From contig NIVC01001095.1 in NCBI GenBank assembly GCA_002269645.1, positions 1 to 64,000 on the forward strand: a DNA stretch of 64,000 nucleotides. Reading direction: 5' to 3'. Positions 1 through 64,000 of the stretch are shown here, piece after piece. The stretch is from Macrostomum lignano (taxonomy: Eukaryota). A model generated the notes under the pieces. It did no database searches and had not been told where the DNA came from. It was given only the letters and a program-made list of their open reading frames with translations. The first letter of the stretch is position 1. Every line of letters begins with the position of its first letter. A program made the translations under genes and the position numbers.

Positions 1-3
1 GGG

Positions 4-55
<52 letters not shown>

Positions 56-100
56 CAGATAGATAGATAAATAGATAGATAGATAGATAGATAGATAGAC

Positions 101-140
<40 letters not shown>

Positions 141-178
141 TGATAGATGGATAGATAGATAGACAGATAGATAGATAA

Positions 179-259
<81 letters not shown>

Positions 260-300
260 CAGATAGATAGATAGATTGATAGATGGATAGATAGATAGAC

Positions 301-395
<95 letters not shown>

Positions 396-432
396 CAGAT
401 AGATAGATAAATAGATAGATAGATAGATAGAC

Positions 433-468
<36 letters not shown>

Positions 469-506
469 TGATAGATGGATAGATAGATAGACAGATAGAT
501 AGATAA

Positions 507-587
<81 letters not shown>

Positions 588-655
588 CAGATAGATAGAT
601 AGATAGATAGATAGATATATAGATAGACAGATAGATAGATAGATAGATAGATAGG

Positions 656-687
<32 letters not shown>
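1..687. repeat. (GATA)n microsatellite
   Basis: Near-perfect AGAT tandem array with occasional AGAC/AAAT variants from the window start. Confidence 0.98.
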
Positions 688-1285
688 AATTTTCAGTTAA
701 GTTTAGGTAAAAACACTTATTACGTTACTATCAGTAGACTGCAGGATAAGCTATAAACTAAAATCTTTGAGCCATTATTTTTAAAGTACAAAATACAAAC
801 AAAAAGCGTGGTAGGCCCTGGATTTGTCTTTCATTTCTATTCATCGGGCCTCTCTTACCCATTACCGCAGTTCTACCCATTATTCTACTGGAGCACTAAT
901 ACTATAGACGAGAGACAAAAAGGTCACACGGAGAGAATAGTGAGCAGCTAGTAAAACAGGCCAACTAAGTGGTATGGAACTAACAAAAAATGCCAAGCCA
1001 TTACAGTTAAATAATAAGCTATAATGGACTCGAGCGCGTGGGCAGTGGACAACCCAAGCTAAAGAAATTATAGAAAGCTGACTGACGCTGCACTAAAAGT
1101 TTACTGGTTCAATGTTATAACACAAACAGAGACAGATATTAACCAAGTGGGCACAAAATTTAAGTATAACTATAAAATATTCGTTTAATTTACAACAAAT
1201 GATTTGTCATTGACAACTGGTTTGGAACTAAAATAGACATTTGAAGCATTGATTAAAGCTATGAAAGCCCTTAGTTTAAATAATT

Positions 1286-1692
1286 CTGGGTGTCAGGCCT
1301 TAGGCTCCAAGATGACTGGGTGTCAGGCCTGAGATTGCAAGATAATTGGGTGTCAGGCCTGAGATTGTAAGATAATTGGGTGTCAGGCCTGAGATTGTAA
1401 GATGATTGGGTGTCAGGCCTGAGATTTTAAGATAATTGGGTGTTAGGCCTGAGGCTCCAAGATGACTGGGTGTCAAGCCTGAGGCTCAAAGATGATTGGG
1501 TGTCAGGCCTGAGGCTCCAAGATGATTGGGTGTCAGGCCTGAGGCTCAAAGATAATTGGGTGTCAGGCCTGAGGCTCAAAGATAATTGGGTGTCAGGCCT
1601 GAGGCTCAAAGATGATTGGGTGTCAGGCCTGAGGCTCAAAGATAATTGGGTGTCAGGCCTGAGGGTCCAAGATGACTGGGTGTCAGGCCTGA
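1286..1692. repeat. 30-bp minisatellite
   Basis: Unit GGGTGTCAGGCCTGAGGCTCAAAGATAATT repeated about 13 times; explains ORFs 1427..1639 and 1440..1700. Confidence 0.95.
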
Positions 1693-1799
1693 GTTTCTAA
1701 GAAGACTAGGTGCCGCAGGGAATGCACCATGACAAAGAGCCATCCAGGTGCAAGTTTGACAGAAGTCCCCAATAACAAAAAAATGGATAAAAAAATTAC

Positions 1800-2163
1800 C
1801 ACATCAAAGGAGTCGCCGCTGCAGCTGCCGCTGCCATTGCTGCTGGCGCCGCGATAAGCCAGCTGTTGATAAGGTGCAGTAGAGGCTGTAGTCGCTGCAG
1901 CAGAAGCAGGTGTTGCAGAAGTTGCAGAAGCATTGGCGCCATTGCTCATTAGGGCTAGGCCAACAGACTGAGTAGGAGTAGCCTCATTGCCAGATGCAGT
2001 AGTAGCAGACGATGAAGATGAGGACGATGCCGAACAGGAGGCATTACTGTTGTTGCTAGGGGGAATTGCTACAACCCCGGTCGCCACCGAGGGGTCCTGC
2101 TGGTCGGCTGTCGATTGAAGAGAACTGCCGACGAGTCCGATGTTGCATTGCATGTCGGTTACT
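1800..2163 (-). CDS. UBASH3: Probable third visible exon of the UBASH3-like gene (Ser/Ala-rich linker)
   Basis: Acceptor cttgcag|A at 2164/2163 is phase 2, matching the phase-2 donor at 9224 (CAC AG|A gives Arg). The exon ends GAT GTG|GTAATT at 1800. GC-rich and open. The sequence itself has no recognisable domain. Confidence 0.55.
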
Positions 2164-2214
2164 CTGCAAGCGTTTAGCAATATATATGTACAACTCGAAC
2201 TAAGCTAAATAATG

Positions 2215-2509
2215 CTGCTAATAATTGATTACATCTGCCCTAATGGGCGAATGTGCAACCGACAGCTCAGCCGCAGCTATTTGCGCGGCGCATCTGAAGG
2301 CTGCGTACGGCTGTTCAGTCCAAGGACTGGGGAGTCACCACACACACCCTCAATTACCCCAGCTAATGCTGGCACCCATTTTACAGCTGGGTGAACTGAA
2401 GCAATGCAGAGAGTTAAGTCTCTTGCTCAATTGTTCCAAGTGGGGTCGAGAATCGAACTCCTGACCTTTCAGTCGTGAGTCTGACGCTCTAACCACTAGG
2501 CTGAAACCC
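2215..2509 (-). mobile_element. tRNA-derived CORE-type SINE
   Basis: Minus strand: tRNA-like head with A box TAGTGGTTAG and B box GAGTTCGATTC, then TTGAGCAAGAGACTTAACTCTCTG...CAGTTCACCCAGCTGTAAAATGGG resembling the MIR/CORE domain. A similar tail, TTAGGGCAG..GTAATCAATTATT, also occurs near 27870. Confidence 0.7.
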
Positions 2510-3304
2510 ATAAAACCCCTAGCGTACAGTTTAGAAGGGGTTGCAACCAAGGTAACACACTCCCTCTCTCTCTCTTTGGCTCGCCTCTCTCCGTCTCAAA
2601 CCTCTCCCTCTCACTCTACCACTCGTTTACTCCCCTCTTTACCTGCCTCCAACTGAACCATTCCCACTAGATATTTGGATTAACCATAAAACATTGGGTG
2701 CATCGTCTGACTTCCTCGGTTCGAGTGAGAAGAGGTGAGAAGGAGAGGCGTAAGAAGGTAAGAGAGGGGTGAGGAGAGGGCGAGTAAGAGGGAAAGGAGT
2801 AAGGAGAGGGATATTGAGAGGGAGGGAGAGAGGGGGAAATGAAAAGCAGAATGGTTTGAAACAATAATCAAGGCTTATAGAGTACAAATCAGAATAGAAT
2901 ATAAGAGGGCAAGATGGCCAGTTATCCGATCCGTAATAAGAAATAATTATATGCATATTTGTATTTGCATCAAGGACTGTGCCATATTGAATTAGCTAAT
3001 AATTTCATTACGGTTGCGTTCGTTCACCCTTTGCCCCCCTGATGTTCTCGTGAATTAGCATTTTGCTGAGTGAATCGGCATTTTCTGTGCATAAAAATGC
3101 TTTAACCCAACGGACTTGGGGTCACGCGAGGATAGAACAGACCCAATGGCTCTCTCTCTCTGTCTCTCTCTCTCTATCATCACGAGCGTATGCTATGCGT
3201 TAGTTACAGGAATATATTAAACCTGTTCTTCTGTCAGTTTTTACACTGATCAACCAATGGGTAATGCCTAGATAGATCATCTTTTGCCAAAAGCGGAGAA
3301 GATA

Positions 3305-3625
3305 GAATAGGGTAGATAGGAGACTGGCAGTGTGGAAGATAGGAGACACTGGCAGTGGGGCAGATAGGAGACTGTCAGTGGGGTAGATAGGAGACTGGCA
3401 GTGGGGTAGATAGGAGACTGGCAGTGGGGTAGATAGGAGACTGTCAGTGGGGTAGATAGGAGACTGTCAGTGGGGTAGATAGGAGACTGGCAGTGGGGTG
3501 GATAGGAGACTGGCAGTGGGGTGGATAGGAGACTGGCAGTGGGGTAGATAGGAGACTGGCAGTGGGGTAGATAGGAGACTGGCAGTGGGGTGGATAGGAG
3601 ACTGTCAGTGGGGTAGATAGGAGAC
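3305..3625. repeat. 23-bp minisatellite
   Basis: Unit GGGGTAGATAGGAGACTGGCAGT in tandem. Confidence 0.93.
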
Positions 3626-3999
3626 AAAACAACATTCAGTCAAGTAAGATTAAGGGAAGGAAAAGATCGGGATCTAAGACCCGTAATGACTGAGCATACC
3701 AACCACACTGCTCAAAAGTAACGCCCACACGAGCTCAACAGAGAGCTATGCAAGGCTCAATATAGTTAACAATAACTGTTTTTTTCCTACTTAGAAAGGG
3801 TTCAGTTGGCTAGCAATAAACCATTTTAATAGCAGTGAATTATTGCCCTAACTGCCGGCATATAATGCTCTTTCTTATATTTTCAGTCAGATCGAATGAA
3901 AAACAGATGCACTCGACTACAAGAGTAAATTATTAGAATCGCTGTAAGAATGGGATTCAATAATGTTAAAGATATAGAATGGGGATTACAGCTATTGAA

Positions 4000-4340
4000 T
4001 GGGGATCAGAGCCAAAGAACTTACAGTTCTGTGATCAGAGCTACTGAATGAGGATCAGAGCTACTGAATGAGGATCAGAGCTACTGAATGAGGATCAGAG
4101 CTACTGAATGGGGATCAGAGCTACTATATGGGGATCAGAGCTACTGAATGGGGATCAGAGCTACTGAATGGGGATCAGAGCCAAAGAACTTACAGTTCTG
4201 TGATCAGAGCTACTAAAATGGGGATCTGAGCTACTAAAATTGGGATCTAAGCTACTAAAATGGGGATAATATGAGCTACTAAAATGGGGATAATCTGAGC
4301 TACTAAAATGGGGATAATCTAAGCTACTAAAATGGGGATA
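4000..4340. repeat. 20-24-bp minisatellite (same family continues at 8914-9170)
   Basis: Units GGGATCAGAGCTACTGAATG and GGGATAATCTGAGCTACTAAAATG. Confidence 0.9.
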
Positions 4341-4862
4341 TGTTCTGGAGCTGCCACTGGGAGCACGAGACTTGCCCGCAGGCGAACTGCCCGCCGAGAT
4401 TTGCCCGCAGGAGATTTGCCCGTCGAGATTTGCCCGCCGAGGTTTGCCCGCAGAGATTTGCCCGCAGTGCATTCTGCCCGCAGGAGATTTGCCCGTCGAG
4501 ATTTGCCCGTCGAGATTTGCCCGTCGAGATTTGCCCGTCGAGATTTGCCTGTCGAGATTTTCCCGCAGAGATTTTCCCGTCGAGATTTTCCCGTCGAGAT
4601 TTGCCCGCAGAGATTTGCCCGCAGAGATTTGCCCGCAGAGATTTTCCCGCAATGCAGTTTTAATCTTGCAAAAATCGACTTATACTTATCGAAATTATTT
4701 ACCTGCCAGATTTCAACCGTGTGAATCTGAAACTCTTACTGCCGCAAATGCATAAGATATTTCTTTGGCATTCCGCAGACACCTCAAATTTCCTTTCTGC
4801 TAAATTACTGTAGCCTGTTCTATAATCTTTTGTAGCAGCAATTTTTTGCTGGTGCCTGGTGG

Positions 4863-5070
4863 TAGGGATGGTAAAATCCCGGCTAGTTTCCAATCCCAGG
4901 ATTGTCGGGTTCGGGATATTCCTGTCCAACTCCCATAAAATCCCCAGCATTTTCAGTCCCAGCAAATCCCGAAAAATTGAAATCCCGCTGAATGGTGGGC
5001 AATTTTAAGTCCTGAGATTGGAATTCCAGGTGTTTGCTCTCAAATCCCGGTCCCGGTATTGGAATCTCTA
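4863..5070. mobile_element. hAT-like MITE nested at the inner edge of the left MULE TIR
   Basis: Ends TAGGGATGG...GGAATCTCTA with CCCGGGAT-type subrepeats. Near-perfect 8-bp TSD CCTGGTGG/GCTGGTGG. Absent from the right TIR. Same family as the elements at 54472-56109. Confidence 0.7.
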
Positions 5071-5788
5071 GCTGGTGGAGCGCTGTCTGTTTCAAATTCA
5101 CATGTCAGCCGCCTGGATTTTATCACCTCGATCTGCTCAACCACCGAACGACAAATCCAGTAAATAAGCCATGGAGTCCTATATGGTGCATGTCGGGGAC
5201 CCCACGACATTTTATAATCTGGCCCTTACATAGAGTATGAGTATGCAGAGCATTTTCTAAAAACATCGCCTTGTGCATGTGGCGACGGGCAGCTGGCTTA
5301 TCTATATAACAAATTTAATGAAATTTAAAGACCTGCTTATTAACTCCTCGCTAAAGATCCAGAAAGCAGTGTAAACAAAGTCTGATGTGATTCTTTCTCG
5401 CTAATTCTATCCTGGACCCCTATATCTCAATTCCCAGTCTTCGATAAAATGTCCATAAAATCTGTCTGGATTTCATTCTCTCTGGGTCTGGGTCTGGGTC
5501 TGGGTCTCTCATTCTCTCTTCTCTTTCTGATTGGCTGCAGGCACCCCACCCCTTTAGCCTCCTTCTTGTCTTGCGTGCCCCTCATTCCTTTGATCGCGCC
5601 TCCTAACCCAACCCCTCTCTTTGCCCACCCCTCCTTTCTCTCAACCCCCTGTTATCTCCTATAATATATAAATACACTGCCCTTCCTTACTGCTTAGTGT
5701 ATTCAACTTTAGTCTGGTCAAGTTAGACTGCGACAACTCTACATATATAAAGTGAATTTCAAGACAACGTTAATAACAAGCAGACCAC

Positions 5789-7231
5789 ATGGAAGCAGCT
5801 CCTCCCATCGCTGTGCGCTTTAGTGCAACAATTCGTGGGAAGCGCAAAGCAGCCTGCGAAGGCTACTACTTTACACTTGAAAGAACTAGCCTGGTCGACG
5901 AAGAGGTGTCATTTTGGCAGTGTGAAGAACGGCGCTTGGGATCATGTCCTGCTCGAATCCACATCCGGAATGGCTTTAAAGTGCGACAGCTGAATGACCA
6001 CAATCACGGACCTGACGGCTCTCGATTCCAAGTTCTTGAGGCTCTTCCGGAGATTAAATCGGATGCCAGGAACACCGTGAATTCGACGGCAAATATCGTC
6101 ATGGAACACACAAATGGGCTGTCTGAGTGTGCAGGCATAGCCCTTCCATCTCAAAGCGCATTAAAGCGGCAAGTTCAAGATGTTCGTCAAACGCACCAAG
6201 GTCTTCCAGTACAGCCGCTCAACCGAGCCGAGCTCATTATACCTGAAGAATTTCAATTCAACAACGGAGCACTGTTTCTGCTGCATGACTCCGGACAGGA
6301 CAACAATCGAATTTTAATCTTCGGTAGCGAGGATAACATTCAAGCCCTGCAATTGGCGACAGATTTCTTCTCGGACGGCACATTCGATGCCTCGCCGCCA
6401 CTGTTCGCTCAACTGGTGACAGTGCATGCCGAACTTCAAGGCTTCATAAGACCACTCATCTACGCATTGCTACCCAACAAGACCGAAGCAACGTACTGTC
6501 GATTTTACGAGGCTCTGCATCAATTGGCGCCGAACATGAGGCCACTTCGCTGGATGTCAGATTTTGAGCGAGCTAACATGAATGCTGTTCAGCATGTCTT
6601 TGGCATCGAGTCAACAGGCTGTCTATTTCACCTCGTTCAGTGCGTGTACAGAAGAGCAGTTGCTGAGGGATTAAAGCGTCAGATTGAAGAAGAAGATGGC
6701 GAGATGTCCGTCTGGCTGCGTTGCCTTTCTGCTTTGGCCTTTGTGCCTATTAATAGTGTTCCAGCAGCATTTGATGAGTTAATAATGCTGCCTGACTTTC
6801 CTGCGGAGATGGCTTCAACAGCAGACTATTTTGAAGCCCAGTGGGTCGGCCATCGACTTCCTGGCGGAGGAAGACGGCAGCCTCGATTCTCACCTTCAAT
6901 TTGGAATGTTCGTGAGCGAACTTTGAATGGACTTCATCGCACGAACAACGCAGTTGAAGCCTGGCATAGGAGGTTCCAGTCAATTCTGGGTTGCAGCAAT
7001 CCGAATGTTTTTCGGCTCATGAAGGACCTCAAAAAGGAAGTCGAACACCAGGCACTGCTGATGCAGCGAGCCAACGCTGGTGAAGCACCGAAGGAGCGGA
7101 AGAGATACGTGCAGAGCAACGCGATGCTTCTTCGCGTCACGCAGCGTTGGAACGTCGAAGGTGGCGGTCTGCCTGCTGACTTTCCTTTGCGTTCCTACCT
7201 GAGGGGCATCGCTCACCATTTGAAGAAGTGA
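5789..7231 (+). CDS. MULE transposase (FLYWCH zinc finger + DDE domain), 480 aa, intact
   Basis: FLYWCH-like motif GYYF..FWQCEERRLGSCPARIH..NDHNH; catalytic-type motifs SDGTF, MSDFE, CLFH and RTNNAVEAWH; no stops or introns. Confidence 0.93.
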   Translation: MEAAPPIAVRFSATIRGKRKAACEGYYFTLERTSLVDEEVSFWQCEERRLGSCPARIHIRNGFKVRQLNDHNHGPDGSRFQVLEALPEIKSDARNTVNSTANIVMEHTNGLSECAGIALPSQSALKRQVQDVRQTHQGLPVQPLNRAELIIPEEFQFNNGALFLLHDSGQDNNRILIFGSEDNIQALQLATDFFSDGTFDASPPLFAQLVTVHAELQGFIRPLIYALLPNKTEATYCRFYEALHQLAPNMRPLRWMSDFERANMNAVQHVFGIESTGCLFHLVQCVYRRAVAEGLKRQIEEEDGEMSVWLRCLSALAFVPINSVPAAFDELIMLPDFPAEMASTADYFEAQWVGHRLPGGGRRQPRFSPSIWNVRERTLNGLHRTNNAVEAWHRRFQSILGCSNPNVFRLMKDLKKEVEHQALLMQRANAGEAPKERKRYVQSNAMLLRVTQRWNVEGGGLPADFPLRSYLRGIAHHLKK

Positions 7232-8913
7232 TCTGATTGACAACGGTAGCTATCCTTACAATTTTGGTTTCTTGCTGCACTACACTAAGAAGCAATAAAT
7301 TTAATATTCTGTGCTCTAGTTTCATTGTGGCCTATATAATAATAGTTCCCGCTTCCATGGGATTCGCAAAGGCATTCACTTTGTGCACTTTAAACCCTCG
7401 TATTTAGCACTGCGGTTGCTTCTAGTTTCTGAAATTTGGTTAGGTCAGAGAAGTTCAGTGAACCCACAGTCTTCTGCCTACATAACAACTCACCCCTCCT
7501 CCCCATTCCCTTCCCTTCCTCTTGTAGGTTGCCATTGTAACTGTATCACTGAATGCTTTTGTTGCCATGTACTCCGTCATCCACCTGTTCCTGTCTTGCG
7601 ATGCACAGTAAATGTTAACAATTGGTCAATCATTTTCATATTGTTTTCATTATTGCTCAATCAAAAGTTATCGTTAAGCGAATGCAAAGTGAAAAATGCA
7701 GTAGAGTACAAAGTTGTTTTAAGTAATTGAACCCAAGGACTTGATTGAAAGGGAATGAATAGGGAAGGATCAAATGGATGTGCTGGCGCTGCACATCGGA
7801 AGATTTGCTCCTTTGGGGTGCTAAATTCCGTTAATGTGTGAGCTAAGTAGAGTGAAAATTGCTAATTTACCTACTGCAATTCATTTTCGCTTGTATTATG
7901 CATGCATAGTGATTGTACAATCGCTGTTGAACCTGTTAATTCGCAATTAATACCAATGATACCTACAGCCTCACCATCTTTTGACTTGCGACGCTTAAAT
8001 ACCTTGTTCTACTTTTTGCCAAGTGAATGTACAAAAATAGCTATTGTATTGTGCGGTTCTGTCAAGGGAAAAATAAAGTCATTACCTTATTAAAATATGC
8101 GACAAGCTATGTGAGCTGCTCCACCAGCAAAAAATTGCTGCTACAAAAGATTATAGAACAGGCTACAGTAATTTAGCAGAAAGGAAATTTGAGGTGTCTG
8201 CGGAATGCCAAAGAAATATCTTATGCATTTGCGGCAGTAAGAGTTTCAGATTCACACGGTTGAAATCTGGCAGGTAAATAATTTCGATAAGTATAAGTCG
8301 ATTTTTGCAAGATTAAAACTGCATTGCGGGAAAATCTCTGCGGGCAAATCTCTGCGGGCAAATCTCGACGGGAAAATCTCTGCGGGCAAATCTCGACGGG
8401 AAAATCTCTGCGGGCAAATCTCGACGGGAAAATCTCGACGGGCAAATCTCGACGGGCAAATCTCGACGGGCAAATCTCGACGGGCAAATCTCCTGCGGGC
8501 AGAATGCACTGCGGGCAAATCTCTGCGGGCAAACCTCGGCGGGCAAATCTCGACGGGCAAATCTCCTGCGGGCAAATCTCGGCGGGCAGTTCGCCTGCGG
8601 GCAAGTCTCATGGACCCGCTGCCACTGTCTCGTGGTATTTTTTAAACTTTTCGTTAGCAATAGCTACATGTACGTTCAATTAGGCTAACATATTTATTTT
8701 GCTCATACGTACAGTCCCTAATTATTGATCGCACCACTTTCATTCTTCACTGATCGCCCCACTCCAAATTACGCTCCCGTGTATTGTACGCTTTCACTCA
8801 GCTCATTAAATATATCGACCCAGAGCATCTCGCTCAAGAGGCCTTTTTCGTTTTTCATCGTTTCAATAGCGCAGCATATAGTTTGTCTTTCATCTCGAGT
8901 TATTCTAGCAACC

Positions 8914-9170
8914 AGGATAATCTGAGCTACTAAAATGGGGATAATCTGAGCTACTAAAATGGGGATAATCTGAGCTACTAAAATGGGGATAATCTGAGCT
9001 ACTAAAATGGGGATAATCTGAGCTACTAAAATGGGGATAATCTGAGCTACTAAAATGGGGATAATCTGAGCTACTAAAATGGGGATAATCTGAGCTACTA
9101 AAATGGGGATAATCTGAGCTACTAAAATGGGGATAATCTGAGCTACTAAAATGGTGATCAGAGCTACTGA
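8914..9170. repeat. 24-bp minisatellite
   Basis: GGATAATCTGAGCTACTAAAATGG in tandem; forms the spurious SSDYPHF tail of ORF 8905..9606. Confidence 0.95.
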
Positions 9171-9223
9171 TGAAAATCACACAAAAGGCTCTCATAGTTA
9201 CACAAACAATTGTAAACAAATAC

Positions 9224-9606
9224 CTGTGCAGAGTCCAGGCTTCGCAGCAGGGAATTCGTTGAGCGCATAGCAACGGAAAATTGCCCATAACGCCGGTTTC
9301 CACGTTGAATCCGAGGCCCCAGCTGTGCTTGGGCGGATTCACCCTGCCAACCAGAGCGACCCGATCTGTCGAGCTGTAGTGCAAATCGCCGTCGCAGTCT
9401 TCGGCCAATGGTCGCTCGCAGGACATCCGATAGAGCGGGTACAGCTGCTCAGTCAGTCCGTTTTTTAAACGAACGTCGCGCGATAACAGGCGAAGCTGCC
9501 ACGCGCCCGAGGCTGAGGCAGCGGGCGCAGCTGCGTCGGACGGGTCGGGCAGGACCGCTCGGGTGTCCGGGTCGAGACGAAAGTGCTCGCTGATCTCCTT
9601 TTGCAC
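9224..9606 (-). CDS. UBASH3: UBASH3-like second visible exon (end of the 2H domain + divergent SH3)
   Basis: Acceptor gcag|GTG CAA in phase 0. WQLRLLSRDVRL...WGLGFNVETGVMGNFP...EAWTLHR parallels UBASH3 (FSRDIRF...GWIYGTSLTTGCSGLLP...STWIFH). Donor AG|GTATTT. Confidence 0.8.
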
Positions 9607-9712
9607 CTGCGATGCGGAGGGTGGGGGTGTTCAACTTGGTAAATCTCTGTAGACTAGCTGCAATCCAACCTAAATAACCCATATTGGAGCTGCAATCCAA
9701 CCTAAATAACCC

Positions 9713-10614
9713 AGTAGTATAGGAAAAGTAGGTTTGAGCGCAACCCATTTTGAAAAATCACAAAAAACAGATAAAAATCGACTAAAAACAGGTGAAAATT
9801 GTCTGAAAACAGTGATTTTAGTGATTTTTCAAAAGTTTCGAAAAATTGCTTTTTGCGCGATTTCGTGAGTAAAACCACAAGAAATTTTTGATTCGTGGGT
9901 TAAAATAACCTATTTTCAGGTTTCATCATTTCAAAACTAGCATCAAATTTAATAATAGTCTTTTCTCCCATTGCATAACGCCCTTCAATAAGCCAATCTT
10001 ACTAGCTTTGCTTTTAACGATCAGTCAGCTACCATCTATGCATAAAAATTGTCCACTCGAGGCATACAATGCTTCTACAAAAGTCAATAATTTGCTCCTG
10101 CACATTCGCTTTGTCCCGAGGCTTTGAAATGGTTTTAATGCTGTTCTAGATTTGTACTTAAAGATAATAGAAGACATTCAAGAACATGGAGCGCTAATTT
10201 AAATTTTTCGTGGCATGCATACTCGACTACTAGAGCACTAACCGCAGCACTCAACATTTCTATTGGCTGCCAAAATTTCTGCCAAAACCAAAATTTTTGC
10301 CAAAATTTCTGCCAAAAAGTGTTTGGTTTTGGCATCCAATAGGAGTGGCTCGTGCAAATCTTTTGTGTTCACCCTCTATCTAGCTGTAAAAAAAGACATG
10401 AAGTGGGCCACGCAAGTTACAAACGAACAATGCTCTCGCGACCCTACCTACGGACGATTTCACTAACCCTTTTCTAAATTATGTATCTTAAAAATGGAAC
10501 AAATAGCAGGAGAAATTCTCCTCAAAGCAATTTTTATATTGTGACTCAGCTTTAACGTCGTGCGAAACCCACACTGAGTGAAGCGTATGGTCAAATAGGC
10601 TCTCGCAGGAACTC
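9713..10614 (+). repeat. Polinton left TIR (902 bp)
   Basis: Reverse complement of 16672-17573; only one mismatch noticed (AAAACCATTTC vs AAAGCCATTTC). Confidence 0.95.
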
Positions 10615-11003
10615 ACCAAACTAACTATACATAACCGCAGCACTGAACATTGCTATTGGCTGCCAAAATTTCTGCCAAATCTTGCGACCAAAATTTCTGC
10701 CAAAAAAGTTTTGGTTTTGGCAACCAATAGGAGCGTCTCATGCTAGTCTATTGTGTTCACCCCCTTTCTAAAAAGACACGAAGCGCACCACGTTACAGAA
10801 TCATGCAAGATAAGAGACTATACAATAGGCGAACCACTAGAGTATAATGGAGAAGGTCTTTTTTGATACTATAAGCACCATATCAAACTTAGTAAAAGAC
10901 AAATCTACCTTTCATAGAACAGGCAGGTGCAGCAGCAGGCTCTATTGCTACAGCAGTTAACGCAGCCTAAGTCTGTAGATTACTTAAATTTATTTTTATA
11001 AAA

Positions 11004-12362
11004 ATGGCCTTCAGTAAACCATTATTTCTAGGTTCTGCATTGGATATTCAGTCAGCTATAACAAAACTACCACCCATCTTCGCCACTGGAAAATATCCTG
11101 GCGAATTTCATATTCCAGGGTATTCTTTCACTGGCCCAGGTACAAATTTAGACAAGAGACTCAATCCAACTACAGACTGGCCTCGGTATGATAGTCTACC
11201 AATTAATCCAATTGATTGGACTGCTTACTATCATGACAAAAGCTATAGAGATGCTGTAAAGACGTCTTCAACTCCAGAGGAAGCCCTAGCAAAGAAGCAT
11301 ATTGCTGATGAAAAAATGATAGCTGATTTAGATGCTATTCCAACCAGCGACTTGTCGGTAAAGGAGAGACTCATTAGAAATCTAATAAAGCGTATTATCA
11401 ATGCTAAAGTTCGGTTTGGATTAGGAATTCATACTCACAACCCCAACAATTGTATAGACTGTCTAACAATTTATGGTAAGGGTCTTAGCTATGAAGATGC
11501 AGTAAAATTGCATAGGGAATACAGAAAGCCAAGAGTATTTAGAAAAATGATTCACTATGCAAAAGACACAATTTGGCATGCAGATATCATTATCCTACCG
11601 CCCGAAAGAGGTTACAAATATGCTCTCACTATCATAGATGGTTTTACACGTTACGCCTGGGCAGTTCCTTTGAAAACAAAGACGGGAGCGGAAGTTGCAG
11701 AAGCTTTCCAAAAAGTATTTAAGGAATCAGGAAGACGATCAGAGAGACTTTGTGTAGATGAAGGCAAGGAGTTTTATAATCAGCATATGTACAAGCTATA
11801 CTCGTTTTCAAAAGACAACATTAGAAAGAAGGATGAAAGGGGTGAATATATTAACAAGATGTTTTCAATTTATGGCGAGTCCAAGAATGCAATGATTGAG
11901 AGGTTCAATCGTACTCTCACAAATAAACTCTGGTTTGAATTTGATCTACAGGGTAATCAGAAGTGGCTCCACACATTGCCAGCTATTGTTGAAAAATACA
12001 ACAACACAATCCATTCTGAGATTCTGATAACTCCTTCAGAAGCATCTAAACATCCTGAGCGAGTACCAAAGCCAACTTTCGAGTATTCAAATGAGAAACC
12101 AAACTTCAAAGTAGGTGACAAAGTTCATATCTATAGATATAAGGAGCACTTTGAAAAGGGTCGAAGAGGATATTGGAAAATTTCAGAAGTGTTTAGGATA
12201 AAGAAAATAGTTTACTCCAATCCCATAACCTACATTATTGAGGATGAGAATGGAGAAGAAATCATTGGATCATTTTACAAATCCCAGCTTCTACCAGCAA
12301 ATTTTTCAACTAAAAATGAGCGCCTATCGAACAAACTGCAAACGGGCGAAAGGTCAGATTGA
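11004..12362 (+). CDS. Parvovirus-type PLA2 domain fused to a Polinton retroviral-like (rve) integrase, 452 aa
   Basis: N-terminus GYSFTGPG...PINPIDWTAYYHDKSY...ADEKM (Ca-loop and HD dyad). C-terminus WHADI / CVDEGKEF / NAMIERFNRT (D,D,E), then a Polinton-type FKVGDKV..NPITY..EEIIGSFY tail. Confidence 0.92.
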   Translation: MAFSKPLFLGSALDIQSAITKLPPIFATGKYPGEFHIPGYSFTGPGTNLDKRLNPTTDWPRYDSLPINPIDWTAYYHDKSYRDAVKTSSTPEEALAKKHIADEKMIADLDAIPTSDLSVKERLIRNLIKRIINAKVRFGLGIHTHNPNNCIDCLTIYGKGLSYEDAVKLHREYRKPRVFRKMIHYAKDTIWHADIIILPPERGYKYALTIIDGFTRYAWAVPLKTKTGAEVAEAFQKVFKESGRRSERLCVDEGKEFYNQHMYKLYSFSKDNIRKKDERGEYINKMFSIYGESKNAMIERFNRTLTNKLWFEFDLQGNQKWLHTLPAIVEKYNNTIHSEILITPSEASKHPERVPKPTFEYSNEKPNFKVGDKVHIYRYKEHFEKGRRGYWKISEVFRIKKIVYSNPITYIIEDENGEEIIGSFYKSQLLPANFSTKNERLSNKLQTGERSD

Positions 12363-12738
12363 AACGTCTGATTCACAACTACTAGCTGATAAAGAGGGTG
12401 AAGGAATTGGTGATATGATCAGTGGTGTCACAAACTTTTTATCAAATCATGGAAGTAAAATTGTGAGTGGAGCTGATGCAATAGGTAAAACAGCTACCAC
12501 AGCGAAGAACATATTCGATGCGAAGAAATCATACAGTGACATGTCTAAAGCAGGTGAGGAACTGGAATATATTAAAAAGAAACGTAGAGATAAAGAAGCA
12601 AAGAAAAGAATGGAAGAAGAGCAACAGATAGCTTCTCAATCAAATAAGGCTATTCAAGATATTGTTAAAAAGGCTCTAGGAACAGCAGAACAGTCTCAAG
12701 TGTCTTTGAGACAAGGCAATGGTTTGAAGAAATTCTGA
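12316..12738 (+). CDS. Polinton small ORF, adenovirus pVI-like virion core/membrane-lytic candidate (140 aa from ATG 12316)
   Basis: KEGEG|IGDMISGVTNFLSNHGSKIV (GxG followed by an amphipathic helix), basic KKKRR stretch, C-terminal QGNG|LKKF. TAAAAATG start context; overlaps the integrase 3' end. Confidence 0.55.
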   Translation: MSAYRTNCKRAKGQIETSDSQLLADKEGEGIGDMISGVTNFLSNHGSKIVSGADAIGKTATTAKNIFDAKKSYSDMSKAGEELEYIKKKRRDKEAKKRMEEEQQIASQSNKAIQDIVKKALGTAEQSQVSLRQGNGLKKF

Positions 12739-12746
12739 CCTTAAAA

Positions 12747-12998
12747 ATGAGCGAGAAAAACACTGAAGCAAGACTCAATCGATATGTTCGAGAGGGAAAA
12801 CCAAGATATGTTACTGTAAATAAGCAAAAGCAATATCTTTCTAAAGAGAAGATTCGAGAATTGCAAGAGAAACAGAAAGAACATGAAGGTGGAATAATTC
12901 CTCTATTAGGCTTACTACCAGCAATTTTGGGTGGTATCGGAGCAGCCTCAGGAGTTGGTACAATGATTGCAAAAAGTGTTAATTTAGGTAATTTATAA
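12747..12998 (+). CDS. Adenovirus pX(mu)-like small ORF, probably truncated at the deletion junction
   Basis: HEGG|IIPLLGLLPAILGGIGAASGV resembles the pX C-terminus RGG|ILPLLIPLIAAAIGAVPGIASV. Confidence 0.65.
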   Translation: MSEKNTEARLNRYVREGKPRYVTVNKQKQYLSKEKIRELQEKQKEHEGGIIPLLGLLPAILGGIGAASGVGTMIAKSVNLGNL

Positions 12999-14080
12999 AG
13001 ACCGGGTGCATTTTTACCGCACAACCTTGAGTGCTCGGCCAACACGTTTTCACTTGTGTAAACAGTCATGCATGTTCTGCATAAAAATGACTTGTGATTT
13101 ACACGCTTTCCAGTTTGTTTTGAAACTAATGTTGTAAGATTTTTTATCAGACAATAATGAGTCTTACCATCTTCCTCCAGGTATAGTAAATCTACTACAT
13201 AAGTTCGTTGATTATGAGGTGAGACATAGAGATGTTGTAGTGTATCTGGGAATTTACCTTCATAATACAGCACATTAACAGCAAACTCTTCATTTAGTCT
13301 TTCAAACTTTTTTATATCTTTTATTCTCATGGGGAATTGGATATCGGTGAGATTAAGTTCTTTTTCATATGGTTTATATTTTGACACTCGATAACCATCT
13401 TTATTTTGTGGATGTTTAACAGCTAATACACACCAGAGGAAGCATTTCTCATCATCATTCTGAATGTTAAGAATTGATCGACATTTTTTAATTTCATTGT
13501 TAGTAAAGAAGGATCCTCCCTGAATGCTAGAAACCTTGGCAACTCTGATGTAGATAGATTTTATCTGCACAAAGACATTATCTGATCCCTTCTCACAGAA
13601 CTCATCAATGAACTTTTCCAATGTCTCCTGTCTTTCGCTAAGGGCAGTGTCATACTGTGAATCTGACTGAATATTGTAGAATCCACTTTCATTGTCATAG
13701 ACTGTGAATGGAGGAATGTCTTCGTTAAAATTCTTTTTGAATTCTAGTTCAAAATGCAAGTTGAACTTACTCCGTCCACCATCTCTAACTTTCTCCAACA
13801 CTGCTTTAATTGCATCTTCATACTGAATAAAAACCTTTGTTATATAACCTTCATTAACATTCCTAATGACATACTCTGAAATTTCTGACTTCTTATTATA
13901 CTTCTCTCTAAAGGATTTATGTAGTATTATTTCATCACCAATCTGCGGAGCTGCCACTTCATCTTCTTTGGACTCCGCTATAGGCTCATTATCTGTGTGC
14001 TTTTGCTGCTGACGCCGAAACCGCTCAGCTTGAATGTATTGTTCAAATTCTTCATCACTCATCTTTCTGAGTTGTTCCAT
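12985..14080 (-). pseudogene. Protein-primed DNA polymerase B, N-terminal (terminal-protein) part only; catalytic core deleted
   Basis: Polinton pPolB N-terminal signatures ILNIQNDDEKCFLWCVLA..HP, IQFPMRIKDIKKFE..N, HYCLIKNL and zinc knuckle CRTC..EHSRLC. After GLYKLP the frame runs antisense through the pX-like ORF; no Exo or Pol motifs. Confidence 0.88.
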
Positions 14081-14187
14081 TTTTTATAAAATAAATTTAG
14101 CAGGAAAATTATGTAATGACGTTATAAATTTATTGTGGCATCCACAGGATTAAGCAATTAGAAATGTATAAGCGATATTACAATAGG

Positions 14188-14417
14188 CAGAAAAAGAACC
14201 AGATACTGCAGTATTCGATGTGAAAAAGCAACGAGCAAAAAAGAACCAGATACTGCAGTATTCGATGTGAAAAAGCAACGAGCAAAAAAGAACCAGATAC
14301 TGCAGTATTCGATGTGAAAAAGCAACGAGCAAAAAAGAACCAGATACTGCAGTATTCGATGTGAAAAAGCAACGAGCAAAAAAGAACCAGATACTGCAGT
14401 ATTCGATGTGAAAAAGA
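14188..14417. repeat. 47-bp tandem repeat (about 5 copies), each with the 12-bp palindrome ATACTGCAGTAT
   Basis: GCAAAAAAGAACCAGATACTGCAGTATTCGATGTGAAAAAGCAACGA at 47-bp spacing (14282, 14329). Confidence 0.93.
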
Positions 14418-14476
14418 ATAGTCAGCATAATGAGAGTCAGATGTTATGATTCACAACGCGCGCAATAAGATTTTCA

Positions 14477-15112
14477 TCAGATCAGAAGTGCATCTTCATC
14501 CTCTTCCTCCAGCATCTCCAGGGCTTTCTCAGCGTACTTGATTATAGAACGTAGGCGAAACAGTGAGATGCCACAACGCCACAGAATTGGATGTGCTGTG
14601 CTTAGACGAGCCACTCGGACTAAATAGTTCCCCCACGCGGACTTAAAGCGTAGTCTAGACAAAAATACTTTATACTCCTCGTCACTCAATGAAAGCTTCA
14701 TTCTTATTAATATCTGACCAGACTTAATTCCATACTGCAAGCCCCGGCACTGTAGCTCGTTTATCATTTTATCAATGGAATTAAGTTCTGTAATTGCATC
14801 CTGAAATTGATACTCTCCGTCCATAAATTCATTAATCTCTCCCGGCTCTTGATGCTCCATCGAATCCCGCAGTATTTTAGCAGCTTCTGCTATTCGTTCC
14901 TTTGTCTTGTCCACTCTCTCCAATCTACCTCGAAAAGTTGGAATAGCAAACTTCTTCCTATTAAATTTTCTAGCAACCTTGTTATATTCTCCTATCCATT
15001 TCTTACAATGCTTTAAATCCCCACTACAAAAAATCTCCTTGATAAGACTATCGAGGTCGGATTCGAATGATGCCATTGCTGCCTCCATACGGGATTCTAA
15101 AATGTAGGGCAT
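14477..15112 (-). CDS. Polinton accessory ORF, 211 aa, unknown function (weak DUF3102-like helical pattern)
   Basis: Non-repetitive open frame inside the TIRs; pattern G..L...K.......F.......F.....Y; acidic C-terminus. Confidence 0.65.
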   Translation of the reverse strand: MPYILESRMEAAMASFESDLDSLIKEIFCSGDLKHCKKWIGEYNKVARKFNRKKFAIPTFRGRLERVDKTKERIAEAAKILRDSMEHQEPGEINEFMDGEYQFQDAITELNSIDKMINELQCRGLQYGIKSGQILIRMKLSLSDEEYKVFLSRLRFKSAWGNYLVRVARLSTAHPILWRCGISLFRLRSIIKYAEKALEMLEEEDEDALLI

Positions 15113-15828
15113 TATAACTATTTAGCTAGTATCAAAATCAACACAAGAACAAAACTCTTATTTCTTACCTTTTCGTTGTTGCTGAGTTGTGTGATTTATA
15201 TGTTCACTCTGTTTGCTTTAGTCTGTCTGATAAACGTGTGTTGTATTGCTTCCAAAACTAAAGCGGGTTTTTATCAAGCCACCTAAGCGACTTCTTACAT
15301 GCGCACTGAGTCATGAAAATAGAGAAAAAACTGCCATGGCCGTGCTTTAGAGTTGGGGTTTAAGAGGTGCTCAATTCCTGCTGCAGCATGCTGATATTCA
15401 AAACCTATTGATAAAGGAACAATAAATTCTTATTGACTCAACTGCTAAACTGTTAGGGTTAGGTTAGTTGCTTTGCTTCATTCTTGATGCGAAAAGCTAG
15501 AAAGAATGTTGAGTCATTCTGCTTTAAAGAAAAAAGGAACATAGTTTCTTTCAGTGTGCATTGTGCAGTGCGATGCCATGCATCTCAAGTAACTACAATT
15601 CTGACTCATGTGGATAGAATTTTTTCTGCATCTGGCATGAGCCTGCAAAGTTGCATTCCATTCACCCGGTGTCGCTTTCTCATTGGTTGTCATCAATGAG
15701 ATACCAATGAGAATTGAGGTTATGCGCTGCTTTTGTATTTTCACATAATATTAATACAGGAATGAATTTGGAAAGATGGCTGATAATTCTCTCCAAATTC
15801 ATTGCAACAATAAAAAGCTTTAATAGAC

Positions 15829-16356
15829 ATGCCATCCGAAAAGGAACTTCGCAAGAGATATAGGGATCATCGAAAGGAATTCGAACTCACAAAGCAAAAG
15901 ATTCGAAGGCTCATGCCATTAACTATATTTGCAGATCTAGGTTCTGAGAGACTAATCAATAAGCTACAAGGTTTAGATACATTCAAGTCCTTTACGGAGG
16001 AGGATAAGCTCCTGAAGCTTCTGAAGGAAAATGTGGCAAAAAGAAAAAGCATGCAAGCTATTGCACTATCCTATCAAAACCAAGCTCAAGCCATGCAAGC
16101 GATTGGTGATTTGGATACTGAAGATGATAGCCTTCCACCACCCTATGAGATCGCTGCTGACAACCGAGGCACTGCTGACATCCAAGGCACTGCTGACATC
16201 CAAGGCACTGCTGACAACCGAGGTACTGCTGACATCCAAGGCACTGCTGACATCCAAGGCGCTGCTGACAACCGAGGCACTGCTGACATCCAAGGCGCTG
16301 CTGACAACCGAGGCACTGCTGACAACCGAGGTACTGCTGCTTCATCAGCTAACTAA
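15829..16356 (+). CDS. Polinton accessory ORF, 175 aa, with a PPPY motif and a hexapeptide repeat tail
   Basis: Helical charged N-half, DSLPPPYEI, then an 18-bp repeat encoding TAD(N/I)(R/Q)G. Confidence 0.6.
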   Translation: MPSEKELRKRYRDHRKEFELTKQKIRRLMPLTIFADLGSERLINKLQGLDTFKSFTEEDKLLKLLKENVAKRKSMQAIALSYQNQAQAMQAIGDLDTEDDSLPPPYEIAADNRGTADIQGTADIQGTADNRGTADIQGTADIQGAADNRGTADIQGAADNRGTADNRGTAASSAN

Positions 16357-16671
16357 AACTAGATGATTGATGACTTGTGGCGATCATGGACTAATTTGTC
16401 AATATTAATAAATTGCTCTAATGTTTTAATTTTGTTCTTCATAGGCGTTTGAGGACTTTTTGTTACTGTTTTAATAATCACTACTTTAATATTTAAAATA
16501 CAAAACCATTATTATTATTTGCATAAGTTATGCGAAGTGTATCCTAAAAACGGATTTTAAGGAGCTGTTATCTTTTTTAATTTTTTATAATTAATTTTCA
16601 TTATAGCAATTTTGATTTACGTGAATTAGATTTAACTTTGTGTAATGGAAGCTGTCCTTGACCAATTTTTA

Positions 16672-17573
16672 GAGTTCCTGCGAGAGCCTATTTGACCATA
16701 CGCTTCACTCAGTGTGGGTTTCGCACGACGTTAAAGCTGAGTCACAATATAAAAATTGCTTTGAGGAGAATTTCTCCTGCTATTTGTTCCATTTTTAAGA
16801 TACATAATTTAGAAAAGGGTTAGTGAAATCGTCCGTAGGTAGGGTCGCGAGAGCATTGTTCGTTTGTAACTTGCGTGGCCCACTTCATGTCTTTTTTTAC
16901 AGCTAGATAGAGGGTGAACACAAAAGATTTGCACGAGCCACTCCTATTGGATGCCAAAACCAAACACTTTTTGGCAGAAATTTTGGCAAAAATTTTGGTT
17001 TTGGCAGAAATTTTGGCAGCCAATAGAAATGTTGAGTGCTGCGGTTAGTGCTCTAGTAGTCGAGTATGCATGCCACGAAAAATTTAAATTAGCGCTCCAT
17101 GTTCTTGAATGTCTTCTATTATCTTTAAGTACAAATCTAGAACAGCATTAAAGCCATTTCAAAGCCTCGGGACAAAGCGAATGTGCAGGAGCAAATTATT
17201 GACTTTTGTAGAAGCATTGTATGCCTCGAGTGGACAATTTTTATGCATAGATGGTAGCTGACTGATCGTTAAAAGCAAAGCTAGTAAGATTGGCTTATTG
17301 AAGGGCGTTATGCAATGGGAGAAAAGACTATTATTAAATTTGATGCTAGTTTTGAAATGATGAAACCTGAAAATAGGTTATTTTAACCCACGAATCAAAA
17401 ATTTCTTGTGGTTTTACTCACGAAATCGCGCAAAAAGCAATTTTTCGAAACTTTTGAAAAATCACTAAAATCACTGTTTTCAGACAATTTTCACCTGTTT
17501 TTAGTCGATTTTTATCTGTTTTTTGTGATTTTTCAAAATGGGTTGCGCTCAAACCTACTTTTCCTATACTACT
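16672..17573 (-). repeat. Polinton right TIR (902 bp)
   Basis: Reverse complement of 9713-10614. Confidence 0.95.
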
Positions 17574-18277
17574 TAACCCATATTGGAGCTGCAATCCAAC
17601 CTAAATAACCCATATTGGAGCTGCAATCCAACCTAAATAACCCATATTGGAGCTGCAATCCAACCTAAATAACCCATATTGGAGCTGCAATCCAACCTAA
17701 ATAACCCATATTGGAGCTGCAATCCAACCTAAATAACCCATATTGGAGCTGCAATCCAACCTAAATAACCCATATTGGAGCTGCAATCCAACCTAAATAA
17801 CCCATATTGGAGCTGCAATCCAACCTAAATAACCCATATTGGAGCTGCAATCCAACCTAAATAACCCATATTGGAGCTGCAACCCAACCTAAATAACCCA
17901 TATTGGAGCTGCAACCCAACCTAAATAACCCATATTGGAGCTGCAACCCAGCCTAAATAACCCATATTGGAGCTGCAACCCAACCTAAATAACCCATATT
18001 GGAGCTGCAACCCAACCTAAATAACCCATATTGGAGCTGCAATCCAACCTAAATAACCCATATTGGAGCTGCAATCCAACCTAAATAACCCATATTGGAG
18101 CTGCAATCCAACCTAAATAACCCATATTGGAGCTGCAATCCAACCTAAATAACCCATATTGGAGCTGCAACCCAACCTAAATAACCCATATTGGAGCTGC
18201 AACCCAACCTAAATAACCCATATTGGAGCTGCAATCCAACCTAAATAACTCATATTGGAGCTGCAACCCAACCTATA
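17574..18277. repeat. 32-bp minisatellite interrupted by the Polinton (left part at 9655-9712)
   Basis: Unit TAACCCATATTGGAGCTGCAATCCAACCTAAA on both sides of the element. Confidence 0.95.
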
Positions 18278-18914
18278 TAACACACAATAGACCTCAATGT
18301 TCAATCAGTCTCTCCGACTAAAGAACAGACTTCTCACTACTTGCAGTCTAGTTCAAAGCATTACAAAGTTCAGCACTATGTAAATGATTCAATAAAGCAA
18401 ATATAAGCAGAAATATGAAACTACACAATTGACTTAGCTAAAGAACTAGCCCAGATTAGACTTGTCAAATATTAACATTTAGTCAGGTGTTTCAATACGT
18501 TCTTCTATACAATATAACTATACTGCAAACCAGATAAAAAGTTCAAGCATAGTTGTTGGAAACTTTTATAATTTTATCACACAAACCATGGGATATTTTT
18601 CATTTAAAGCAGAATTCATTTCTTTCCAATTTAGCCTACCTGGCATCCCAGGGTTTGGAATCCAATTGACAACAGTCACCTGCTTGTCTGAGAGAGTTGT
18701 TGCCAAGCAACCTTATCTGGGTTGTTTTTTTATCAATTTATATGTAACAAACCACACAATTGAAGTAGTTATTATGACAGAACAGTGCAGAACAAAGAGA
18801 AACTGTCTGTGTATTGTGCGTCATTACTTTGAAGCTAGATGAAATTCACTTCAATTTTTACACATCTGGTAGTTATTGACAATCAATAATAATTGTATAA
18901 TTAATGGTACTAGA

Positions 18915-19250
18915 CCAGAGGTTTAGCTCGGCGATCTGATGTGCCAGCGGCCCAGGCTCGATTCCACGTGCAGTCACTTTAACTTGGGGCTGAATTGGAA
19001 TCTCGGATAGGCTCTGCTAGTGCAATTAACACCCTTGAGGGCCAACCCCCCGGGCACAGTGAAGTGTACATGCCTAACGATAAATACAGTTAGGGCCGCT
19101 GTGCACTCCTGTGTGAGTGTGTGCCTGTGCGTATGACTGCGTACGTATCCGCCCGCTTGTGTGCCTGCTCAGGGGAGTCGGCGGAATGGGCAGGCAATGC
19201 CTCTCGTCGTTTGTGCGACAATGTCGCTTCAAGTGCGCCAGGGTGCACCA
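18915..19250 (+). mobile_element. About 340-bp SINE-like interspersed repeat, copy 1
   Basis: B-box-like GGCTCGATTCC near the 5' end; homologous to 23590-23930 and 61100-61445 (shared CTCAGGGGAGTCGGCGGAAT and CATGCCTAACGAT). Confidence 0.75.
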
Positions 19251-19339
19251 GTGTTAAGATCTATTAGTCAGTCAGTCATCTCTAGAAGATTCTATAGACT
19301 GCGTGGAATCAGCAGCCTTTCGGAATCACAGATTCCTAG

Positions 19340-19700
19340 GTGATCTACACTCGGAGATCTATAGACAGAAGCATAATGATCTACAGACAGAAACCTGGTC
19401 ATCTCTAGACTCAGGCGATCTATAGATAGAAACCTGATGATCATCTCTAGACTCAGGTGATCTACAGACAGAAACCTGATGATCATCTCTAGACTCAGGT
19501 GATCTACTGACAGAAACCTGATGATCATCTCTAGACTCAGGTGATCTACAGACAGAAACCTGATTATCTCTAGACTCAGGTGATCTACAGACAGAAACCT
19601 GATTATCTCTAGACTCAGGTGATCTACAGACAGAAACCTGATTATCTCTAGACTCAGGTGATCTACAGACAGGAACCTGATGCTCTCAAGACTCAGGTGA
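19340..19700. repeat. 33-39-bp intronic minisatellite
   Basis: CTAGACTCAGGTGATCTACAGACAGAAACCTGATTATCT units just past the splice donor; forms the spurious tail of ORF 19292..20221. Confidence 0.92.
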
Positions 19701-19717
19701 TCAGGAGACAGTCTCAC

Positions 19718-20231
19718 CTGCAGATATTGGGCCTGTTGAAAGTCGCAGCAGAGGCTGAGCAGATGCGGCGGCTGTCGGGCGGTCACACGAATGCCAACCC
19801 GTTCGCAGGCGCTGAGAAAAACTCCAGCCAAATCCAGCAGCGCCTGATCAGCCTCGATGACGAAGCGCAAATGATTGTCGTTGAAGTTGCTGGGCACCAA
19901 GCGGAGCCGTTTAACTAAGCGACGATTAGAAAATAGTCGAGCTGCCGTGTTGTAGGCTCTCAGCAGGTCCAGGTAGCTGCTTGGAGACACTTCAAATGGC
20001 TCGACTATGGTAGCGTGCGGCATGAAGTCCATGGAGGCGCACCAGCCTCTGGCCGCGCGGTAGCGAGACCAGAATTCCTGGAAGCTGGATTCGACAGAGC
20101 CGACTGGGCACAGGTGCAGGTAGAACTCTCTGGGACTGGCGCCGCCAAGGCTGGGATCGTTGGAGTGATTGCATAGCCAGGCTGCCGCGACCCGATCACC
20201 AGCCAGGGTTGTCGCCGCCACCGCCTGGTTG
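19718..20231 (-). CDS. UBASH3: UBASH3/Sts-like first visible exon (UBA C-half + 2H phosphoesterase domain)
   Basis: AAWLCNHSNDPSL..PREFYLHLCPVG..FQEFW..PHATI matches UBASH3 (DWLFSHVGDPFL..PREYVLYLRPTG..DFW..PHITL). Donor CAG|GTGAGA in phase 0 joins the 9606 exon. The start exon was not located. Confidence 0.85.
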
Positions 20232-22459
20232 CTAAGGGGATTTTGATGGGAATTTATTAGAAACTTTTCTTCACACAGGAAGTCTAGTTATCAACAGATT
20301 GATTGACTTTTGTCGACCTAAAACTTGTAATGATAAGTATAACAAACAACAATTGATACTTAAAAAAGCAAATCAGTAGAACAAATTTTATTTACATAAT
20401 TTAATATCATTTTGAGATCCAAAATGACAAGATAACAGTATTCAATTTTTCCTTGTACTATACATGAAACAGGTTATGAATATAAAACCTGGCTATAATT
20501 AGACAAGTCAAATTAAAGTCAATTGCTAAAACTATGTTTTTTGAGTGATTTGATTTATTATTTTTGTACATATTTGCATATTGTATACATGTTTTACCTA
20601 GGTTTTTAGTTTTTCCTTTCAATGCAATTTTTAATACATTTTTATTGAAAAAAAAGTTTTAATATTGTCAATTTTGCTTTTACTCTGTTTTTATGTCTAT
20701 ATTAATATTTATCCTTTTTATTTTACATCTATTAAAAAACTTCTGCATCATATGAGCATATATATATATATAATTATATATATATAATTGTCTAGTTATA
20801 AATAAATAGTAATAAAGTTAAATATAAATAAAAAATACAATTCAAATAAAATAAATAATGTATGCATATGAAAAACTTTCTAACTTTTATTTTTTTTTGA
20901 TGATATATAGTTTTTTAATCATATATATCTACTGAATTCTATTCAAGAAAGATTTAATGGAATCTAAGGTGATTGATTTAGCAACTAACATATAAGAATA
21001 GCATGGCATCATCCACAATGCATTAGCTAGAGACCAATAATCTCAGTTAATGCTCCTTGATTGCTACTCATCACTAGTGCAAAGTGACTCAAATAAATAG
21101 AGCAGTTGTCCAAGTTAAGATTTTGTCTGCATTGCCCCCCTTCTCCCAATGTTTAGTACCACATAGTCTTAATAAAGAGATTTAGGAGACAAAGTGACAC
21201 TGCATATTTATGAATTAATAGCTCATTGATAATAGCCTTGCACATATATAAAACTAAATATCTATAAGAAAAATAAGCATTGGATATGCAGTTGCTATCC
21301 ACATGTTTTGATTAGGCAAGTCCTTTATAAAGTCTTACTAAGTATTGGGCCAAGATGAAATTCATTCCAAAAACAAATAATATGTTCTATAAAGAAGGTA
21401 AAAAAAAATTAAATGCATTTGCACACAAATTTTTTTACCTTAAAGGAGCTTTAGAGAATTTATATTGGTACTAATATTACCATTGTTATATTAAAATCCA
21501 AAAGTTTGCAAGCTTTTTTGGCAAAAAATCCATTGTTCTACATGTCTTTCTTGGTTAGATTTCTTAGTCTATGCTCTTGATGAATAAAGTACAACCTAGG
21601 CATTGGGGAGGCAATGCAGACAAAATTGTTAACAGTCCATTTTGATAATAGCCACTTTGGTAACAAGTGAGAATAATAGTATATATTATATTTGATATGC
21701 TCTAAAAGAATGTGCAAACAAACTTTAAAGAAAGAATGAAAAAAACATATGTACCTATGTGTTTAACTTGTTTAAAAATCTATGTTAACTTCCAAATAAG
21801 TCAGATATATGCACCAAGACATCCTGTAATTGACCAAATATTATACACCATGTGGCGAAATCCAAAAACGTGGGATAAAATGGTAAAACAAATCTGCAGA
21901 CATTTAATAGAAAGTTATGTATCTAAAAAAGGTTTTTGAAAGATGGATAGGTCTTTAAAAATAGTTCTGGATAAAAACTATTGTTTTCATGCTTTATATC
22001 ATTGAATAAATAAGAAAAAACCACAAAAAAGCATTTTAAAAGTCCAAGTTGACCAATTTGCAATTTTTTGTTTCACTTCTTTTCATTATTAAACAATTAA
22101 TTTTAAGACTTGTAGGCCTTAGAGAAGGCTAATTTTTTACTACTTACAAAACAGAAAGTAATCTGTGTTTTACTTTTTATTCTATTCAAAAAGATAAAGT
22201 ATTTCTAAGGATTTTGAAGTTTTTTCTAAAACCACATAAACTTGCGAAAATTCATACTAATTTAAAGTGCAAAGTTTGCCAGCAAATATCTTTCTCTAAA
22301 AGTAAATATATTGCTAATTCCTTGTTGCAAAATAATCTTTAAGTTGTTTTCTTTCATTTAAATATCAACTTGCATAGTATTAGTGTTTGTAATATGCCTA
22401 TATTTAGACTTAAAAATTTTGGGTAAAAAATGGTACCACAAAATGTGAATCCAACATCC

Positions 22460-22795
22460 AAATCAAATGCTTCCTATATGCTTATTAAGCGACCAAGAAC
22501 AATGAAATTACACTAAAACATGTATCATTGTGGCATGTATGCAGGAAAAAAGAATTTTCCAAATCGCTTTGGTAGAAGCTGAGTAAAATGCAATTTTCCA
22601 ATCCTTATAAGAATTCCAATGTGTTACCCGGCTTCCAAATCAGATGCTTACTGTATGCTCATTAAGCGACGAAGAACAATGAAATTACACTAAAACATGT
22701 ATCACCACGGCGTGCATCCAGGAAAAAAAGAATTCTCTGAATTGCTTTGGTAGAAGCTGAATAAAATGCAATTTTCCGATCCTTATGGGAATTTG
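22460..22795. repeat. Diverged tandem duplication of about 175 bp
   Basis: AAATCA.ATGCTT...TTAAGCGA..AAGAACAATGAAATTACACTAAAACATGTATCA occurs twice. Confidence 0.85.
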
Positions 22796-23589
22796 TATGT
22801 TTAAATAATAAACTTATGTTGAATACAATTGATTGCAAACAAACTCTACAAAATACACAATGTCAAGAGTAATGAAAGGGATTAACAAACAAAACCCTTA
22901 AAAATAATGGCAAATATGTTGTAGAATTATAGAGTGCAACATTATAAGATAGTTAAAGCTAATAAAATACATTATTATAGCTTTTCTATCATTTTCATTA
23001 GAGTCATTTTAGGTCCTAATTAAACTTACCATTTTAACAAATCATTTTATTAAAAATAAAGCTATACATAAATAATTTGTGCTTTTATAGACTTTTTTAC
23101 CTTTTAAAAACTTCAATAAATTTATTTTATAGCTTTATTGCTTTCAAATTGCCAAGAAATGAATTTTCATAAAACTTGCTCCTGATTTTTAGATTTTGCC
23201 ATGTATATTAGAATCTCTGATCTAATTAGCAACACCAATTTACAATTATAGAATATACCTTTTTCTTCATTAATTTTTTTAATTTTAAATTTTAATTTAT
23301 GCAAGCTTTGCTTAATTTTCTTTGGTTTAAAATTTTTCACAAAGTTTAAACAAATTATAATATAGTTTAATTTGAAAATTTAACCATTATATGGCAATAG
23401 GATACTTAAGATAATAATTATATAACTATTTATTGCTAAACTTAATTATGATTAAATAAAGTTGTGAGAGTTGTAAATCTGCTTTGTTAACAAAGTAGCT
23501 ATTACCAAAATGGCTGTTACTAAAGTGGTCATTTTTTGTTATCAAAGTGGCTATTATTGAAGTGGATTATCCATATTTTTCTTTAGAGG

Positions 23590-23930
23590 CAGGGGGTTGT
23601 GTACACCTTGGCGCACTTTAAGCAACATAGGCACACAACCAGCAAGAGGCATTACTGCCTATTCCGCCGACTCCCCTGAGCAGGCATACAAGCGCGCGGA
23701 TATGTACGCAAGGCACATACTCACACAGGAGTGTACGGCGGCCCTAACTTTATTTCATCGTTAGGCATGTATACTTCATTGCACCTTGGGGGTTGGCTCT
23801 CAAGGCCATTAATTGCACAAGCAGAGCCAAGCTAAGATTCCAATTTAGTCCCAAATTAATGTGACTACACTTGGAATTGAGCCTGGGTCGCTGGCACATT
23901 AGAGCAGCTACGCTACTGCTGGGCTATGGC
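23590..23930 (-). mobile_element. SINE-like repeat, copy 2
   Basis: Reverse-complement similarity to 18915-19250. Confidence 0.75.
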
Positions 23931-25908
23931 CCCTTTGGATTATCTATATACTAAAATGGTTTGTCAGTATCTATCTATCTAGGAATGCGATTGATTTTAG
24001 CAAAAATTATAAGACCTCATTTGTATAATAAAACAAAAAATATGTCATTGATACAATGTTTCCACTGTGCCATGTTCCATATGTTGTATACTAGGAAATT
24101 TTTGGCATATATGTTGCTTTTTTAACTATGGTCTAAACTACAAGCAAATCTTGATGGACAATTTTCTCATAGGCAAAATTCACTAAGCATTGCAGGCAAA
24201 TTTTGGCAGGCAATTCTAAAACTAGGCCTATATATGATAAATATAGGCATAACTAGGGACCTACTATAAAACAAGTTACTTAACATTGGCCTATTTAAAT
24301 ACTTTAAATTAAAGTTCAAGGCATAGGCCTAAGAACAATTGTTTAAAATTTACTAAAACTTTATGTAAAGCTAGGTCCACTAAAAAAATAATTTAAAGAG
24401 AATGACTTACATTTCTTCTTGCTTATAGCCTCTCCTGGCAAGAATTTTACAAATGGCAGTGAATCTCCTTTTATCTTCATTTGAATTAGTATTGACAATA
24501 TAAAATGGATAGTTCATTTATTAGGCCTATAGATAAGGGCACAGGAAATGAGATGAAATATTTTCGTAAGCCTAATTAGGAAGACTAGGCCTAAGAGGAC
24601 TTTCGTCACTTTCCTTGAAAGTTAGAGCCAAGATGAGCAGGCTTGAATTGATTATAGGCCCTAAGGCTTTGCTTATATAGCCTAATAGGCCTATTTAGTC
24701 TAATTTTATGTAAAATAGTAGTCAGTCCTCGATGAACCTAGCATTTAAAATTTATAAGCAAACTTATAACGATGAGAAGTCAGTTTGTAGACCAAAGAGA
24801 CGAAATCCACAACGTTTTAACCCTAAATGTTGTGAATTTAAAATCTATCCTCTAGCTAGGCTCTAGCTAGGTGCAGTCAACATGATCAGCTTAACAATTA
24901 GATATAGTTAGTTATTTTTGTAAGCAAAGTTTTGCTATTTTGAATGCCCTGGCTTGGAGTTACAGAGTAAAAAGGGTAAAAGTAACCGGTCACCGGACAA
25001 ATAACAACTGCCAAAAGTAAAATATACAGCTACTGAGTTAACTGACCGGCTCAATATTGAACAGCTGATAATAAACCTCACAGTCAAATTTGTCTTAAAT
25101 GCAATAATAACAAACTATTTAACAGAATACAAAAAGAATTAGTTGTTAGAACAAAATTCTGTTAAATTTTATATAAAAAAGTTTTTTTTGTTGGCTTCTA
25201 AACTTTATTTTAGTGTTTGGTTACTGCAAAGTTTAACGCAGCATTTTGAATGGATTGAATTCTATGAATATGCTTTCGAAATTCATTGTTTAGCAATTTG
25301 ACGATCGTTGTTCGCACATTTTTTTGCAGAACAATACATTATAATATCGTCAAACAGAAAAACAATGAAAAGAATCTGCGGTCGCAGCACGTGACAACAA
25401 ATGGTCTATGGCGAGTGCCGGTAATCGTCGTCACATGACGGGGACACATCGAACTTGACCGCTGATTATTTATCTATTGTTAAGAGTTTTTAACAAAGCA
25501 TATACCGAGAGTTTAGTAGCTACTGATAGATACAATAAAGACAGTATAAAATCGCATAGTGTTCATGTAGTCCAGTAAAATTTTATTAAGAAATCTAGGC
25601 CGTAACTAAAATTAAACTTGAAGTAACTAAAACTTATGCTGACTTTGAATCCATGAGGCTTTTTATGGTCTTAGCTGGGTGGCCCTCTTGAAATCCTCAA
25701 GACCTTTGCCTGTGGCATAAATAAAAATTAATAAGTTAAATTTTCCTTTTATGATTTGCTTGTAGTTATTTTTTCTTTGATTTTGGAGAACTATATTGTG
25801 ATTCTGTAATTATAAGGTCTGAAGGTCAAGGTCAGTTCAAGCCACTCTGGGGCTCTGGTCAGGTTGGATTAAAATTGAGTTTTAAGGAATTATAATGTTA
25901 ATTATTCC

Positions 25909-27303
25909 GGCTACAGGTCAAAAGGGCGACAGATCAAAAGGGCGACAGTTAAAAGGGCGACAGTCAAAAGGGCGACAGTCAAAAGGGTGACAGTTACAGT
26001 GTATTTATATTGAAAATACGAGTTCCACGTACATTAAAAGTATTTGTTAAAAGCAGTAAACATGTATCATACTTGTATTTGTTAAAATGTGTTGTTAAAA
26101 TTGTACGAGCAGTTAAAATGGGGTTGCATAAAAGCTAGACACGTATTGGACACACTATTAAATGTTAAAATGTGGTTCAGTGAGGTCCATTTATTTCACT
26201 AACCGCCTTCAGTAGATCATTCGCCGAGCGGTTGCCACGCCTGAATTCTCCAGTATTTGAAGTACTGGGCGTGCATACTTTGGTATCTGTTGCGCTGTAC
26301 GCGGCGCATTACATTATCAGTTCAAAATCTGCAATCTCCCGTGCTGTGATCTCCCGAGGAGCTGGATCTCGAATGCTTATGCCAGTGTCCGTTGGCACAC
26401 CATCCTGACTGACATCATTTCCATCCACATCCTCGCTCACATCCTCACCCTGAGTGATATCCTCATCCTCAAAAATTACCTCTACCGATGGTTGATCGGC
26501 ATCCTGCTCAGGAGCATGATCGCTGACAGTGTCCTGTGGCTATTGCTGCAGGATACTACAGTTACTGCACCTCCAGTCAAAGTTGTCCAAATGCTGGAGA
26601 GCGCAATTTTGCTCTTGTGTAATGCCGCTGTTGCATGTTCAGTGTTGCCAACGATGGCAGCCATCACACTGCAAGCCTTGCTGACGTTGGCGGACCTCAT
26701 TTTCACATACTATGCATGAGTTATCCATTTTAAAGAAATCAATATGCAGCCTGCTTCCATCAGCTTTCTACGAGCATAACTACATGTAGCTATATATGCA
26801 CCCAACTAAACCAAATGGCTACATGTACACACTCAAGCTCAACACGGCCCTTACCTATCCCCTTATTCCCCCAAAAAATGTACATCATTAGATCAACAAT
26901 AAATAGAATTTCACAGTCCTAGTTTGGTGCCAACAAAAAACTTAAGACAGTAATTGTAAGAGAGCAGCTTTTTTAAATTCAGGCGTGGCAACCACACTCA
27001 GCACTTATATGGTATGGTGATTTCAGTGAATGAAATAAATAAACCCCACTGATCTATGTTTCAATGTACAATGTATGAGCGTACATTAAATATTAGAACC
27101 CCATTCTAACATGCAAGTACAAATTGTCAGCACAAAAATTGTTATTGCTAAGATTCTAAGATTTTCTAAGAAACGAGGTTTCCCGTCCTTCCACTTAAGT
27201 AGTTCTTGGTCTAATACCCTGTCGCCCTTTTGACTGTCGCCCTTTTGGCTGTCGCCCTTTTAACTGTCGCCCTTTTCATCTGTCGCCCTTTTGATCGGTT
27301 GCC
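25909..27303 (-). mobile_element. Non-autonomous Mutator derivative (1,395 bp)
   Basis: 9-bp TSD AATTATTCC at 25900-25908 and 27304-27312; TIRs built of AAAAGGGCGACAG subrepeats. Confidence 0.92.
26177..26716 (-). pseudogene. Decayed PHD finger + acidic linker joined to a MULE transposase C-terminus
   Basis: CIVCENEVRQRQQGLQCDGCHRWQH*TC...WRCSNC (C4HC3 with an in-frame stop), then after frameshifts MRRVQRNRYQ..YW/EFRRGNRSANDLLKAVSEINGPH*. Confidence 0.72.
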
Positions 27304-29418
27304 AATTATTCCTATTATCATTGTATGTATCAATCATGACTTATTGATCAATGGTAAAAATCTGTTTAAATATGCTAGTACTTACTGCATAACTTCAGTT
27401 TCTTACTCTAAATTATTTTCTAAATTTTCAACATTTAACATTTAGTCTATAAAATATAAAGGTAAAAAGTCAAAGTCACAGTAAAAAGTAAATGAGTCAC
27501 ATAGACATAATGTAGTATTCTAAAGCAGGAAAGTAAAGCAGGTTACTAAATTAATGTTCTAGAAATACTAGAAAATAATCTAGAATGCTAAAAGAATAAC
27601 AATGCCAAAATATCTAGAAAATAATATAGTGGGAAATCAAAGTTATACCAATCTCTTCAGACTGCCCTGCAGCTAAGTTATATCAATCAATAGTATATAA
27701 GTATATAATTGGGATTGAAACCTATTAGTTTATTTAGCCATTCTTGGATGTAACCTAGGGATTCACCTGGCCATTTCTATTGGCAACATATATATGTAAA
27801 TTGCTATTAGACAAAATAGTAATCATGTGACTCAAACTGTAGCTAAGCTATTAGCTGTACATCTAACTATTAGGGCAGGAGTAATCAATTATTATTATTA
27901 TTTAATAGCAATATTTCTATACATATGTTACTATTGCCATTTATATATAATTAACATTACCAAAAGTCAGTTGAAACACTTATGGGGTTTCCCTAGAAAC
28001 AGGGGCATAGCCAGGAATTTCTCATGGGGGGATGCAAGGATATGACTATGAGTAGCTGCTACTACTTCAAAGGCAGTTCACAGGAACATTAAGCGCCATA
28101 AATCAAATACTGACCAGCAGTGGTAGATCTAGAGGTTTATTTTAGTGGGGAGGGGGGGTTGGTCCAAGTTTGGGACGCCAACAGGAGTATAAGGACCATC
28201 AATTTTTAAGCTAGGGGTGCAAAAATGTATATAGGGGGTGAAAAATCAATCTTAGGGTCTTAGTTCAATCTTAGCGCAAACTTAGGTTTTTGGGGGGCGC
28301 AATATGTTCTGTCAAGCTATTTAAGGGGGGTGGCCTCCCTCCCCCCCCATAAATCCTGTTGACTAGGCCCATGGGGGCGGGATACATCCTTGCCTACACC
28401 ACTGCCCATAAACATTTCTTTTTGCCAATAGTTCAGGAAGACAACAAACAATGGACTTGGTGGTATTTTCTCTATATGTTCTCTAGACTCATATTTTTAA
28501 ACTTCTAGTGAGGATCTTTCCTCTTCAATCAATATATTTTATAAGCTAACACAATGTACACAAGCAAGGAGGAATAGGGGAAGAAAGTATAATGGGGAGG
28601 CCCAATAGGAGCCATTAGCCAAAGGAGATTCATGCGTTACTTAAGGGTTACATGGCTGGGCTTCTCACTTGCCAATCATCAGGGCTATTTTTAGGCATGT
28701 AGATCTTGTGCATCTGAGAGTTTCTGCCAAGGCTAGACGCTTGTTCACATATCACGCGTGTTTTGGTTGATTTCTCCCATCCTCTTGCTAATGGTGCTTT
28801 TGTTTCACTTCACGGTGGCAGATTTAGGGGGAGGCATACAGGGTGTGCATTCCCTGTCAAGTTAGAATTTTTTTTCGAATTTATTTTATTTTTTATTTAT
28901 TTTTCCATTTAAAATTTTCAAGACTGTATGTACCTGCCAAAAGTATAGATTTTTCTCTTATATTCCATCTTCTTTCCACTCTTATTTGGCCTGCAGCAAT
29001 GATCTAGATTTCTTATCTGGCCCCTTTAACTAAAAAGTTTACTGACATAGTCTAATTGTATAGATAGGTTTTTTAATATACCATACAAAGCTAGTCATGT
29101 TATCCTTTGCTATGAATGCTTGAGCCTTGGCATACTAATGTGATAGCCATTTGCAAAGATACCTAAGTTAAAAAAATAATTTTTAACAAAATTTTGTTGA
29201 ATTCACAATATTGCCAAATCACTAGACATTGGGTTTATGTTTTAGAAGATAGAATTAAGGATCAATAGATGCAATGATAATTTGATTGATCAAGGAGGTG
29301 ACAGGCACAATTGTAGTACAAAATTAGCACAATAATGCTGTTTTGCATCTTTTACATGTATATGAAAAAAATATCTCTACAATTTCTGACGAAACTGATT
29401 TTCTGCTCAAAGCAAAAG

Positions 29419-30756
29419 ATGACCAAGTCACCAGCACCACCGCCATTGCCCCGAATTCAAATACTAATGGTTGCCGCCCTGTTCCTTGGCTATTTCCTAC
29501 TATTCTGGGCTAGAAAAGCGCTGACATTTGTCATACCATTTGTATTGTCAGCTGGCGATATGAGCCAATCGGAGCTGGGCCTGCTATTGAGCTGGCAGCA
29601 GGCTGGATACACTGTGAGCAAGTTTATCGCTGGATTAGTAGTAGACCGGGTCAGTCCCAAGGCCCTATTGTCTGGCGCATTCGGTCTCAGTGGTATTGTA
29701 GGCCTAACTTTGGCAGCAACAGAATCGCTAGCGATGCGTTGCGTTTTAATGATCGCTAGCGGCATTGTTATTGGCGTGGCCTGGCCTAGCACAGTAAAAA
29801 TTGCCAAGGCTTGGGTTGCCCCATTTGCATTTGGCACAGCTTGGGCCGTGCTATCCACAGCTATGAACGCCTGCGGCATTGTAGGCGCCCCTCTGAGCGT
29901 TCAACTAAGCATAAATTATTCTTGGCGAGCCAGCGTCCAGTTGCCGTCGGTCTGTTGCTTAGCCTTCTGTCTGCCGTTTGTACTGTTGATTGCGTCGGAG
30001 CCGTCGGTTGTTCAGCTGTCCAGCCAGACTAAAACAGAGCGGCCAGACGATGCCAAATCGGCGCCAAAATCCAGCTGGTTAACCGATTGGCTGCAACTGT
30101 TGACAGATCCAGTGTGCCTGTCCTGCAATCTTGGCTACATGTCGGTGAATGCCTGTCGCTACTCAGTCGATTGGTTGCCAGTGTTTTTATCGGAATCGCG
30201 TAATCTAACGCCGACCGATGGGGCAGCATTTACCAGCTGCCTGCAGGCTGGAGGCATTGTTGGTTCTCTGACAGCCGGGTTGCTTGCAGATGCCGCGTTT
30301 GCCGCCGCATCTTCCTCCTCAGCGTCCTCCTCTCCGAGACGTTGGCAATTCAACCAGCCTCGTCTGTTAGTCATATGCTGTTTCAATCTGCTGTGCGTAG
30401 CATTCCTTCACACGATTGTCGCTCTGTCAAATCCTGATTGGCCAGTTGTCGCCTACCAAGCGCTTGGCTTCTGTCTCGGCGTTTGCCTATTCGGTCCCGT
30501 GGCCGTCTACGGCGTGATTGCGACAGAGAGTGCGCCAACCAGGCTAGCATTTACTAGTCACGCATTCTGCGCGCTCTTTGCCAATGTTGGCGCCATGGTT
30601 AGCGGCTATCCGTTGGGCTTGGCGGCCTCTAAATTTGGCTGGCCGGCATCTGTGGCTGCTCTTGAGTTTTGGGTTCTGGTAACAACAGTTGGACACGCGA
30701 TAGTGCTTCATAGAATCAGTTTGTCGGCAAAGGAGAAGCAATTAAAGGCTGATTGA
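29419..30756 (+). CDS. SLC37A4: Glucose-6-phosphate exchanger-like MFS transporter (SLC37A4/G6PT), intronless
   Basis: RKALTFVIP, SKFIAGLVVD, WPSTVKIAKAW..FGTAWAVLSTAMN and FGPVAVYGVIATESAP..TSHA..FANVG match SLC37A4. Likely start MTKS at 29419 (the track ORF starts at 29335). Confidence 0.9.
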   Translation: MTKSPAPPPLPRIQILMVAALFLGYFLLFWARKALTFVIPFVLSAGDMSQSELGLLLSWQQAGYTVSKFIAGLVVDRVSPKALLSGAFGLSGIVGLTLAATESLAMRCVLMIASGIVIGVAWPSTVKIAKAWVAPFAFGTAWAVLSTAMNACGIVGAPLSVQLSINYSWRASVQLPSVCCLAFCLPFVLLIASEPSVVQLSSQTKTERPDDAKSAPKSSWLTDWLQLLTDPVCLSCNLGYMSVNACRYSVDWLPVFLSESRNLTPTDGAAFTSCLQAGGIVGSLTAGLLADAAFAAASSSSASSSPRRWQFNQPRLLVICCFNLLCVAFLHTIVALSNPDWPVVAYQALGFCLGVCLFGPVAVYGVIATESAPTRLAFTSHAFCALFANVGAMVSGYPLGLAASKFGWPASVAALEFWVLVTTVGHAIVLHRISLSAKEKQLKAD

Positions 30757-30864
30757 TGCTTTGATTACGTTTTGATTTCGTTGTTTCGTTGCAAGCCCTA
30801 CCTTGATGGGCTTAGAGTGAGACTGCTTAGAGTCCAGAGAATTTTGCACTCTATCTGATCTCTT

Positions 30865-31555
30865 CGGGTACTGACGCCCTGTCTGATCCCACTGTGGGTA
30901 CTGTCTGATCCCATTGTGTGTACTGTCTGATCCCACTGTGGGTACTGTCTGATCCCACTGTGTACTGTCTGATCCCACTGTGGGTACTGTCTGATCCCAC
31001 TGTGGGTACTGTCTGATCCCACTGTGTACTGTCTGATCCCACTGTGTGTACTGTCTGATCCCACTGTGGGTACTGTCTGATCCCACTGTGGGTACTGTCT
31101 GATCCCACTGTGTGTACTGTCTGATCCCACTGTGTGTACTGTCTGATCCCACTGTGTACTGTCTGATCCCACTGTGTGTACTGTCTGATCCCACTGTGTG
31201 TACTGTATGATCCCACTGTGTGTACTGTCTGATCCCACTGTGTACTGTCTGATCCCACTGTGGGTACTGTCTGATCCCACTGTGGGTACTGTCTGATCCC
31301 ACTGTGTACTGTCTGATCCCACTGTGTGTACTGTATGATCCCACTGTGTGTACTGTCTGATCCCACTGTGTGTACTGTATGATCCCACTGTGTGTACTGT
31401 CTGATCCCACTGTGTGTACTGTCTGATCCCACTGTGTGTACTGTCTGATCCCACTGTGGGTACTGTCTGATCCCACTGTGTACTGTCTGATCCCACTGTG
31501 GGTACTGTTTGATACCATTGTGTGTACTGACGCCCTGTCTGATCCCACTATGTGT
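30865..31555. repeat. 22-24-bp minisatellite
   Basis: GTACTGTCTGATCCCACTGTG(G/T) units; source of three spurious minus-strand ORFs. Confidence 0.95.
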
Positions 31556-32454
31556 ACCAAAGCTCGCCATTGTTCATGCTATGCATATTTGTATTTTGAT
31601 CTAGAATATATTTTTTCTGCACTTCCTGTTCATTTAGGTGCATTTTGTTTTAGTTGTCAATAGCTCTGTTTTTAGCCTGCTTCGATTGATCTCGTAGTAA
31701 ATAGGTTTATTTAAATTTCATCTTAACTGAAAAGTTTTATATATACTTGCTAATTATCTTGATGTTTCATTCGTTAATCAAGTCTTCCATGTTTGTAGCG
31801 ATTTTTTACTTTTTGAGTTTAGTAATACTAATTATGTGTTAAGTAATGTGTTTTAGCTCTGTACTTTATTAGATTCTTTAAGACTATCGCGGTAACTCAA
31901 ACGATTTCAATGAGAGTGTCTGCCTATTTTAGCTAGCACTGCATATCTGTTGCATTTTTCACTTTCGGCAATTCGATCGTACTTGAAGTCGTTTTGAAAA
32001 GTACAAATAAATGAATAAACAAGTATTCATGCTAAAAGAGGCTTTCGATATATGCTACTGTTACTCTAAAAAGTAGTAAATTAAGCAACCAAATTGATCA
32101 TACTCCTTTTTGTTAGAACTTTTCTCGTCGAAACTCCGGAAGCTGCTGCAGTTAAAAACAATTAAATATTTTAAATTACATTAAAAAACTTGTTGTTACG
32201 AGCGTTTTTTAATTAGTGAAACTAAAATTGTCTGCCTCACTGATGCATCTGGCTTTCAGATGGCACTGCTAATTGCTGCAGATTAATATGAATTATTATT
32301 AATATGATAATTATTATTATGATTATTATTAATAATATGATGAATATAATAATTAGTATGATTAACATGGTTTTTCCAGCACATCTCTATTCTTCTACTT
32401 ACTAAGACAGCCAACAGTAGTGTAATAAGAACTTAACAACCAAATTAACAAAAG

Positions 32455-32895
32455 ATGCGTCTAACAGAATTGAAAGGCGACTTATTCGCTGGCTCGGAGT
32501 CGTCCGACCCGCCGGCCGGTATGGCGCACTGCGTCAGCGCCGACCTGCGAATGGGCCGCGGCATCGCCGCCGAATTTCGATCGCGATTCGGTCGGATCGA
32601 CGAATTCCGTCGGCAGACCTGCGGCATTGGCGAGGTGGCGCACCTGCGTCTGAGTGACGGCCGCTTGCTGGCCTGCCTAGTAACAAAACAGCGCTATTGG
32701 GAGAAGCCGACGTACGACAGTTTGACACAGTGCCTGCAGCGGCTGCGTCAGATCTGCTTAGACCAAGGCGTCAAACGTCTGGCGGTGCCGCGCCTCGGCT
32801 GCGGCTTGGACAGGCTCAACTGGCGTCGAGTCCGCGAACTCATTGAGGCCGTATTTGACGGTGCCGACGTGTGTGTTGATGTCTACTCACTGTGA
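32455..32895 (+). CDS. OARD1: Macrodomain ADP-ribose glycohydrolase (OARD1/TARG1), 146 aa, intronless
   Basis: KGDLF, AHCVSADLRMGRGIAAEF, LVTK and PRLGCGLDRLNW are all TARG1 signatures. Confidence 0.93.
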   Translation: MRLTELKGDLFAGSESSDPPAGMAHCVSADLRMGRGIAAEFRSRFGRIDEFRRQTCGIGEVAHLRLSDGRLLACLVTKQRYWEKPTYDSLTQCLQRLRQICLDQGVKRLAVPRLGCGLDRLNWRRVRELIEAVFDGADVCVDVYSL

Positions 32896-32924
32896 CATTC
32901 CTGAATCCGCTGCATTTGTCACTC

Positions 32925-33200
32925 GTAGAATCGCCCCATTTACCACCTATAGAATCGCCCTATTTGTCACTACACTGGTAGAATCGCCCCATTTACCACC
33001 TACAGAATCGCCCCATTTACCACCTATAGAATCGCCCTATTTGTCACTACACTAGTAGAATCGCCCCATTTACCACCTAAAGAATCGCCCTATTTGTCAC
33101 TACACTAGTAGAATCGCCCCATTTACCACCTATAGAATCGCCCCATTTACCACCTATAGAATCGCCCCATTTACAACCAAAAGGATCGCCCCATTTACCA
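32925..33200. repeat. Minisatellite
   Basis: AGAATCGCCCCATTTACCACCTAT and AGAATCGCCCTATTTGTCACTACACTAGT units. Confidence 0.9.
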
Positions 33201-33902
33201 TCCATAATTTCACTTCTGTTATAAAAAGAATCAAATTATTCTCATATTCCCCTGTATTTGGAGTTTTTCAACTGCAGAAGTAGACTACGTCATTACAATT
33301 ATGTCATTTTTCCCTTTTTGAATTCCACTCTAGATTTAAAATGTTTCATTACGAGTAGTCAGTAATACTTTGTTCGCATGTTTTGCTCCTACATGTAAGT
33401 CAGTAAGTGTAACTTGCCAAATAAAGATTGCATTTGATTACAATCGTTGTTACTCATCAGTTTAATTACTATCTTAAACGGGCTGATAATTTCCTTGGTA
33501 GCTTCGCCTGTCAACTGTTAATATTTTCGCATATTGAAATATTGGTGTTCAGAATCAACAATTAGCTAGCTTGGAATCCTTGGATTATAAATTTAGGAGC
33601 AGGACAAAGGATGACACTACGCGTATATTTTGCACCTTTGGTTTCTGGTAGACTGGGTTGTACAGGTTATGCATACTGTTTGCCTGAAGTTATCTGTTTT
33701 TTGGCCTTCTTTTTACTCGTTTGTAAAAAAGTTGCGAGTCAATGCTGCAAAAATGAGAAGATGGAGTATTGCTCTCATTTACAAATCAAATTATTTAGAA
33801 ATATTGATAAAAAATAAAAGTACAAAAAGCGGTTTGTCGCGCTTAAAAATCATGCGAGTTCCAAAATGCATGCCGGTCTAGGGTTTACGCGAGGGTGCAC
33901 CG

Positions 33903-34277
33903 CTACTGAGCAATCTGCTCAATCAACCAGTCTGGATTCGCGCAGAATGTGAACCGATTGTCAACTTTGGCGCCTTCGACTAAACGCGAATAGGCCAAAC
34001 GAACGTTGCCAACTTCGTTGGAATTCTCGTAGAATTCGAAGTAGCTCGGCTCGATTTTAAACAGCACCATGGAATCCGGCGGCGGAATCATCGAGTCTTT
34101 GTAGTGGCAAATCTTCTGGCGAAGGTCCTGGAATTTCTCTTTGAACTCGCTGTCGATTACTTTGCTTTGATTGTTGTCTATGGCGCTGAAGTAGCACTTT
34201 AGCTCGGATGGAAATATCTTCTGAAAGTAGCTGTTCACCACGTGGCGATCGCGAACCAGAGTGGCTTCGCCTTCCAC
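33903..34277 (-). CDS. PNPO: Divergent PNPO-family gene, exon 2 (3' exon)
   Basis: Acceptor ctcag|GTG in phase 0. VEG..YF..NQS..P.P..FEFY..R..Y..DWLIEQIAQ* aligns by eye to the PNPO C-half (VEG..YF..HQS..PKP..MEFW..R..DWLYERLAP). Confidence 0.8.
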   Translation of the reverse strand: MEGEATLVRDRHVVNSYFQKIFPSELKCYFSAIDNNQSKVIDSEFKEKFQDLRQKICHYKDSMIPPPDSMVLFKIEPSYFEFYENSNEVGNVRLAYSRLVEGAKVDNRFTFCANPDWLIEQIAQ

Positions 34278-34589
34278 CTGAGAGGTTTTTTAGGAACGGA
34301 TTTATATGTAGGTTAGCTGTCAGCAGAACTACGAGCGTATATACAATTCTTAAAAAAAACTGCAAACTGCAGCTCAAATGCTTTTTGATGCTTTATAAAA
34401 CCGTTTAATTAAAACGCTGTTCAACTTCACAATCGGAGCACGAAACTGGACGAAAGCCAGGCGCGAACACCGACATGGGTTGGGGAGGGACGCGCGCAAG
34501 CGAACAAATTAACTCTGCCTAAGCAGAACAAGGTGAGCTACATGTAAATCAACGCAAGAAGGCCTTAAAACCAGATTGGTGGAGGTTTG

Positions 34590-35085
34590 GTGCGCACGGG
34601 GACAAAAAGACGCGTAGAGCTGGAGGGAGGTGGGTGCGCACCGGGCAGAAAGTTGCGGAGAGCTGGAGGGAGGTGGGTGCGCAGCGGGCAGAAAGACTAA
34701 GGCGCGGAGAGAGGGAGGTGGGTGCGCACCGGGCAGAAAGTTGCGGAGAGCTGGAGGGAGGTGTGGGTGCGCACCGGGCAGAAAGACGCGGAGAGAGGGG
34801 GAGGTGGATGCTCAAGGGGCAGAAAGACGCGGAGAGGGAGGGAGGTGGATGCTCACGGGGCAGATCAAGACGCGGAGAGGGAGGGAGGTGGATGCTCACG
34901 GGGCAGATCAAGACGCGGAGAGGGAGGGAGGTGGATGCTCACGGGGCAGATCAAGACGCGGAGAGGGAGGGAGGTGGATGCTCACGGGGCAGATCAAGAC
35001 GCGGAGAGGGAGGGAGGTGCACGCTCGCGGGGCAAAAGGACGCGGAGAGGGATGGAGGTGGGTGCGCACAGAAAGACGCAGAGAG
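34590..35085. repeat. GA-rich minisatellite in the PNPO-like intron
   Basis: GGAGGTGGATGCTCACGGGGCAGATCAAGACGCGGAGAGGGAG-type units. Confidence 0.9.
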
Positions 35086-35562
35086 GGGGTCGCCATCATA
35101 AATCCGAAACATTACAAACCCGAAATATCATAACTCCGAAAAACAAAATAGCAACGCCCATCAAAAACCCGAAATATCATAAACCTGAAATATCATAACT
35201 CCGAAATTAATAGCAGGGCCCATCATAAACACGAAATGTCACAAACCCGAAAAATCACAACTCCGGAAACCAAAATAGCATTGCCCATTATAAACCAGAA
35301 GTATCACAAATCCGAAATCATAACTCCCGAAAACCAAAATAGTGTTGAACATTGCTAGAACTTTCGAAGTTATGATATTTCGATTTGTGACATTTCGGGT
35401 TTATAATGGGCAATGCTATTTTTGTTTTCGGAGTTATATGATATTTCGGATTTGTGATTTTCGGGATTATGATGTGCGTTGCTAGCAATTTCGGGTTTAT
35501 GATGGGCGTCGCTATTTTGTTTTTCGGAGTTGTGATTTTTCTGGTTTGTGATGCCCCCCCCC
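35085..35562. mobile_element. Foldback/MITE-like element inserted in the minisatellite
   Basis: Left arm ATAACTCCGAAAAACAAAATAGCAACGCCCATC is mirrored by GATGGGCGTCGCTATTTTGTTTTTCGGAGTTG; G-run and C-run termini; the flanking minisatellite resumes after it. No TSD resolved. Confidence 0.6.
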
Positions 35563-35802
35563 GGAGAGGAAGTGTGCACGGGGCAGAAAGACGTGGAGAG
35601 GAGGGAGTGTGGGTCTGCACAGGGTAGAAAGACGAGGAGAGGGAGTGGCGTGACAGAAAAAGTACAAAAGGTGTACAAAGTTGACCAAGCAAGGGGGCTA
35701 GACGGTAACGGGGCGGTGCACCGAACCGGGCATTAAACCACTGTAAACGTCACCCCGTAAAGGGGCACGCTTCCGGATAAAAAATATAGCCGACTTCCTC
35801 AC

Positions 35803-36114
35803 CATCACATAGCGATCCAGCTTAAGCCAATCAAAGTACAAGCTGACATTTTTGTTTTGAGAAATTTGGTCACCCTTCCGGCTGGTCAGGGTGGATAAGA
35901 ACAAAAATGCGTTGTCGCATACGTCGGCTAGCTGCATTGGTCGCTGCGATGGTCGAAGCGTCTTAGCGCACACGGTGGCCAATAGGAAAATGTCGGCGCT
36001 AGCGAATCGGCCGCTGCGAACTGCGTCCTTCTGCCAGCGGCGGAACAGGCTGAATGGCTGTGCAAAGCCGCGGGCAATCGCCTCCTTGGGATCTTTGATT
36101 GGCTTGGTCTGCGG
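35803..36114 (-). CDS. PNPO: Divergent PNPO-family gene, exon 1 (104 codons, no in-frame ATG)
   Basis: QPFSLFRRWQKDAV..LLATVC..RPSQRPMQL..FLSTLTSRKGDQISQNKNVSLYFDW..RYVM matches the PNPO N-half. Donor ATG|GTGAGG in phase 0. Acceptor TACTAAC...cattag|CCG. Confidence 0.82.
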
Positions 36115-38619
36115 CTAATGCATTTAGAAATATTGAAGTTAGTAACCAGTAAGGACAATATTGGTTTGGATTAGTCTGATAGTGAAGCACCTAACTCAAA
36201 AATTAATATACAATGGCGTATAAATTGAAGGATAAAAAGGTGTAAATAAATTTGTGTATTTTATATAAAAAATTTCTGACTAAGCTAGCAAATTTAATTA
36301 AAAATACTCATTTTAACTGCTTCAGTAGAAATTTATCCAAGTGCATATCTAATTTTCAAATGTTCTGATAAATATTTACAAAAAAGTTTTTCAATCAACT
36401 TATCAACTTAATCAACTTCAGTTTGATTCATAGTATATACAGTGCACATATTTGTAAGACAGTAGACATGCAAATTATCAGTAAATATCTGAAAATATGG
36501 TATGGAATGATACTTTAAATATTTACAAAAACTTTGTTACAAAGTCAACCCATATTTTTGCAAAACAAAGAAATAATAAACGTATCACTATCTTAAAACT
36601 ACAGTAAAATTACAATATAGTATATTTGAAACACTCATGTCAAAAATGTTGTAAAAGCAAAAAATTTTTTAATTTCATTGATACTATTCAATCAAATAAG
36701 GTACTTTTCTTCTTAATTTAATGAAAAAAAGCTATGTTCATATACTGCATTGTACATGCCAAAAATTCAAAAGTCTAAGTTTTAATCTAATCTGTGTAAA
36801 GAATTCCTTTAGAAATAAAAATATAACTCCACAATTTTAAAACAGCAAAAAATTGACACCTTTGTAGGCTCTAAAACTGCCACTTAAAATTAAGTACGCC
36901 TTCTATAGCCGCGCTTGATCCAAAAATATACAGTATATGGGTACAATTCTGTACATGAAAAAACTGCAGTTGGTTGTGTTTTATTGCTTAAGAGAATTTA
37001 ATTGTAATTTTTAGTTAAAAGTTAAAAAATTTAAAAAATTCGAACATATTTAGCACTGCATAAATGAGTTCACTTACCATTTTATTTTGTTAGTAGGGAA
37101 AATGTTGTTTGATAAATTTTAACTCTATTTTTACAAATTATCGAATAATATGTGCTCATTTTATCTGCGCGATAAAAGACAGTAAATTTTAAACATGATG
37201 TTAAGTACAGGTTTTGTGATTTAACATTTAAAATTCAATTGGTAAATAGCAATTTATCACTAAAAATAAAAAAATATTTTAAAATACCAACACAAATGCG
37301 AGTTTTTTCTGCTTTTGTAAATATTTCTATTCGATTTGTTTATTTTTTTACTCTGATAGTTCCGGAAGCTATTTTACAAATACTACAGTACACCCAGTGC
37401 CCCAAAAACTATTGTTGCCATTTCGAGAGAAAACGAGAGCAATTGCTAAGAGTTTGAGATAAAATCTCTAATATTAAAGCATTTCAAGTCAAAAGAAAGG
37501 TCAGTAGGACAATGTAATGCCAGAGAATATAAATAAGTTTCTATTAAATATCCAAGCCTGAAGAATGACAGTCTTCTGGAAGTACTTTCAAAGAATTATT
37601 TTATGGTTTTTAATATGCTTTCGAACTTAGAAGCTAAAAAGTGAAACGGAATCGTGCAAAGTATCTTGTTTTACAGGTATTTATAGTCGTAACTTAATAA
37701 TTAGGTCGGAAAGTTAGTACTTTAACAAATTGTTTTTTTCTTTTTTTATAAATTGACTACAATTTATATAATTTTTAACAAACACTTATGTTTTTTCTTT
37801 AAAAAGAGATTAATAAACCATAAAAATTATATCGTTACTTTAACTGTTATCGCTTTTAAATTTTCTTAATTTCACGCGGGCCTTGACGTGACCCGCCAGT
37901 ACAAGATTTAAAGACTATTGATGTACAGTGCCTTGTTTTTTATTTGTACTTTAATGTTAGTTTACTTTTAGCTGCTGTTATTTTGAACTTTAATTGACAA
38001 TTGGAAGCACGTTTTGCTCGCTTTAGCAATTTTTTCAATATTTGGAAGTTGACACAGTGATGCTCACTGCCATTTTTAGGCTTTAGCAGTTCTATTGAAT
38101 GTGCATTTGATTCCCTTTGTTATTTTCGATCGCTCTTTTGTCATAGAACATATATTATTTTATAATCTATGCGCTTCTTACAGCAGCAAATTTTATACTG
38201 AATCGTACTATATTTGTCTTATATTAATATTTAGCCATAAAATTTACTAATTTTTTATAAAATATACATTCTATATGTCATAACTCATAGTCTCATACTA
38301 AGCTTACATCAAATGCGAATCATAGCCCTTCTTATATTTATGCCACTTATATCAAGGGAATATGTATCAAACCATTATTTATGCAAACTGTAGTACTACA
38401 CTAGTTAATGAAGACAAAGTCTTTTCGCCCCAGTGAGCTTTGGGGTTGGAATTTTATAATACCTAGTGTTGTATCAATTATTTAAAGACTTTCAAGGCAT
38501 TATTAACGCTGATGCTCCTAATATTTTGCATCGTGTCATACATAAAGTTAGCCTAATAGATAAAGTAGGGCGAGAGTTGTAAAATGTCTCTAACGTCAAA
38601 TGATTTATAGGAAGGGAAT

Positions 38620-39398
38620 TAGGGATGTCAATTCCCCAGGGAATTATCTTATCGGGGACCCCGGTGAAAAGAAAAAATAAGTAAAAATGGCGGATCACTT
38701 AGATTGTAAGTGGAATTTTTTAAACTTTGATTTAAGCTTTGTACTACATGTTCAAGTTGCAGGGGTAAAAATTTTAAACAATGTTTTTTTAAACTGTATT
38801 TGACAATGTGGCATCACAAAATTGTGCGCGCACCTTTATCGGAAAAGTGCATTTGTTGGAATGCATGCTAAACAGCTACGCTCGTGAGAGGATAATTAAT
38901 GAATGAGACTGTTTTTATAATCGGAATTTTATTTCTTGCATATATATGTAAATCACCATTTTGTCCTTGTCTAATAGGGAGTATATGTATGACACCCCCC
39001 TATGCGTCAGTGCTTGACGCATGACGCAGCGCTGCGCCTGCGTCAAGCCGTCAACGCAGACCAACACAGCAGTCACTAGTCAGTAAGGCTTCTTTTTCCT
39101 GACGGGTTTCTTTTCTACGTGCAATTTGCTTGATTGAATGACTTATTAGTGAAAAAACAATCAAACGTGTGTTGTGTTTCAAATACATGTAATGCATTGA
39201 AATAAGCAATTATGCGGTAAAAGAGCATAGACAGAGTTTCAATCAGCTTTCTGTGAATCAGTTTCTTATTTTAATGGCAAAAATTAAGTTACAAATGCAT
39301 TTTTTCATATTTTTTCTCCCCAGGGTCCCCGGTTAAATTCCCCGGAGAGTATTCCCCGACAAGCTCCCCGGGGAGCACTCCCGGGGTCAACATCCCTA
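38620..39398. mobile_element. hAT-like non-autonomous element
   Basis: TAGGGATGT...ACATCCCTA termini, CCCCGGGG subrepeats, and GAAGGGAA flanking both sides (1-nt ambiguity on the left). Confidence 0.7.
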
Positions 39399-42300
39399 GA
39401 AGGGAAACTACGAGCATAAGTTCTGCAACACATATACAAGTAGCTAAGCATTAATAGACGCACTGCACCGATAAAATGTAATGGAATTGCTCGAATCACC
39501 GACACCAAGACCCATAAAACTGGAGAAACTGGCAGGATATAGTAGATACATGTAGGTCAGAATCAGAAGTGATCATGGGTGGGTGGGTCAAGTGATCATG
39601 GGTTCGACCTCGATTGTATTATTCCTTCTTAATCTTATGCAATTAATTGTAAATTTGGTATGAAGTAACAGTAATTATCCTTGACCATGCTAGAGTAAAG
39701 ACAAGTCAAAGTCAAGTTAATAAAAATAGACACACAGTGTAACAATAACAATGGTTTTTAGAGCCATTTTTCTTGTCTGTGTTTGTCTTTGTACATACAT
39801 GTACATTTGGGAAGACTTATCTGGACCCAATCCCTTCTTATTCTACATGTACGCTGTTTTGGGTATGGGGGTTAGAGTTGGGCCGTCTGACACCCCCCTC
39901 CCCCCCCCTACCATAGTGGACTGGAGAGAAAGAAGCACATGCTATCGCTATTGGCTAGCCTGTCGTTCTCTTTCTCTTTACCTTTTGTCTTGTGTAGCGT
40001 ACACTATCCAATGCACAAGGCCTAACTTTCCACTAAAGGAAGGTTCATATAGTCCGCCCATGGGCTTCCTCTTGCTTTCGCGTACACTCAAGGCCACTCA
40101 CTCTCAACACCAGCCACTAGAGGCTTGTTTTAAATAATCGATCGATAATATTAAATGTACACTTGAAAGCTTGCTTTGGATCCTAGCAGAAGGGGGAGAA
40201 AGTGGCCAAGGCCACCACACCCCACAAGGCAGGCAGGCCGGCCCGAGTGCGATAACGAATGACAAAAAAATAGAAAAGTACAATTTACACATCAACTTTC
40301 AATACAATAAATACAATAATAGGTACGGTATTAATGACAGTGTATTTTCGCACAAAGTAGCTACGTTCAAACCACCAGCATGTAAACAGCTAAAATTTCA
40401 CTGTTTATGAAATTTTATAAAATTTAACACATCATTTTAGATATTGAAAACTTTTAAAGGAGGGTATTACTGTTGCATGTGACTATAAAATCGTGGTAGG
40501 TATAGCTGATGATGAAACTGGTGATTGGTATCTAGCTTTTTTGATAACTTAGCCGGTTAGACCCCGAAATAGCTATTGTAATTTGTAACGCTGGAGCCAA
40601 ATACAAATACAATGGAGCAATTAGTTTCTCTCAAATCTGTCTCTGCCAGTGCCAGTTTAGTCCATAGTAAGTAACCAAAGTAAAATACCCATTAGTGGTC
40701 CCGTTTCTAATGTTTATAAATATTAAGCTTCAGTTTACTTTTGGCACAGTATGCAATTTTGAAAATTCACCCTAATAACGGTTTGCACCAGCAGGAAAGC
40801 AACTATTTTGTTGTTGGAAATCGGATTAAGCAGTCAAAAGAGTGTATTTCTATGAAAAAAAGGTACTTTTTTTCCATTTTTTCAAATATTTAAACAGGTT
40901 TCGCTCTTTCAATAAAAAAATCATCGCAGTACCTTAAAGTACAGTTAGTTTGGAATTAGATGACGGCGTTGAATTGTTTCTTCCATATTCCAAAAATTAT
41001 AATGAGCACTTTTCCTCAAATCAGTTTGAGATCATGATTTTTAGTCTTTCGTCGATAACTTTCTGATTTCAAATGTTTAAGAATTGAAAACTTCCACACT
41101 TGTGTATCTTTGAATTGCGCATCAATTGGTGCATAGTATGTATGCTTAACTATTAGCAGTATAGAAAAAAATGCAAAAAACTGTAAAAGTACATTTTCAA
41201 TTTTTGCATTTTTTGCAACCAAAGTGCCAACTTTTTGATACAATTGAAAAAAACAACCCAATAATGTTATGCATCTTAGTAAGGCGCACCTATAACCCTC
41301 GAACATTTTTAGCTCGAGTTTTAATGTGCATGAGGAAATGCACTTTTGTAAAGACATAATCTTAAGACAAACATTTCAACTGAAGCCTGTTCCTTTTCTC
41401 CACAGTGAATCCATACAAAACTATACTCGTTAAATAGATCAGATTCTTCTCTTTAAAATGACACCTCACTTGTGAAATTCGCACTTGTAGTTTTGAAGTT
41501 ACAGCAGTTTTTGTGAGATTTTTCTTGTCATTTTTTCGATGCACACGTCTCATATTATTATATTCGTCACAAGCCAGACCACCCAATGCGCTTCGCGCAT
41601 TGGCTGGCTGTTTGTTCCTCATGCTCGGCACTTTGTGCCTCGCGCATTCGCTCCGCTCACTGGGAACTAGAGATCATTGATTATATAGGATAGGCCCTAT
41701 GCCAGAGATTTCTAACAAAAATTTATGTTTATTGGTTGTTGGAAATATGAAATAGAAGTTGGCTTGATATCTCTACTGGCATATAATATTGGCCACAAGA
41801 AGTCATAAAAATCTTAGAATATATTTTAATGAAATTTTGATGTACTGTTCTTTATTCTGGTATATATTTTGCATGATCTCTTTACTAAGTATGGTTGCAA
41901 ATGTAAAGGATTGAAAGACATTTTAAAATAATAAATGCAATTTATACTTGTTTTAAAAACAAGTCATAATATATTCAACTACCAGGTAGATAAGAAGCTT
42001 CTTTTTAATTTTGATCCATACCTGTTAGTGTTAGGAAATATTTGTCTCCTAACTATGTCAACTAGCATATGAAAAAAACAAAAAAGATATGAAAATAATT
42101 ACTGATTATTAACAAAAAGTCCAATTGATAGTTATTAAATATTTATAGCAACAACTATGTCATTTGTGCCAACTATGCAAAATTAACAGTTAAGGACAAA
42201 TGAATTAATATGCTAATTGGCATAGTTGTGGCACAGTTAGTGGAATTGCAAATTTAGCTAAGGCAATTATTTCCTACCAAGTAGTTAGATTGGTATCCAC

Positions 42301-45300
42301 ACTTTTTGGTGCCTATTCTTTTTAGTACATGGTATCTCAGTATCCCGTGTTTGCTTTATTGGCCCTAATTATAAATAAAAAATAGATGTCAAAATAAGAA
42401 AATAGCCCTGGTCTAATCTAAAAAATAAAAGTTTGTCAGTACTTTTACTTCAAATAGCCAAAATATTATTCATTTTGTTAAGCTGATGTGCTTTTTATTT
42501 TGAAAAGTCTCTCATTTCAATGAAATTAAATTCAGTCTAAAAAAGTTTTTTATTTCATATAAATGTGTTTATATATTTTTGTCCTTTTTACTTCTTTTTG
42601 TGGCAACAAAGGGCCAGAGTTAGAATTTAATGAATATCACATAAGTTAATTCAATGGTTAAAGCATGTTTTTTATTATACAACTGATAGTGTATAGTTAA
42701 GCTAATTGAATTAAATCAAAAGGGAGATTTTCCAAGAGTAAGAAGTTCAGCAGTGTGACAAAATGAATGAACAATGCTTTCATTAGGTAATGAAAAATGT
42801 TGTAGCAAATTTATTACATTATTATACAATTACTTTTTGTATTTATAAGTCCTATATGAACATTTACATGAACTATGGCACTGAAAAGCAAACTAGGGTA
42901 TTTTTCAAGGTGGAATTTTCTGTTAGCCCTTTATAGACAAAAGTTTCTGAACACAACAATCAATATTCATATTTTTGATTTATACAAGTATTATATATGT
43001 TTTATATGTTATGTTGTTTATGTTGTTTTATATGTTTTATGTTTTCTAAATTAAATTATAAATATAAATTATATAAAACATATATATAAACAAAATACAA
43101 AACATATTGCCTAGTTATTTGACTAGCCGAAACTCAAAGAAACTTGGCATTTTGCACTATTTTTAAAGCAAATCCTATAAAAATGCCAGTTACCAAAAAG
43201 CATAGAAACCCTGTGATTAGTATGTTATGTTGTTCTTTTGCTTTTTCTTGTTGCTAAGAATTTGAAGTGTTCATTTTGATATAATAGAATATAATAACAT
43301 TAAATTTTAATTATCTTATTAAGAGTTAGTAAACATATAATGTGTTGTTTTTTAATGAATTTTGATATCCAAGTGTCCAATATGTATAAAGCATTTGATT
43401 AATTGTGTATTGTAGCATTTTTTATTATGCCAGTACATTAGCCATCCTGAAAGAAGTCCATAGGCCTATACTTTTTGTTTAAGAATCTACTAATTGATGT
43501 AACCGCCCTTGTCGCCTGTCCGCTCCATTGAGAGACAAATGCATGACTAGAGGGGGCAATGACCGTAGGCTGCCTATGACTGGGCAATGACCTGACAGAC
43601 CTCCAGCACCAGACTGTCCCGCCCACATGATTGATAGCTTTGGTAGCGCTTCATGACCAGAGGGCCAAGGACCCATATGGACCCCACCTGTAGCCAAGGT
43701 GCAATAGTTGGTCACTCGGTCATAGTATGACCGAGTGGCTGCCACCACTCTATGTGACCTGGCGCACCTGGATCTTTCTACCAGACCTCTCGAGGCTAGA
43801 GCCCCGCCTGGGATGGTTACCAGGAGATTTAGGCTAACAGGGGAGACACATGCAGCCGAGTACAGGGACTCTGCTTGGGGCATGATCGGGAACTCTGGGC
43901 TCAATCTGGAGGATTTCTCAGCAGGGGATCCTTTGTGGCTGTGAGCGAGGCTGACTTGCGACTTTGATTACTAAAAGTAGTATGAGGCAAACATGTACTG
44001 TCTATAGTTTAGATTGCTCAAGGCGAAGGGACGCATCAGCATGGGGTTGCAACCTTCCTACTGCCATTCTGTGCCAAGACTGACTAATCCCTCTACTGCA
44101 CGCACACGCAGCCCCGCAGCACGCACTCACAGGCGGGCTTTGCACGGGGAGAGGCAATTAGCTTACCCAACTTCCTTATGCTTTGCCACCCTGGGAGAAA
44201 GGCTTAGCAAGCCATGGGTGAAATGATGGTGAAAGAGTGAATAATGATGAGGTTAGTTAATAGTTAATAATTAGGCCCTTAGGCAAATAATCAGGCAATA
44301 AGGCGGCTTCACTATTGAGTAGAATACAGCAAAAAGTTACGGTATCACAATTAGCTCAGCTCTCTAGTCAAGCAATGGCAAAATAGGCAAACCCCAGATA
44401 AGCAAAGGCGATTAGAGCACAAATTAGTAACAGGAACTTACCGGCAGCTGCACAGAGAGAGAGAGGCGGAGTGACCGAGGGCGGCTGTAGGCTGCAGTCA
44501 GGCAGACAGTGAAGCGGCGATGCGCTGAAGTGACTAGGCGCTGGTGTAGATCAGGCAATGCTGATGATGCTGGGCGGTATCAGACCGCTGGCCGATAGGC
44601 GAGCTCGCTTGGGGAGCTGAAGATAACTTGGCGGGTTCGTCTTATAGATGGGAAGGTCAGAACAGTGTCTGACTGCAAGTCCAAAGAAGGACGAGGAGAC
44701 GAACAGGTTGAAACGTCTGAGCATTCTCCTGCTGAAAACCGCTTCCTTATATGCCTTCCCAGCCGCTGCTCCAAGGTCGTTTCCATGACTCCCTCTCTCT
44801 GATTGGCTGCCGGCAGAATGACGTCAGAATGAGTCATGATGAGAAGCATGAGACCGGCATAGCAACATGAGAAATGGGAGAATTGCGCTATCCGGAGGTG
44901 GGGTGGGGGGATAATTGGCGCAGCGGGAGGTCGCGGGAGTGTTGCACAAGCAAACATTGAGAACAATGGGGCTGGGGTCGAGAACAAAGGAATTGGGAAT
45001 CGGGGATAATTGGGGAGAATCGAGAACAATAGAAAAGCAAACATTGGGGAAAATGTGATAATTAGGTGCGAAAACGAGAAAAATAGAAGCGGAGGTGGGG
45101 TGGGTGTCGCATGAGAAATTTGGGGAGGAGAACAATAGCGTGAGAAAAGGTTGCGCAAGAGAGGGGGATGAGTCATCGATGAGTCATCGAGGGGAAGAGG
45201 GGGTCACACGACTTGCGTCACCATTTGGGAGTTTGAGAAGGGATGGGGGAACGGTGAGCACACAGAATACTGTAAGTAGACGCAGAGAAAAGGGGGGACA

Positions 45301-47477
45301 GCGCAGGAAAATAGTGCGAAAAGGGGCCAAAAGAGGGGAGACAGAAAGAGTACATAAAGAATAGGGAGGCGGGCAGGGGAGATAGGGTAGAGGGGGAGGT
45401 ACAAAGAGGGAGGGGGAAGCTCCGGAAAGGCAAGTGTGGCGGCAGGAGAGATGGAGCCAAGGCAGCAGGGGGTGCAGCAGAGCGGGAGTCTCCAGGCCTG
45501 GTCAAAGACCTGGCCGAGTCTCAACAGCTCTGTGCAGGGGGTGCATGGCGATAGGAGGCACTCTCGAAAAAGTTCCTGTGCCCTATCCCGCAACCAGAGC
45601 GTGGTTACATCATAATATTATTTTTTAACAAATAAACTTTGCTACTATGGTAACTTGTGAACCTGTATACACACTTGCTTGTAATAAAAGAGTAGCTAAT
45701 TAAAATATCAACTTCTAAATATATTCCTGGTATAATACAGTGATACCCAGTTTTTTAGCTATAGTTACAAATTGTTTATAGGCAATAAACTTGCTATGGA
45801 AAAATGGTGCAACTTGACTTTAATTATAGAGCATCAATTAAAGGCTAAATGTTTTTACTACTATGGTTAACTAAATTTTTGTAGGATTTGCTTTATAAAT
45901 TGTGCTAAACGACAAGTTTCTTTAGGTTTAGGCTAGTCAAATGACTAGACAATATTTTTTATTGATCAATATATAAATACATTTAGTACTTGTATAAACC
46001 ACAAATATGAATATTGATTTTTGTGTTTAGCAACTTTTTTGTCTACAGGAGGGCTGACAAAGAAGTCCACTTTGGGGAATACAAATTTTAAATGTGTTGA
46101 TTGCAATTGTACTTGCCTTTTGACCTTTGTCACCTAAGCATTTTCCACTTAAACTTTTGGCCACCCTGGCCCCTTTTTGCTTTTGCATTATAGCAACCTA
46201 ATAGCTTTGCCAATCGTTTTTAGAAAGATAAAAGCTTTTTTCATAGCCCAGTCTTGCACCTAGGCAAGAGCCTCTTTGGATTTTTAAAATCGTTCGTTTG
46301 GAAGCCAATCATAGCTCTTTTATTTCAGCTTTGCATGAATTTAAGTAATTCCCATTTAGCTTACTACTCTTAGTAGCCCATATCATTTGTAAATGTGTCT
46401 TTTTATATCTAGATATTGTTGCTACATTCTTTTAGATGAGATGTCTATATGGTTCGTGTGTTTAGCTATCAACAATAGCCTTTGGTTGTGGATTTATTGA
46501 CTTAATATTTTATGACACATGCATTTATTTGCAGCCAATGGTAGTTATTACAAACAATTTTTCTGCAAAAGTTATTCATAGATAGTTTTAGTTTTCTTTA
46601 TTTATTGTTCAACATTTTGTTCGTGTTTCTATCTATCTGATTAAATGATTTGACTAGCTGAGTGAGAGCAGTTGGTTTAGAGTCTGGATTCTACCTTTTA
46701 AATCGGGTTGGCCAACTTATAATTATGGCCGATAAAAGCTTTCAAAAGTTGGTCTATATTTCCTTTTTGTTGCGTTTTTATTGGCTGAGGCCCAGTTCTT
46801 CTTCCCTCCTTGCCAACCAGCCAGCATCTCCCAACTTCCCCGCAAACCCCAAGCCCTGATTTCCAATAAAAGCACGTCCTTCCTACTGCCTTTTTCTTTG
46901 GTGCAGTCTGCCGCCATTTTTCTTTCTCTAGTCCGCGTCCTATACATAAATGTGATTAGAGCATACACAGTACAAGCAGGCAGTGACAAGATCTGGCAGC
47001 TGGCAGGCGGTGTCCGCTGATTAATAGTGTTAAAGCAAAGAAAGAATAGAAACGCATTCGGCTTCAGAGGTCATCTTCTACATCGAGCGCAATCTACGCA
47101 ACTAGCCAACTGGGTAAAAAGAATGCGATTTATCTAACTTTATCTGTTACTAATACTTTTGTCTTGTAAAAATTTTCAACTGTCAAACAGTCCTAAAAGT
47201 AGATAATAGTTGCGGGCTTTAGTGTCGATTTAATCTAGAATAGTGTGTAGAGTATCAAAATTTGTTCCTGTGCGCAGCTAACGGGGTAAAAACTTAATGG
47301 TAGTCTAATTAACTAATTAACAGCAATTATTTTGTTGTCATGTTTTCTATCGTTTTATATGGCTCGTTTATTTGTCTAAATATCAATTTGTTTGTTAGTT
47401 AAAAGCTCTGAAAGCTTTCAGAGACGAACTCATTTGTTAGATTTTTCAAACATTTAGCCTACCGCACATTCGATGAC

Positions 47478-50400
47478 TTGATTTTCATGCAGCACCTTCA
47501 GCCAAATAGGCTTACCAAAAAACTGCTGTGCAACCAGTCGAATGACTCAACCCATCTCGATCCTACAGTTTTGTATAACGACAATCTTACACTGGAAAAC
47601 AGATTGTCCGAACTTTTCCAGCCTGTGCGGACTGTTAAGCAAGCCATGCCTATAGTGCAGCAGGAAGTTCAACCGGCCGATGGGGTTGACGTTGATTGCT
47701 TGAAGAAAATGGAGGATAACCTGACAGAGCTGGAACAGGAGTCGCAGAGCCTGTTTCAGAAGAAAATGCGATTGATGAAGGCGGAGCAACAGAGAAAGAC
47801 AGAGAAGATAGAGGAAAAGCCTCGTCCGAAGAGAAGTGACAAGGAGATGAGGATTCTTGAAGTTGAAAAGGAGACAAAAAGACTAATCAAGCACAATGAA
47901 GAGCAAAAACAGTTGATACGTGAAATGGAACAGCGGCAAGAGGCTTCGAAAGAGCAAGCAGAAGAAAATGATTCTGTCTCCTCCGAGGAAAGCCAGGAAT
48001 CCGAACAGCATGATCCAACTATAGATGCTGATGAAGAGGTAGCGCAGATGATGGCGTTGGCCCTAGGTTTTAACCAGGTTGACCGCACAGCTGAACCCGT
48101 CTGGGCCGAGTGGAACGACAAGTCAGATGACGACCCCATGATTACTGATAACCCTAACGAGGTCAGTGAGTTTTGCTCTGATTTGATGAACAGTTTTGGA
48201 AGTGCATTCGAATCGCTTAAGCGCCGTGGTTATTACGATTCAAAAGATGATATTGACAGCGAGCTGATTAGAGACTACAAAGCGATGATTGCCAACAAGG
48301 ACGATTTAAAATGTTTATTTGGGATCGGCAAGTGCGGTCCCAACAAGAAGCTTGACTGTCCCGTTCATACTCGTTCGGGTGCAGGTTTCAAATCAGGTGC
48401 CTTTTGCTGTCCTGGTTCAAGCAAAGATAAGCAATCAGCACCGTCAGCTCAGTCTGATGATCATAAATCAACGTTTCGAGATGCTCAGTCATCTTCATCT
48501 CTCCAGCAACCATCAACAGCTCGAGGTGCCCGATATTCTTCATCTCAGCAGCATCAATCAACAGCTCGAGGTGCCCGATATTCTTCATCTCAGCAGCATC
48601 AATCAACAGCTCGAGGTGCCCGATATTCTTCATCTGAGCAGCATCAATCAACAGCTCCAGATGCTCAGTCGTCTTCATCTCGCCAGCATCAGTCAACAAC
48701 CCGAGATGCTCAGTCATCTTTATCTCACCAGCATCAGTCAACAGCTCGAGATGCTCAGTCGTCTTCAACTCGTGAACATCGAACTGAAAAATTACAGCCA
48801 TCAATTTGCGATCTGCCGGCGTCGACGCCACCTGGTCAAATGATTCTTTCAACGCCACCACAGGATCAGCCGATTCCATCGACGCCACCTGATCGAATCA
48901 TTCTTTCGACGCCACCGGGTCAAATAATTCTTTCGACGCCACCGGGTCAAATAATTCTTTCGACGCCACCGGGTCAAATAATTCTTTCGACGCCACCTCA
49001 GGATCGGCCGATTCCATCGACCCCTCCTAATCAGCTGATTCCGCCTTCGTCAAAAATGAATCCACAGCCGCCAACATCGTCTATTGGGTCGCCACCTAAA
49101 AAGCGTGATCGACCGGCGCAGCTTAAAGACTTGCTTTACGGATACAGTTCATCAATCTGCGAATTCTTCGAGCACGATGCTGAGTGCAAAAATCTTGTAT
49201 CTGATTGTCAAAAGCGAGAGTCGTCTGCACGTGATTCTACGGCCGAAACTGGTATTCAGCATGCCCATAAAGGGGATATCCTCAAACCTGTCCCAGTTAG
49301 GCAAAAGCAACGTGGAATGCCAAGAAAGGTTATGAATCTGAACTCAAACGAAGCTAATGCTCCGGAATATCGACGGCGTGGCCCAAACGAAAGGTATTAT
49401 GAAAGTATGAATCCAAGTGCGGACTATCATTACCAGGAACGTAGTCCAAGTCGTCATAAACATTCAAGTCCACATCGACGACAGGATCCAAGACAACATC
49501 ATGGATATCCAAGTCCGAAGCGTCATCGAGACTATCCAAGCCAGAGTCATCATCACCAGCATCGGAGCCCGAATTGTTCAAATCGTCAGCGGGATTCGAA
49601 CCAAAGCGCTAGTCATGAATATCCAGTTTCGAGTCGTCACCACAGATTTCCGAATTCCAGACGTCATCACGAATCTCCAAGCCCGACTCGTCTTCATGGA
49701 TCTCCAAGCCTCAGACGTCCTAACGGATATCTTAGCCCGATCCGTCCTCATGGATATCCTAGCCCGATTCGTCCTCACGGATATCATAGCCCGATCCGTC
49801 CTCGTGGGTATCCTGGTCCAATCCGTCCTCACGGATCTCCAAGCTCCAGGCGTCCTCACGTATCTCCAAGCTCCAGGCGTCCTCACGTATCTCCAAGCTC
49901 CAGGCGTCCTCATGGATCTCCAAGCTCCAGGCGTCCTCACGGATCTCTAAGCTCCAGGCGTCCTCATGAATCTCCAAGCTCCAGACGTCCTCAAAGATCT
50001 CCAAGCCCGAGACGTCATTACGGATCCCCCAGCTCCAGGCGTCCTCACAGATATCCAAGCCCGCTACGTCATCACGGATCACCAAGCCCGAGTCGCCATC
50101 ACGGATATCGTAGCCCGCTACGTCATCACGGATCTCCAAGCCCGAGTCGCCATCACGGATATCGTAGCCCGCTACGTCATCACGGATCTCCAAGCCCGAG
50201 TCGTCATCACGGATCTCCAAGTCCGAGTCGTCATCACGGATCTCCAAGTCCGAGTCGTCATCACGGATCTCCAAGTCCGAGTCGTCATCACGGATCTCCA
50301 AGCCCGAGTCGTCAGCACGGATCTCCAAGCCCGAGTCGTCAGCACGGATCTCCAAGCCTGAGCTGTCATCGCGGATATCCTAGCCCGAGCCGTCATCGCG

Positions 50401-51215
50401 GATATCCTAGCCCGAGCCGTCGTCGTGATCCGAGCCCAAATCTTCACCAACAGCGGTCAAGCAAGGTAAACATTATAAATCCGCACTCATCCGGTGCCGT
50501 CTCATCTAACCATCGCTCTCGCTCTGACAATCGCGCTAGGCATCGCAGCAGTCATGACAGTCATTGTAGCATTGACTCGCACGCTACTAGCATCGCTGAG
50601 AGCTACTCAAACAGCCAGCAAAGTCGGAATCATCGGCGCCTCGACGAAAAGAGAACAGAGCAGGGCCTTAAACGTCGCAATTCGATCGATTATCAAATTG
50701 GTGCAGATTGGATAACTCGCTTAATGACGGGCTGCAGTGGCCAGACTAACGGTTCTGACATTGAAGCTTCGCGCTATTTGGACAGTAGAAGTAACAGAGA
50801 GATCGGAAACGACGCCAGAAGTAGAAGCGATCGCTTTAACAAAAGAGATCACAATACTATGAGAAACGATGGAACTGGTCGCTGTCGAACTCGCGAGAGT
50901 AGTGCTAGATACGTTGACAAAAAATATAATAATTCACCAGTTGGCCGCTACGTCGCTGCCAACGATGCCAGCTTGCTAGGAGACATCGACAGCGAAGTTG
51001 GCGCGACTTCGTCCAAATCCAGCGATTCTAGCCGCCGTCCGGAGATTTACTGGAAAGTTACCAAAGTGCCCAACGAGCCGGGCGCGGCCGCTAAATTCGT
51101 TGCTGAATTGAACGCCGCCAATGAGAATGGCGGAGCCGATCCAAATAATATTGACGAGCCTCTCGTACTGCACACTATTCAGGTGTCTACGCCGAAATGT
51201 CTGCGGTCCGGCTAG
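47478..51215 (+). CDS. Large low-complexity protein (coiled-coil N-terminus, Ser/Gln and Pro repeats, long H-G-S-P-S-x-R repeat region); no recognised domain
   Basis: 3.7-kb stop-free frame extending well beyond the internal repeats, in an AT-rich surround. Acceptor ttag|CC at 47457/47458 (phase 1); a possible upstream mini-exon 47068-47113 is phase-compatible. Confidence 0.75.
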   Translation: MIFMQHLQPNRLTKKLLCNQSNDSTHLDPTVLYNDNLTLENRLSELFQPVRTVKQAMPIVQQEVQPADGVDVDCLKKMEDNLTELEQESQSLFQKKMRLMKAEQQRKTEKIEEKPRPKRSDKEMRILEVEKETKRLIKHNEEQKQLIREMEQRQEASKEQAEENDSVSSEESQESEQHDPTIDADEEVAQMMALALGFNQVDRTAEPVWAEWNDKSDDDPMITDNPNEVSEFCSDLMNSFGSAFESLKRRGYYDSKDDIDSELIRDYKAMIANKDDLKCLFGIGKCGPNKKLDCPVHTRSGAGFKSGAFCCPGSSKDKQSAPSAQSDDHKSTFRDAQSSSSLQQPSTARGARYSSSQQHQSTARGARYSSSQQHQSTARGARYSSSEQHQSTAPDAQSSSSRQHQSTTRDAQSSLSHQHQSTARDAQSSSTREHRTEKLQPSICDLPASTPPGQMILSTPPQDQPIPSTPPDRIILSTPPGQIILSTPPGQIILSTPPGQIILSTPPQDRPIPSTPPNQLIPPSSKMNPQPPTSSIGSPPKKRDRPAQLKDLLYGYSSSICEFFEHDAECKNLVSDCQKRESSARDSTAETGIQHAHKGDILKPVPVRQKQRGMPRKVMNLNSNEANAPEYRRRGPNERYYESMNPSADYHYQERSPSRHKHSSPHRRQDPRQHHGYPSPKRHRDYPSQSHHHQHRSPNCSNRQRDSNQSASHEYPVSSRHHRFPNSRRHHESPSPTRLHGSPSLRRPNGYLSPIRPHGYPSPIRPHGYHSPIRPRGYPGPIRPHGSPSSRRPHVSPSSRRPHVSPSSRRPHGSPSSRRPHGSLSSRRPHESPSSRRPQRSPSPRRHYGSPSSRRPHRYPSPLRHHGSPSPSRHHGYRSPLRHHGSPSPSRHHGYRSPLRHHGSPSPSRHHGSPSPSRHHGSPSPSRHHGSPSPSRHHGSPSPSRQHGSPSPSRQHGSPSLSCHRGYPSPSRHRGYPSPSRRRDPSPNLHQQRSSKVNIINPHSSGAVSSNHRSRSDNRARHRSSHDSHCSIDSHATSIAESYSNSQQSRNHRRLDEKRTEQGLKRRNSIDYQIGADWITRLMTGCSGQTNGSDIEASRYLDSRSNREIGNDARSRSDRFNKRDHNTMRNDGTGRCRTRESSARYVDKKYNNSPVGRYVAANDASLLGDIDSEVGATSSKSSDSSRRPEIYWKVTKVPNEPGAAAKFVAELNAANENGGADPNNIDEPLVLHTIQVSTPKCLRSG

Positions 51216-52489
51216 TAGAGAAGAGAAAGACAGCAAAGCGGAGAGCAATGCAGTCGACATCAGAGAGTGGTTTGGTAGTTTAATTAACTCTAGTATCGAA
51301 AATTTATGGAATATTCAGTTAGTTTTTTCTGACAGTTTCTTAGTTCTTTTATTTTAGAATGTTTTTGGCGTGCAAAGCCATAAAAAAGAACACTTTTTTG
51401 TTTGAATAACCCTTGGCCAGTCCACAGTAGGTAGGATTTTTGTTATTTTTCATTAAAATACGCTAAAGTCAATATGACAAGAACAATCACGCTCGTACAT
51501 GCGCAATACCCAGCCGAGTTGGCTGGCTGGCGAGAGGCCCAGCCAAGGTAAGTGGCAAAAGTGCCCACCGAAGCAATACAGACGAAGTACTAATTAGACG
51601 ACAAGGCATTTAGCCTTAATTATACAGCTATAGTTACTCCTGCCGTTGACTCAAAATTCCTTTAGTTTTGCTTAGGTTTCTTTCATAACTAAGTCGCTAT
51701 TTTGGTCAAAAGTCGCACGGCCGCTGTAAATCGGGGGGGGGGGGTTGCGCATGTATGAGAACAATACTCGAAAGCATTAAAAATGACAAGAATCTAATTA
51801 GTAGTTTATTAGTTACTCATTGTTATAAATAGAATTTCTGATTTCCTAATTTATTATAAAGTGTTGCCAACGCGATTTCAATTAGCTGTTGGTTTTTTAC
51901 AGTCTTCCCTGAAATGCTTGACTTGTTTAATAAATTTATTATGTCAACAGTCATTGGTTACATAAAGTATCTCTGTGTGTTGCTGGGCATTGTTTATTTC
52001 TGAAATCTGAAATGATCTAAAATTCAAAAATAATATTTTGTTACTTAATACTTTGTTGTTAATAATTCGTCGCTATGAAATTCCAACCCTGATGGGTTTT
52101 GTTATGCTTTTTCCTAATACTTTTTTTTCGTTTCTTTCAGTTTATTTTTCTAGTTTATTGTTTTTTCCAGTTTATTGTTTACAAGTAATCTTACGCTAGT
52201 ACTCTTTCATGGCGGTTTTTCCTGCTGAGTAATACATTGGTTGGTGCAAGCTTTTCACAGCGTATTTAGAAAATTTAGCCATTGAGTTGGAAAGATTTTG
52301 TCGGGAGTCTGTCTGAGCAGAATTTTCTAGGATTTTGGATGAAAATATGTTTTGATCCAGTCTCCGTGTTTCACAGTTGTTATTTCTTTACTGAAGATAA
52401 TCTGAATTGGGCACTGTACAATTTCTATTCAAAATCATCAGGCTCATCTGTGTTGTTTAACCTGGTGCAAGGATCATCGCAGCAGTTCA

Positions 52490-52895
52490 CCAATATTTAG
52501 ATCATCAGTGCAGTTCACCAATATCCCAGATCGCCACAACAGTTCACCAATACCCCAGATCGCCACAACAGTTCACCAATATCCCCGAAAGCCACAACAG
52601 TTCACCAATATCCCCGAAAGCCACAACAATTCACCAATTTCCCCTAAAGCCACAACAGTTCACCAATATCCCCGAAAGCCACAACAGTTCACCAATATCC
52701 CCGAAAGCCACAACAGTTCAACAATTACCCCAGATCGCCACAACAGTTCACCAATATCCCCGAAAGCCACAACATTTCACCAATATCCCCGAAAGCCACA
52801 ACAGTTCAACAATTACCCCAGATCGCCACAACAGTTCACCAATATCCCAGATCACCACAACAATTCACCAATTTCCCCTAAAGCCACAACAGTTC
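52490..52895. repeat. About 29-bp minisatellite
   Basis: CAGTTCACCAATATCCCCGAAAGCCACAA units. Confidence 0.9.
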
Positions 52896-54868
52896 ACCAA
52901 TATTCCAGGTTCTCAATTTGATTCACCTAACGATTTTATAGTTTATTAGCTTATTAGATACAAAAGTGTAGTGATAGGCTAGCTTGTATTTTGCTTGGGA
53001 AAAGAAGATCGCAGAAGATTGAAATGTGCCAAACTAGAAACTATATATCATTGACCTTGACTGGCCTGTAACAGATAGGATCAAGAAATAGTTACCCTAA
53101 AGCTGGGGTTAGCAGCACTGAAATCCCGTTGAATTGGCGCTCCCTTTGCTGATTATCAAGCATCTGTGGGTCCATTCTGCATGCAGTTTCACTCCTATAT
53201 CTTTCTCCCCATGCCCATCCTCTCTGCAGCCTCTCAGCATATCGAAATCCACTCGCGCCAAAACCTGCGTTCTGGGTGTGTTTAGTGCGGCGCATCAACC
53301 TACTGGAGGCCACGTACATTTTATACAAAATCATTCCGCCATATGCATATAAGAAGTTCTAATTTGCATATAATGCTATATATTGCATGATTCTGATCGA
53401 TTAGTTAACAGTTGCCGTAAACTGTTAACTAAGCATGTACTCGTACCGGTGTATTATACGTCTAATATCTATATACGAGTAATATTCTAATCCGACTCTA
53501 CAAACTGGTAGATTCCGTAAGTCCACGCATCGCACTGCACTTCATCCTAGTTTTATGCATACAGAATATGCAGCGGCATCCGCTAGCAGCCTAACAACCT
53601 GCTACATCACTACATGCGGTGTAATAACTGACAGGCCCTTATATACCCATGTATAAGCAGCAGCGAATATACTAGTATAGTTTATGACTCTGATACAACC
53701 TTCGAAATTTGAATATGTATACGCGAGTTATGCGCGTTATGCACTATCGGACTGAAGGAACAGTATTTTTATGATTACACTGAAATAATGAGGTTGGCTG
53801 CTGTTTGCCTTAGTTACGGTTGCTGTAGCTATAGCAAATTTGAACGCTTCTTCCACTGGCTGCAACCGTGCAATGCCATCATAAATAATAGTACACAGCT
53901 TTTTCTCTACTATTATTGTACACAATTGTCATAGCCTATATTTATTTTTTTCTTTTGTTAGTCTGAATTCGAAATTAATTTGTTAGTCGAAGGCTTGAGG
54001 GTGCAAAGTAAATAGTGCCCGGAAAATAGCGTGCTTTATCAGAATCTCATATAGAGCATGTATAGCTCGTATATAATTCCCATAGACAAATGGTTGAAAA
54101 ATAAAGCCCGCAACTTGACTAACTGCTTGGAATAGCGGCATAGGTGTAGGAACGGGGGGGCCAGTGGGGCCACCATGGCCCCCCACTTTTTAAAATGGGG
54201 GGACAGTAATGGTATCTGGCTTCTTGCTTCTTTTTGGTTTTTGCTGCTTTGCATGAATGCATTTTGCTGCAGGGCGACAAAACATGGCGCCTGCAGCGCC
54301 AAAATGAGTGCCTGCGGCGCTAAGATGAGTGCCTGCGGCGCTTTATAAAATGAGTGTTGACAAGATGAATTCTGAAAATAATCGGTACATGATAATGTGC
54401 ATTTTCCATATAAAAAATATAACTCGACGGGGGTTTGCGCCCCCCCCTAAATCCGTCACTGAACCTGGCCCTAGGGGTCCCAATCCCGGGATCCCGGCTT
54501 TTTGTTAGTGTACGGGATCCCGGGATTAGGGGTCCGGGATCCCGGTAAACACGGGATTGGAATTTACACTTTGCAGAAGTGAATATGTTTCGTCTTGCAA
54601 TTAGCACTCAACAGTTTTGGGAGAATTTTTGCATCCTGAGAATGAAGTTATAGAATGAAGGACAGTAGGACTATCAATCAACTCATTCAACTGTATCAAG
54701 CACTACTAGTCACTAGACTAAGGGGTCTGACTCTAGTCTAGACTCTAACTGTCTAAGTGGCGATGGCCTGGACACTGGGCCCACTGGCCCGGGCCCCGCC
54801 GCAGTGCACAGGCGCAGCTAAGGAAGGGAAAGGGGAAAATGGGGGTGGGGTGCGGACTGGGTTCTGAG

Positions 54869-55743
54869 TAGGGATTCCAATCCCGGGATCCCGGGATTGG
54901 GGCCAAAAATCCGGGATTGAATCCCGGGATTTTTTTGGGAATCGAATCCCGGGATTTTTAATCCCGGGATTGCAAAAGACCGGGATCGGGATCCCGGGAT
55001 TTCAAGGCCTTAATCCCGGGATTGGTCCGGGATTAGAACGACCTTTCAATGCCTAAATTAGATAATTTAAAGTCTAAACGTTTATTTGAATAATAAAACA
55101 TTTATTTGTTTTTGCTGTTTCTCAATGAAACGTTAAACATTTGCAAAGCTCCTGTCCTAATTGAGCTAAAAATTGTTAATGTGAACTGTAAATGATAGAT
55201 AATTTTAACTTTTTTTCGTTTTCTACCACGAGACGAGACTGAGGGCCTTTTCATATTGCTTGCTCTGGTTCCAGAACAAGAACCAATTTGTGAAGTATAA
55301 ACTTTTTGTCTCCATAACTAGAGGGAGATACGTGCTATAAAGTTTTTATTATTGAATGACAGTCGCCAAGAAGAAAGTGAAAAATCGTGCAAAGTGAGGC
55401 TGTTAAGGCAGTCAAATATTAACAGAGTTTAATAGTTATAATGCTGTTTTTCTTCGAATTCCGAACCGATTCTGGTTCTGGAATTGGTAATATGAAAAGG
55501 CCCTGAGACTCTGAGAGTCGCGAGACCATGACTACTGCACGCGGCACGCCGCACAGTCCGTCTAGCAATTTAGGGATTCCAATCCCGGGATCCCGGGATT
55601 GGGGCCAAAAATCCGGGATTTGAATCCCGGGATTTTTTTGGGAATCGAATCCCGGGATTTTTAATCCCGGGATTGCAAAAGCACCGGGATTTCGGGACTA
55701 TTCAATCCCGGGATTGTAAAATGTCGGGATTTTGGAATCCCTA
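54869..55743. mobile_element. Third-level hAT-like element (TAGGG family)
   Basis: 12-bp perfect TIR TAGGGATTCCAA/TTGGAATCCCTA; TSD GTTCTGAG at 54861-54868 and 55744-55751; an extra internal left end at 55571. Confidence 0.88.
55243..55503. mobile_element. Fourth-level PIF/Harbinger-like MITE
   Basis: 15-bp perfect TIR GGGCCTTTTCATATT/AATATGAAAAGGCCC with a 3-bp TSD TGA. Confidence 0.75.
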
Positions 55744-56783
55744 GTTCTGAGTCTGAGTCTCTGTGTGTGTGCGTGTGAGGTGGTCTGTGTTGGGGGCAGA
55801 GAGAGGCACCAGCGCAGCGTATACGGTCCTAATCCGAGGGGAGAGGGTGTAGTTTTGTGTGTATGTACAACTAACAACTACATGTAACTTCAACTATTTT
55901 ATCAATGCAGTTCTACTCGTATAAGCTAGAAATAGAAATTAGAAACCTAAATGATGCTCAAATTGGTTGAGAAATTGTTTTGTGGACAATGGGAAAGCTT
56001 CCCGTAAATTTGTTTGTTCAATCCCGGGATTGGCCCGGGATCCCGGGATTGGGTCAATTTTTTGTCCGGGATCCCGGGATTGTAAAATGTCCGGGATTTG
56101 GGATCCCTACCTGGCCCCCACTTTTTGAAACGTTCCTACGCCTATGAATAGCGGGCAATATAAGGCTCGCACCATGCTCTATTACAAAGGAGTTCATAAG
56201 TAGCTATATAATAAGCAAATAAAGCTTTGATAGCTAGCCAGCTAGTTAGTCCGTTAGTGAGTTACAGTGTAGTTAGCTGTATTACTCGCATGATAGACTT
56301 GCTATTAACAGTCTGTTAAGCTATTTATTTTTACGCATATAGCAGCTTCTGCCTTCTCGTACTTTAAAGATTTGTCTATTTTGTTTCTTTAACCCGAGTT
56401 TTCCTAAGTGTTTCATTATAGAGGCGTTCTATTATAGTAATTACTCTACATATTATGAGAGTAATAATAGTCTGATTCTTTCCCTCTCACCCCCTTACCC
56501 TTTGACCACAATGTACATCAATACCGCCTTAATCTATCCACCTCTCTCCCACACCCTTAACCCAACCCCAGGCCTCCTTATAAATGTACATTATAGGGAC
56601 CGTTAACTTGTACCAGACTGTTCAGTGTAAATTGATTTTAACTTAAACCAGACAGCCCAATCCTCTCTCCCGAAAATTTTAATCTAAATTGGCTAGCCTT
56701 CTCTTCCTTTCGGGTCCGTCGTAATTTTAACGCCTCTCTAATCCATCCGATTGTTTATCACCGGACTACGGGCCGCCGCTTAA

Positions 56784-57359
<576 letters not shown>

Positions 57360-60300
57360 TAGCAGAAGCAGAGCATTTCGCAAGCAGAAAATTTCACGCT
57401 TCGCCAAGTTTCTTCAACTCGAATTTCTCGAACCAACTCGCCGTTCATATGTGCTCTGATTGATCACGCCGCCCCGACGGAATTCTGGGGGTTTGGGGAT
57501 TTTTTCTGAGTTTGTTTCCCACCCGAGATCCAAGTTTGCCCAAGGGGTCAGTTGGGGCACGCAAGCAAAAGCTGCCAAGTGGAACAGACTTAAGGATTTT
57601 TCGAGTTTTTTTCCAAACTAAAACTTCGAAGGCGCGGGTAGTTGGCGAGAGAAAGTCGTGAGTTAGTGGGGGAAGCCTTGGGTCGAATATAAAACCAGTT
57701 GTGTAGAAGGAAGCTGAGATCGGAATTGAACATCGAAACTCACTTGAGACTTATAAAAGTCTAGTATATCATCGCAAAGCCGATTTTTAGCCTAATCTAT
57801 ATACTGATGAGTGAGTTCTCTACTGCTCAAGGCATAGATTGAGACTGCTCTAGACCGCCGGGTTTTAAAGTTTACAGCCACGCATAATATTGACTGATTC
57901 CACCTGGTTAAAGTGGCTGAGCATTCCCCGCGGGTTTGGGATCTCTACGAACTTATATTCAATATCTATAGGATAGGAAGGGGAAGGGCTTTGATGAAGG
58001 ACATCGTTCGAAGGAATCCCGAACCAAGTGTGCCGCTTCACTGTAAAAAATCAATGAGACCTTGGCGATGCTGTGTCTGCGTGTTTTTTCTTCTCTCTTC
58101 TCTCCTCTCTTGGTCTTCACTCTTCACATGGGAAAGTTCGTTTCTCCCAATGCTTAGTTGATCGAACTGGAGTTGGCGTTGTTGTTGCTGTGCTCTGTGC
58201 AATCTCGGCTCAGTTTATTATATGGTAAGTCCATTTTTTCTTCGATTCAGACTTGCTCGAGTGCCACTTCACTTGTCTAGAGCATTGTACAGCTTGTGTG
58301 TGTCACTGCCCGCTTGTTGTGACAGCCATCTGCTGTTGTGCTTATCGGAAATTCTGTGTCTCTAAGATGCTTAAAACTCCATATTCCATCTCACCTTCCA
58401 TCTCATCTTCCATCACCTATCTCATCTCCTCTCTCCTATCTTATTTTCCATCTTATCTCCCATCTTATCTCCTATCTCCCATCTCCCATCTCATTTCCCA
58501 TTTCCCATCTCATTTTCTATCTCACATATCGTCTCCCGTCACCCGTCTTATCTTCATCCAATCTTCCATCTCATCTTCCACCCCATCTTCCATCTCATCT
58601 CATCCTCCATCTCTTAACTCAGCAATTCAATTTAATCTAATCTTCAATCTCCCATCTCATCTTCCATCTCTCATCTTATCTCCCATCTCCGATCCTATTT
58701 TCCATCTCCCAGCTCCCTTCTCAGGCTCTCACCCTGTCCCCATTTAAAGAACGATTCGTTCTTTTTTATTTAATAGGCTAACGAGCCTACATGCGTGTAT
58801 CAGAAAGTCCAAAAATATTGGCAACCGATTCCAGTATTAGCGAAAATTGTTTCAATTGGAATTAGGATTTGGAAAACCTGACTGACTGGGGCCTGACCGG
58901 CTGACCCCCCCCCCCCATCATCGCACGCCAAAGCATAATGCGGAATTCTCATAGGCAAACCCAACGTTACCGATGTTTGACGTAGTGGAGGAGAATAAGG
59001 ATAGAGAGAGAGAGAGAGAGAGAAAGAGAAACTGAAGAAGAAGACGGAGCGAGGCGTGGAAGCTGTAGAGAACCTCGGAATTGGCTTGGGCATTCGCCTC
59101 ATCCCAGGCCATGCATATTTGATGGCCCAGCTCTCTCTCTCTCTGCTCTTGCCCGGCGACCCCTTCACCCCAGCTCCTCTTTTTTAGGCTGGTCTTTTCT
59201 CCAAATTACCGAGCACCCGTCGCCATCTCTTTTGCCTCCTCTCCTTTCTATTCATATGCCTGCAGCCGCTGGGCGGTGCTTTCGGGTTTCGATTATGGGG
59301 GAGCTACACAGATGGAGGCGGAGTGATGTATTTCGATGCATAGAGCCAATTACCACACAGAATTGAAATTCAACAACTTTCATGGTTTGCCTGACGCTGA
59401 AGGAGATACGCAGAGATAATCAAACGCATTGCTCCAGGCCTTGTTCACCTCGTGATGGGCGTGATGCTCTATTAGCATTTTTATTTATAGCTCGTAATTA
59501 ACTTCAAGTCTCTGTAGCTGTTGCACTCTCTCGTTTAATTCTTAATCTTGACCTTCACTGTCCCTTCTCACTTTTCCGTCATCCCGCTCTCTTCACTGTT
59601 CCCTTCTCACTTTTCCGCCATCCCGCTCTCCCATCTCTCATCTTACCTTCTTCCCTCTCCCATCTCATATCTTGTTTCCCTTCTTCCCTCTCCCATCTCA
59701 TATCTTGTTTCCCTTCTCCCCTCTCTCATCTCGCTCCCATCTCTCCTCTCTCATCTCTCATCTCCCTCCCCTCTCCCATCTCGCTCCTTTCTCCTATCTC
59801 CCCTCTCTCATTTCGCTCCCTTCTCCCATCTCCCCTCTCCCATCTCTCTCCTATCTCCCATCTCTCCCATTTTCCCCTCCCATCTCCTCTCCCTTCTCTT
59901 CTCCCATCTCCCCCCTCTTTTATCTCCCCACTCTCCTATCTCCCGTCTCCTATCTCCCTCTCCCATCTCCTCACTCTCACATCTCCCCTCCCCCGTCCCC
60001 TCTCTCCCATTTCAGGCTCTTGTCTCAGATGTGAGATACCTCAGCTCTATTATCCAGTTCACCAGTCTTTCAAATACTTATCTCCCCTCCAGTCAATATT
60101 CTCTCTATGTTTTACATTTAGTAGTCTACATTTTTTCTCCTACATCTTACTTTATTTCTGGCCTAAATGCACTAAACCGAATCAAAATGCACGCGACATT
60201 GTAATCAGAAACTGGAAGGTCACTTTTGTTTAGTTTATCTCAAGTTATGATTATTAATAAATCACCTTAGATTTGATTAGTATAGTAAAATTGAAGGAAC

Positions 60301-61099
60301 TGTAGTGTTCTGTTCTGTTTGAGCATCTTAGAGATTCCAGTGTGGTTCCTGCCGGAATCCGAGGAAAATTGAGGCCAAGGGTTATAATAAAGAAAAGTGA
60401 GTAGTAGGCTGTGTGGTAGCAGCGGGTCTGAGGTTTTGCGAATAGAAAGGGAAATTGAGCACAGCGTCTCCCGTATGCTTAACCTGCATCAAGAGAGAGA
60501 GAGAAACAGTCTGAGCCCTATGGTGTACAGCAATTCTTGGCTAACATGTCTGGCATTGTAGAAAATGGACAAGAAAATGAAGAGCTGCGGAAATGACATA
60601 GAGAGGGAGGGAGACTTTGCTTGAAGTAGAGCATATAGCATTGGGCTTTTTTCTTGCTTAACTGCTGCTTCTTGGCTTAAGCTTCCGCAGCCTTGGTTTC
60701 CTCTCCTCTCAACGTCTTCTCGGCTCAGATTCCCTCAGATTTTTCTAGTCCCTCTACAGCTCTTCAGCTGGTGAAAGTGAAGTGTAAAAAAGTTCTAATT
60801 TACTGATTTCAACTAAATTTACTTAATTCACAGTCAGTAATTTGGCATGCTAGGGGAGATAGATACGATTAATAAAGAGAAGATGAAGATGAATAAAAAT
60901 CGTAAGCTGCGCCGTCCCCCTCCGGAGAGTCCACAAGGTGGATGGTCGCTCGCCCGGTAGGCAGAGATTCTTGGGCATTCTTAACACCGAAGAGGCAGAA
61001 TGGGCATTCCTCAATGCGGATTTTCCCTGGAGGAAAATAGGGAATTTTATTTAGAAATATAGTTTGTTTGTAGTTTAATTTAGTTAGTTTTTTATTAGA

Positions 61100-61445
61100 G
61101 GCAGGATGCTGCGCGCACCCTGGCGCACTTTAAGCGACATTGTCACACAAACGGCGAGAGGCATTACTGCCCATTCCGCCGACTCCCCTGAGCAGGCACA
61201 GAAGCGCGCGGATACGTACTACGCAGTCATACTCGTACGCACAGGCACACACTCACACAGGAGTGCACAGCGGCCCTAACTTTATTTATCGTTAGGCATG
61301 TACACTTACTACACTGTGCCTTGGGGGTTGGTCTTCAAGGCTGTTAATTGCACGAGCAGAGCCAAGCCGATATTCCAATTCAGCCCGAAATTAATGTGAC
61401 TCATGCACTTGGAATCGAGCCTGGGCCGCTCTGAGCTACACTTGC
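61100..61445 (-). mobile_element. SINE-like repeat, copy 3
   Basis: Reverse-complement similarity to 18915-19250, including GGAATCGAGCCTGGGCCGCT. Confidence 0.78.
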
Positions 61446-62079
61446 CCGATGGTAAGATTGAGAAAGCCACGGAGTTCAAAGGGAAATCTTGACGCCTGGC
61501 CAAAAAGATGTGTTAAACAATTTCAGTTTAGCTTTGACTTGTCTACTGTGTTCGTCAGCTATAAGAATAGTATAAAGGAAGACCAAAGCGCTAAGGAGAT
61601 GCCGTTTGTTAAATTTTTGTCAGAGAGGGACAGATAGACAGACAGAGCGATTAGCAGTCCTATTGACGTCGCAGCTGTTTAGGATGGTCCAGGCTTGAAA
61701 GCTGTTTGCGGGGGCCTCTACTGGCTGACTGGAAAGGACTGTGTGCAGCAATGCAGCTTAGAATTGGCTTTTTAGTGTGGTTCTTCATCTTTGCACGGCT
61801 TTGGCTTTTCAGTCAATTTTTTTAGTAATCATTTACGAGACTTACGAGAAGTTTCTCACTGCTAGGAGGTGACTGCTCTTTCTTCTGTCCAGCACAGGGG
61901 CAAGTGCACAAGTTTTAGTTAAAGTCGAAGTTTTCATAAAAAAGTAATGATTAGGGATTTTTCATTTTTTTGTGGTTACCCTTTGCTGCAAGTAACTGCT
62001 TTCACTCTAAATCTCCTCTTGTGTTTCTTCGTTTGCTTCTCTTTCTCTTATTTTAGCTTTCACTAACCTCTGTTTTTGC

Positions 62080-62670
62080 CTTCCTCTATCTACATCTTCA
62101 TCTCCCTCTCTATCTCCATCTACATCTTCATCTCCCTCTCTATCTCCATCTCCATCTTCATCTCCCTCTCTATCTCCATCTCCATCTTCATCTCCCTCTC
62201 TATCTCCATCTACATCTTCATCTCCCTCTCTATCTCCATCTCCATCTTCATCTCCCTCTATTTTCGTCTCTCTAGCTTCATCACCCTCTATCTCCATCTT
62301 CGTCTTCATCTCCCTCTATTTTCATCTCTCTAGCTTCATCTCCCTCTATCTCCATCTCCATCTTCATCTCCCTCTATTTTCATCTCTCTAGTTTCATCAC
62401 CCTCTATCTCCATCTCCATCTTCATCTCCCTCTATTTTCATCTCTCTAGTTTCATCACCCTCTATCTCCATCTTCGTCTTCATCTCCCTCTATTTTCATC
62501 TCTCTAGTTTCATCACCCTCTATCTCCATCTCCATCTTCATCTCCCTCTATTTTCATCTCTCTAGTTTCATCACCCTCTATCTCCATCTTCGTCTTCATC
62601 TCCCTCTCTATCTCCATCTCCCTACTTCATCTCCCTCTCTATCTCCATCTCCCTCTTTACTTCCATTTCC
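62080..62670. repeat. About 30-bp pyrimidine-rich minisatellite
   Basis: CATCTTCATCTCCCTCTCTATCTCCATCT units. Confidence 0.9.
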
Positions 62671-63419
62671 CTTATTCTTCCCTTTAAAAACAATATCGAA
62701 GTGGCAGGTGTTTAAATTTTTTTTAAAGTATTAGTCAGTATTCTCATCTCTTTATATAGTTCGTAAATAGTGCAGCTTGTAAATAAATGAGAGAAAGAGA
62801 CTTCGAACTCAGAATAAGAGCAAGGGGGTGAGACTGGACTCTGAGAGAGAAAAATTCGATTGTGCCACTTGTCGATCCAGAATCCAGTCGCGAAGCTCAT
62901 CTGGCTTTGAAGCACCCGTCTCACGTTGGGGCAGTTTGTTGGCCTCACTTCACTCCGGCATGTGTTTATTACGACAGCAGCAATGATGGAGCCATGCAGC
63001 TGTTGAGTATTCATGAAGTTGGTCCTTTCTCAAGCCGGGGGCGCCCGTATTAGATATTCAATTATTGGCTTTTCCATCAGGAGGGTCCGTGCGCTCTCAA
63101 CTTCAAATAAGTACGTCAATAAAGTTGCGCGGTTATCCAAGGTGACTCGGACTTACTATATTCAATCCTGTGCAGCTTCTTTTCATTTGAAAACTTTGCC
63201 AAAGTTAATAGACTGTGCGAAACTTTACTTTTTAATTGCCAGTCACAATCGATAGTTAATCATTACTTTCTACTAGCAGGCTTTGACTCTTTCAAATGGT
63301 TTTTGTTTCCTTTGAAGTGTTTCCTTTTTGGTAGCAATAGAGACTGACAGTGAGGCGCTGTGAACATTGGAAAACCGAGGGAAGCTAGGTGCAGATAGAC
63401 AGCCGGACCGGGAAACAGG

Positions 63420-64000
63420 GAGACTGAGCGAGAGACACGGAGAGACTGAGCGAGAGACACGGAGAGACTGAGCGAGAGACATGGAGAGACTGAGCGAGAG
63501 ACATGGAGAGACTGAGCGATAGACACGGAGTGACTGAGCGAGAGACATGGAGAGACTGAGCGGGAGACACGGAGAGACTGAGTGGGAGACACGAAGAGAC
63601 TGAGCGAGAGACACGAAGAGACTGGGTGGGAGACACGGAGAGACTGAGCGAGAGACACGGAGAGACTGAGCGAGAGACACGGAGAGACTGAGCGATAGAC
63701 ACGGAGTGACTGAGCGAGAGACATGGAGAGACTGAGCGGGAGACACGGAGAGACTGAGTGGGAGACACGAAGAGACTGAGCGAGAGACACGAAGAGACTG
63801 GGTGGGAGACACGGAGAGACTGAGCGAGAGACACGGAGAGACTGAGCGAGAGACACGGAGAGACTGAGTGGGAGACACGAAGAGACTGAGCGAGAGACAC
63901 GAAGAGACTGAGCGAGAGACACGGAGATACTGAGCGAGAGACACGGAGAGACTGAGCGAGAGACACGGAGAGACTGAGTGGGAGACACGGAGAGACTGAG
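63420..64000. repeat. 22-bp minisatellite
   Basis: GAGACTGAGCGAGAGACACGGA units running to the window end. Confidence 0.95.

Follow-up and report, generated by a model that had tools for sequence, protein, structure and literature searches.

The analysed window, a stretch of 64,000 nucleotides, contains an element of 7,861 bp (9713-17573) bounded by terminal inverted repeats. The left repeat (9713-10614, + strand) is 902 bp long, begins with AGTAGT and differs from the right one (16672-17573, − strand; found by repeat comparison) at 1 position in 902. A 6-bp target-site duplication flanks the element, with its left copy (9707-9712, +) inside a 32-bp satellite and its right copy at 17574-17579 (+). 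Polintons are recognized by a 6-bp target duplication and AG ends. The gene neighbouring the element is nearest to animal SLC37A4-like clusters, and on that basis the host was taken to be an animal.

Within the element, an open reading frame joining a parvovirus-type phospholipase A2 (PLA2) to an RVE integrase (11004-12362, +) is followed by a gene for a basic, likely core protein (12244-12738, +; 164 aa from the first ATG, with a predicted function), which overlaps the end of the integrase and bears two GxG motifs. Behind it lies a truncated gene for a pX-like protein (12747-12998, +), whose likeness is suggested by an amphipathic GG-IIPLL stretch; it has no Pfam match, and in longer copies it reaches 150 aa with four GG/GxG motifs. 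Comparison with longer sister copies places an internal deletion junction at 12983-12984. About 9.5 kb was lost there, including the capsid, ATPase and protease genes and most of that for a putative protein-primed DNA polymerase (pPolB), of which an N-terminal remnant is left (12984-14080, −; recognized from its ORF and from a longer copy). The junction is found in the window copy only, being spanned by 1 of 40 scored matches. Two more ORFs complete the element: one of 211 aa with no family above cut-off (14477-15112, −) and one of 175 aa with an 18-bp tandem repeat (15829-16356, +).

In the longer sister copies, the fusion gene is succeeded by two small core-type genes, a double jelly-roll capsid (PF21738, E 2e-13) and an A32-like ATPase (PF04665, E 8e-6), along with a likely minor capsid protein, a protease, an F5/8-domain protein and a 1275-aa polymerase ORF judged to be pPolB from its motifs and position. 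The adenain-like protease that the original prediction had supposed for the parent element is thus present in these copies: its family profile matches ASFV S273R (E 9e-12) and adenain (E 2e-9). Peptidase_C5 (PF00770) is matched by 10 of 14 aligned members of the family, and by itself the element's own protease gives no match. The element is a Polinton/Maverick (Polintoviricetes), and the window copy is internally deleted.

The fusion occupies a single open frame of 452 aa (11004-12362), delineated by the ORF, Pfam, AlphaFold2 and VIA-align. The motifs that the original prediction had read from it (GYSFTGPG, YYHDKSY, a downstream AD, FGLG, CxxC, YGKG and the triad D194/D252/E299) all lie where it placed them, and Pfam agrees with both of its domain assignments above cut-off: aa 34-110 score 36 bits (E 9e-9) for Phospholip_A2_4 (PF08398; cut-off 23.9), and aa 186-262 score 39.5 bits for rve (PF00665; cut-off 32.6). 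The PLA2 domain (aa 28-141; 11085-11426, +), delimited by PF08398 and by residues invariant in 70 fusions, contains the calcium loop G44-P45-G46, H77-D78, Y81 and D102, and ends in K-x-[KR]-[LF]-G-x-G; calcium-dependent lipase activity is predicted for it. A linker defined by alignment and the AlphaFold2 model (aa 142-162; 11427-11489, +) bears CxxC and a second GxG motif, both lineage-specific. It leads into the RVE integrase (11490-12299, +; Pfam, alignment and structure match), which consists of a short N-terminal helix, a catalytic core with D194/D252/E299 and a beta-barrel C-terminal domain.

An AlphaFold2 model computed from an alignment of the 70 fusions (mean pLDDT 84) is in keeping with the proposed layout, showing two folded halves, namely a helical N-terminal domain and an integrase core with a beta-barrel C-terminal domain, separated by a linker of low confidence at aa 141-159. 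VIA-align placed aa 164-435 on foamy-virus integrase with Z 20.0 (247 residues aligned at rmsd 3.4). For aa 30-144 the match was rice PLA2, with Z 7.9 (95 residues aligned at rmsd 4.0); this is a middling Z for a helical domain and the top row outside the DDE/RNase H fold. Foldseek lists were dominated by integrases, and a sequence search of the PLA2 half against solved structures gave a best E of 0.1 or worse. No match was found in the phage collection, and the fusion protein had none to Adeno_PX in Pfam; integrase, not pX, lies C-terminal to its PLA2. No chromodomain was matched by Pfam on the window integrase, and one is present in some fused relatives.

The genome contains at least two subfamilies of the protein, approximately 97% and 60% identical to the window protein and both in frame across the domains, among 94 genomic matches from 93 scored of 2191 candidates. 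A TAA inside most of the 60%-identity matches was considered as an inter-domain stop and proved to be where the shorter protein of subfamily B naturally terminates. In a search restricted to relatives of 248-791 aa, which favours fusions, the architecture was present in 95 of the best 120 (77 with a whole PLA2 and 18 with a partial one, cut by the gene call), the identity of fused relatives reaching down to 31%; for the other 25 the gene call includes no PLA2, and many of these are truncated. For one relative, P0090, the automatic JGI name lists both domains. The concern that a stop or frameshift between the domains of relatives might expose a local artefact is thus answered as regards the artefact by the two subfamilies and the 95 fused relatives, while a break in frame does occur further afield, where 10 of 20 distant loci are at −1 (see below).

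Searching with the PLA2 half alone retrieved integrase sequence in 22 of the best 150 representatives, indicating that stand-alone PLA2 is still common, and a third Polinton family in the same genome has PLA2 and integrase as separate genes, so fusion is not required. In the integrase tree, the window protein sits in a starred clade in which 21 of 22 rows are in-frame fusions, and in a 51-row subset its clade (99*) comprises 8 of 8. Because fusions also occur in other clades, a single origin is unsupported. Another clade has integrase fused to protease (P0118 and P0106). The fused integrases begin at a short ELH helix, without the N-terminal domain of about 45 aa found in unfused integrases.

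Across the 70 aligned fusions, G44, D71, H77, Y81, D102, K135, G139 and the D194, D252 and E299 of the integrase are invariant, in line with the intact D,D,E triad first proposed, and D78 is kept in 69. The columns for CxxC and YGKG are mostly gaps, so these motifs are local to the window lineage; neither is a family feature, and the CxxC of the earlier listing is not conserved. Both halves are under purifying selection. Pairwise dN/dS among the natural copies in the genome, whose pairs are non-independent, ranged from 0.11 to 0.28 in exon 1 (exons as set by the intron described below), from 0.03 to 0.18 in that part of exon 2 which encodes PLA2 and from 0.07 to 0.14 in the integrase core. The fusion is real and conserved, and no local accident.

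We analysed the GxG motifs, two of which lie in the linker region of the fusion, as candidate protease sites. Among the ORFs of 18 loci, GxG[LIVFM] was seen 84 times against 33 expected, and in subfamily A it occurs in core-type proteins and the fusion linker and is absent from the capsid, ATPase and protease ORFs. Adenain motifs are given as (MIL)XGXG or L(LR)GG in the available portion of bioRxiv 10.1101/341131. The second, lineage-specific linker site fits (MIL)XGXG in both subfamilies, whereas the conserved first site, FGLG, does not. FGLG is the usual C-terminal end of the PLA2 family, stand-alone proteins included, and may therefore be structural; the middle residue of this conserved motif is hydrophobic, a position taken by S, D, K, E or N at the majority of other GxG sites. 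A preference for K/R or M/I/L at P4 was sought and not found in 74 sites (K/R 13.5% against a background of 13.6%). In many fusions the linker is almost nil, and in several lineages GxG motifs recur immediately before the integrase helix. The original proposal of GxG sites thus gains from the enrichment and from the second linker site and is weakened at FGLG, and it is plausible that the element's adenain-like protease cuts the fusion at such sites.

The original prediction missed two features of the relatives, a set of frameshifted forms and a group I intron in sister copies. For the former, we examined 112 viral and metagenomic loci. In-frame fusions were found in 13, and in 27 PLA2 lies directly upstream of the integrase without the two sharing a single frame; PLA2 is elsewhere in 13 and absent from the sequence covered in 59. 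Both domains are unbroken at 17 loci, 8 in frame and 9 at −1, and 18 adjacent loci, of which 6 are at +1, were excluded for further breaks or a cut PLA2. A further 59 loci contributed one −1, one +1 and one in-frame form, giving 20 distant intact adjacent loci, of which 10 are at −1, 9 in frame and 1 at +1. The excess of −1 over +1 (10 versus 1) gives p 0.012 in a sign test of loci that are not fully independent.

Retroviral Gag-Pol and Gag-Pro are produced by −1 frameshifting at an X XXY YYZ heptamer. Just past the end of PLA2, an in-phase A-AAA-AAN heptamer is present in 9 of the 10 loci at −1 and in 0 of the 9 in frame. In 8 of the first 9 loci at −1 the integrase has no ATG of its own. Where the run has exactly six A, it is in the slippery phase (5 of 5 loci), and the same genes contain 12 other runs of at least six A, none of them broken. 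Of the 9 intact loci with the heptamer, 3 have a strong hairpin shortly after it (z −3.9 to −4.4) and 6 have no strong one. Two loci share a 12-bp stem 5 nt downstream of the heptamer, with two two-sided changes, two one-sided changes and no broken pair; the shuffle control for this stem (134/500) is uninformative with two sequences. The −1 forms are spread over at least three starred clades, in-frame and −1 rows are interleaved in the integrase tree, and one −1 form, L151, is nested among unfused integrases and retains their N-terminal domain.

These patterns suggest that a Gag-Pol-type −1 frameshift likely couples PLA2 and integrase in the relatives, with the window lineage hard-wired in frame: the window linker has no A run and no slippery heptamer, and no frameshift-type family was found in this genome, in which the third PLA2 family is stand-alone. 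The +1 forms among the dropped loci indicate that the A run is also a decay hotspot. Since a homopolymer error with the loss of one A would also give −1, and the run decays in dead copies, the frameshift stands as a prediction.

The second feature emerged from the genomic matches, 68 of 94 of which start at aa 44-47 because an insertion separates the codons for G44 and P45 of the calcium loop. Comparison with sister copies places the corresponding empty site in the window at 11135-11136 (+); the window copy has no intron, and the intron model finds no match in the window. Among close copies located via an exact 23-mer, 17 of 35 have the intron and 18 do not. Rfam matched the insertion to RF00028 above the gathering score in 4 of 9 sources (71-91 bits), with L034 and L027, and in a separate set L045, below it. 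All 6 introns that were aligned have a paired P7, in which three pairs are compensated between the subfamilies. In all 28 intron-bearing loci with a 5′ exon, and also in L045, the exon ends in GGT followed by a complementary P1 guide, and its terminal U pairs with G in P1. A spliceosomal intron or a nested transposon is excluded by the RF00028 match together with the P1 and P7 pairing, and as judged from these matches and pairings the insertion in the sister copies is a group I intron.

The terminal residue is G in 13 of 13 subfamily A introns and in L045, and A in 15 of 16 subfamily B introns; Coxiella provides a precedent for a group I intron ending in A. In subfamily B, with its mostly A-ending introns, both exons are still conserved. 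The viral contig L045, 33% identical, likewise has its intron at this codon position, with a GIY-YIG gene lying upstream, and falls below the Rfam cut-off. Beyond the training member, the intron model found no further intron in 97 sources, nor in prokaryotic-bin loci, and Rfam gave none in 11 additional sources and did not detect that of L045.

Self-splicing is suggested by the purifying selection on both exons, and the intron would need to excise itself in roughly half of the close sister copies before the lipase could be produced; an internal Met could still yield integrase without splicing. Read contigs from four runs were compared with an intron-bearing copy, which recovered the known intron-less DNA allele in two runs. 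One contig (depth 3.3, one run) has its join at the predicted 5′ splice site and carries four substituted letters that match none of the 35 genomic junctions examined. Because spliced RNA is indistinguishable here from an unsampled allele, this contig was set aside as evidence.

The subfamily A intron contains an ORF, open in 9 of 13 copies, with a Pfam match to RE_Eco47II below cut-off (E 7e-5) and with restriction-endonuclease-like clusters as its Atlas neighbours at 0.90-0.94; its single-sequence fold (pLDDT 41) was unusable. The subfamily B intron lacks an ORF, and a free-standing one lies upstream that is either 63% identical or HNH/endonuclease VII-like. The intron ORF is endonuclease-like, a putative homing endonuclease of the PD-(D/E)xK type.

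We put at roughly 55% the probability that the fusion is a virion precursor coupling an entry lipase to the integrase, probably cut by the adenain-like protease. On this reading, the fusion would be made as a precursor and packaged into the particle through its PLA2 part, and the element's protease would cut it at a GxG site; the lipase would then assist endosomal escape of the particle, and integrase would be delivered along with the genome. In many relatives, a programmed −1 frameshift would yield much PLA2 and little PLA2-integrase, in the manner of Gag and Gag-Pol, and the window lineage would have fixed the fusion in frame. The fusion of either PLA2 or protease to integrase, the protease in the longer copies, the GxG enrichment and the relatives with a slippery site at −1 all favour such a precursor. 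The available parts of the literature propose PLA2X as a virion core protein (bioRxiv 10.1101/341131) and describe parvoviral PLA2 as acting in entry (PMC8502044). On the other side, the conserved GxG is atypical and off the adenain motif, and many linkers are nearly nil.

Those same observations would suit a fusion that is packaged or membrane-bound but never cut, its helical PLA2 serving as a permanent tether in place of the N-terminal helical domain, as would the start of fused integrases at the ELH helix without that domain. We nevertheless regard a permanent tether as unlikely, given that P0097, P0111 and P0117 also begin at the ELH helix and have gene calls without PLA2, that L151 keeps a normal N-terminal domain at −1, that the modelled linker is disordered and that GxG recurs right before the integrase helix in several lineages. 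Alternatively, the coupling may be an expression device only, with the integrase acting in the producer cell, outside particles. A −1 frameshift lowers integrase output regardless of destination, and the high copy number (94 matches, 93 scored of 2191) can arise within one cell lineage; however, a 1:1 in-frame fusion across whole clades amounts to no down-regulation, both independent partners (PLA2 and protease) are virion-type proteins, and the lipase is under strong purifying selection with no obvious role in intracellular copying. This second alternative therefore seems to us more doubtful still.

It is improbable that all relatives are truly in frame, with the −1 forms arising through sequencing errors in homopolymers or through decay of dead copies. 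The breaks do fall within A runs, at which decayed copies also have offsets of +1 and 0; in-frame and −1 rows are interleaved; a stimulatory hairpin is lacking in most loci; and each locus is represented by one contig. Yet in intact loci that are not fully independent −1 outnumbers +1 by 10 to 1 (p 0.012), the five six-A runs are all in the slippery phase, such a run is found in 0 of 9 in-frame loci, 12 other A runs are unbroken and a hairpin with compensatory changes is conserved. Finally, the internal deletion of the window copy might have hinted that the fusion arose locally, through decay of a single copy or through misassembly, an idea to which we give virtually no credence, because the same frame is kept in two subfamilies about 60% identical and in 95 of the best 120 outside relatives. 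The reading we prefer is accordingly still that of a virion precursor.

A broader reading, which we advance tentatively and rate a little short of even, is that a wide set of animal-associated Polintons may have converged on the Gag-Pol solution of retroviruses, delivering integrase in the particle as a fusion to an entry lipase, in frame or by −1 frameshifting, and that in this genome the active-site loop of the lipase may also host, within an animal nucleus, a working endonuclease-mobilized, self-splicing group I intron, including an A-ending form and stages with the endonuclease beside and inside it. A lipase-integrase precursor with a Gag-Pol-like frameshift would allow direct, inexpensive tests of two open points, namely how Polintons bring integrase to the incoming genome and whether they spread as particles. 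The fusion and frameshift layout also accounts for the splitting or truncation of these genes by automatic gene calling. The elements integrated in this animal nucleus hold well over a hundred intron-like candidates; being under selection for the spliced protein, these would widen the known distribution of group I introns and provide a natural series for the study of endonuclease capture and of splicing without a terminal G.

PLA2 in Polintons is mentioned in the accessible portions of PMC3671162, PMC4642659, PMC7805220, PMC11296320 and bioRxiv 10.64898/2026.06.19.733378, and PMC5803895, in its available part, places PLA2 of Spodoptera Mavericks in a 'CAP' ORF; these texts treat it as a separate gene and contain no account of its fusion to integrase. 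The one frameshift prediction found for adintoviruses, at −1, concerns the C-terminus of the penton (PMC11071296, in part). According to the accessible sections of PMC3984707, organelles, bacteria, phages and some viruses have group I introns, as does the nuclear rDNA of fungi, of plants and of algae, and even animal mitochondria have few of them; the accessible sections of PMC10748475 and PMC11161782 report none in animal elements. No description was found of a PLA2-integrase fusion, of a PLA2-integrase −1 frameshift or of a group I intron in animal Polintons, in a partial view of the literature that left Repbase, most subscription journals and figures outside its scope. As to whether the fusion architecture is already common, it is so among the relatives of 248-791 aa (95 of the best 120), and no published account of it came to light within that scope.

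The closest known systems are the group 2 Maverick-Polintons, or Alpha adintoviruses, with PLA2X. As described in the available parts of PMC8502044 and bioRxiv 10.64898/2026.06.19.733378, they share with the present element terminal repeats, an RVE integrase, an A32-like ATPase, a double jelly-roll capsid, an adenain-like protease and a parvovirus-type PLA2 domain, and their pPolB has a putative counterpart here. In those partial accounts PLA2X is a separate gene with a C-terminal pX domain, as the original prediction had it for PLA2 in Polintons (usually separate or pX-linked), whereas here PLA2 forms the N-terminus of the integrase and a pX-like gene lies separately downstream. By this domain order, the fusion protein is not a PLA2X. 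The PLA2 of parvovirus VP1u (PF08398) has the same GPG calcium loop, HDxxY and downstream D; in contrast to VP1u, the domain here is tethered to an integrase rather than a capsid protein and has a longer helical C-terminal part.

Retroviral Gag-Pol offers a parallel in expression, with an upstream structural partner, an integrase in the −1 frame, a heptamer, a hairpin 5 nt downstream in some loci and a virus-coded protease. It differs in that here the element is DNA virus-like, the partner is a lipase and the frameshift is predicted, the window lineage being in frame. The group I introns of protist Polinton-like viruses, as far as the available text of PMC12220804 goes, likewise belong to RF00028, measure about 300 nt and interrupt a protein gene, and collaborative homing in phages (PMC3984707, in part) resembles the present case in having an endonuclease-like ORF beside the intron-bearing gene or inside the intron. 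Unlike those protist and phage introns, the introns described here lie in multi-copy elements of an animal nuclear genome, interrupt the active-site loop of a PLA2, show both free-standing and intron-embedded ORF states within one genome and, in one subfamily, end in A.

In subfamily A, the Macrostomum lignano elements about 97% identical to the window protein, the PLA2 calcium loop of the fusion gene is in some copies interrupted between the G44 and P45 codons by a group I intron (L014:2725–3615, minus strand; further copies in L015, L024 and L157–L166). With a single exception of 492 nt, this intron measures 864–891 nt, and it carries a predicted restriction-endonuclease-like ORF that is open over 211–228 amino acids in 9 of 13 copies. 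Over 121 amino acids, the intron ORF is 63% identical to a free-standing ORF that lies upstream of the fusion gene in elements of subfamily B (about 60% identical to the window protein). This upstream slot is occupied in subfamily B by a PD-(D/E)xK-like ORF in 4 of 14 copies and by an HNH/endonuclease VII-like ORF in 10, while a GIY-YIG ORF fills it in the distant viral contig L045, which has an intron at the same codon.

The subfamily B intron lacks an ORF and spans 301–333 nt (copies L030, L034, L035, L037–L043 and L171–L175). Its terminal G is replaced by A in 15 of 16 introns, and both exons are still under purifying selection. Genome-wide, there were 173 candidates for this intron, 40 of which were scored; all 40 were at least 92% identical.

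Near the intron site (exon 1 and the start of exon 2), pS was 0.18–0.47, compared with 0.08–0.27 in the integrase core, in both subfamilies; synonymous divergence around the site is 2–4 times that of the core. Such an increase is as expected from homing or from escape from cutting. Among 120 outside relatives, the PLA2 match starts precisely at the intron site in 7 (P0002, P0005, P0023, P0027, P0034, P0058 and P0059), suggesting from the position of these matches that further lineages may carry an intron. Exon 1 and the 5′ end of the intron were also seen as stubs close to element ends, separate from the main gene (L009, rc 757–1500; L213:7062–7248).

Several of the subfamily A copies examined have a split capsid gene, and in L018–L020 (C781) the right terminal repeat is interrupted by approximately 9 kb of other DNA. 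The window element lies at the border of a 32-bp satellite array (9656–9712 and 17574–18284); nine other element ends have differing flanks, several likewise repetitive in appearance. Elsewhere in the window, a Mutator-type transposon (4352–8624) has 503-bp inverted repeats, 97% identical, that enclose a FLYWCH-MULE transposase ORF (5789–7231). The plus strand encodes a single-frame MFS transporter (29335–30756), for which the closest clusters are animal SLC37A4-like, pointing to an animal host, and a 1,242-aa ORF (47487–51215) containing 27-bp and 45-bp tandem repeats, for which Pfam returned no match.

A third Polinton family, abundant in the genome (L239–L253, L257, L258 and L025), encodes a stand-alone PLA2 between GG and GxG motifs, with the integrase on the opposite strand; one of its copies adjoins a subfamily A element. 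Polinton-type integrases were also found at 58 loci (L259–L316) within bacterial and archaeal metagenome-assembled genomes; these loci are likely on mis-binned contigs of eukaryotic or viral origin. Finally, PLA2–integrase is not the only fusion among virion-type genes: protease, integrase and chromodomain are joined in P0118 and P0106 (and P0110), PLA2, pX and protease share one frame in L049:340–1371 (minus strand), and pX is fused to PLA2 in P0191.
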